Positions 1 to 58,204 of a stretch of 58,204 bases of DNA are shown piece by piece. The stretch spans positions 10,292 to 68,495 of the forward strand of contig MQRK01239570.1 in assembly GCA_001938485.1 (NCBI GenBank), read 5' to 3'. The notes below the pieces were generated by a model, which searched no databases, was not told where the DNA came from, and saw only the letters and a list, made by a program, of their open reading frames with translations. Source of the stretch: Girardia tigrina (Eukaryota). Made by a program: the position numbers and the translations under genes. Numbering within the stretch: position 1 is the stretch's first letter; the number at the start of each line of letters is the position of its first letter.

Positions 1-339
1 TGAAGAATTGTGATTTTTGTTGAATGAGAATTCGAAGATTGTGAACCAAGACAGGGGTGTACCGTCATCATCAACAAAGAATGCCCGAGGTTGAGGTAGG
101 ATTGAGTTGGCTGAATCTTTTTTGAAATTTTTGGTCAAACTAAACTAAATTTGCTGCTGTTTATATAGTGGTTTTCATCAACCTTGAAAATTGATAAAAT
201 AAAACAAAGACTAAAATATTTTAAATTTTAAATTCCAAATTTTGTTAAGCTAAATATTATTTTGTTTGAAATTAATAATTTTACCAAAAGAATTATTTTA
301 ATTTTTTTCTACATAAAATTTTATCAAGTGTTCACATGT

Positions 340-600
340 ATTTTTCGAAACCCTAACATATGCAGAAGGGTATAAAGTCAATGAGGGATTCAAAATATTC
401 GGGTGTAATATGATGCAGCCAGATAGACCTTATTTTTTCACTAAATCATTAAGTGAATTAGATTTAAAGAGTGTTTCAACATGGCCAAAAAATTTCCGAT
501 TGGATTCAAATCAGATGATGAGACAGACCATGGTTCTAGCTATGTGTATTTGTGCTCCTCCAGCCATGTGTTCTTTCTTCTTCCATTTACTGAGACTGTA
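340..600 (-). mobile_element. Tc1-like transposase 3' remnant
   Basis: Minus-strand WLEEHKY...PWSVSSSDLNPIGNFLAMLK and ITPEYFESLID resemble the Tc1 WPxxSPDLNPIENLW motif and C-terminus. Confidence 0.6.
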
Positions 601-614
601 AATTGTTGAAAAGC

Positions 615-1600
615 TTTGTTGAGCAGGTTAATATCATTCTAACATGAAACATGGAGGAATACAATCTGTTATATATGCATTGCTTCCAAATAAAAAAAGA
701 TACATATTGAGGTGCCGGCTGCCGGACTGAGTGGCGGCGGCAAGCACCTCTTAATTGTGTGGGTAATCGGTGTTAACGGGCGTGATTGGTCAGTTCCAGT
801 GCCCACCGGTCGGTGTGTCGGCGTGTGCCGGTACTGCAATCAATCTACAACGGGTCCCCGGAGAGTGTCGCCAAGTACGCGTCGATCAATGTTGTTCGGA
901 ACGAGGGAGAGTGCGGTTGGCCACGCATTATCCCCCGTATCGATCCTATCGGCGGTATTGCGTTGGTTGGTGGTGCACTCGACGAGTTCGAGTGCCGATT
1001 CGCTGAATGAGGCAGCGGTAGATTTAGCTCAAGCTATTTCATCAAAAAAGACGAAATAAAACTAAGAACACTTATTTGTTTATCACAAATTTCAATTCAA
1101 AAAATTGTTTATATTAATATTATTTAAACAATAGTCAACTCTATCCAAAAGTTTTTTTCAATTTTTTTATGATTTTTTTCATCGACCGTTTTGTCGAGCA
1201 CTACACATATGTAAGTTTGCTTCATATTATTCACGTTGCTGTTCCTGGATTGATTCCAACAGTAATTTCTTGTGATTTTGAATTAGGAGCTATTTCGGCA
1301 TGTGGAAGAGTGTTTTTCAGGTGTTATAATTCAGAAATGGTTTTCTTCATTTAGCTCAAATTGTGCAGAAACAAGTAAAACGGATTGAATTGAAGAGTGT
1401 ATATAATTCAAACCCTGATGTTGCTTTGAGAGTTAAAATTCGTGTTGCACTGAGTTTTTTACCTATTGATCATTTAAATAATGACATCAGTGCTCTCTCT
1501 CTCTCTGAAGATTTACCCCAAGAACTAAGTTTGTTGTTTTATTCTTTTGAAGATAATTATGTTTGGCAGCCAATGAGAAGAGGAATTGGCAAGCTTGGAT
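615..1600 (+). mobile_element. MULE (Mutator-like) transposase remnant interrupted by a solo LTR
   Basis: YALLPNKKKDTY|VSLL...ISCDFELGAISA...FLHLAQ...ALSFLP...FEDNYV. The reading frame is restored when 708-1205 and one TSD copy are removed. Confidence 0.8.
708..1205. mobile_element. Solo LTR, family A (GC-rich 5' half)
   Basis: TGAGGTGC...GCACTACA termini with a perfect 5-bp TSD CATAT (703-707 and 1206-1210). Confidence 0.85.
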
Positions 1601-1689
1601 GTTCTATGGCCAGACAAAAAAGAATAAAATCGAGTGTGGCTGGTGGTGACCGATTTGGCACCTTACATGATCTTCTGCATTTAAAAAAC

Positions 1690-2605
1690 TGAAAGAAACA
1701 TTGTTCCCAAGTTTGCAACATGTAACATGCTTAGAACATGCTTTATATCGAGTGTGTGAAAGAATAAGAGAAGAATTCTAAGATATAAATTTATTTATAT
1801 CATTGATGAAGAAGGTTCTTCTCAAGTCAAATGAAAGAAAAAACATTTATAGAAGCATCACAGGGTGTCCATTTCCACTAAATCCTGTCATTACACAATG
1901 GGGAACATTTATTGAGAGCGCCATGTTTTATTTAGACAATTTAACGAAAATTATAGATTTAATACTCGAAATTGAGATTGATTCAATGGATGCAAGAAAA
2001 CGTAAAGGTTTAATGGAAGCAAATATTTTGTTTGATGATATCTTGAAATTGTCTGAATTCAGATTTTTTTCAAAAAAAGTTCGCGCAATTGGAAGTTGAA
2101 AATTCAAAGCTGAGCACAACACTTAGCATTGTTGAAGAAATAAAATCCAAGTTGGGTGGTTTGACAAAAGATAAATTTCTTTATTGTTTGAACAAGAATC
2201 CTGATTTGACTTTATTCACATCAAGAGAATAAGATTTGACATTTCAAAGCAAAATTTGCTATGCTCCTCATGTTTCGGTGTCAGTTGAGAGATATTTTTC
2301 TCAGTACAAAACAATTCTAAGGTCTTTAAGGCAACGTTTTCCTTTCTAAATTTGGAACAAATGAACATTCATTTCTTTAATACATTTTTAGAATAAATTT
2401 TTGAATTTATTATTTTATCTTGTGTTACTGCTATTTTGCTGTTATTTTAAAACCGAAACGCGAAAAACTGTAAATTTATTTAGATACAAGGTTTTTGTTA
2501 ATACGATAAGTATTTTTATCAACCGAAAAGCCGAAATTGGCATTTATAACGACCGAAATGCCGACCGAAATCAACGTTTTTAAGAACCAAAAAACCCGTT
2601 CCCTA
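1690..2605 (+). mobile_element. hAT-like transposase 3' half with right terminus
   Basis: HVTCLEHALYRVCE, PVITQWGTF and YAPHVSVSVERYFSQYK motifs. Subterminal AACCGAAA repeats, ending CCCGTTCCCTA. Confidence 0.75.
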
Positions 2606-2834
2606 TTGACTACTTTCCTTTCTGTTTCGATCTTGTACCCAGCGACTTATTTATTCAGACATATGAAGAAACATTTCCAAGTGAAAATCTACCACAATGC
2701 TGCAGGTATGAAACGTGATATAAAACTTTTCATGAAAGTTCAAAGCCTAGATTTATTGAAAAATGCCGTTTTGGCAATCTCGCATCACTCGAGCAAGTGT
2801 GTTAATTGAAATGATTCTTATATTGACAACTAAG
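2606..2834 (+). mobile_element. mariner transposase C-terminal remnant (target of the hAT insertion; likely continues to ~6116)
   Basis: Degenerate YSPDLAPSDY-like motif followed by LFRHMKKHF...KCVN. Confidence 0.55.
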
Positions 2835-5800
2835 CAGGGCCTTTTTTAACATATTGACTGGGAGACACTGGGTGGCAATTTTTTTAAAACCGATTTTTAA
2901 AACTACCTTTCTATTTTTTGTCATCATAACCTGATGCTTTTGCAACAACAGAAGACGTAAACTTCACTGTTCTAGCAGAATACTGAACCACAAATACATA
3001 CATTTCACCCTTCGCCACTGAAGAATCCATTATTAGCACTTCTCACAATACTATAGAATGGTACAAGCACAGAAAAGTGAATGTAAAACGGTAAGTAGAA
3101 AATAGAAGGGACTACTTGGAAGTATTTATGTTTGGACCTGCTGAAAGGAAGCGTAAAACACATTATATGAAATGCAGAGTGTGTGAAAAGTTTGTGAATG
3201 TAGCTTGCAAGTTTGCTCACAATCGCACTATTTACTTGACTTATGGCTACCGTGCAGATGCAACTGTAAAAGTGAAGGCTGTCACAGATCATCTTGACTC
3301 AATCTTCCAAAAGGCAGCAGTGCGACATGTAAATTGAGAATTGTAGTGGAAAATTCATTCCTCTCATTACCCTTGGCTGAAATGTTAGCACAAGTACCGT
3401 GCAGAAGTTGTGGAGTTTCTTATCTCACTCGCCGTGGATGTTTATAATGACAGTCTGATAAGTACTCTTTCTACCAACAGCTTGTCCTTAAGGTATTTAA
3501 CTCAAGTATACAAGTCCAAAATTATTAACAGTCTTCTCGAAAATGAAGTTATATGGGGACGGATTTTTGTGTGTCACGGCGTCCGCAATACTGTTGGCTT
3601 GATAAAGTTTAATGAGTTCGTTAGTGGCCAGATGACCGGTATCTAAATCGTTCAACCAATTACAAGATAAATTTTTATGTTCAATCTGATTCATCACAGA
3701 TGTAATTATAATCGACGTAACAGTCGATTTATTTGATCGCTCCGTTTTGGCAGTCTTTTGTCTGTGATATTTAATGAGAACGAGAATTTTCGATAAAAGT
3801 TTTTTTATAAACAAGGTAGTATCAAATCGATCCACCACTAAACAGATTGGTTTCGTAATTGGAATTTGTGCGTTTTGTTAATTTTTTAATTTTTATAGTA
3901 AAACAAATTCTTTATGTTTGAATTTTTATGTTTTTTATGAATCTTGAATTTTATGAATTTTAATTTAATTTTGAATTTTTATTTTATTAATTGTTAATGT
4001 AGTTTTGGATTTTTATTAATTTGTTAATTTAGTTTTTGAATTTTAAATAATTTTTTAAATGTTGTGGAGTGATGTATACAACAGAAATGAATTCTCCATT
4101 GGAGGAATTTCAACCACGCTCGTCGATATTGCATTACAGAGACCCAAACTGCTATCAAGAAATGCTACTCGTTGCTAGAGAAGTTCAGAATGAACTCCCT
4201 CGTGAGCTACATGATTTTATTGCTTACGCAGCGCAAGTTGATAGCTGCGTCAATCTGCAAATGGTGGATTATAAGTAAGTCTCTATGAGAATAGTAACAG
4301 AAGAGCATGAAGTAAAGAACGTATTCAAAGCCTTCAATGAACTTCAACATATTGGAGCCCTTGGACTGCAGTAACCACTCAGCATGCTCTTAAGACCAAG
4401 TCCGCACCAACTTCCAAGCTGATTAGTGTTACTAGAGATGATGAAAGTGCTAATACAGACGCAACAAAGGAGTTTGGGAAGCCTATGAAGAACTGGTTAC
4501 ACCGTGATCTATTGACGTTCTGGTGTGCTGTTCATAGAATTGACACAGTTTTTAAAAGCATTGAAGAAGGCGTTTCAGAGCTGCCTATCTGGATTAAAAA
4601 TGCCAAGCCTTTAGCTAAGCTGTTCAGGACGTCTAAAAAGACAACGGAACTCCTGCATCAATTTCAACCAACGGTGAATCATTTCCTTGCTCATTACAAA
4701 GTTCAATTCGCTGAGCACATAGTCTACCTTTAAACGACCATTTTTCATACATTTTACGACTGCAAGGATGTTTTTAAGTTTTTAGAATTGAAAGGCAAAT
4801 TGAATAATGTGAGAGCAACAGTACGGAGATATTTGAAGACATGGACAATTGAATTGCATCAATTTTGTCTTAACGGTTTCATAGTTGCTATTTTGAAAAT
4901 ATTTCATGATTTGCAAAAAGCAGCTACAGCGTGACGACCTGATTCTACTAGAGATAATAAGCAATAGAGATTCGGCACTACAGACCCAGAAAACAGAGAC
5001 TCATTTTAAGAGCTGTTAACACGAATATTCAACTACAAGAAATCAGGATGCAGTAAGCATCGAAATTGTATCATCAGCACAGAATTATCTTGGAGAGCGG
5101 TTTGATGTGGAACAAGAAGTAATCCAAGACATATTAATATATTGTTTATATCAATATTACTTATTATTGTTTAAATATACTTATTATTAAATCCTTTTTA
5201 TTGTTTACAATATTATTGTTTATATCAATATATCAATATACTTGCAAACTCTAAGCTTAAATTCCAAATCATGAGTGCTTGACGAAAGCTTCATGTCCAG
5301 CTCTGCTTGCAAGTCAATGTTATCCATTTTGTTGACAACTCTTTTGCAAACTGCAGAACTCAAAATATTTATTAATGCAGAAGTCATGCATAACACGACA
5401 TTTGTTTTCAGAAGAAATCCAGCGCTTTGTAGATGACTGTTCTGAGCAATGGCCAATAAATGCTTTATCCTAATTGAATTCGAAATACTTCTTACAGCGC
5501 TACAGCAGCGTACTTTTGAAAGCAATATCGTCTTCAGTAACACTCACTCCTCACAGCATGCTTCATGAGAGGCTTGATTCTTTTTACAACTTGAATGTTT
5601 CAGCCCTCAGCTGAGACAGCCAATGAATTGAAATGAGCAGCATGAATGAATTGAAAGGGGACTTACAAGTTTGATCCTCACAGTGTTGTGGTAGAATTCT
5701 TGTGGGTGAAAGAAAGACAAGACAGAAACTGAACCTTGATACTTATTTAGAAAGTGACTTTATTACCAATTCTTCTTTTAAAAGTAACATGTGTTGAAGT

Positions 5801-6041
5801 GTTATATAATATAACTCGTATTGGACTATTTGTAAAATGTTATGGGTCGGGTGACTCGTGTATTTTCTTCTTGTAAATCTCAGAACACTTGATAAAAAAC
5901 TGTTTGAAGTAGGAAAACCCATTATAAAAAACATGGAAAAACAACTATTTTTATCCGAGATTAAAAATTACCTAATTTCGGCATATGACCATTTCATATT
6001 GCTTGTGCCCCCCCAGAGAAAATTTCTTAAAAATGGCCTTG
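2835..6041 (+). mobile_element. Full-length decayed hAT transposon (ZNF862/KIAA1586-like transposase pseudogene)
   Basis: TIRs CAGGGCCTTTTTTAA / TTAAAAATGGCCTTG. 8-bp TSD CAACTAAG / CAATTAAG. Fragments CRVCEKF, FWCAVHRID and PHSMLHERL, with many stops. Confidence 0.85.
3548..4083. mobile_element. LTR-like insertion inside the hAT transposase
   Basis: About 535 bp interrupting LLENE|MNSPLEEF. Ends GTTATAT...ATACAACA form an imperfect inverted pair. The TSD is ambiguous. Confidence 0.5.
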
Positions 6042-8167
6042 CAATTAAGCCTACATACCATTGCCGTTCTGATGTTAAAATATAATTTTCGAGTTGTTTT
6101 CCTTTAACGCCTAGTACTGGGTACTTCTCATACACACCACATACATAAAATTGGATATTGTATAATATAAATATTATAAATATAACACAAAAAAAGTACA
6201 CAAAAATTTTGTTTTCAGTATTTCGCAGACTGATCAGCACACCTAATATTATATATCGATTAACGAACTTATTTATAAATTAACCGAAAAAGGGGTGATT
6301 GAAAGACTCAAATCTTACTCATGCTCACTAAGAAAACGAATAAGTCAAAATCTTATGCATGCATGTCAAATAATTCGTTTACAAGAGATGACTAGGTGGT
6401 ATTTTGTTGTTGAATATGAATACTATAAAGTAAAAATCAGTTTTATGGTCTATAAATAAAAATTTATTTCAATTACAATTACATTTGTATTTATATTATT
6501 CTAGGAGTCACATATCAAATGCTAAAGTTTACTTATTATGCAGCTAACATAAATGATAACGGACAGAAGGAGCCATTTCGTGAAGCAATCTTCGATTACG
6601 TTTCTAGTTATACAAGTAACAAAACGTTTTCGAAATGTAATAAAATTTATAAATGTCACTGTATTAATCAATTGTACTAAAACTTTAAAATTTCGCATAT
6701 TTAGAAAAGGAAGCATAAAGTTGCGAACTTAAAGCTTTATAAATAACAAAATAAAATAAACATTTACGATATAATGGTTTTCTCAAAATAAAAATATTAT
6801 CGAAGAGATTATAATTATTTGAAAATTTTGTTAAAGGATTATTATTAATATTAAGTGGCTTAGACTATCTTCAATCGCGAATTTTTTCATAATAGAAATA
6901 TATTTCAATAACCTTTTTCCCATTGTGAGGGATAATTGGGAATGTTGTAAGTTTGTTGTTTGTATGCTGTTTAGATTTGTGACTCTCCTACTCAGATGGG
7001 ATTGATATGTTTATTGATTGATTATTTTAATCTAATGAAATTAATTTAATGATATTAATTTTAAGTANNNNNNNNNNNNNNNNNNNNNNNNNNNNNNNNN
7101 NNNNNNNNNNNNNNNNNNNNNNNNNNNNNNNNNNNNNNNNNNNNNNNNNNNNNNNNNNNNNNNNNNNNNNAAAATTATGTAATGACTTTTATCCAATAAA
7201 AATTATGAGAAATTAAAATTTATTATTAATCTTTCCCATTCGTTGTTTTTTAGATTTGAATATATTAACAAAAAAACTATATCAATCAAAAAAAGATGAC
7301 CAATGAAGAAACTGTTTGTGTTGTCAATAAATGTTTGCATTCAAATTGTGATGCTGTTAATACCCATTTCAAAATTATATATTTTACACAGTGTTTTAAA
7401 AAATATTTATTTTTTTAAAACTACGTCAAATACATTTTTATTAAACTTTTTGCAAGACACCTTTTTTTCAGTTTGTTCTTCTTTTGCTATTTCGAATAAG
7501 GAAAAGAAAATAAATTTATTATTTATTTTTAATGTTAATTATATTTTTCATTATAAGTCGATGTAATTTTTGAACAACTTTCAAGGTTAATAGCATGAAA
7601 ATAGTTTTCGGTGTACTTTTAGAATATTCACTGTTTAGATTAAATTTTTCAATCCAGGCTTTGACGATTTTTAAATCAAAGATTCCCATCAATATGCTCA
7701 TTTTCTGTTTAATATTATGTGGAAAATATACGGTAGTAAATAATTTACTAAAACGTTATGAATCAAATGATTACTAATACCATTGGATAAATTTATTTAC
7801 TAATAAAATAAAAATAGTTAATTTAACCTTTTCAAATTGAAATAGATACGATCCTATCAAGTACTCCATTATTAAAGACTAATATTAATTTAAAAAATAA
7901 GAAATATAGTGTACGAATTAATGTTTTTTTTCAGTATTGTATCATATAATTTCAAAATATCAAAAGCTTAAAATTCGAACTTTGTAAAATAAAATTAAAC
8001 TTTTCATTTGTTTAAGAGTTACTAAATTTACATAATCCAGGGTTTTCTGTTATCATGTTCATGTAAATTGTTTTGAATTTAAAATGATATCATAAAAACT
8101 ATGGCTTCTAAGTCATAAAAAAATCAATGGGACAATTTTTAAATTTAAAATATTCAACTTTACTCAT

Positions 8168-8490
8168 TGAATAAAAATCAATATAATAAATTACGGCTTT
8201 TGGTTAAGAAAATATATAAAATTTAAATTTACAATATTTATCACTACTTGATGAATATTGTTGAATAAAATCAATATAATAAAATATGGCTTTTGGTTAA
8301 GAAAAAAAAATTAAATTTAAATTATTTAACATTACTCATGTAAATCGTCATATTGGTTAAAAATATATAAAATTCAAATTTGAAATATTTAACACTACTC
8401 ATGGAACATCGTTTATTTAAAACAATATAAACAAAAAATTATCTTTTGGTTAAAAATAAATAAATCTATAAATTTAAATTCAAATTCGAA
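8168..8490. repeat. Degenerate tandem repeat, about 4 units of 60-95 bp
   Basis: Recurring TTTTGGTTAA(G)AAAA...AAATTT...ATTTAACACTACTCATG. Confidence 0.7.
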
Positions 8491-9210
8491 TTGATAATAT
8501 ATAACATCACTCAGTATCAATTTGAGAATTTCATTGATAATAATAAGTAATGAATCATGAATACATTTCAGAATCTATCAAACTCTTGTTAATTTCTGTA
8601 AAACTCCACTGCTTGTCACAGACACCAGACCTAATCAAAGTACACAAACATGATTCATCAGTAAATGATGCCATCGGTCCAACAAGAAAAGGGCATTTAT
8701 CAATCAAAACATTTATCAATGTATTAATCAACATTACTACGATATCAATTGTCCACTATTGATTGTAACTAACAAGCAATGTAATCGAAACATGAATACA
8801 AACATGATTCTTTGTGTTTGTATGTGACTGGTATGTATTTGTATGTGTGTTAGCATGTATGTTCCTTTTCAGACTAATTACACACATACACACTCAATTA
8901 CAGTTATTTCATAGAATATAATTGGCCAATCAAATTGAAATAGTTTTATTGGAAAAGAAGATTTAGTTTTTACTAGATTATTTATGTATTAATTATTATT
9001 ATTATCATTTTTTTTCAAATATAAAAATATATTTATCGGTATTTAGTTTTTTTTTCAAAATTCAAATTTTTTTTCCTGATTTTAGGAGAATCGAAACAGA
9101 AATTTCTAAGTATCTTTAATTAAATTTTCGTTTTGAGAATATTTCTCTCGAAAACAGAACGATTTTGTCGATCAAGTAAAGACAAAGAAGAATTACGAAT
9201 ACAACGAACG

Positions 9211-9439
9211 ATGGAATTAAGAATGAAAAATCAATATCAAATAATGAATTACGAGCAAATCGTGAAATTATTCAAATTGTTGAATGACGAATTGATTATT
9301 TCTTGTGAAATGGAGTGTCGGCGGTCACTGGTTCTTTCTCTCCGGGAGATCATTGTCGGAATGAAAGAGACACTCGAGCACGAGAATGTCCCCGTCAAGG
9401 ACATTCGACTGATCGGAGGGGCTGCATCGCATGTCATCG
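9211..9439 (+). CDS. TENT5: TENT5/FAM46 terminal nucleotidyltransferase, coding exon 1
   Basis: MELRMKNQYQIMNYEQIVKLFKLLNDELII...VKDIRLIGGAASHVI matches the FAM46 N-terminal signature (LNWEQVQRL...VRDVRLNGSAASHVL). GT donor (G|GTAATT) at 9440, phase 1. The start Met is uncertain, and an upstream acceptor-like TTTTAG near 9086 suggests a further 5' exon. Confidence 0.88.
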
Positions 9440-9469
9440 GTAATTTTGCCTTTATCTTTTATATTTAAC

Positions 9470-10300
9470 TTTGGAATTTTTATTTATTATTTATTACATT
9501 TATTTATTATTGATTGTTTCTATTTTTATTTATTATTAATGATTATTTTTTAATTATAAAATTTTTATTTGTGATTTTATATTATTTATTTATATTTATT
9601 ATACAATTTTATATATGTATATTTTTTTACTATTCGTTAATTTTATTTATTGTAGTTTTTATTTATTAAGAATGATTACTTATTTTTTAATAATTAATTT
9701 TTTATTTATGTTATTATATGTATTATTTTTATTATTTGTTAATTTTATTTTATTTTTTTTTGTTTTATGATTTTATATTATTTATTTATTATTTTTCTTT
9801 TATATACTTATTATTTTTTATTATTCGTTAATTTTATTTATTGTATTTCTTATTAGTTAATAATGATTACCTAAATTTTTAATAATTATTTTTTTATTTA
9901 CAATTTTATAATATTTATTTTTTTTATTTGTTAATTTTATTTATTGTAATTTTTATTTATTATAAATGATTATTAACTATTTTTTAATTATATATATTTT
10001 TTACTTTTCATTTTACATTTTTTATTTATTATTTTTCTTTTTTATATTTTTTATTATTTGTTTAATTTTATTTATTGTAGTTCTTATTTATTAAAAATTA
10101 TTACTTACTTTTAATAATGAACTTTATTATTTATTATTTTTATTTATTGTATATTTTATTTACTATTAATTATTTCTTATGTACAATTATCTTTTTTTGT
10201 TATTTTTATTTACTATTATTTATTATTTATTACTTTTTTAATAATTTTTTATTTATTTAATTGATAAAAAATATTTTGAATTATTCATTTATAAAAGAAA
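9470..10300. repeat. T/A-rich degenerate minisatellite at the 5' end of the intron
   Basis: Repeated GTTAATTTTATTTATTGTA...ATGATTAC units about 100-200 bp apart, almost free of G and C. Confidence 0.7.
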
Positions 10301-10399
10301 AATAAATTAGTTTTTGGATGATTATTTATTTAAGAGGGTTATCTAAGAAGTTTCTGGTCCAAAAATGAATCAAGTAGTTTTTTTCTTAAAATTAATTTG

Positions 10400-10645
10400 C
10401 GTTTGAAGTCATTAAGGTTAAACTTGAGTCTTAAAACATTTTGAATGAGGTCGTTGAAAGACCACACATTATTACTTTTTAATTTTAATCTAACTATTTT
10501 TGTGAGACAATCTTCAATGTAATATCTACAAAAAACAAAAGCAGAAATCGACTGCAAGTTGAAAATGACTTGCCCTTGATACTGATATAAGATGTCAATC
10601 CTCAAATCAATTTACTATGTAATATATTGCAGTGCTCTCATTAAA
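10400..10645 (+). mobile_element. hAT (Buster/Charlie) transposase C-terminal remnant
   Basis: CETIFNVISTKNKSRNRLQVENDL...QCSH* resembles the Buster-type dimerization domain end. Confidence 0.65.
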
Positions 10646-10912
10646 TTTGTCTTTGTTGTTCATCGAAACATGTTTGTAAACAATAAATATATTTTTTACA
10701 CTTTTTAATTGAAATTAAATAATTGTATTTATCTACAAGGAAAAACCCTTGTTGGTAGCATTTGTGAGAAGTGGTTGCAACATCAATTTCAGAATTCATT
10801 TTAACTCGTATATCTTTACTATAAAACAATTTCCAAACAAATTTTTCAACTATTTCTTTAATTAATAATTAATCTTCCGATCTCTATTTTCAATTAATTT
10901 TTAAATAATTAC

Positions 10913-11111
10913 TCTAATTACCCTGGGTCATTTTACATGCGTAATAGCCTACGATGAGTCTTTTAGACTCTTAGTAAAATTAACACAGAAAATTTATGAA
11001 ATTCATATATTTGAAAAATTAAATTGATTAAATTAAAAAAATTAATTTTGTTGCCATTATTTAAATATAATTTCGAAATGAGTTTCGAAGACTCATCCCA
11101 GGGTAATTAGA
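10913..11111. mobile_element. MITE-like element
   Basis: Perfect 15-bp TIR TCTAATTACCCTGGG / CCCAGGGTAATTAGA, plus an inner inverted pair GATGAGTCTT / AAGACTCATC. Confidence 0.7.
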
Positions 11112-12798
11112 TGGAATATCTAATTGGTCTCTGGTAAATTTGTATTTTTTCTTAGCTCTGATTTTGTAGTTGGAATTCTGTGCTGTACTTCTACCACCAT
11201 AAATTATGTGCATCATTATTTTGCTTCTTCCTAGTGTCTATGAGGATAAATAACTTGTTACTGCATGTTTAAAATTATAAGTTTATATGTTCAAGTCCAC
11301 AAAAAAGGTTGGATAGACGAAGATGGAATAAAACTGCGGTGATTGATTTGAAAGAAACCTAGAAATAATAAAATAATAGTAAAAACTTTTTTATGAGAAT
11401 TTACGTTTTACAATATGCTTACATAAAGTGTTTATACAAAATTTAAATCAAATTATTTAAATAACTCGTTATAAACTCTCTGACTGTTTGTTGAGATTAC
11501 TTTTAGAGAAAAAAGTGTTTTATTTGAATTGGATTTTTTTCATTAAAATTTTAAACGAAATGTATATTAAACTTTTTTAATAATAAGAATAAAATTTTTA
11601 TTTTGAACATAAAAAAATTTTAAAAAATAAGTTATAAGAAAACGAAGAATTAAATGAACTATTATGACGTTAAATAAAATTTTTATTTATAATCATACAA
11701 AATTTATCATATAAACCATTTAAAGTACAAGTGTTGTATAACTATTTTTATAGATCGATGTATCTTGAAAAGATTATTATTAAAGAGTATTTTTAATGTA
11801 TATGTTGATCTGAAAAGAAGAAATATAGTTAAATAAGATTTAAAGAATTTAAATTAAACTAAAAATATTTTCATAATTAAAAAACTTTATAATTTAATTA
11901 AAAAATATTTTTGAATAAAATTAAAAGTTGAATAACATTATTAATTATCAGTCGAAAATTTCGATAAGATTCCACAAAATTTTTTTCTATGTATTTAATT
12001 TTACAATTTTTTAAATAACTCTATATATATCAGTTTGAAAAATTTGATTTGGATACGATTATCGATAATAACAAAATGTATTAAAAATAATTATATGACA
12101 TTATAAATAAATAATATAGGCATAAATTGTTAATAACATATTTTACCGAGGAAAGTAGGATTCTAGCTGAATGGAAATTTTTTCTTTTGTAATTTACTAG
12201 GAAAACAAAATCAATATTATCGACCCCATTTTTATTAAATATAAGTTTATTAAAATTATTAATTATAAATTAACATATAAAATCAATTTTAAAACCATTT
12301 TTTAATTGAAATTACGTTTACAAAATTTAACACTTAAAATTATATTTTTTAGGTTTCTTTTTCGATTTTAAAATAAAATTTCTGTGTTTTATTCTTCTTC
12401 CAGAAATTTGAAAATAATTCTTTTTTTGGATAAGTAAGGCTACTTTATGGATTTCATTTTTTCTGAGTTTTTTTCAATTGAATTATGATTGACGTGGGCT
12501 ATTTGATTAATTTTATTATAGAAACAGTAAATACTAGTAAATTTTGCATGTGAATTTAAAATTTTATTTAAATTATATTCTTTTTTTTCGCAAAAAAGTT
12601 TTTTTAAATAAAAATCGATTGTAACTTTATATCCTTATATCCATAAACTGCTAAAATATTTTAGAAGAAATCGAATGACATATAATAACATATTTGTTCT
12701 AAAAATATTTGTTTTATAATATATAACAAATTTTTAAAAATATAATATGAAAAATATTCCAAAATATTACAGGTCAGAGCATATTCTTCAATTTAAAT

Positions 12799-13252
12799 CA
12801 GTCGTTCCAAAACGTTAAAGAATTTCTTGAATGGTCGTCTCTTTAAATTTTTGAACAGTTCTTGGTCCCCCTATAAAATTTATATTTTAATCTTAAATTC
12901 ACAAAAAATAATGTTGATCATTAACCATACTTTATAAAATGTTAATTATTAACAAAGTATTTACACAAAGAATCGCTCTTGAAAATGTTTATGCATTATG
13001 TGTATATATAATATATATAAAATTAGATAGATATTAATAATTGAAAGATAAAACTCATGGGAATCGTATTCATATTTTCATAGGAAATTTCTTAAATTAC
13101 AATAAATGTAAGGAAACACAGATAAATAAGAACTTGTTATTTAAGCCAAAATTTTAAACATTCGAAAATCATAAATTTTTATTTAAAATACTGATACTAA
13201 AAATCCCATTGTGATCCGCAACAAACCATGGACCCCAGTTTGGAAATCATTA
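12799..13252. mobile_element. Non-autonomous hAT (Charlie-like) element
   Basis: Degenerate TIRs CAGTCGTTCCAAAAC / GTTTGGAAATCATTA. 8-bp TSD ATTTAAAT / ATCTAAAT. Confidence 0.6.
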
Positions 13253-14659
13253 ATCTAAATAATTTTATATAAATAATTTTTTTTATAATTAAAGAAAAAT
13301 TGTTTTGAAAGAGTTGAAATAAATTGATTTACTATCATATATATTATAATGAAAATTATATTTTTTATAAAATTATATACCCCTCAACAGGTTTTTTCAT
13401 ATGTCATTATTTAAACTGTTCCCAACGACTTGTTGTTCTTATACTGAAACAACAATTTACCGTTTGATATTTTAACAAAATAAACACAAAAGATTCGTTT
13501 ATTGATTATATTCCTATTGAATCTCTCTTTCTACTTCAATAGTGTAATAAATTAGTATATAATTTAAAAGATAAAAAGGATTTTGCAAGCAAAGTTTTTA
13601 ATAATCTGGTTGTTTTCTTTACTTTGACTTATTGACAGAAATCTATCAAAAATAGATACATACAAAATTTCTAAACAGTTTTTTTTCTTAGTTTTTTATG
13701 CATCACTACAACGTTAATTTTTAATTGTAACATGTGTTTTTTGGATAAACTGGACCATAAAACATTTTTTTTGCAGTTATTTATCAAATATTTGCTATAA
13801 TATTCAAGTTTTGACTTCATGCAGGCCATTTTAATGATTCAATATTAGGTTGATCGAAAAATAATGGCTTTTTTGAGCTTTATACTTTGTTAATCTAATT
13901 TGATATTAATATAAGTTTAAATGCATTAGTGTTAGATATTATTTGAAATCTTATGCCTAGCTGTATATTCCTATAGCCATTATTAACATATTGCTGTTAT
14001 TTTTTAGAATATTTACGGTGCTAAATNNNNNNNNNNNNNNNNNNNNNNNNNNNNNNNNNNNNNNNNNNNNNNNNNNNNNNNNNNNNNNNNNNNNNNNNNN
14101 NNNNNNNNNNNNNNNNNNNNNNNNNNNNNNNNNNNNNNNNNNNNNNNNNNNNNNNNNNNNNNNNNNNNNNNNNNNNNNNNNNNNNNNNNNNNNNNNNNNN
14201 NNNNNNNNNNNNNNNNNNNNNNNNNNNNNNNNNNNNNNNNNNNNNNNNNNNNNNNNNNNNNNNNNNNNNNNNNNNNNNNNNNNNNNNNNNNNNNNNNNNN
14301 NNNNNNNNNNNNNNNNNNNNNNNNNNNNNNNNNNNNNNNNNNNNNNNNNNNNNNNNNNNNNNNNNNNNNNNNNNNNNNNNNNNNNNNNNNNNNNNNNNNN
14401 NNNNNNNNNNNNNNNNNNNNNNNNNNNNNNNNNNNNNNNNNNNNNNNNNNNNNNNNNNNNNNNNNNNNNNNNNNNNNNNNNNNNNNNNNNNNNNNNNNNN
14501 NNNNNNNNNNNNNNNNNNNNNNNNNNNNNNNNNNNNNNNNNNNNNNNNNNNNNNNNNNNNNNNNNNNNNNNNNNNNNNNNNNNNNNNNNNNNNNNNNNNN
14601 NNNNNNNNNNNNNNNNNNNNNNNNNNNNNNNNNNNNNNNNNNNNNNNNNNNNNNNNNNN

Positions 14660-14993
14660 AAAAGCTTAATGAGTTGGGCTATGAAACCCTGCTTCATCCA
14701 CCATATTCACCAGACCTCTCGCCAACGGACTTCTACTTTTTCAGGCATTTGTACAACTTCCTACGTGAAGAAATTTTCCAAAACCAAAATGATGCTTAAA
14801 ATGCCTTCCAAGAATTCGTCGCTTCGAGAACCGATGCATTTTATGCTGATGGAATAAAACAACTTGTTTCTCGTTGGCAAAAATGTATTGATGCCAACGG
14901 TTCATACTTTGATTAATAAACTTTTGTTTCTGTGAATTTGCACGTCTTTGAAGTTTGTGTCCCAAAACCGCCATTATTTTTCGACCAACCTAA
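14660..14993 (+). mobile_element. mariner 3' end with TIR
   Basis: LGYETLLHPPYSPDLSPTDFYFF...RWQKCIDANGSYFD* followed by ...TTTTTCGACCAACCTAA-TA. The 5' part lies in the gap. Confidence 0.9.
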
Positions 14994-17900
14994 TATTATT
15001 TTTTTAATAATCTAATTATTTTTTTTAATTTAATGAACTACGTAGTACAGTTAGATATTATATTGTTTTCAGAATATTCATTGTTTAAATAGAAATTTCA
15101 CCTTTCCCACAATCATGAGTCCACCATCACCGACGTTTTCTGCAACACAAAGAACTTGATAACGCCGCGATATTCGACGTCTAAAATCATCGCACTCACG
15201 ACAATTCAAAATCTCACTATAAAAATTTTAACGTATTTCATAAAATAAAACAACGTCTGAAATTAAGATCTTTATTAATTTATTTATTCACACAAAAAAG
15301 CTAAAATTTCCTATTACATTTTTTTACCTTGTCGAGTCCTTATTATTAGTCACTTATTAGACGTACCAGGTAAAATTCAAAATATTTTAGTAACAAATCT
15401 CCAACTTCAATGAGTTTGTTTTCCAATCTCGTTTATCAATTTATTTGTAACGCGAGTAATGCCACATAAACTGTTTTCTTCTCATCTCTTTAAAGCGGAT
15501 TAAAGAACATAGACAATTAGAGAATGGTATTAATAAAATAAAAAATATAAACATGACGTTAGTATATCAGATCTGAAAATAACCGATTTTAAAATAGTGT
15601 GCAGTGATTTTAATTTAATTATTGGAGAGAATTTCTTGTGAGATATTACTGATTAAATCAACTAATGTCCAAACAAGTCTTTCATAGTCTTTCTCGAAAT
15701 GATTGAATAAGTTTCTCTGTTGATTATACCTGAAGAAAGTAGAAAGTTCACCGAAATATATAGTAAAAAATATTTAAAATGTAAATTTTAATTTACCTGA
15801 TATTATTTTTAATTTTATTTAATTACATTACAAATAATTTTAATATTTCAGTTATATTTCACACTCTTTTGTGTGTTATATATTATTGTAATGATGTTAA
15901 TGAGTTGCTTTTGAGGACCAATATAAAGCTTGACTTAAACTGAATTTTATCACGAAAGTTGCCCGTAATCCACTTATTTTATAAAAAATCCGATATCTAT
16001 TACAAGTTATAAATCATGTTTACACATAAATAATTAGGAATCGCACTGAAAAAATATTTTTCGTTTCAAATAACTTTTAAAAATAATTAAAATAAATTAT
16101 TTAAATAATATTCCTGTTTTGCCTTAATAATTAAAACATTGTCCAAATTTATTGTTTACTGTCTGTAACACAATCCTTTTTCTTATTTGTGGTTCTTTCT
16201 CTTTCATTTAATAAATAATGCAAGTTTTGAAAACAATTTTTAATGACTTGAATATACAAAATAAATTTGTATATTTTGTGACATTTATTTGTTCATATAT
16301 TTGATTGCGTGTTTATTTTTTAACTGAAGATAAATTTTAAAATCTGAACAAAACATGGTTTATATGTTTTGAGTTTTGTTATTTGCAAAAGTAAATAATT
16401 CAATAATGATTTAACTTGAATGGACTAAATAATATTCATTTGTAAATTACGTATGTTATGTTATTATTTAAAATAACAGTAATAATATTATTATAAAAAT
16501 AGTTTCAAAGATTGATATTGTTTTTTTTCGGATTCACTTTGTTTTTTTGCTGTTCCCGACGATATGTTAAGTAAATTCAAAACATTTAAAGTAGTTTTTG
16601 ACGTCGTGAGCATAACTACTCGTGAATACTTTCCAGACAATACTTCAATGCAAATTAAAAATCTATAACTGATTCTTCATTTTTGTAGATGTTTCGGTTA
16701 ATGAGAGCTCTAAAAATTTAGGTGGGGTATGTCGAGTTTTATATACCATGAAATATTTTTGAAGTATTTTGAAAAGACTATGTAATTTCGGTTTTGAGAA
16801 GTGTTTTGATGCGTCAAATCGTTTCAAATATTGTGTTAAACTTTGAATGTTGTCGAATATAATTTCAATTTGTATCACATGTCACAGTGTGATCCAGAAA
16901 AGGTTAACTTTTGTTTCGAAACAAGAAGCACAAAAATATATATTATATTTCTATTCATCAAGACTTTTTGTTTATCCAATTTTTTGAAGTTTTTTAGAAA
17001 CAGTTTAGAATTAAATAATACTTTTAATACGCGGATAGATGAGACCAGTCTGTAATAGCTGTCAGAAACTCGATATTGAGCTGCAAAATATTGTTTATGT
17101 TTAAGTATCCATAGGAAAAATAGTTTCAAGATTAATTGTCATCGTACTAAATAATGTTTAGGTGAATTATATTTGACAATTTATAGTATGTTGATGAAGT
17201 ACGTATTTTCATAGAACTTTCGAAATATTAAATTTTCGTAAGTTTTTATTTTCTTTTGTTTCTTAATTTATCAATCACTAATTTATTAAATGATATTTTA
17301 TATATATAATTAAAGTTTTATACAAATGAGATACTTTGTTATTCAAAAATTCAATAAGTTCATTTGAAATACTTCTAATATTAGAAATAATAGAAAACAT
17401 AAGCACAACTGTAAAACCAAGGAAATATAGAAGAACTTGAATACATTACTAGTCAAATAAAAATTATAATTTAAAAATTTGTTGCTTTAATTTTTCTGAG
17501 TAAATGTTTTTTACAAAATGACACAAAATTTACAAGAGTTTCTTCTAGTATTTGAAAACCATATGCAAAATATTTTGTTCAATTTTAATTGTGTTTAATG
17601 ATAATATCGAAATATTATATTAAATATAAATAAATATATAAATATTATATCGAAATAGTATATTAGTTCTCCACGATTTTAAATGAAAATAATCTTATGT
17701 TTTTTATATAAAAATATTGTTTGTGACCCATCAAGTCATTTAAATTTTTTATCCTTTGATAAGAAATATTTCATTTATATATTGTTACGAGAACTCACAC
17801 ATTTATTTAACATTTATTACAATTAAAATTTAGATCATCTTCATGGCAATCCATTAGTAGTGCGTTCAATCATATTGATCGATCTTTGTATTCTTTAAAA

Positions 17901-18599
17901 ATATTTACTACAAATGTGATTGGTTAAAATTAACATTACTATTTATCATTTAAAAATATTAATTTGATTTAATAATTTACAAATTTAAAAATAAAATTAA
18001 TAAAATCATTTAAAATTTACATCCATAATAAATTAAAAATAAATTTAAATATTAAATCTAAATTTGAATAAATTAGTTTCTTATAATAAATTTTAAAATA
18101 TTTATCAACCATCTGAGTAGGAGAGATACAACCCAAAATTATATTTTATATTTTATATTTTATATTATTAATTTAACATTTTCTAAGTTTTTATAATTAT
18201 TAAAGTATTTATTTATTTATAGTTAAATTGATATTATATCTTTTACAATTATGATAAAAATTAAATTGTACACAACGACTTTGATGAAAGAAATTATTTT
18301 TATAAGGGGTGGCAGTGTGAGAACTGAAAGATTAAGTTTTATTTTAAATTCTTGATTTTGCTGTTTTTCAATCTTTTTTCGTATTTAATTTCAAATCTTT
18401 ATTGATCACACTACATAAATTATAATATAAGACATAGTTTTATTGTTTAAAGATAGACAAGAGTAAAAAGTATTATTTGCATTTATACATTTATTTTTAT
18501 TAAAGTGGTAAAAGACGCTTATTTTGAAAAATCATAAAAAAACGGTTTTAAAAATAAATGAATATTATTATTAAAAACAAATAAACGCCATTATAAAAA

Positions 18600-18900
18600 T
18601 ATATTTTATGATAATATGTTTAGACGGTTTAACCGTCATCATCAGATCACTGATTATGTTCTTTTTTATTGCATTTATATAAGAAATGATCAATATAAGA
18701 AATCACTTACGTAAGTCTAATCGAAAACTCTTAACAAATTAGTTGAGAGTGCTGTTTGAACATTGATTTTTGGATGATATGATCTTATCAACAATGCTTC
18801 ACATGACACTCTCTCCCAATAATTCTTAAAATGCTTGCACAAAATCTTAAAATCATTTATGCTCAATATTTCAAATTTTCAAAAATCGTGTTTTATTGTT
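18600..18900 (-). mobile_element. Penelope-like element 3' end (GIY-YIG tail plus pLTR)
   Basis: DFKILCKHFKNYWERVSCEALLIRSYHPKINVQ followed by a hammerhead-like motif. Homologous to 26863-27060. Confidence 0.7.
18609..18650 (-). ncRNA. Degenerate minimal type I hammerhead ribozyme (copy A)
   Basis: GTGAT-CTGATGA-T-GACGG-TTAAA-CCGTC-TAAA-CATATT-ATCA. Stem I TGAT/ATCA and stem II GACGG/CCGTC are intact. GAAA is mutated to TAAA. Confidence 0.7.
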
Positions 18901-18930
18901 CTTTTAATAATCGATGGATGAAATTTACAA

Positions 18931-19410
18931 TGGTGTCAGAACTGCTTCGCTCGATTGCAACAAAGTCTCTACGAAACTGCCGCAATACTTCAATGCGGCG
19001 GACATGTGATTTTGACAAGTCTAGGTCGTTTTCAAATTGTCCAAGATCTCCAGCGAGACGACGAAATTCCTTAACGTCACTGCCAGCCTTCCACCAACCA
19101 TTCTCATGGAGTTTCAAGAATACTTCAATACCGAATCGGTAACACCTTTCACGGATCTCCAAAAAGCAATAATCCGGAGTCACAGACAACCATCATCAGT
19201 TCACTTTGAGGCGCTTTTCTCCGCTAACGGCATGGGCAACCGACGTCTGCCGGAGCACCTAAGGATTCTACAGTGTCATCGTGCTCAACTCGGACTGACT
19301 TCCGAGGACGATCAAATTCTACGGAACGCTTTCCCGTGGGAACTTCCGATTGATATCCAGAAACACCTCATGGATAATGGGAACCAAAACTCACTCGCGG
19401 ATGATCTACT
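18931..19410 (+). mobile_element. Gypsy-type gag remnant
   Basis: KLPQYF...FKLSKISSETTKFLNVTASLPP...PFTDLQKAII...MGNRRLPEHLR resembles the LPPFW...WFxQVE...TKF...LGDRKPSQLL gag family. A PBS-like TGGTGTCAGAA sits at 18931. Confidence 0.7.
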
Positions 19411-22349
19411 CAGGGTTAAACTACCCAACTGTATATTATTATTATTTTATTTACCTCATTTATCAAAATGAATGAAATCATTAAATTTTCAAAACGGTCA
19501 TAAGTTAATAAGTAATGAATTCAAATTGAGCTAGAAGTTTTGATAATAATTGTTCACTATTCGTAATTGACGTAAAAAAGCACTTCTTCATGTGTTCAAA
19601 TAGATTAAGGTATGATGTCAAAAATATTTGGATTAAAATATTTTTTTAAATATCTAAAATAATTTAACTTGAAAATAATAAAATATAATATAATTTGATT
19701 GTAGTTAAAGAATTATTAGGTATAAATTTTAACTAGATTTTATATTCCGATGAACTTTAAAATTTATAAAAGGAAAATGTGGAATTATAAACTATAAACT
19801 TGACCTTTTACTTGAGTAAAGTTATATTATAAAAGAAGATCCGAAGAACTGATTCATTCAAAGCTACTGTCATAAACATTATAATTTTCGATTTTTAGAA
19901 TAACTTATGGTGTATTTGCTTATCTTGAAAGTTACTTTGGTTTTAATCATAATATTATACTATTTGTTTATAATACAGAAACACTGAAACCAATAATATA
20001 TTGATAATTTTGTTCATGTATCCTTTATCATATTCTGATAGCTTCATAATTTTTCTTTGATAATACACTTAGTTTTTTCAATGAAAAAAAAGATTTATCA
20101 ATCCTTGATATTTAGATCACATAAATTTAATGACCTTCCTTTAACAAAACTCATCGCCGTCTGCAATTTACTTTTGAAACGCAATAAGAACGATTTTTTA
20201 CGAAAATTTATTATGTTAATGATAAATAGATAAAATACAAAAGATTATTGACTAATTTAGTTTGATTTGCCTGGAACAATCGTTTTCTATAAACTGGTCT
20301 ATCAAATCACAATATTTTGAATTTAAAAAATTCTTTGTTATCTTCAAATTTTAAATAACACGAATAATTAATAAGAAATATTATAACGCTAGTATGTACT
20401 GTGAGAAATGACGCCTAACCATACGTTTAAAAGGACTCAAAATGTATGTCAGTTATTAGGTGTACAAGTATGAAATGCGGATTTCAGAAAACGGATTGTG
20501 CACAATGCAAAAAGTAGGTCAATGGTTAGGCAATGGTGTCATAATATTGAGTAATTATGTAGTGTCTCATACGTAACTCGATACGTAAATTGATAAAGCG
20601 TTTTAATAATTGTTGTATTTCTGTGTTTTAGATGTCCAAATTTATGCCAAGCAGGGAGCATTCGCGGACGGTACTAATTTTTTGTTACCATCTAAAGAAA
20701 ACNNNNNNNNNNNNNNNNNNNNNNNNNNNNNNNNNNNNNNNNNNNNNNNNNNNNNNNNNNNNNNNNNNNNNNNNNNNNNNNNNNNNNNNNNNNNNNNNNN
20801 NNNNNNNNNNNNNNNNNNNNNNNNNNNNNNNNNNNNNNNNNNNNNNNNNNNNNNNNNNNNNNNNNNNNNNNNNNNNNNNNNNNNNNNNNNNNNNNNNNNN
20901 NNNNNNNNNNNNNNNNNNNNNNNNNNNNNNNNNNNNNNNNNNNNNNNNNNNNNNNNNNNNNNNNNNNNNNNNNNNNNNNNNNNNNNNNNNNNNNNNNNNN
21001 NNNNNNNNNNNNNNNNNNNNNNNNNNNNNNNNNNNNNNNNNNNNNNNNNNNNNNNNNNNNNNNNNNNNNNNNNNNNNNNNNNNNNNNNNNNNNNNNNNNN
21101 NNNNNNNNNNNNNNNNNNNNNNNNNNNNNNNNNNNNNNNNNNNNNNNNNNNNNNNNNNNNNNNNNNNNNNNNNNNNNNNNNNNNNNNNNNNNNNNNNNNN
21201 NNNNNNNNNNNNNNNNNNNNNNNNNNNNNNNNNNNNNNNNNNNNNNNNNNNNNNNNNNNNNNNNNNNNNNNNNNNNNNNNNNNNNNNNNNNNNNNNNNNN
21301 NNNNNNNNNNNNNNNNNNNNNNNNNNNNNNNNNNNNNNNNNNNNNNNNNNNNNNNNNNNNNNNNNNNNNNNNNNNNNNNNNNNNNNNNNNNNNNNNNNNN
21401 NNNNNNNNNNNNNNNNNNNNNNNNNNNNNNNNNNNNNNNNNNNNNNNNNNNNNNNNNNNNNNNCAAATGTATCATTAGTAATGGAGCATATTTTGAATAA
21501 AGCTTTTTTTATCGTTCTTTTGTTTTTAACGTATTTCTTTTCAAAATTTAATCCGCATTTCATACTTGTACACCTAATCAAATAGAGAGAACTTTCAGGC
21601 ACCTTCTTAACTTTTTTCGTTACCTTTGGAATTTTAACATTAATCTTTTAACAACTATATTTCCAATAACTTTTTAGATACTTTTCACATTTTTAAAATC
21701 GTTTTTTAATTTTTTGATAAAACAGTTTTTTTCACAATGAATAGTTTTATTCCTAAAGAATCAAATTTACAATAAATAGTTTGTACGACCCTGAAAAAAA
21801 TATATTTAATATTTTTAATATTTAAAAAAATATTTTTGTCGTTTAAAATGCTTATTTTAACTATCTAAAAACATTATTATAAATATAATTGATAATTTTA
21901 AAAAATAATTATATAATGAAATAATTTGGAAAATAATGAGGCAATAAATCATTATTTTTTCTGTAAAAGGAGTGTTTATATAAATATAATTGTCATTATT
22001 TTAAGAACTTACTCTGTCATCCATTACATTAAAATCGTTTGTCGAAATCTGTCAAAAATGTTTGATTTAACCAGGGTAAAAAATAAACCTCTAGAGGTAA
22101 TCATCAGTCAAACGAAAAAATACATTTATACTTCTATTTTCGAGAAACAAAGTCAAACTAAAGTGATTGGATTTTCCAAACTTTGATTGAACAATATTTA
22201 CTTCATTTTTTAATTATTCATTTTATATTTATATTATAATTTGAAACTAATTATAGTGTAGTTTCTATTATAATTTATAATCTAGGACAAAATGTACTAT
22301 TGAAATTGTGTAAGCAAGAATTAATAAAATTAAATCAATATTAATATTA

Positions 22350-24020
22350 CCGTATTTATCGGACTATAAACCGCGGCTTACATGAAAAAAAAGTATGAAA
22401 ATTAAAAGCAATTGGTTAGACTTATACGCGTGTGCAACTTATATAAAAATAAAAAAAACATCAATATATAAAAACAAATCCAATAATTTTATTTTAAGAT
22501 TATTCGATTTCCTCGAATCCATTAAAATCTTCATCATCTATTATTTCAAATGTTTCGAAAATGTGCAAAAATTCCGTTTGGATTTCCTGTAAATCTTTAT
22601 CCTTACTTCCAGTTTCAATTTCTGAATCATCATCACCTTCGATATTTTCATCATAAGTTTGAATCCCTGCCTTCTTAAATCCATTTTTAATACACTGTGG
22701 TGTAACATCTTCCCAGCTTTTAACAATCCAATCGCATATTTCTGAATATGTCGCTCTTTTGATTTTCCCAGTTTTGTTGTAAATGTGACAACCATTGATA
22801 ATCCAATTTTCAAAATGTATCTTTAGCTGAGATTTGAACGATTTGTTAACTGATAGATCAAGTGGTTGAAGGCTTTTAGTGAGGCCACCAGAGATCACAG
22901 CAAGTTCAGAATAATTTTTGACTTCAATTTTTAACTTCCTCAGTAAGATGACATCTAGCAGAATCGTATATTAAAAGTGATTTTGGCTTAAAAAAGGAAT
23001 CATTTCTTTTTATCCAATTTTTTTGTATCCATTTTTTATTATTTCACTATTTGACCATCCATTTTTATTGATTTCAACAATAATTCCTTTTGGAAAATTT
23101 TCTTTGGGCATTGTTAGTCTTTTAAATATCACCATTGGTTTTACATTTTTTCCATCGGCAGATACAGTTAATATAACTGTAAAATTATATTTTTCATTTC
23201 CGGTTGTTTTGATCAGAATATCTTTTTTTCCTTTTTCATCAACTGTCCTTGTATCCGGAATATCGAAACTTACAGAAACTTCATCCATATTCTCAAGATG
23301 CTTCAAGTCGATATCTCTCTTTTTATCTTTAATAAAAAGTAAAAATGATTCTTTTTTTCTTCCCAATCAGCTGGCAACGATTGTCGGACTGAAGTTACTG
23401 CTCTCATGCTTAAATTATTTCTTTTCATAAATCTTGTGCACCAACCATTCGTTCCTTTAAAATTTTCTATATTAAAATCATATTTTCCATTTTTTTCGCT
23501 GTTAATCTAATATCAATTGTAGAAACTTTAAACCATTTCTCTCTTTTCTCAATTACATACTTTTTAATTGTCTTTTCTAAATCGGGCCAAGTGCAAATCC
23601 CCCTCATTTTGCTTTCTTTTTTTTCGGCATTACGTTTAAAAGATTTTTCGATTTTCTCCAATCCCGAATGTTTTTTTATTTATATTGAATTCTCTTTCTG
23701 CTTCTCTGTTACCATGTCTTTCAGCATAAGCAATAATTTCCAATTTTCTTTCGACCGTAAACGATCTTCTTGTTTTCTCTCTTTTCTCAATTACATACTT
23801 TTTAATTGTCTTTTCTAAATCGGGCCAAGTGCAAATCCCCCTCTTTTTGCTTTCTTTTTTTTCGGCATTACGTTTAAAAGATTTTTCGATTTTCTCCAAT
23901 CCCGAATGTTTTTTTATTTATATTGAATTCTCTTTCTGCTTCTCTGTTACCATGTCTTTCAGCATAAGCAATAATTTCCAATTTTCTTTCGACCGTAAAC
24001 GATCTTCTTGTTTTCTTCAT
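22350..24020 (-). mobile_element. pogo/Tigger-like transposon, pseudogenised (Brinker DBD, CENPB-HTH, DDE_1)
   Basis: TA|CCGTATTTATCGGACTATAA TIR. MKKTRRSFTVERKLEII..., NMDEVSVSFD and GGLTKSLQPLDLSVNKSFK motifs, with frameshifts. The far TIR is uncertain (possibly near 25505). Confidence 0.9.
23538..24016. repeat. Near-perfect 238-bp tandem duplication in the pogo 5' coding region
   Basis: The ORFs at 23591 and 23829 are offset by 238 nt. I saw only one difference (CCCTCATTTT vs CCCTCTTTTT). Confidence 0.9.
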
Positions 24021-26862
24021 TTTAACGTGGAATTTAAATTCAAATTATTTTAATAAAACAAAAATAATTAAAGTCAAAATTAAAATAATATTAATTTAAA
24101 TTTAATGATTTCTTCAATAAGAAAAATTCAAAAAATATTCCTTTTCAAGCGACCCTTATTTTTCCCTTGCTTTTGTGTCAAGAGTTAATTTGACAGATTT
24201 TGAATCATATTTTCTTTTACAAAACATTGAATTTGAAAAAAGAAGACGTTCATATTTATTCTGCTATTGAGTATTCCGAAAATTTTGGATTCTAAATTTT
24301 TTCCAAAACTTCTTTAACATTTTGTTGACTTTTTTACTTATTATTTTATAATTAGCTTTTTGCTTAAGAAAAAAACGTTGGACACTATACATATTTTAGG
24401 AGTCAGTTTTTCTACAAAAGATTTTTTAATTCTTACTATTTCTCAGGTATCGCAATTTAAAAAAAACAATTGAATTTGATGTTTTATATATTTATTGATC
24501 CTTCGGTTGTGATCACATTTTTCAGTTTTTTATTATTTTATTTTTATGAACTTACTAGCCTACGGTTCCTTTGAGAAGAAACTACGCAAATTTATTCTAT
24601 CTGTGAAAAGATATTCAATTACAAAAAAATGAAATTTTCAAGTGAAGAAGTGCAGCATGCACATGACATATTTTATTCTTCATTTATCTGATCTTGGTAT
24701 GTCTTACCTAGACTCTTATGCTCAAATACATACTATACAAATGATAAAAGTAACTTAAGTCAAAAATTATTTTATGACCATATTTATAACCATATTTAAT
24801 CCCCAGGAAAAACCTTTTTTTAAATATGATAATAAATATTAACATTAATCGTTGTTTTTCTGATTTGAATTTATTTGGTCTAAACTAAAATTATGAATGT
24901 TTCAATTTCCACAAAAAAATTATGAATAGTTGGAAAGAATCGTTTGTCGATTAAATGGTCATAAAATAAATGTGCTAATTGAATACACCAGTTGCGGGTC
25001 AGGAACCTCAATATGTACATAATATTTTGATTTATTATTTTCTCTGTTTCTGATAATAACAGAAATGAAATTAAATTTATTCTTTACAAGAAATAGTTAC
25101 TGAAAATAAATATAATTAATATTAATTTAATAAATTAATATTAATGAATTAATATTAATTAAAATAAGGTAAAACCGCAAATAGACTTATGCAGTTTCAT
25201 GTGCGTAACGCTCAAAGTTTGCTGTAATCAAATATTTTTCTTGCTTTTACATGGCTTAATTTTTGAATTTTTTAATCAATGCATAATAACTCGGACTAAT
25301 ATGAAATTACGCCAAAAATAAGCAGCGTCTTATTTGCTGCACTTCATAAGAAATTGCAGACTTTTAAAATAGTATCTAAGACATGCATATAAAATATATT
25401 TATTTTAGAATAATTTTGATTTTAAAATTAAAACAGAAACTTTCAAAGAAGAAAATTCAGCTCTTTCTTCATATAGGACGGGTCTTTTTCTAGTCCAAAT
25501 ATAAAGCCTTAAATAAATGAAAATGAACATAATTCATTTATATATTTGTTGTTTTTGTCATTTAATCGACTGCATTTTTTAAATTTTAATATTTTACATA
25601 TTTTTTACTACAAATTAATTTTTAATTACTTTTATAAAATCACAAATTTAAGAATTTTAGTAATAAAATTTAAAGCTTGAAAAATCTTTCTTTTTTTAAA
25701 GGAAAATTCCTCGGATGTTGTTTCCTTTCCAATCCTTTTAAATTGCGGAATAAAACAAAAATTCAGCTTTTTACATTTTATAAATTATTTTCATCTTTAT
25801 ACGAAACTAGTAAGNNNNNNNNNNNNNNNNNNNNNNNNNNNNNNNNNNNNNNNNNNNNNNNNNNNNNNNNNNNNNNNNNNNNNNNNNNNNNNNNNNNNNN
25901 NNNNNNNNNNNNNNNNNNNNNNNNNNNNNNNNNNNNNNNNNNNNNNNNNNTATAAATCTTGTTAAATGTGAAATAAGATATAAATGAGGGTAATATTATA
26001 ACAAGATTTGTATTATTATTGAAAGATTGCTGAAAACCTTCGATCTCATTATTCAATATTCATTAATACTAAAAAATTAATTTATATAAATGTCACAATA
26101 AATAAAATGTGAGACAGATATGACAAAAAATATATTAATAAAAATGTTTGTTTAATCGTGTTTGTCTATCGAACTTGATTTTTTCGTTTTTATCAAAGGA
26201 GTTTAAAAATATATTTAGACATTGTTTTTAATTTACAAGATCTAATTTCAATTTTGTCAAAAGAATGGTTCTTCTACACTTGTTAGAGTCGGCTTGAAGA
26301 CGTTTTCCTATTTGGTAATACAATCTGTTTGAGTCGATTTTATTTGTCTTTCTATTCGAATTTTATAAAATTTATTTTTTCCAGGCATTGTATATTTCTG
26401 TTAATTTTATATAATTTTTATCAGTTTCTTAGAATTTTAAACTCATTGTAAAAAGTCTAATAATACGTGTTTTACAATACAATTATTTATTAACTTAATA
26501 GCACATGTACCTTAACTAATTAAAAATTCTAGGAATAGTTTATTTTTAGATCTACTTACTCATTTTAATATTTCATTATTAATTTATTAATATTTATTTA
26601 TTATTTTATGTGGTTTTATTTTTTATTATTATTATTAATTATTTTTTAACTATAAATTTTTCTAAAGTTACAATAAAATTAAGATTATCTCAACGACGTC
26701 TATATAAATACTCATTAAAATGTATGTAACTACCTAGTGGGTCCAATAAGTAGCCGATCTGATGCAGAAGGCATTTTCAGGAAAACTTAACTTTTTTAAC
26801 AAAAAAAGACGAACATGAATAATTATGAATAACAAAATTCATCCATTAAAAAATATATTTAT

Positions 26863-26904
26863 TGACAATATATTTCAATGGATCAATCGTCATTTTCAGG
26901 TCAC
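26863..26904 (-). ncRNA. Degenerate minimal hammerhead ribozyme (copy B)
   Basis: GTGAC-CTGAAAA-T-GACGA-TTGAT-CCATT-GAAA-TATATT-GTCA-ATAAA. Stem I TGAC/GTCA and palindromic stem III ATATAT are present. The core and stem II are mutated. Confidence 0.6.
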
Positions 26905-27746
26905 TGATCAATAATTAATTCACCAGTATATAAAAACAAAATGATGATTATTATTGCATGAAATCACGCTAATCAAAAATTCTAAATAAGGTGGTTGAGA
27001 CTGCCGATTGAACATTGATTTTAGGACAACGTGACCTTATTGATTGTTTTAAATTAATCAATTTCTTATTCTGTGCAGCAAATTTACTTTAATGTAAGTT
27101 ATTAGAATAAATGATAGCCTTGATAACACATAAAAATACAAAAATCACCACCTGCATCAAATAACATGAATCGAATTATTATCAGCGTCTTCACAATGTA
27201 GTTTCTCGATCAGTCTTCTAAGCATCTTTTTGTGAATCTTTTTTGTGAATATCTTTGTTATTCTCATCCGGATTTGAGTTGACCATTAATCATTATCCTA
27301 ATGCACTCAATTATTTTAGAAGATATATGAAAATATTCAATTCATTGAGAAGAAAAGAAATGGATATCTGTTTCCTGGAAACATGCATTGAGAAGATAAT
27401 TCCAAGTTTTATTTTCAAATCAAAGCTCCATGAATGCCTACATAGTGAAGATATCAGAATGATCCACAAAAGGATGCTTAGAAGACCGATCGACAAAGAA
27501 AAAAGAGCGAGAAACGATATTGTAAAGGCGCTGACAATAATTCAAATCGCGCTAAATGATGTAGGTGGGCATCTTTGTTTTCATTTGTGTGTTATCATTG
27601 CTATTATTAATTCTAATAAATTAAATCAATGTTCAATCGTCAGTCTCAACCAGCTGTTTTAGAATTTTTGATTAGCATGATTTCATGCAATCGATTACAA
27701 AATCATATTTTTTTTATTTATATACAGGTGAATTAATTATTGATCA

Positions 27747-27780
27747 GTGACCTGATGATAACGGTTGATCCGTCAAAATA
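27747..27780 (+). ncRNA. Hammerhead ribozyme copy C, 5' part (3' part displaced to ~29152-29160 by the MULE)
   Basis: GTGAC-CTGATGA-T-AACGG-TTGAT-CCGTC-AAAA-TA, then the MULE, then TATTGTAAATA. Confidence 0.65.
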
Positions 27781-29142
27781 GGTGAGGCGACTTTACCGCA
27801 GCGACTTTACCGCGGATTTTTTCAGAAAAAAATATTAAAAATTTATAATATTTATATTAAATAGTTAAATAAATTCAATTTTCTTAAAATTTTTAATTAA
27901 GATATTTTTTTCCATTATTACCGAATAATACTTTATTAAAATATAATATTTATAATAAAATGTTCCATTTACGTTAATATACCTTTAAAAATATACCTTA
28001 AAATATTATAAATTTCTAAAAAAAATTCTCTCATTTTTTTCAGCATGAATCTTCAATTCTTTACTTCAAAATCTGGAAATCCGATTGTTGTGTATGCAGG
28101 CTATTCTTATTGCTTGGATTAAAGGCTGTTGTTTTTCATCGGAACCAATCAATTTGGAAAAAATAAGAAACATCAAATCTTCCAGGTCTCTATTCAAACA
28201 ATGATGAAATTAGAACCATTCTGAAATCAATAATAGCTATAGCGTTTGTTCCTGTGATGTTATCACTGCCTTTTTGGTTTTACTTGATCTTTCTATTGAT
28301 TATCCAGAACTCGATGATGTCTTTGCATATTTTGAGGAAACATATATTGGCCGTGCTCGTGGAGAACGAGGTTTACGTCCTCGATATTCAATTCAGTGTT
28401 GGAATGTATATGACCGCGTTATTTCTCATCTACCACTCACAAACAATGCAATAGAAAATTGGCATCGTGCGTTTCAAAATTCTATCGCTTGCAATCACCC
28501 AACTGTTAATAGTTTGATAAATCAATTTCGTACTGAACAAGATTTTGTTGAACTAATTCTGCAGCGCATTAAAATTCTCTTTAGAATTGAAGACTTCCCA
28601 CAATTCTCGTCGCAAATTTATGCCAAAGTAAGTGAGAGGATTGAACGTATCGTTGAGCAATACATTAATTTACCAATATTGGATTATCTTAGAGGCGTTG
28701 CTCATAATTTAAACTTTTTGGATTAAAGTATATATTTACTATTCCATTATTTTAATATATCAGTTTAATNNNNNNNNNNNNNNNNNNNNNNNNNNNNNNN
28801 NNNTTTTTTGGTGTGTTATTCATTTGTTCTAGAATGTTATTTGAATTTTTTTTAATTAGGAATTTACTAATTTTTCGTATGTTCTTTGTTTATTTTTTAT
28901 ATTAAAAAGAATAATTAAATGTCGATCTAAAATTTTCTATCCATTTATGTTTTAAAATTAAACCCGTGCATGATTCATTGTTTTAACATAACATAATTAA
29001 AAAATTTTATTCATATTTTAGATGATATTGTTCACTTATTGACAATTTTGTTGTAAATTTTCCGAGGTGAAGTCGCCCGCTGTAAAGTCGCCCGCGGTAA
29101 AGACGTCCGCTGTAAAGACGTCCGCGGTAAAGTCGGCGTACC
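27781..29142 (+). mobile_element. Internally deleted MULE transposon
   Basis: TIRs built from 15-bp CGACTTTACCGCGG-type repeats. 9-bp TSD GTCAAAATA / ATCAAAATA. Motifs GCCFH, YFEETYIG, WNVYDR and TNNAIENWHRAF...HPT. Confidence 0.9.
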
Positions 29143-29159
29143 ATCAAAATATATTGTAA

Positions 29160-29180
29160 ATATATATATATATATATATT

Positions 29181-29227
<47 letters not shown>
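29160..29227. repeat. (TA)n microsatellite
   Basis: Seen directly. Similar tracts at 41087-41140 and 54936-54997 adjoin gaps. Confidence 0.95.
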
Positions 29228-29231
<4 letters not shown>

Positions 29232-29820
29232 GTTGAGGAATAAGTTCCAGCCGTTTTTTGAATTTTTAATCAATTTTTAATCAATTTAATATTTAAATCA
29301 AATTTTTTGATGTAATACTATATGTTATTTGAAAGCTATTGTTTTGCTCTAAAAAAGGGTATATTTTGTTTATTTATTCAGATTAATTTTTGTCGATTTT
29401 TAGACCATTGAAATGGAATGTCAAGTCGACAAAAATTAGCATTTCCGACACCATCTATTGTTTGTGTATAATCGAGGCGCCAAAGCCGCAGACGCTGTCC
29501 GATAGCTTTGTGCTATATACGGAGAAGATGCTATAGCTGATTGGTTCGCAAAATTTAAAATTGGCAATTTTGACCTCAAGGATGCACCTCGTTCAGGAAG
29601 ACCAAATGCATTCGATGAAGAGCGTTTGAAGAAACTTTTGCATAAAGACGCGCGTCAAACCACTCGAGATTTGGCGGAACAAATGGATTGTGATCAAAAA
29701 ACTGTCGTGAACCACCTGAAATCAATGGGAAAAGTTCAAAAAATGGGAGCTTGGGTCCAACATCTTTTGACCGAAAACAACAAAAACCAGTGATCCACAA
29801 TTTCGGCGAGTTTGCTTACT
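29228..29820 (+). mobile_element. mariner 5' half
   Basis: TA|TTAGGTTGAGGAATAAGTTCC TIR. HFRHHLLF...FDLKDAPRSGRP...GAWVQHLL motifs. Confidence 0.9.
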
Positions 29821-32800
29821 TATTTTAATATAAATAAATATAATTTGGTAAATAAATATAATTATCAATTGAAATATTAAGAAATAATCAGTTTTTAAAT
29901 ACTTATAATTTTTAATGGTATTTAAATTGTTTAAATGTTTCCATTTATATTTTTTTATCTTCATAATAAATTTATATATGAAATATGAAGTTAATAACAA
30001 AACCTGTAGAAACAAATAAAATGGCTTAGATAACTTATGTTTTATCATTTAAAAAAAGTCCTTAAATAAAAGGCAGTTTCAAATTTAAATTGAAAAGAAA
30101 TAAAACATTCCAATTGCATATGAATCACATGAACACAGTAAGCCTGTTTTGAAGTAAAATTATATATACAATTTAGTAACACAATCACAAATTCCTTTTA
30201 CTAATACATTTTAAAAGGAACATTTGATTTTACTTAAAATGATATTTAGTTGTATTAGAAGCAAATTAAAATGTTCTTACAGTAATCTTCTATGAAAAAA
30301 CTCTTCCTTAAAGAAAATTACAATATTTATATGGGACTATAGATGATGGAAGGAGAATAAACAAAAGTGGAATTTCCCGCTAGTGTAACAGAACTTTTGG
30401 GAAAACCTAATATTATATCATTTGATTATTTATATTAAGTCTATTGGAATTCAAGTTACATAAAAAGTAATTAGAAATTTAAAAGAAAATAATTCTCTAA
30501 CAATTCATTAAAAGGAACAACAATGTATTGTTAATTTTTATATTAAAAATAAATTAATAATTGTTTATTTATTGTTTAAATTTTTTGACGAATTGTTTTG
30601 TCAATTACACAAAGTTTACAGAACTTCATTGGAATTGCTGAAAATAATTGTTGTTTGTCTAAATTGACATTTGTTTATCTCATAATGCTTCCTCACATGA
30701 ATAATTTTGTGGGATTTGTTAGGAAGTTTGTGGGAGTTGTTAGCTATTTATAAAATTAAGATATAAATGTTAGTTAAGCATGAGAAAAAAATTAAAAACA
30801 ATAGTAATCAATCTCACTTCAATAGGAAACGAAAATATCAATAAAAATTGATATCTCAATTTTCAGAAACTGATAAAAATTATTAATTTCGTGTTAAAGT
30901 TTCAAACCAGCAAAAGAAAAATTGAAATCTGTACTTTCTTTTGGTAAAAGTTTCAAAAATAAACAAAAATTTCAAAAAAAACAAATTGAATTAAACAAAA
31001 ATAATTTTGTGAATTTGTAAATCAAAGCAAAACTGAATGCATTTTGGCAAAAAAGATTTTATTGTATTTTTGAGATATTTAAATATGTTAGATATTTAAG
31101 TTTCTATTTTTGTTTAACATTGTTAACTTTAGTAATAAACTTTACTGGAAACTTTAAGTTGATGTACTTAAACTAAACTGGAAACTTAAAGTTATGTCTT
31201 TAACTTTGAAAATATTTAATTTGGTTAGCTATGTATAATGATAATAAAAATAATAATAATAATTATTATTATTAATATCATAATTATTACTTTTATTATT
31301 ATAGTTGGTCGTAAAAATACGAATGGTTGATTGAACCTAGACTTACTATGAATAAAAGTAATTAAATTAATAATTGTTACAATTTTATTTAAAAAAATTA
31401 TAAATTAAACATTAAATAACAATTTACAATTTAAAGTAATCGAAAAGATAGCGCCGCTACGGAGACTTTTTATTTTAAATGATCACATGCAAAAATATGT
31501 TTATGTTAAAAAGAAAAAAAATTATTGTTTAAATATGTAATAAATAAGTATTAAGTTCGTATAATTTTTTAAAAATAAATGTTGTATTTGCGAATTTAAA
31601 GTTTTTGGATCGAAACATACATAAAAAAAGCAGTTGTTACCTATTCTAACTTAAATACGTAAAATCATTTATCATCAAACCAGGGATGGCAGAAACCGAA
31701 TTATTGCTGACGAGCACGGAATATATACTACGAAAATCCTTATCAAGATTCAGACCTTCATTTGAAGAGGATCAATGTTGTTTGCTATGAAAGAACTGGA
31801 GGAAATATGTACATCAAACCATACTAATGGAAATAAAACATGGTACAATGGATAGTGAATAAGAAACGGACCTCGTTAGGGTCAAAAAGATTTATTGTAG
31901 AATTAAACTCTGTAGATTGAATTAGAAGGATCTGAAGAATTATTGTAGGGAATTAGAATTCTTTCAGTCCAAAAACAGCGATCGAACCCGGAATTTCGGT
32001 ACAGATTTGACCCCACCAGGACGCTGTCCACGGAATTTTGTAATGTAAGAATTATTGATTTTCTTGTTAAAATCAAAAAATCGTCCACCCATCATTTTTT
32101 CATAAAAAATATATGAAAATTTGGTACTGTAAACAAAAACTGAGAAACTTTCGAAAAGTGAAAGAATTCTCATGAAGTTTATCTGAAAGTTTCTTTTTAA
32201 GTCCATCAAAATTAATAAATAAAAAAGAAAAAGTTACTTTAGTGTTTGAATTTTATCGACATTGTAAAATTAAAATAAAAGATAATAACTGAAGGGTTAT
32301 TGTAATATTCAAATGTTATTTGAAGTAATATTTTTTAAGTAACCCTAATTTAATTTGACAACAGAATATTCTAGAGAAAAATCCTTAAAAGTTAAAAAAT
32401 AAAATAAATCGATTGGTGATTGTAAGTTCATATCTGATAAAGTTATTACCATTTATGTTATTATTATTTATAATTATGGTTATAATTATAAAGGATCAAT
32501 TGAGAGAAGCAATGGTTCTCAATTGATTAAGCAAAGTAATATTTCCTGATGAAATGGGAAATGATCCCCGATTGAATAACTGGTGAAATGGCTTTCAATA
32601 AATCCTTAGGATGGATAATTAAACCTGGAGTCTTATTTGAGGAGTCGTCTCTTGACAAATCAATAAAATGGGCAACAATGTAACTGATTACATGAAACAA
32701 TGGCTCTCGATAAATACTTAAGAAGGCGAACAATAAAAAAGAACTATCCTCTTGAATCAATCGAAAAAGTTTAGATAAGATCTTAGAGAATAAAATGAAA

Positions 32801-32899
32801 GGTTTTTCAGTCGATGAAATCAAAATGTTAATAGATTGTAAAAATGAAAGTTTATTGAAAATTATGAGTATGATCAACGAAGAAAAAAAATTAAACAGG

Positions 32900-34800
32900 T
32901 TTCAATATTGAAAACGTTGACATGCTGAATGGGCCAAAAATCAGTTACCGGTATTCATTAGAATGTTCTCCGAGAAATTTAAATCAGTAGAAGTCAATTT
33001 TAAGAGGACAATACAGGACATTAGATCGAAAATTAAAGGTAAATGGGGTATTGCTGCAAAAATGTCAAACACCCCTTTTTGGAAAGACAAGGAGTTGGGT
33101 ATTCTAAAAAAATATGATTAGTATGAACAACTACATGATGTGCATCAACAAATAATCACAACGGTCCGACAATGGAATAGGAAAGAAGTAGACAAATTGG
33201 TATATGAATTGCAATGACTGAAAATGGCGGACAAACAAATTCAGGCATTAATGAAAGGGAAATATAACGTTGCATCCTAGGTAAAAATTATAACCCAGAT
33301 CGATACGAAAGCAGGATGACAATTATAAATTTCGGATTTGAAAATCGAGAAAAGCTTCAAATACCAATATTATCTGGAAATATTGTCTTATACCGGTTGG
33401 AAAGCAATATTTCAATCATCTTTACAGTATTTGAAAACCAGTAAAACAAATAATTTACTTACTAGCGAAAGAATGAAGCTAAATAAGCCTAAATTCATTT
33501 TTGAGAGTTATGTATTTAGTGACGAAGCTTACAAATCCGCAATCAGATCATCGGAGAAAATATATTGGTCATAGAAAAAGATTACATCGCATTTAAAGAT
33601 GATTACATGTAAAAGACGAGCCAAAAATAGTGTTCTGAAAGTCAATCCACAAAAGTGAATATTAGAGAAAGAGAAAAGATATTCGAAAGCTGCACAAAGG
33701 CATTTTTTAAAAGCAGGGACGTTGTTAAAAATGAAAAAGGCTGTTCGTTAAAAAAAGATTGAAAATTTAGAGACGCTGGTACATGCATAATGACAGAGAA
33801 AATAGTCGTTAGTTTGAAAAAGCGAAGAGGAAAATTTTTATATGAGATAAACTGTATATATGAACACTGATTTATTTAACAAAATAATAAAATTAAAAGT
33901 CATATGGAAAAGGGAATCATGAAGCATAGGAAGTTTCGATAACTGCTAACTTCGGGGATGAGAAAACATGATAAAAGTGATATGGTCACAATGAAAATCA
34001 TTCCGATTGAAATATGGAAAGGAAAATAATTATGAGAGTGATAACTCCTTGATGATAGTAGTAACACAAGTTACATTGTTCAAGATATCGTAAAACAGCT
34101 AAGGGTGGTGGACAGAAAATAAACAGTATAATTCAATGATTAATGAAACTGAGAAAGTATTGCGAACAGAGATGGTATCGTTATGATTAAAGGAATCGAG
34201 GTACAAGAGACTTTAAATTATCAGCCATTGGATATTCTAAGATAATTATAGGTAATGGAAAGTAAATTATAGAAAAAGTGAAAAAGTATGAAACAGTTAC
34301 GAGTTATCAAGATAAGAAATACCAAGATGATGTGGCAATGTTTAATTTTGTGTAGATTATTTGAATGTCCCTAGTTCATTGAAAGAAAGAATTGGTGATG
34401 AATCTGATCCGATTGCTAGAATAATTATTTTGGGATGGAGTGTTGTTGGAAATGTAAATCGACAGATGAAAGACAATTTGTTCACCAAATTGGAAGTATC
34501 AGAACCGATTGATGATGAGACGATAAAGAGAAAGATATAAGTATCGAAAGTTGTTTAACGAAGTTTGATCAACAAATCATAGAAGACACAGAGAGAGGTA
34601 TGAAACATTATGGTGGTAGGTCTGAAGTTGACACACCTTTGAATGAGAAAAAAGAATTTGGTATGATTCTCGATCGACTGCGTATAAGAAATGAAATATC
34701 TGCATTATAAATTCAGAATGACATAAGAATTTTAAGAGAATTATACAGTAATATCCAAAAGGATCAGAAGAAAAAACCATATATCAAAGAAATTTATTTA
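32900..34800 (+). mobile_element. Highly decayed BEL/Pao gag-protease region
   Basis: SGNILSYTGWKAIFQS (gag-like), LLDDSSNTSYI (protease-like) and PIARIIILGWSVVG, with many stops. Boundaries are approximate. Confidence 0.6.
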
Positions 34801-36048
34801 CAATGTGAATAAAGATAATTTATTCCGAAATAGAACCTCCAAAGGAAAGAATATGTAACCCACAAATTTAGGCGAAATAATTTAATTCTTTGTTAGTAAT
34901 TATTGATTAGTTGTATTTTCTTTAATACAATGATATACATTATACTATACAACAGTCACGAAGCTTAGTAGACATTGAATAAACCCCTGTGAAACGATTA
35001 TATAAATTCAAGAAAGGAATTGATAAAAAAGAGATTGGTTTTATTCACAGTCAATTGAGAAACAAGTTTGTCTTATTCATAGAATTAATCTTCAACAGTT
35101 TGGATTGTTTTATCAATCGATTTTACTAACTTTAAAATATTATTACAAAATCACAATTTTACACGAAGTGAAAGTCAATATTTGTTTTAGGGAAAATTGA
35201 TTTAAAACGAAAAAAACACGAAAATCCATTAATCTTTATTCAATATCCTTTTTTACTCTTTAAATTATTAAAAATAATTGAATTGATTTTCTTTTAACAA
35301 GGTTTTCAAATAAAATAGTATTACTTTAGTAAAAACTATATATTACAATCTTTGCATAATGATCATAGAAACTACTGTTGTTTCCTTTCCTACTTCAATT
35401 GAATAGATTTGTTTTAATTGACCCAAATAATTATAATTATTTTACAAGTATTATTAAAAGTAAAGAACCATGTTGTTAATAAGATTTAATAACTGTCTGA
35501 TTTTGTTGTTATTTATAAATTTCTTGTAACTAAATATTCGGCGTTATATTAGTTGAAATATTGTAAAAAAAAATCACCATCTATTTATAACTAGCTATCA
35601 CGACATTGAAAACAATCAAGAATCTCAAGTTTCATTTGGAGAGCATGTCTAGCTCTGGATCGAAAAATTTTAGTTTTATATTGAGGTTGATGATTTTGAG
35701 TAAAAAGAGATTCCAATCTTGTTGATGATGTTAGATGGCCCGGTATGTGACACGTTGAAGAGATCTACTGCTTGGTAAAAAGACATACTGTTTGATAATA
35801 CTTATATCGGATGATCGTTTGGGTGTTTCAGTAGCTCAAATCAAAACTGTAGTCGATTATCATGATCCGATCGGTCTTTTGGTTCAATTTTGTTCATACA
35901 CATTTTACTCAATCAGTTAAAAAAGAGAGGCAGTCCAAATTGAACGATGATTTCATATTCTAACATGTGACGGCAGTTTTAAAATGTGACAGTAAAACTG
36001 ACATTTTAAAACTAACATTATGTGGCGACAGTTTTTATTTGAGAATCA

Positions 36049-36380
36049 ATGGTTAACGCAATCAAACAGACTGGGCCACATTTAATCACGTCATCGAAAT
36101 CCGCAGTTGGCGTAGAGCTCGATGGCAATGAGATTACAAGGCACATATTCCATATCAGAAAAGCAACAAAAATTCAAAAATCTACTAAAGCTTATTCCGA
36201 TGATTACACCACAGACAGCGATGAAGAAGTTGGAGATCAAGAACTACACGAGATAGGAACTGATTTCGTTTCAGATAGTGATGATAGAAGTGAAAAATCA
36301 ATATCTCAAGAGATAATTAAAGATTCTTCGAAAAGACCGATGTGGGTGCGGAAACAACTTCAATAAATGGATGACTATTT
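36049..36380 (+). mobile_element. Probable Gypsy integrase C-terminal remnant
   Basis: TGPHLITS...VELDGNEITRHIFHIRK, an acidic linker and RK...MDDY resemble GPY/F-type pol tails. Confidence 0.45.
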
Positions 36381-38899
36381 GATTTTGATATCATGTTGGT
36401 GTAATATTTGTTGTAAATAGAAATGAATCACTTTTAAAAATGTTATTATCAATTTTTAACATTTGTCTTATAAATTAATTAGGGTAAATGAATACATTTA
36501 AAGATTTTTGAAAGAAAACATGCATGGATTTGTACTTATAGTTACGAAAAACTGACGAAGAAAGGATAATAGAGGAAAACTGAGAATTTATCAAATAAGA
36601 ATTATAAATAACAAGCCCGTGAAGAATCACATTTTATATTTACAAATGAGTTCTTCTATTATTTAATGAAAGCCTAAGTTTCATTAAAAATGAAAAACAG
36701 AAAATTGAGTGTCAAATTATAGATTGAAGGATTCCTATTTTTTGACAGCTACTCTTAATTTTTTTCTTTCCATAAATCATAACATTTAGAGATACTTTTA
36801 AAAATTGTAAACGATTGAAATTGTCATAAACAATACTGAAACTGTGCCTAAGTTTTGTATGTAAGACTACTTCACTCTTTCATAAGTACTTGCATACTTT
36901 TTTGTACTTAAAATCTAAAAGAATGACCAGGCATTCTGGGTAGCATGTATTTTAAGTATTGTTAAGTATTATTATCCTCGAGAATGCAAAGCTTCGAAAA
37001 TGTTATGAGAAGCCTTTACTGTCTATTTTACGTAATCTTTTCTCAAATATTTAAATTATGTTCCTATGGGATTTGTATTTTGAAAAAGTGGGCCCATGGA
37101 AGCCTTTGCTGTGTTGTCAGGTACAAAGAGAAGTTTAAAATATCTTCAGAATACTTTTTCATTAAATTGTATTTTATTTGTATTATTTTTTCTTTAAGAT
37201 TTGCACAACTAATGTAATTGATGAAGCTATGTAAATATTAACAATCTCTTTACTGCCTCAGTCATTTAATTTATACTGAATTATGTTTGAATTATATCAA
37301 ATATTTAATTTAAAAGATTATATGAATTTAAGATTAAAATAAAATCCTGTGATATTTGATGATTCTAATTTACCCAGTTAAAAGGCACTGTCTAATAATT
37401 ATATTTTATGATATATATAAAATTGAAAAAAAATAATATTAAGAAAAAAATCTATTAATTCAATTAAATAAATTATGTGTAATATAGTTAAATAAATTAA
37501 AACAATAAAAAATTTATATTTGACATTCATCTTTTCTGAGTGAAAATTATGTTTATAAATAAATAGTTTTGAAAAAAATAATATTTGTTTGACAACGTTA
37601 ATATTTTCGTATAAAAGATTAATTTTTATTATTTGTAAAATAATTTTTCTTTATTTAAAAGAATATTGTGGAAAATTTATAATTTTTTATCACGAAAAAG
37701 AAATAAAACAGCAATATTGTTTTTGAATTTTATTGAAACAAAGAAAAATGGTCGAGCAAATAAAACATTAAACATTCTTTAATTATTATTTTGAAAAAAT
37801 AAAATTTTTCATTAAGGAAAATATTAATAACAAGGAAAGAGCTTTTTTAACTGTTTCTTAAGAAATTTTAAATATTTTGTTTTAAACGATAACATAAAAA
37901 TAACCGTAACGGTGTTTAAGCAGACTATTTTCGATGGTAATTATTGGAAATGGTTATTTTCTTGCAGTCATAATTTCAGAAATTTGGTTCGATATCGAAT
38001 ATGTTTTTCTAAGTTTTTCTTACTCATTTACTTTAAATGTTTCCATAGTTGAATATTTTGAGCTGCAAATGGGAAAAAATAAATAAAGGTTTTCAGAATA
38101 AATATTTAAATATCAATTTACTTAAATTCACTACACATCAATTTTGCGAGTAAATTCGATCTATTATAACTTTCTTGAATATTTTTCATTGCAGTTTCAA
38201 AAACCAACATATGAAGTAATAAATAAACAATTAATTTGAGGGATATTTCGAAAAAAATAGAGCAAATATTTTTATTAATACATTATTCCTATAATTTAGA
38301 TGTAATAGTTGTTATTCTTGGAAACATTCTCAGACAGTTGACCACCTGCAAGGTCGATAAGGGTTTATTAACATTCCATTTATCTTTGATAATAATGAGA
38401 GAAAAATCACATGTTCGAAATGCCACGTGAAGGCTTTTATCAAGATTATTCACATTCATTATATCATGCTACAAAAAACATAATTGGATATTTGAATTTA
38501 TGATATAATCAAATAGTGAAACACGATTTTTTACTAACGAATATATTCTATATTCTACCACGCATTAAATAGTACAAAATTAGTTTGCATAGTTTTTGAA
38601 ACGTACAGTATCAAAAGAATGACTTTGTTGAGTGACCTTTCAATAACAATTTTATTTTTTTACCAGTCTGGAATTTTTTATATAATACATGTAAAATATT
38701 CTTTTGATAACAAAAATGTAAAGATAAAATGACTTTTTATTAGTGAAAAGTAAAATAAATTTATTCTATGCACTCTCGTAATGCATAATGAGTTTTGAAT
38801 GCTCAAATGAATACGGTCACCCAATAAATAATTAATATATTCAAAGGCATATAAAATATTTGTATGAATCAATAGTTCTTTCAATTTTTTTTAAAAATT

Positions 38900-40022
38900 T
38901 TACAAAAAAAACTAAAAAAACAGTCAAGATCATAGGAATTCATCTAGGACTTTCCTTCAGTGGAACCATTCTTTGTTTTTAGAGGCAAAAAACTTGTGGC
39001 ACCCGTTTGCCACCTTGTCCAGATTGTTTAAGTTGTAGTTACTAAGAAAGTTCGCCATGAAATGGAAAAGGTCATATGACGTAAGGTTCAAACTATAATA
39101 AGCTTAGTTTAGAAGAAGTTCAATGACAATTTTTTGTTTTCTTGGGTTTACCGGCTGGTGTGTGGTTTTACGTGATCTTATATCAAAAGAGTGTGCTATC
39201 TATTTATCTAAGTGAGGTGTTGATAGTTCAACCATTTTGAAGTAGCTCGAAATGAATTACGCATCCAAAATTCCAACAAACACACAAAAATATCTTACTT
39301 GAAAGTAGATCAGTTCTTGCTACCTGTTCCACTATTTGTCCGAGTCCAACCATTGATTTTATTTATCTAGATTGTTAAAATATATCTACTTCTCATCCTA
39401 AATAACAATTCTGGGTATAAGACGGTCATCACGCGGATTTTGCAGCAATTTCCACAAGTCTTCACATGTTATTGAGCTTGACTTTCAGTCAATTCATAAG
39501 ACACATCTCGGCGGTGCATTTTTGACTTTTCTATGATCGTGAAGATAATTTGCAAATGATTTTGAGGAGTGTTGAATTTGGAGGACAATCTACGAGTGCT
39601 TATTGATGGATTTGTTTATATGGCTGTATGTATTGCTTCATAATTAATTATCTTAGGTAAGGTTGAACATGATTTGTCTCTGAGATCATCGTCATCATCT
39701 TTGAACTTTTTAAATAAATTTCGCACCATATGATCCAAGACCACATATGACCTTCAACTTCGCATATTGTTGTTGTCGCTACACTGAAACCTTGTTTCCG
39801 ACAATAGCAAAAAAGGAGACAAATATCTAGATTTTTCATAAAGTTTCAAGAGGTGTAAAATATTCAAAAAACAATCGATTACCAATTGTAATATAAATGT
39901 TGATAATTGATTATAATATATTATTTAAGACCTTTAAATAGTGGATAATAAATGAGAATAAAATTATTTATTAAAAAAAATAAATTGACAAAAAATCGGA
40001 AAGAACTTTCTGTTCATCTCTA
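38900..40022 (-). mobile_element. Decayed mariner
   Basis: ICLLFCYCRKQGFSVA...ICEVEG N-terminus, degenerate downstream motifs and a TIR-like end near 40000-40022. Confidence 0.6.
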
Positions 40023-41086
40023 CATGTATAATTAAAGTCAAAATAAATAATAAATATAAAAAATCTGAAAGATAATTAATAAAAACAATTATTTAGATTT
40101 ATTCTAAAAGTACTTTAAATTAATCAAGAAAAGAATTTGAAATTTGTAAAAAATCTTTGCTTGATTTATTGAAAAAAGAGAAATAATTTTGTTATGTTTT
40201 TGTTTAAATAAAATATTTTTTGATTACTTTTTTTCGAGTTTTAATTACAGAGTTTTTAAAACGGAATAAAAGGGAATAATTACGTTTTATCCAAGAAATG
40301 CGACCATTGTGGAAACATAACATTTATCTTTCCACAGACAAATAATTTTTCCTTGCAAAAATAAAATTGAAGATAATTAAATGAACTTTGCTTCTTTTTA
40401 GCGGTTCAACAACGTTTTCAGTCTGTTAAATTAGGAGTTTCCAACAAAACATCAATGTTTAAGAAAAACATCAGTTTTTTAAAATAAAGTTTTAGACTTA
40501 TTAATTTGAAAATAAAATTTATTTTACAAAATTGAAAATCTAAGAGTTCTTTATTTGATATTTTGATTAAAAAATAATTTATTATAAGTTTATGAATGTG
40601 AGGAATATTTTAAATTTGGTATGTTGAAATTTGTTTGTTGAATTTTGTATGTTGAGTTTAGTATTTGGAAATGTGTTTCTCCCACCCAGATGGAAAATTG
40701 ATATTTTAGATGTTCACGATAAATAATTATTCGAGTGTAATTTATATAATTTAAATTTTAATTTATATTTTAAAGTACAACATAAGATATTTAAAANNNN
40801 NNNNNNNNNNNNNNNNNNNNNNNNNNNNNNNNNNNNNNNNNNNNNNNNNNNNNNNNNNNNNNNNNNNNNNNNNNNNNNNNNNNNNNNNNNNNNNNNNNNN
40901 NNNNNNNNNNNNNNNNNNNNNNNNNNNNNNNNNNNNNNNNNNNNNNNNNNNNNNNNNNNNNNNNNNNNNNNNNNNNNNNNNNNNNNNNNNNNNNNNNNNN
41001 NNNNNNNNNNNNNNNNNNNNNNNNNNNNNNNNNNNNNNNNNNNNNNNNNNNNNNNNNNNNNNNNNNNNNNNNNNNNNNNNNNNNNN

Positions 41087-41144
<58 letters not shown>

Positions 41145-41553
41145 AAAATAAATTTTAAATTCAAGAGATTCTATGTAACTAAATGAAAATCAGAAAACTG
41201 AGGAGTGCAATCGAAGATAGACAAACCATGTCCTTCAGTAACTAAGATTTAAATTGTAGATATACCTCGTACCAATGTTTGAAACAGCATTTGAGAACTG
41301 GAACAATCTACCAATATAAAGTCGGTTAGAGATAGTTGCTCAAACTTACTTGATAAACTAAAACAAAATATTAAGAAAAAAATTAATAAAAATTTCACAA
41401 ATCGTGACCCTCACCACTTTCTAACATGCGACATATTTATAAAAAATTTGTAGTAACTTCTTTATATGTTGTCCCAGTAGTTTTGTTACAGAATCCTTTC
41501 ATAGTCTTTAAGCAGTAACGTAAATTTTCATCACATAATTTCATGGTCTAAAC

Positions 41554-42509
41554 CAGTGATGTGCAAACTATTTTGTTACACGATCCCACATTCTGTATAA
41601 AATTTTGTTTTTGCGACCCTATAGTAAATAATGGACATTTTTTTTCAATCAACAGTGTAGTTACAGGTAAATAAAATAAAAACTTTTTAAAAACGGTTTT
41701 ATTTATGTATATAGTGATATCTATAGAACTAAGTATTTATTATATTTATCTTGATATAGTGGAAATTCGACGGCAAACAGTATCTCTTGATAATGGTGTC
41801 TTTTTTAAATCATGACCATATTTTTCTGCATGCATAATTGATGTCATTTTTATTGCCGCGCGAAGAATAGGCGATTTTCCAATTGTATGACGTTTTAAAA
41901 TTTTCTCAATTAAATACGAAACTTCTAAAAATGCCCGTAAAGACTTTTCAGGGAGCGTTGTATATGTTTTCAAAAATGAATTTTGATTTTTCATGATCTC
42001 AGCTCGTTTCTTAAAAAATGTTTAAGATTTACATAATAAATCTTTATGCTTAGTTTCTAAATGTCTTTTTAATTTGGCAGGTTTCATGCTTTCGTGTGCC
42101 AGTTGTTCATTGCAATTAACACACAACGGATATTCAAACCCTTAATATTTTAAACTTAATATTTTCATTTAACTTTTTTTGTAAAAATTAAAATTAATTT
42201 ACAAAGTTAAATTTAGAAATTAATAATGAAGTCAATAAAAGTTTAAAAGTTAATAAAGTTTATATAAAAATACTTTTTGATTATTTCATTTAATTAATAA
42301 TTTATTATTAATATTATTAAAAAACATGAAAGTTGTCAAAATAAAATTGAAATTAAATTTTATATAAATTAACGTGATGTCTATTTTTTGAGCACGTAAA
42401 AGCATTAGGTTGATTCTCTATGGCCTTTTATTTTGTATTGAAATATAAATTTCGTCGAATTTGGCGACTCCCAAAAATATGTTCGCGACCCCTAGTTTGC
42501 TCACCACTG
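41554..42509 (-). mobile_element. Internally deleted hAT (Buster/Charlie) element
   Basis: TIRs CAGTGATGTGCAAACTA / TAGTTTGCTCACCACTG. Perfect 8-bp TSD GTCTAAAC. PLCVNCNEQLAHESMKPAKLKRHLETKH and PLSRDTVCRRI motifs. Confidence 0.93.
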
Positions 42510-42828
42510 GTCTAAACAACCGATTCTATCCATGGTTTTCGTTTTTTATTTCACTACTCTTTCCACTTCTAGACCGTCTTTTAAAAGAACGAGGGATATC
42601 TATTTAAAAATGTTTTGTTGGAAGACATGATTTAGAAGCACAAGTTAAAAAAATATTAAAGAAAAACGAAAAAAAATGTTTGAACATTCATCGAAAAAGT
42701 GCCCAATAATTACAATTCTTTCATAAAATTTTATATTTAATAATTCCTATAATTATGTTTCTGTTTGAATCTTATTATTTTCTATTTTACTAAAAATTAG
42801 TTAATTTAATTAATGTTTAAATTTCTAG

Positions 42829-43811
42829 CTTTCAATTATGATTTTCCCTACAATGATATTGACGTCGTGTTTTCCATTGATTCTTGTACCAGTTTGGATA
42901 TGATGGACAAGATTAGAAAATCTGTTTTTTGCGCAATCGGAAATCTGTTATTCAAGAAAGGCACGTCAGATCATATGTATCCAGAAAAATATATTAAAAA
43001 ACAAGTATGTGTTCTTAGTCCAAAAGGTGAGGATTATTGGTCCTTATTTTCCTTGGGTTGTCACGCAAATACTAATAATAATATCGTTGAGCTGAAATTC
43101 GCTAGCTCCAGTGGAAGGCAATATGAGTGTTCTGTTGATTCCTTTCAGATCAAACTAGATCCAGCTCTTCATTTTATTAATAAGCGCAGTAATCTTATAA
43201 CTAAAAGTTTTTATCCAACAGTAGTCATGGAATCCACATGGGGTTCCGTCAAAGAAGCTCTACAGCATTTATATAATAGACATATAGTTCTGGATTCCCC
43301 AGACCAAATCAGAGGAGGTGGATTATTAAAGTTCTGTAAATTACTTGTTAACGGTTTCCAGCCTCATCCAGATCTTGATGAAAATTACGTGAAAAAGTAC
43401 ATGTGTTCGCGATTCTTTATAGACTTTCCATTTTTTACTAGTCAAAGTGATAAAATTATCTCATATATGGAAAACCATTTTCAGCCGAAAGCCGAAATTT
43501 ATATCAAATTTCTCGAACACTTAGCCGACATTGTTACGAATTCCTCTGTCTACCTCGACGTAGACAGATTAAGATCGGTGTTCCTTATAAACTCCCTGAT
43601 TCAAAATATCTGGACAGAATCTTTACCCAAAATCAGATTTGATCAATTCGATGATTGTGAAAAATGGTCAGTCGGTGAAATCGTGTACGGATCCTGTGAT
43701 TCCCGTTTCGATTCAATTTCTTCTTCGTCATCAATAAGCACAACAAGTGAACAGTCCCCCGACCAATCTATGGAAACCGATAGTCTTAATGACGACAGTT
43801 CTGTTTCATGA
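42829..43811 (+). CDS. TENT5: TENT5/FAM46 terminal nucleotidyltransferase, coding exon 2
   Basis: TTTCTAG acceptor ending at 42828, phase 1, compatible with exon 1. FAM46 motifs: YNDIDVVF (DxD), WSLFSL, IVELKF, RQYECSVDSFQIKLD, IRGGGLLKFC, YMCSRFFIDF. Uninterrupted to the stop codon. Confidence 0.93.
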
Positions 43812-43960
43812 TGAAAACAAAATTATCAAATCAAAACATTTTGGTCTAAAGTTTTGCTTTGTTCCATTCCAGTTAATATTGTGGTGTTATAGATATTTTA
43901 TGTGTGTCGTGAAATGTGATTTATATATATAAATGAATATATTTTTTGAGACAATATAAC

Positions 43961-43966
43961 AATAAA
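43961..43966 (+). promoter_or_regulatory. Candidate polyadenylation signal of TENT5
   Basis: AATAAA about 150 nt after the stop codon, followed by a T/GT-rich tract. The motif is common in AT-rich DNA. Confidence 0.45.
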
Positions 43967-44719
43967 GGTTATTTATTTTCTGCTTTGGTTTTTTGCTTTC
44001 TTAGACAAACTAAACAAAACCATCGTAAATTAATAAATTAATCAATTTGAAATAAGTCTTGTCAAAGATGGAAGTAGTAGGTACTAAAAGAGGAACGAAA
44101 TTGAGTCTCGAATTCCGATATTTATTTGTCACTTTAGATCTATAATTATATAAAAAATAATTATATCAAAAGGAAATAAATCACTCAAATATTTTGTTTT
44201 TCTAAAAATATAATTAATTTTGAAAATTTGTCTTTTTAAAGGAACTAATTTGTTTGGATGTTTTGCTCTGTTGCGCCGTCCCAATTTAACAACGTCTTGG
44301 AGGAATTTCCCACTCCCCTGCAATTCGTATCCCATATTTTTTATTGTAATTCTTTTTATCTATTTCTCCTAAGAAGAATAATTTGAATTTTGGAGTAAAC
44401 TTTAATTTATAAAAATATCTCTATTTATAATGCAGTAATTAATAATTATTGTCGATTATTTGATCTCAAACATCGTCGATAAGTGAAGTAAAGTATAATT
44501 TTTATTTGCAAGTGTAGGGTTTAGTTCTCAAAGTAATTTCCATTTTTTCCATACTTTCCAGCTTGTTACAAGGTTTTCAAAGGCGATTTTGTAGAAGTTT
44601 TTTTGTAGAAATCGTCATTTGATGCAAATGTCTGACCTCACAGGATTATTTTAAGATTATTAAACAAGTAGAAGTTCGATAGGGCTAAATGCGGACTGTA
44701 TGGTGGATATCTATTCAAA

Positions 44720-45830
44720 TACATTCATGATACAAGGTGATATACAGTACGCATAATGCCAGCGCCCAGATTATCCTGTCAAACACGCAGTTCCATGATT
44801 GAAATTCGTGATGCAAACCTGAGTTTCGGTGCAATTGCGCAACAATTGGAAGTGGAGAAATCAACGTTTTTTCGTTGATACCAGCGATATCATCAACGTG
44901 GATCTGTCTAAGACAAAGCCATTCCTGGGCCTCTGAAGAAGATGAATGAAGCTGCAGATAGACGTATCTCAAGAATCTTCATGAATGATCGCCAATTATC
45001 TGCTACAGAGATCACCGAGAAATACAACCAAGAACTATCAGACAAGCTTAAGTGTGTACGAAAAATATGCGTCGTTATTTGCACAGGTAAACTTTCATAC
45101 AGTAGCAGTGTTAGGGTCTTGGCATATTTTTTTCATATTTTTTCCTTCTAGGATGCACTTCTAGGGGAGAATCGCAGCTCAAAAGTGAAATTGAGTGCAG
45201 CCACAAGGAAAACCCGTGTAAGGAACATCTGTAGTAAACAACAGACCTATGGTGGAGAGGTCTCTTCTCTGATGAATATCGTGTTGGGTTTCAAAGGGAT
45301 GGTTGTGTCAGTGTCAGGCGTCGCCAAGCAGAACGTGGCCACTGGAACTGCATAAAAACCAGGGGACTCAGCTGCCAGTCTACCATGTTTTGGGGTGGAA
45401 TTACTTCAACCAGCTCATTACCCCTTTAACCTTTATCCCGGCAAAATAATTCACAGGATTATATCGCAACGTTGGAAGCGGCAGCCATTTCGGTCATTCC
45501 AACCCTCAAATTGTACCTAATGGATGATAATGCTCCAATACAGCTAGCGTTTTGTCTGAATGAGTTAAATGAAAATCAAGGAATAATCTGCATTTCTTAC
45601 CTCCCTTACAGTCCCGACCTCAACCTCATAGAAAACATTTGCGGTCTTCTTAAAAAAACATATTCTTAAACTTTAACCACGTCCCACAAGCTTTTTAACT
45701 GTTACACGACATTTTAATACATTGTGGTCTGCTGTTCTCATATCCACTTCTTCATCTTTGTATGACAATCTCCATATTCGCATTACCAAGTGTTTAGCTA
45801 ATAAGGGTTATCCTATTGATTATAGATGTA
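44720..45830 (+). mobile_element. Tc1-like transposase pseudogene
   Basis: DRRISRIFMNDRQLSATEI, FSDEYR, MFWGGI, MDDNAPI and PYSPDLNLIENI motifs. Confidence 0.85.
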
Positions 45831-46318
45831 TTGCAATGCAATTTACCATGATGTTTTCCTTGTACCATCACAGGGTCAATTATAATCTACATAAAGTCTT
45901 GAAATATATAAACGCTACAATTTTGTCCACCTTGTGTACTAACGCCATAAAATATCAACCAATCTCTTTTTGACATTTTAAATCCCTTCGCCGATCGATA
46001 AATTGATCTCTAACTTTATTAATTTAAAAATATTATAATATATAGTTGACTCCGCTTAATGTGATCAAATGTAAAAATCAAATATTTTAGAAAAATAATT
46101 AAAAGGTGATAATTATAAACTAAAATAACATCAAAATAAAAATGAAACTATATTATTTGAAGAATCAAAACACCATTTGGATTTGAAAAATTTATTAATT
46201 TAAAAATTTCCTTCTTTTTCGCGATATATTTTGGTGGAAATTTTAAACAATTATACTACGTTTATATATACATATAAATGGTGATTATTTAATCAACTTA
46301 TGTAATGGCTAATTAAAA

Positions 46319-48450
46319 TATAGGTTGGCCACAAAGTTTTAATACATCATTGTGTCACGACCCTTTCGAGTTAAAACATTTTTGCAAGCTCAAGAGTCCC
46401 CAGTGGTTATTAAGGGTCAACCACAACCCTGTTCTGTACTATTACTCTGGAAATTTGACTTTTGTTCGTTCTTTGTTGAAGCGGTAATTCTACTAGCAAT
46501 AAAAAATGGTCTTTTATTAAAACGTTTTTGTTAAAAGGTTCTGTTCTTTCTGTAAATCACCGTCATATTTATAACAACGATTTTCAGCGATTGTATGCCT
46601 GACTTTATCGTGGATATATTCTATTGGTGGAGCTTGTTGATTCTTGGTTTTTATTTGATGGGGTCTACCACACATGCTGGTTTCTAGCAATGCTGCCATC
46701 ATTCTCGAAACGCGTGATTAGCATTATTCACCTATGAATCATGCTGATTCATAGCATGATGGTTATTTTAAGAATCGCGGCTGACTCACGTAAGTTTTAA
46801 TTAATTCTTCGTATATTTTTAATTGATTTCTTAATCTTTCAGGGGCCATAACGACTTCTGGGAACATACCATTGCTTCACGGATTCCACTCAGGGACTCG
46901 TCTTGTGAAGGTCTACTCGGAGAGGGTCGGATGACCTCTCAGTTCTACTGGATCACTCAGTAATGGACTTTATTATTTTTTGGGTTTGTTTTAATTAATT
47001 TTTTTCAGGGTTTATAACACTACTCTTGGATTTTCCAAGCATTGACGGGTCACTCTCCCGGATTCACCTTGAAGTACTCTACTTGTGGTGGGGCGATTGT
47101 TCGTCCTCTTTTATCGGGTAAGTTTTTATTCGACTCTGCCTGGTTTTTCTTTATGATCTATTTTTTAGCTCTAATGTGAACTCTTCAGTGACTCGTCAGG
47201 TTGCAAGTGAGCCAAGGCCAACTTTGTGGTAACATTGTGTAGTTGTGATATGATCCAAATATATGTATTATATCTTATTTCTTCTTTGTGTTTGTCTGGT
47301 ATGTTTATGTCTGGAAATATCATAATTACTTTTCAACCGCAACAATTTAAAAAATATTTTGTTGCAAAATATTATTCACACAATAAAAACTTTTCATCAA
47401 AGTACAGGTCATCATTGTGTAAAACAATTTGCCATCGATATGCTAGCTTACGGATCTACTCGAAGTTCTATTCTGGGTTCTTCGAATCAAAAAATAGGAG
47501 GTATGCTTCATCGACGTCGCCAATTGACTGGAATCCGCATCATTTCATGTAGTGCTGCATTGAACGAAAGATACCATAATCAGATGTGGTTCAGTCTGGA
47601 CAATAAAATGGATGCGGTAGAACCTTGATTTCATCCATTTCTTGAAATTTATCCTTGGTCTTCTTGGCTGTGTGAGGCTTAGCATTGTCTTGCTGTATCA
47701 ATAAGCATTTTCAGTTGATAATACCTCGATAGTTAGACTTTTACTTGCTATAAATATGTTTTAGTTATTGGCAGTATAGTTCGGAGGTGACGGTGCGACT
47801 ATATGGAACAAATTCGAAATTTACAATTCCTTCAAAATTTCACCAGACGAAAATCATGATGTTGTTGGTGAATCGATTGTGCTTCGTAACTGACTGCGTT
47901 AATCTACAATTCTGAACACAAAGCCTGTTCTGATTGTGGTTGAAAAGGTACACCCACTTTTCAACTGATTTGACAATCATTCTCCACAAACTACTGTTGG
48001 AGGGATTTTTGAGCAATTCATTGTAAATTTCTAATCTATTGGCAGCATGTTCTGAAGTTAACTCATATGGATCTGGTCTTGGCTTCTTGTGCACAAAATC
48101 CAATTGGTGCAAGTGATTCAATATTGTTTTATGTGACTTAATTCACATTTCTTTTACCAGTTCATGATTGCAACTCAAAAGTTTGGTGTGCGAAGCGGCT
48201 TGAAAAACTCTGGCGTCAACTGTTACCAGATGTAAATCATTAGTACCACCTTGCAATTGTAGCATGATTGACTTTTCTCTGACCTTTAGAATCACATATC
48301 TCTTCTGCAACATCTCTAGTTGATGATAATTTGCGCTTCCACCTATACCGGATCAAAACTCAAACCCCATTTTGTCAATTTCAATTTGTATTTTGTTTTG
48401 TACAAACTAATAAGAAATGCACAAAGTATAAAATCTATAAACAAATCTTT
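46319..48450 (-). mobile_element. Decayed mariner with an LTR inserted near its 3' TIR
   Basis: TAGGTTGGCCACAAAGTTTT TIR. PYELT...IVKSVEKWV, QQDNAKPHTA and HPFYCPD...SDYGIF motifs. The right boundary is approximate. Confidence 0.8.
46353..47234 (+). mobile_element. 882-bp solo LTR-like insertion containing three short introns
   Basis: TGTCAC...GTAACA termini. CATTGTGT occurs at both junctions. Confidence 0.7.
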
Positions 48451-49447
48451 AATATTATAATATTATGCAAGTTTTTTGTCTATTTGTTTTGTATATTTGT
48501 TTAGCATCTCTTTCTCTTGAATACCGGTTCGAAATAGAGTCAACATGTTTATTTATAAAAAGTAAAATTAAATCTAAATATTGTCTGTAATAAAATTATT
48601 CTGTTAAAGCACTCTTGGCATTTGACTGGAATAATGGGACTTGAGATAAAATATTTTGTCGTTGTCTTATAATCTGTCTTCTTATTAGACTTCATCCATT
48701 TCGATTCTTTTTCCTTTCCAAGAAATATTTACCACCCAGTTATTATTTAAATTCTATTTCCAATGATGTTTATGTGAGGATTTTACTGCCTAATTATTAC
48801 GTAGAAGTGTTTATAGTCGAGTTAGGCAAGGCGATCAAGGGCAATCCGTGGCCGAATCAGTTGCAATATTATCTGGTGGTCGAAGGCAAAGACGACGAAC
48901 CGAATGGCCGAGAAATCTCAGAATGCAAAGTTGATAATCGATAATCTTGAGAGATTACGGCGTGTAAGATAAAATTAAATTATTCTCCCCGACCCCAACA
49001 TCACCCACAACTACAAGGTGCCGCGCTGCGCTCACTCTCTATCACTCTTTTATTCAAATAACAAAATTTAATCGTGATGATTAATGGGTATTGGAGCGGA
49101 AATTTTTTAGATTGACCGAATATTTCGTCATTTTTAAATAAATAATTAAAATAATTAAAGAAATAAATTAAATAAATAAATATCGATCCTTTAAATAAAT
49201 AATTAAAATAATTAAATAAATAAATTAAATAATTTAATAATTTTTTTTAAATTATATAATTGAACTATCATTATTAAATAATATTAATTCCCAATTATTA
49301 TATATGCTATATATGCAAATTATAATTTAGTAATAATAATTAAAAAATTTTCATCAAAAAATTTAAAAAAAATTTGGTAAATATATTGGTAACCTGATTA
49401 AGAACGTGAAGATTCAACCCTTAGAGAAAAGTGGCAATTATAAAAAA

Positions 49448-49866
49448 ATCAAATATTTGTTAAAATGTTAGCAGGTAAAACCATAACGTTGGAGGTCAAA
49501 TCCAACGACAAAATAAAGAACATCAAATCGAAGATTCAAGAAAAGAAAGGCATTCCATCAAACCAGTAAAGATTAATATTCGCCGGAAAAAAGTTGGAAG
49601 ATGGTCGGTGGAGCGATCACAACATCCAAAAGGAATCGGCTCTCCATTTAATCTTACGTTTGTGTGGAGGAAGTTCCGAGGAAGATAAGCAGTTTAACGA
49701 GAAGTTGAACAAAAGAAATGGATGGAGATTGCAACTGAATTACGCAAGGAAGAAACTTTACAACAGAGATACAAAATAATCATTTCAAATCTTTAAAAAT
49801 AAATATGAGGAGGAATATAAAGAAATACAAAATCAATATGAAGAGATGATTACTATGAGGGGTTAG
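49448..49866 (+). pseudogene. Ubiquitin-fusion pseudogene with an unrecognised charged C-terminal extension
   Basis: [73 protein letters not shown]. The ATG is damaged, there is a stop at 49567, and there are no introns. Confidence 0.9.
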
Positions 49867-50142
49867 TTTAAATTTAAGTTTCGCCAAAATAGTTAATTAT
49901 TTTTTTAATTTGATAATTTAAAAGAAATAAATTAAAAAATTAAAATGTAGAGTAAAAATATGATAAAACAAATACTTATTTAAAATATGCTTACAGTAAT
50001 AACGATTGATATATTTTAATAAAAGTTATGAAATAAGTTTTAAAAAATTTTAAAATAAATAATTAACGGATTAATATTTTAGGAAATAATTTTTTTAATA
50101 AAAGGGTTTATTGTAAATTTAAATTAATTAGTTTTTATGATA

Positions 50143-50290
50143 AAGTTGTTTCGTAAAAATCTAAAATTATCTTAAAGTTTAAATTTCATAAAAGTTCGTA
50201 AAAAATGTAAAATAATTTAAGATTTAAATTTCGTAAAAGTTCATAAAAAATATAAAATATTTTAAAGTTTAAATTTCGTAAATTTTCAAA
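50143..50290. repeat. ~45-bp tandem repeat, about 3 copies
   Basis: TTTAAATTTC(A/G)TAAAAGTTC(G/A)TAAAAAAT.TAAAAT repeated. Confidence 0.75.
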
Positions 50291-50399
50291 ATTTAATCGA
50301 AAAAATTTAATGAATTAATTTTGGGCGAAATAATTGAATTAACAAGAAATTTGTTTAAATATGTGTATTGTTGATATTAATAAATTTTGTGGTTTTAAA

Positions 50400-50740
50400 T
50401 TATGACTTCGCAATTTGATAATAATAAAAGTGGCATAAAAGCTACTTACAATTACGTTGACCCGACAGCTTGAAAGAGAAGAAGTAGACAAATGTGAGAA
50501 AACATCATGAATTGGAATTACGTGTGAAAAATGAAAATTTTGTACCGATGTATCCAAAAGAAACTATAGTGATTACGGGACTTGAGCAGTTTGAACGACT
50601 GCAGATTCCACTATTCACTGGGAATATATCATTATACACAGATTGGACAGCGATATTTCAATCGTGCATTGATGATTTAAATACGATAGTTTTTTCGACT
50701 AATTTTGAGAGGGAATAAAATAGACAGATTAAAGAAAAAA
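50400..50740 (+). mobile_element. BEL/Pao gag fragment
   Basis: FERLQIPLFTGNISLYTDWTAIFQSCID, homologous to about 33340-33430. Confidence 0.7.
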
Positions 50741-51441
50741 TTAATTGTAAAAAAAAGAAGTAAAAATTGTAAATATTTGAATCTCTTAATTTAAAAGCGT
50801 TGTTATTGTATGTGGTTGCTCGTGAATTAGTTCGGTCAAAAAAAGGGAGAATTTGGAGCTGAAATTTTTCGGTTTGACCGAATATTTCGCCATTTTTAAA
50901 AAAATAATTAAAATAATTAAATAAATAATTTTTTAAATTAAATAATTAAACTATCATTATTAAATAATATTAATTCCCAATTATTATATGTTATATATGG
51001 TGATTATTAATGACCAATTTTGAAGTTTTTTTTGATTTAAAAATCGATCACCGTTGTACATTGGAATGACATAACAAAGAGAAAATATGTGTGTAAATAA
51101 AGAAAAAAAATAATGTATAATTGGTGAAGTGTGTGTAAGTGTGTTAATGTGTGGGAAATGAAATTTAACAAAAAAAATGAAATCTCGATTTATATATGTT
51201 TGTGTTGTGTGCGTATAAATGAAATTGAACTGGCTATACATGTGAGGATGTGTGTGAATGTGAGAGTTTTTGATTTGATTGGACGGTTGAGTGTGTGTAA
51301 GTGGAGTAATTTCTCCATGTGGAGGCACGGTTTCCGAATCATGTATGTTAGAAAAAATGTTTTATTCCAACATTACAGCTTTCTCGCCGACTTTTTTTGA
51401 TTATCTTTCTACAAGTCTCAATGCACTATTTAAGAAACGTG

Positions 51442-51733
51442 TGTGAGAAATATTTAAAATTGTATGAATGTATGAAGGATGTATGTTGATTCGAGTATGT
51501 TAAACTTAGAATGGTGATTCACTCACCCATATGGAAATTGGTATTCTTTTTTATTTAGTGATTGACTAGTTGATTATAATTAAAATAATAATAACGAAAT
51601 GATAATAATTTGATAAGTTTAAATTTTTGAAATTAACAATTAAAATAAAGTTTAATATTTTTTAAAAAAAGAGAAGCATTTAATTAGATATAAATAAAAC
51701 TAATATAATTTAAATTTAAATTCATTTTTCACA
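51442..51733. mobile_element. Short solo LTR, family B
   Basis: TGTGAGAAA...TTTTTCACA with TSD ACGTG / ACTTG. Related copies start at 6924 and 40597 (both run into gaps), and the motif occurs on the minus strand near 18110. Confidence 0.65.
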
Positions 51734-53744
51734 ACTTGATAACATTTTTTTTATTTTGGGTTTTTATAAAGAAATGGTTAATATTTTTATTTTTTATTAA
51801 TATTTTTAGAAATTAAATATTTTAAAATAGATTTAGAAGATTGTTCGAATAATCATGATTAAAAATAGATATAAAAAAACCAATTATAACGATGTCAAAC
51901 GGTAAACGATCTTCTGAGTTGTAATGAATCTAAATGTGATAATTATGAAAATTCAAATTAAAATTTTCTCAATGTTCTTAACAGTCTGAATGCATTTAGA
52001 TAACATTTTCCTTGAATGTGATATTGGTAAGTGTCTTCCTTTACCTTCGTTTAGAAAATCTCTGGATCTTTTTCCTTTGATGTTTATTAAAAACTATTGA
52101 GTATCCAGAAAGATTAAAAAAGTTTTGTTGATTCATCCTACGAGAGTTTTCCTAAAACTATTGAACTAAATAATTCCATTTTTGAAAAAAATACGACTTT
52201 TGATTTTTACTATTCATTAAATAAGTATTATTAATATTCTTATAATTAATGATTATATAAAAGGCACTTGTGGACCCCATTTAATTATAATTTTTGTATA
52301 ATTTAAAAAAGATTATTATCTACATTTTAAAACGTATTTACTTTCACTATTTATATTAACAAATTATTTGTTAACCTCGCAAATAAAAAGCCATAATTCT
52401 CTCTGTATTAAAGTTACTGTAGACCCTCGCAAAAATAATAATTAATATTATTTTGAAATACTTTATTTTTTATTTTCTTTATAATTCTTTGAATTTTGTA
52501 TTTATTGGCTCAAATTTTCAATCTTCTATTTGCACTTTTTAAAAAATTACATAAGCATATAAAAGTTAAATAAATAATTAAACCAGTGTTACATAATCAC
52601 AATTATTTATTATAACACTATTTGGTAAATTTGCATCTAATGGGTCGGAATGTTTACACAGATTTATTTATAAAGACAAATGAATATATATATTGTTTAT
52701 ATTGTCCAGTTTTATTCACCAATCTCGTAAAAATTTAGAATTATATTTATTACGTCACAAATTATCGCAAATAAACCTAAAAATATAATCGACCATTTAC
52801 GAATTACTGTTGTTGAAACAACTGAATAAAATGAGTACCCAAATGTATTTGATTCTTGTCTACGTGTTTGGAAGGCGTTGAACAACAAGAATTACAAGGA
52901 ATTACAACTAGATTTTGAAAATTATACATTCACGCAAACACAAAAATGTTATTAAGAAATAAATAAATAATTTATTAAATATATAAAAAATCAAAATTTT
53001 AAAAGTTAATTTATATATTTATATAAATTATTGATCTCCGTAGTTTTTATGTACAAGACATAATATTTTAAAACAGAACTTTCAGTAAAAAAATTTTTAA
53101 AATAAAATACGAAAAACATTAATTACCATCAATAAATTAATTAAATTAATTAGTTAATTAGTTAAAACTCTATAAATTTAGAAGTATATCGAATCGTTAC
53201 ATTATTTTTAAAAACAAAAAACATTTAAGAATATTCAGATAAATTCTTTTTATAAAATAATATTTAAATAAATAATTAAAAATATTAATAATGATATTTA
53301 TCATTAAATTTTATTATTTATTTGTAAATATTTGTTAATAACTGTGATTGTTAACTAAAAGTTTTAGTTAATTTATTTTTCTCAAACACTCAATAATATG
53401 TTTCATAATAAATAAAATAAAATAAATTTATAAAGTTTATCAAATCTGCTAATAGAATTCTACGGAATGGTCAATGTACTGAAAAAAATTATTATTAAAT
53501 TAAGAAACCATCGCATAAATATTTATTTACAATATGATGGAATAACGCACTCAGTTTTCTATTCAATCTCCTTATAATAAAAAAAGTTATTTATATTGGT
53601 ACAAGTTAAAATAAATTTAGTAAATTTTCTAAGTATAAGATAGAAAATGATATTCAAGCTTTAAAGACTGTTTTACCTCAAGATTATCTTGTATTTACGA
53701 TGCTTTACCAAAAATACAATAGGTACCTACATGAAGTATTGGTT

Positions 53745-54140
53745 TCTGGGACAAGTCACAGCAACCAGGACCTCTTGACTGTGCAGGAGTCCGGCGATCG
53801 AAGAAATTGTCCGAGTGATTTATGTGGATCGATAGCCGATTAGACCCAGTGGTCACCAATCGGTGTGCTCTCGGATATCGACCCTAGGACCTGTCGCCAC
53901 ACATGCGACGATGGCTTCCGTCTCGGATGATGGGCAGCTCAGTCGACTTATCGGGTTGTGGTGCCGTGCTTCCCCAAGTAGGGAGCCGGAAGCATCGGTC
54001 TAAACAGTCTCAAACATTGCGTAGTGATGTGGATTTATGGATGCTGCATGAAAAATTGAAGCGCAAAAATAAAAAAATGAAAATACGAACATTGTACTTT
54101 TTATTTCATCAAAATTTGAATTTTCGTTTGTGGTGACACA
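53745..54140. mobile_element. GC-rich LTR-like remnant
   Basis: Same GC-rich then AT-rich layout as family A, ending ...GGTGACACA. The left end and TSD were not found. Confidence 0.4.
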
Positions 54141-54210
54141 AAAAAAACGAATTTGTTTGAATATTCAATTTGGCAGATTTTTGAATTGTATGCAAATAAA
54201 TTATGATTAT

Positions 54211-54770
54211 TGAGGTAATGGCCATCGGATCGAGTGGTGAAGGCCGACACTCCTTATTCGTGCGGAGGTTCACTGGCGGGAATGAACAGCCGATCACTTC
54301 ACTGTTACTCGTGATCCCCACAGATCGAGTGCCCATCGGTCGACGATTCGTTTCGGGTCGCTATTGCGGTCTGTATGCAGCAGTTCTCCGCTCTGTACTG
54401 CCGAACGTGGAGCGGTGGATTCCACTTAAAATCGTAGGTGGTATCCACGATCCGCTCTCACGACACGGACGGTTTCGTTGAAGGGGCAATGCATGTCGAT
54501 GGTGCACCACGAGTGGATAGGTGCCGGTATCGCAGTCGATCGGATCGATTCCGCCAGCTGAGCGGATTTAGGAGGCTACATGTCTTTTATAATTTATTAA
54601 GTTTCACATCAAAAGAAACCGATCTGTACAGGCAAATCTTTATTTCGTTATTTAAAATGTTAACACCAATTTAATTGTGTTTAATTTCATGAAACAAAAG
54701 TAGATTTCATTTGAAAGTTTTTTCAATTTTTTGATAAGTTTTTTTATCCTCTGTTTTCACGAGCACTACA
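54211..54770. mobile_element. Solo LTR, family A relative
   Basis: TGAGGT...CGAGCACTACA, the same termini as 708-1205. TSD ATTAT / ATAAT. Confidence 0.8.
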
Positions 54771-54935
54771 ATAATTATTTCAAATCGGTTTATTTTTATG
54801 GAAACTTTGTAAATATTCTTAAATTGTGGCTGTTAGGATAATTAAATTAATATCAACACATATTTATATTTAAATTTATATATATNNNNNNNNNNNNNNN
54901 NNNNNNNNNNNNNNNNNNNNNNNNNNNNNNNNNNN

Positions 54936-55001
<66 letters not shown>

Positions 55002-55171
55002 ATTTAAGAGTTGCAGCTTATACGTTATTGTTTTAAATGCTCAAAAAATATTTTAAATTAATTTAAATATTTGTTTAAATATTCTTTAAACAAGTCATAA
55101 TTCAAATTTTTTATGGTATACTTTTATTTTACGGTTAGTTTACGTTATAATAAATTATTTCAATTTTAGCC

Positions 55172-55428
55172 ATGAGCCGATCTTCATATACCTCAGAGTC
55201 GAAATTAAGAGCAATTAAATTAGCTCAATCAAATGGAAATCATAAAGCTGCATTAGAACTCAATGTCAATGAGTCAATGATTAGAACATGGAGAAAGTAA
55301 GAAGATGAGTTGAGACAAGTTAAAAAATCTCGTAAGAGCTTTCGTGGAAACACTTCAAGATGGTCACATCTTGAAGATGATCTTAAGAATTGGGTCTATG
55401 AAATGAGATCAGTTGGTAGAAGCATTTA
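55172..55428 (+). mobile_element. pogo-like transposase N-terminal fragment
   Basis: MSRSSYTSESKLRAIKLAQSNGNHKAALELNVNESMIRTWRK*...WSHLEDDLKNWV. Confidence 0.8.
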
Positions 55429-57411
55429 AATGAAGCAGGTCCGATTACAGAAAGACCTGGTTTCCCAATGCCAAATATTAATGAGATGCTAGATTCTTTG
55501 AAAGGAGCACGATAGTTTAGTTCTATGGATTTTAGGAAACGGCTACTATCAAGTGGAGTCGGAAGAAATTCGAGATTGAAAACTACATTTTCAACAAAAA
55601 CAGGACAGTTCTGTTTAACGAGAATGCCTTTCGGTATAGCAGCTGCACCAGAGACGTTTCAAAAGTTGATGGCAGATGTTTTGTGAGATATGTTATGGAA
55701 TGACGCATTAGTTTACTTGGACGACATTTTAATATTTTCAGAAACAGAAGCACAACATTTGGACAGACTGGACAAGTTATTTTCGAAGATTCAAGCCACA
55801 TGATTCAGAATAAATCTAGAAAAGTGTAAACTTTTTCAAACAGAATTAAAATTTTTCGGTCACATCGTTAAAAATCAGGGCAATTCAAGATTTCGAAAAA
55901 CCGAATTGTATTAAAAAGTTACGCAGTTTCTTGGGGCTATGTAACTATTACAGGAAATTTATTCATCAATATTTGAAATTATTAAAACCATTGAAGGAAC
56001 TATGTGGAAGTTCAAAAGATAAACTTTATTGGTCTGACTCCCATACTGAGGCATTTAAAACATTGAAGGAAGCATTGATATCGACCCCAGTACTGTGTTA
56101 CCTTGATTTTAAAAAAGAATTTATATTAGATACTGATTTGACACTTTCGATGCAGTTTTGGCTCAAATAATTGACAAAGGTGAGGAACAAGTGATTGCAT
56201 ATGGTTTGAAAACTAAGTCAAACCTTGAAATTGGCTATTATATTACTCGAAAGAGTCATTGACGATTTTTTATTTCCCCCAACACTTTAAACATTATCTG
56301 TATGGTACAAGTTTTAAATTGCGAACCGACCTCAAAGCAATAGAATTTAGGATGACCAAGAAGAAACCAATAACATCACAATTCCAAAACTGGATTAATT
56401 ATTTAAGTAGCTTAGATATGGTTTTAGAGTGCAGAAAAGGAATATTACATCAAAATGGTGCTTTATCGAGATGCTTTATCGAGAACAGATTGCATGACAT
56501 GTGTACAATATCTTATTAGGCATGATGAAGCTAAATTAACCAAATCAAGGACAAGAATGATTGCAATAGATGAAAATGAATTGCATATCCCTTAGCAACA
56601 AAGTAACAAGGAAATTAAAGAAATATTATAAAAGTTAAAGAGTGATAGTAGTATAAATTTTAAGGAATGTAATGATTGTGTAAGAAAATTGACAGACAGA
56701 ATTTGGATCCCGAAAAACTCTAGGAAAAACTGCATAACTTTCCTTTGTAAATTTATGAGCTATGCAGGTGTGAATAAAGTATATTCTTTTATGAAAGATG
56801 AATATGATATGGATGGTTTTACCAAAGAAGTAAAATCAGTGGTTCGTAGTTCTCCTACCTGTCAGTTATCTAAAACATACACGGGAAGAACGAAGGAAGT
56901 ATCACTTGACATAGTATTTCAGCGCCTCTTAGATGATATTTATACAGATTTTTGTGGACCATTACATGTAGTTGGTGGTAAAAATAATATTTTTGGAATT
57001 ATCGACAGATTTAACAGGTATATAAGTTTAACGGCCGTGAATAGTCAAGATGAAGAAACAGTAATTACAACAATCCAACATAAGCGGATATTTCGATTTA
57101 GCGCGCCCGCAAATATTCATGTGGATCGGGGGAAAGTCTTCGAGTCAAAAAGTTTTAAAGAATATGCTAAATCTATGTTAATTACAATTCACTTTTCCAG
57201 TCCATATCATCACAGCTCAAACGGAATAATAGAACGTCAATTTCGTACTATCCGAGATGTACTGAACGCAACACTGAATGATAGAGGAGGTTCAAACTGG
57301 GTTTATATATACTCCGAGAAATTAAATTTACCATTAAAACACCCCTGTAGTAAGTCCGGTGGAAGTAATATTGGGGAAACGTTTAACATTAGATGGCTCT
57401 CATCACTATGA
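55429..57411 (+). mobile_element. Ty3/Gypsy pol pseudogene (RT, RNase H, integrase)
   Basis: RMPFG, VYLDDILIFS, FLGLCNYYRKFI, FILDTD, DFCGPL, IHVDRG and SSPYHHSSNGIIERQFRT, in Gypsy domain order, with stops and frameshifts. Confidence 0.92.
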
Positions 57412-58147
57412 CTTAGACAATAAAAAGAGTATTTAAGAAATGAAACAAATTGAGGCAAGTAAATTAGATAAATCAGTTACACCAAGACGAGAATATAAGG
57501 ATGATGATTTAGTTCTAGTAAGGATAGAGAATAGTCAAAAAGAAACAGACCGTTACGAAAAAAAACACGGAAACTACATGATCGATCTGTTGAAATGAAA
57601 AATAAAACCGGAAGAGTTATAGCTAGAAATATAGAATGACTGATAAATATAGAATGTCTGATAAAACCTGTAAAATTTATCTCAAGAAACAAATACTTTC
57701 CGGATAGAGATAAGCAAGATATGGAAAGTTTTCTTCCTCCTGTGAAGTTAGATATAAATGACTCACGGCGTATTTGAATGTTGTCGACGATATTTATATT
57801 ACTTTTCCTTATAATAGTTAATTTAAATTTAAGACTTTTAGAAAACACCTAAATATGAATATAAAACAAACTCCTAAAAGCACATGCAAATTACAAATGT
57901 AACTTACAAAAAAAAATGTAAATTACAAGAAACTTGGGAAATTCTGTTATATGAAAGTCTTGAGCGACAATTATATAGAATGAAACTTGTATTATCTTTT
58001 TAAATACGAATACAAATTTCGAATTTAAATAAATCGAAAACTATAAAATATTTAATAATTGTTAACACGAAATCATTCCAAAATCAGTAGGGGAAAAATG
58101 GGGATTCTCCCCCACCCCCCCCGGGGGGGGTCGTAACTAGTTACCGT

Positions 58148-58204
58148 GGTTGCCATGGCAACGGTCGCGGTTACCATGGCAACGGTCGCGATCACCTTAG
58201 CAAC
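58148..58204. repeat. 21-bp tandem repeat with RFX X-box-like palindromes (truncated by the window end)
   Basis: GGTTGCCATGGCAACGGTCGC / GGTTACCATGGCAACGGTCGC / GATCACCTTAGCAAC. Confidence 0.85.

Follow-up and report, generated by a model that had tools for sequence, protein, structure and literature searches.

The window analysed here, a 58,204-nucleotide (nt) stretch of the Girardia tigrina genome (contig MQRK01239570.1), includes two frames that match PF07984 (positions 2–66 and 69–320) and join in frame at the GT and AG ends of a putative intron of a TENT5/FAM46-type gene (Table 1). Three minimal hammerhead motifs all appear to lie within this intron, with copies 1 and 2 antisense and copy 3 sense to the host gene. 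The sequence bears out the positions of the three copies in the first-pass annotation. However, copy 3, which had been taken simply to end at 27780, is split in helix III by a DNA transposon and resumes at 29152. The target duplication of this transposon (27772–27780 and 29143–29151) is identical at 8 of 9 bases, its open reading frame (ORF; 28214–28726) matched no Pfam family, and from its terminal repeats and target duplication we take it to be MULE-like.

Table 1 Features of the window associated with the three hammerhead copies.
Feature	Positions	Strand	Details
Inferred GT–AG intron (33,389 nt), TENT5/FAM46-type nucleotidyltransferase gene	9440-42828	+	Pfam matches of flanking frames; in-frame join
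Family A Penelope-like end, 5′-truncated	18519-18873	−	GIY-YIG last codons, pseudo-LTR including copy 1, tail
Hammerhead copy 1	18608-18650	−	C3 = 18645, H17 = 18613; U for G12; helix III palindrome broken (ACAUAU)
TATA box TATATAAA, putative promoter element	18674-18681	−	36 nt before C3 of copy 1; same spacing across families
Family C pseudo-LTR with copy 2	26828-27041	−	Endonuclease C-terminus, 3′ spacer, hammerhead, tail; 83–89% identity to family C loci
Hammerhead copy 2	26863-26903	−	C3 = 26899, H17 = 26867; A for G8; helix II with 2 mismatches and 1 wobble
Family C ORF N-terminal fragment	27043-27241	−	Abuts copy 2 pseudo-LTR via internal deletion; 79% identity to L144, L146, L154
Family C ORF N-terminal fragment, from about codon 27	27260-27632	+	Joined to copy 3 pseudo-LTR; 85% identity to L144, L146, L137; protein search
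Family C pseudo-LTR with 5′ part of copy 3	27623-27780	+	Sequence; comparison with family C
Hammerhead copy 3, 5′ part	27747-27780	+	C3 = 27752; A for G10.1 and for G12
DNA transposon (1.36 kb) in helix III of copy 3	27781-29142		Terminal inverted repeats, 9-bp target duplication
Hammerhead copy 3, remainder	29152-29158	+	End of helix III, H17, 3′ strand of helix I

Copy 1 belongs to family A, and copies 2 and 3, which are arranged head-to-head, belong to family C. The Penelope-like end containing copy 1 shares 88% identity over 357 nt with a second locus (L006), the upstream DNA of which has a match to the ORF of a Penelope-like element (PLE), and an initiator-like TCAGT abuts helix I of this copy. 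As the first-pass annotation had stated, each copy carries a core mutation (at G12 in copy 1, at G8 in copy 2, and at G10.1 and G12 in copy 3), and all three thus depart from the catalytic core at G8 or G12. G12 is a catalytic-core position of hammerheads, which bears on the prediction that copy 1 is inactive. Helix II of copy 2 is absent from the computed folding ensemble, and the change of G10.1 to A in copy 3 also abolishes the A9-U-G start codon described below. The three copies have diverged by 7–11% from their closest relatives sampled, and all are predicted to be inactive.

An Rfam scan of the window (E ≤ 5) returned two chance matches only and no hammerhead, and the minimal form present here is missed by the Rfam models. 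Repeat scans of the window detected no tandem array of the motif, and visual inspection revealed no target-site duplication flanking copy 1 or the pair of copies 2 and 3.

Hammerhead families of Penelope-type elements across the genome

The exact core proposed in the first-pass annotation has 4,313 matches in the genome and none in a reversed control, matches to a generic 33-nt pattern of the core number 24,233 (8 in the control), and those to shorter geometries 6,868 (56 in the control), frequencies far above chance. The conserved core CUGANGA ... GAAA ... UH is present at the family level, and at least ten ribozyme families together comprise about 31,000 pattern matches, in an assembly that contains some duplicated contigs. 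The proposed consensus is a hybrid of families A and C; CUGAUGA belongs to family A. In the TGAC/GTC family, N7 is A in 32/32 non-self matches.

The link to Penelope, which had been assumed, is now seen directly: in Penelope/Poseidon-type retroelements, the hammerhead follows the GIY-YIG stop codon at a distance of about 70 nt. Where at least 200 nt of upstream DNA is present, the motif is often preceded, at a distance of no more than 130 nt, by the end of a sense-strand match to PLE protein; this holds for 4 of 6 matches in family A, 16 of 24 in C and 25 of 28 in B. A PLE protein lies directly upstream in families A–G and K; for families L and P, the best matches have it 200–290 nt upstream. 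[quoted passage not shown] No full-length intact PLE ORF was recovered among the loci sampled. The CX2-5CxxC linker between RT and EN, which is present in Neptune and reduced in Nematis (PMC8557442), was not found in L111, P0005 or P0015, and the domain order, the lack of this linker and the pseudo-LTR arrangement are as expected for the EN+ Penelope/Poseidon clade, to which the elements probably belong. Inverted pairs resembling copies 2 and 3 are present in L110, L121–L124 and L146.

All three helices covary across eight family representatives, in which 84 of 88 cells (95.5%) are paired and both sides have changed in 6 of 11 pairs. The covariation score of 0.506 was matched in 0 of 500 shuffles, and slid controls were 25–56% paired, whereas the count of double-change pairs was equalled by 42 of 500 shuffles, in a control that ignores relatedness. 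Helix II is 100% paired in the eight families, with double changes in 2 of 5 pairs; its G10.1–C11.1 pair provides no independent test, because both positions are fixed by the search pattern. The two inner pairs of helix I form in all eight families, with double changes, and the third forms in four. The length of helix I is 2–4 bp overall: among perfect-core matches, 16 of 28 from family C and 8 of 12 from family A have 3 bp, and in family B it is 2 bp in all 32 matches. The compensatory change from TGAC/GTCA to TGAT/ATCA previously noted in stem I amounts to a single C–G/U–A swap between two families, and the outer pair is not constant; it is across the eight families that covariation holds.

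By eye, among the 100 matches listed for the 33-nt pattern, the extra base after A9 is U in 95, and helix III is a perfect 6-nt palindrome in 91 (four of the six letters are free in the pattern), in agreement with the short palindromic stem III described earlier. The palindromes are AUAUAU, AUUAAU and ACAUGU, and also ACUAGU; one is common to families A, C, D and I and another to B, E, F and G, and two palindrome cross-pairs agree at 5/6 positions. With only four main palindromes for at least ten families, we rejected a family-specific dimer code. In computed foldings, helix II is the only stable element of the monomer; helix I is weak, with pair probabilities of 0.09–0.32 in families A, B, D and G and 0.74 in C, and AU-only palindrome duplexes have energies of −0.2 to −0.8 kcal/mol.

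These features are shared with the minimal hammerheads of metazoan PLEs (PMC4209133), which likewise have a type I topology, a short helix I, an extra base between 9 and 10.1, a G10.1–C11.1 pair, in some variants a small palindromic helix III, and a pseudo-LTR location, and occur as many covarying families per genome, mostly as single truncated copies, and as opposite-strand pairs 100–700 bp apart. Helix II is 3–6 bp here and 7–8 bp in Schistosoma, and the count of about 31,000 pattern matches exceeds those for Schistosoma (about 2,000 + 1,300), coelacanth (4,000) and Xenopus (9,000), as obtained with different search methods (PMC4209133). The motifs are thus almost certainly minimal type I hammerheads of Penelope-type elements, and the window copies are very probably decayed examples in the pseudo-LTRs of two such families, predicted to be inactive. 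It is a genuine feature, present in this genome in very large numbers, and an ordinary one, its kind being already known in Penelope end repeats, and the supplementary alignment of PMC4209133 may already contain these families.

Overlap of the ribozyme with the start codon, and an upstream TATA box

A9-U-G10.1 reads as AUG in 48 of 52 family B, 27 of 31 family C and 16 of 16 family A matches, and the median open length of the frame from this AUG is 33, 15 and 30 codons, respectively, compared with 0–10 in the other frames. At one locus (L112), which contains a short N run, it is open for 159 codons. The overlap of the ribozyme with the element start codon is seen in frame for families B and C. 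Among 30 loci with the family C N-terminus, the ribozyme lies upstream in 13, of which 9 are in frame at exactly 78 nt and 4, three of them apparently identical, are off frame by one base. The AUG is lost in one of the nine in-frame cases, and a second in-frame AUG is located at codon 18, behind the cut. In family A, the core AUG frame carries a motif common to B and C; a downstream AAATGGCG was rejected as the start codon, since its frame is closed by a stop after only a few codons. The A9 AUG frame of families K and L extends for only 2–6 codons, and an ORF-like frame begins at a later AUG in the loop or helix II. The extra U is kept, unused, in these two families, and its conservation solely as part of a start codon was therefore rejected as a general rule.

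TATA(A/T)A occurs at −31 to −38 in 82 of 113 matches in sampled loci, as compared with 7, 2 and 1 in control windows; most of these matches come from families B and C, and they are not independent. Of the further families considered (K, L and P), K keeps the spacing, as does E, and P has the TATA sequence in only 2 of 24 matches. These observations suggest that the ribozyme is probably the whole 5′ leader of the element mRNA. A comparison of contigs from four RNA runs (21 listed) with the family B end establishes presence only, as contigs cannot show starts or ends; the contigs are mostly of uncertain RNA origin and carry no weight here for expression or habitat; runs X1, X6 and X7 are possibly DNA, and 97% of the X5 contig matter diverges beyond the family B stretch.

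The anole Poseidon element PAc (Frangieh et al. 2024, PMC11167929) similarly has genomic tails extending into the ORF and, at the C-terminus, a GIY-YIG domain. Unlike in PAc, the start codon here shifts by family (A9 in A–G, the loop or helix II in K and L, and perhaps helix III in P) while staying 5′ of the cut; protein-assisted cleavage was assayed in PAc. The Penelope pseudo-LTR of Adineta vaga (Arkhipova et al. 2013, PMC3846280), about 200 bp long, likewise contains the first ORF codons, forms inverted head-to-head repeats, has an optional tail and carries an initiator-like sequence preceded, at 20 bp, by a putative TATA box. By contrast, the copy number there is low, and the passages considered from that study do not relate the promoter to a hammerhead.

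Possible roles of cleavage

The location of the ribozyme behind the GIY-YIG stop codon, its covarying helices I and II and palindromic helix III, its overlap with the ORF and the upstream TATA box are consistent with a model of leader removal. In parent elements with a tandem copy, transcription by RNA polymerase II would likely begin a few bases ahead of the catalytic core, with the AUG inside the ribozyme, 5′ of the cut, opening the ORF. The monomer would be unable to close helix III, and cleavage after H17 would need the pairing of two palindromes, probably helped by the element's own protein. The cut would strip the cap and start codon, thereby withdrawing the RNA from translation. Young copies are reasonably likely to cleave. 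In published work, dimers of PLE hammerheads show weak cleavage (PMC4209133), and the hammerhead of the anole element cleaves only upon addition of the element's protein (PMC11167929). The full model, with a TATA/initiator start at helix I, an AUG 5′ of the cut in every family resolved and cleavage that decapitates the mRNA, is tentative and rather unlikely to hold in its entirety. Ribozyme mutants of the anole element retained insertion in vitro, and none of its RNA-seq reads started or stopped at the cut site (PMC11167929).

The ribozymes could instead cut long read-through or tandem precursors into unit-length templates, possibly circularised, as proposed by Cervera and De la Pena (PMC4209133), with the overlap of promoter and start codon incidental to compact packing. 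This function is credible, if short of an even chance: tandem copies carry the motif at each end, L146 with its two same-strand copies being an example, and the palindromic helix III fits the pairing of two copies within one RNA. However, most genomic ends pass the cut site into the ORF frame, and the inserted cDNA thus usually derives from uncleaved RNA, as in PMC11167929. Moreover, a promoter-like signal at a fixed distance would render a 5′ cut needless for release from an upstream transcript.

It is improbable that a 5′-UTR intron has its 3′ splice site at the (C/T)AG beside helix I, with transcription from an upstream internal TATA-less promoter. Drosophila virilis Penelope, which shares with the present elements a 2-bp helix I, a palindromic helix III and a pseudo-LTR hammerhead, has an internal TATA-less promoter (PMC2377424) and a 75-bp intron, the 3′ end of which maps to helix I (PMC4209133), and here a (C/T)AG lies within 6 nt of C3 in families A, B, C, D, G and L, with GTAAGT about 65 nt upstream in family A. 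By contrast, the elements studied here have a TATA box at a fixed spacing and no intron evidence; no such YAG is present in families E, F and K, although E and K retain the TATA spacing. None of the 14 listed family B joints is a GT..AG junction ending at helix I, a weak argument as the runs may be DNA.

There is likewise only a small chance that the motif is retained as a protein-binding or translation-control structure, with helix II over the start codon, that rarely or never cleaves in the cell. Such a role would accord with the poor activity in vitro of metazoan minimal hammerheads (PMC4209133), the proliferation of Naiad elements without hammerheads (PMC8557442), the stability of helix II alone in the monomer and the AUU and GUU among the cleavage triplets. 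It sits poorly with the catalytic letters and palindromic helix III kept in at least ten families, in which helix letters and encoded residues vary, and with the C3–G8 rescue in the anole element (PMC11167929).

Finally, animal retrozymes derive from PLE pseudo-LTRs, according to a preprint (bioRxiv 10.64898/2026.07.22.740005), and the copies lie inside the inferred TENT5 intron, but the notion that they are non-autonomous tandem retrozymes, or were co-opted for TENT5 pre-mRNA processing, is contradicted and has a negligible likelihood: rather than non-coding tandem repeats of 170–400 nt, each with a canonical type I hammerhead, the window has dispersed or inverted copies, every one in PLE ORF remnants, two of them antisense to the host gene and the sense copy split by a transposon, all with core changes and the divergence noted above.

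The three window copies are themselves unimportant, as dead remnants of a feature already described. Taken genome-wide, the set offers a useful natural experiment, in which pairing of the ribozyme persists despite changes in the encoded residues, and points to one geometry of TATA box, start site, ribozyme, start codon and cut. If leader removal is correct, it would provide a concrete function for PLE hammerheads, as a copy-number-sensing or autoregulatory off-switch of translation.

Damaged hammerheads in Penelope-like insertions

The first-pass annotation placed three hammerhead motifs in the window, and its positions are correct, with core position C3 at 18645 (−), 26899 (−) and 27752 (+) in copies 1, 2 and 3, respectively; an Rfam scan of the window detected none of the three. 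Their assignment to Penelope-like elements (PLEs) is borne out by the surrounding DNA. In each copy, a stop codon closing a GIY-YIG C-terminus lies about 70 nt before C3, PF01541 lies immediately 5′ of the motif at one sampled locus (L013), and RVT_1 is followed by GIY-YIG within a single 448-residue frame with 1,906 database relatives at another (L111). For hammerhead families A–G, K, L and P of this genome, a sense PLE protein match ends ≤130 nt from the motif in 25 of 28 cases in B, 16 of 24 in C, 4 of 6 in A, 2/5 in D, 2/2 in E, 1/4 in F, 1/1 in G, 1/7 in K, 1/26 in P and 0/9 in L; the best matches of L and P end 200–290 nt upstream. The CX2-5CxxC linker was not found in the host PLE frames, and by the linker criterion of PMC8557442 the host elements are consistent with Penelope/Poseidon.

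Copies 2 and 3 are paired head to head, and each pseudo-LTR (the PLE end repeat) is joined to an N-terminal piece of the ORF, with the RT deleted. The N-terminal region is fused straight to the 3′ pseudo-LTR in several copies (L032–L036; window 27041–27043 and 27623–27632), some through AATTAGG microhomology and with more than one breakpoint; these are recurrent internally deleted derivatives. Family C N-terminal fragments often break 25–80 nt past the start codon, a zone that also contains tail ends (L133–L137, L147, L150, L151, L155–L158; window 27260), and many adjoin inverted element DNA. These breakpoints may mark sites at which reverse transcription starts or is resolved.

Every window copy carries a core change, as the first reading had stated: G12 to U in copy 1, with a broken palindrome; G8 to A in copy 2, whose helix II is absent from the computed ensemble; and G10.1 to A and G12 to A in copy 3, which is also split by a DNA transposon and resumes at 29152. 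The transposon has no Pfam match, and we take it to be MULE-like from its terminal inverted repeats and 9-bp target duplication. Because the G12 change of copy 3 is present in both copies of this duplication, it is older than the insertion. The window copies are 89–93% identical to their best sampled relatives.

The coding region of a TENT5/FAM46-type gene is split by an inferred intron of 33,389 nt, which is filled with transposon debris and contains all three copies. Since two copies are antisense to the gene and the sense copy is split, the host RNA should be unaffected. The DDE_1 remnant adjoins a 238-bp tandem duplication that is near-perfect (23536–24016, 99.6%) and may be an assembly duplication.

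Features of the window other than the C3 positions
Feature	Position	Strand	Remarks
TENT5/FAM46-type nucleotidyltransferase gene	9124–9439 + 42829–43811	+	coding
Mariner-like transposase fragments	13957–14857, 20610–21585, 47840–48142		by eye; two flank N stretches
Family A insertion	18519–18873		355 nt, 5′-truncated, ending in copy 1
DUF7041	19025–19468		weak match
DDE_1 (pogo-like) transposase remnant	22500–24053	−	
DNA transposon, presumed MULE-like	27781–29142		1,362 bp, inside helix III of copy 3
LTR retrotransposon fragments	55850–57411	+	RNase H-like and integrase Pfam matches

Hammerhead families, covariation and abundance

The 121 distinct matches from sampled loci formed 11 clusters, and later searches added the short-helix families K, L and P. 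Copy 1 belongs to family A, with CUGAUGA and a GAU/AUC helix I, and copies 2 and 3 belong to family C, in which N7 is A in 32 of 32 non-self matches; the single consensus proposed at first pass is therefore a blend of two families. The stem I covariation claimed there holds as part of real covariation across eight families, although the window change itself is a single C-G/U-A swap between families. With one natural representative from each of the eight, 84 of 88 cells are paired, and double-sided changes occur in 6 of 11 pairs (three in helix I, two in helix II and one in the helix III palindrome). The covariation score of 0.506 was equalled in 0 of 500 shuffles, which are blind to relatedness, and slid controls were 25–56% paired, for representatives and a structure that we picked; taken by itself, the number of double-changed pairs was matched by 42 of 500 shuffles. 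The palindromic stem III was also described accurately, being perfect over 6 nt, by eye, in 91 of 100 among the matches listed for the generic pattern. Family P (L169, L193–L221) comprises older, variable hammerheads whose helix I is weak and which lie farther from the endonuclease; its host element is less clear.

Across the whole genome (1.43 Gb, 255,254 contigs), the first-pass core gave 4,313 exact matches versus 0 for a reversed control, a generic pattern of the same spacing gave 24,233 versus 8, and shorter helix II spacings gave a further 6,868 versus 56. The total, about 31,000, gives an order of magnitude and no census, because the patterns accept unpaired helices and overlook mutated copies, and some contigs of the assembly are near-duplicates (for example, C23035/C23036). 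Published figures are 2,000–9,000 per genome for minimal motifs (PMC4209133), >6,000 for type I motifs of a coral and 126,247 for canonical motifs of the axolotl (PMC7229834); beside these, the present count is high and no hammerhead record. Such ribozymes have been known since 2014, when variants with palindromes, the presence of many families in one genome and pairs on opposite strands were already described (PMC4209133); PMC6765202 gives a summary of dimer cleavage.

Start-codon overlap and promoter-like spacing

A9, an extra U and G10.1 together read AUG in 48 of 52 matches in family B, 27 of 31 in C, 6/6 in F, 6/6 in D, 3/3 in G, 2/2 in E and 16/16 in A, where only the shared N-terminal motif links the AUG to the ORF. 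The frame from this AUG is the open one and contains that motif; at L112 it runs for 159 codons, reaching the N-terminal domain. Among 30 family C N-terminus loci, the ribozyme lies upstream in 13, of which nine have it exactly 78 nt away and in frame (one without the AUG) and four are one base short, three of these looking identical; the other 17 are truncated or inverted before reaching it. A second in-frame AUG follows at codon 18 in family C. In families K and L the A9 frame is just 2–6 codons long and an ORF-like frame begins at an AUG in the loop or helix II, so that start-codon use of the A9 AUG is not general; family P perhaps starts at an AUG within the palindrome. The overlap of hammerhead and start codon is already published for the anole Poseidon element (PAc; PMC11167929).

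TATA(A/T)A occurs 31–38 nt before C3 in 82 of the 113 matches with enough upstream DNA, versus 7, 2 and 1 for three equally wide control windows. It has this spacing in families A–G, in 10 of 11 K matches and, at −38/−40, in 8 of 9 L matches; family P has it at the usual place in only 2 of 24. In families A, B, C, D, G and L, a loose initiator-like pattern, T(C/T)AG(T/C), has its A 3–6 nt before C3 and 27–32 nt away from the TATA, a distance we compared with the canonical TATA–initiator spacing. Just 5′ of the TATA, about 45–60 nt upstream of C3, a near-palindromic motif like TGATTACATAATCA recurs across the diverged families A–G (for example, L097, L098, L102 and copy 3 near 27690); we take it to resemble a C/EBP- or PAR-type bZIP site. 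Family A also carries a perfect CTTACGTAAG beside the stop codon.

A putative TATA and initiator are described for rotifer Penelope pseudo-LTRs (PMC3846280), and Drosophila virilis Penelope has an internal TATA-less promoter (PMC2377424) together with an intron whose end lies at helix I (PMC4209133). Our search, mostly outside subscription journals, found no publication tying a TATA-defined start to a hammerhead.

A possible role in the element's mRNA

Pseudo-LTR transcription would start at helix I, and helix II would form at once in the new transcript; in the computed ensemble, its pair probability is ~1.0 and that of helix I is marginal (0.09–0.74). Helix III would require a partner, and the core could be completed by two copies or by the element's protein, as for PAc. 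A rival role, published in PMC4209133, is the processing of tandem precursors. In every resolved case an AUG is found 5′ of the cut site, and the cut would take off both the cap and the AUG. Genomic ends mostly run beyond this site, which suggests that uncleaved RNA serves for insertion, as PMC11167929 reports for PAc. Together with the observed structure, covariation, position, frame overlap and spacing of the ribozyme, this sequence-based scheme makes it conceivable, if rather doubtful, that the hammerhead serves these elements as an mRNA leader that removes itself.
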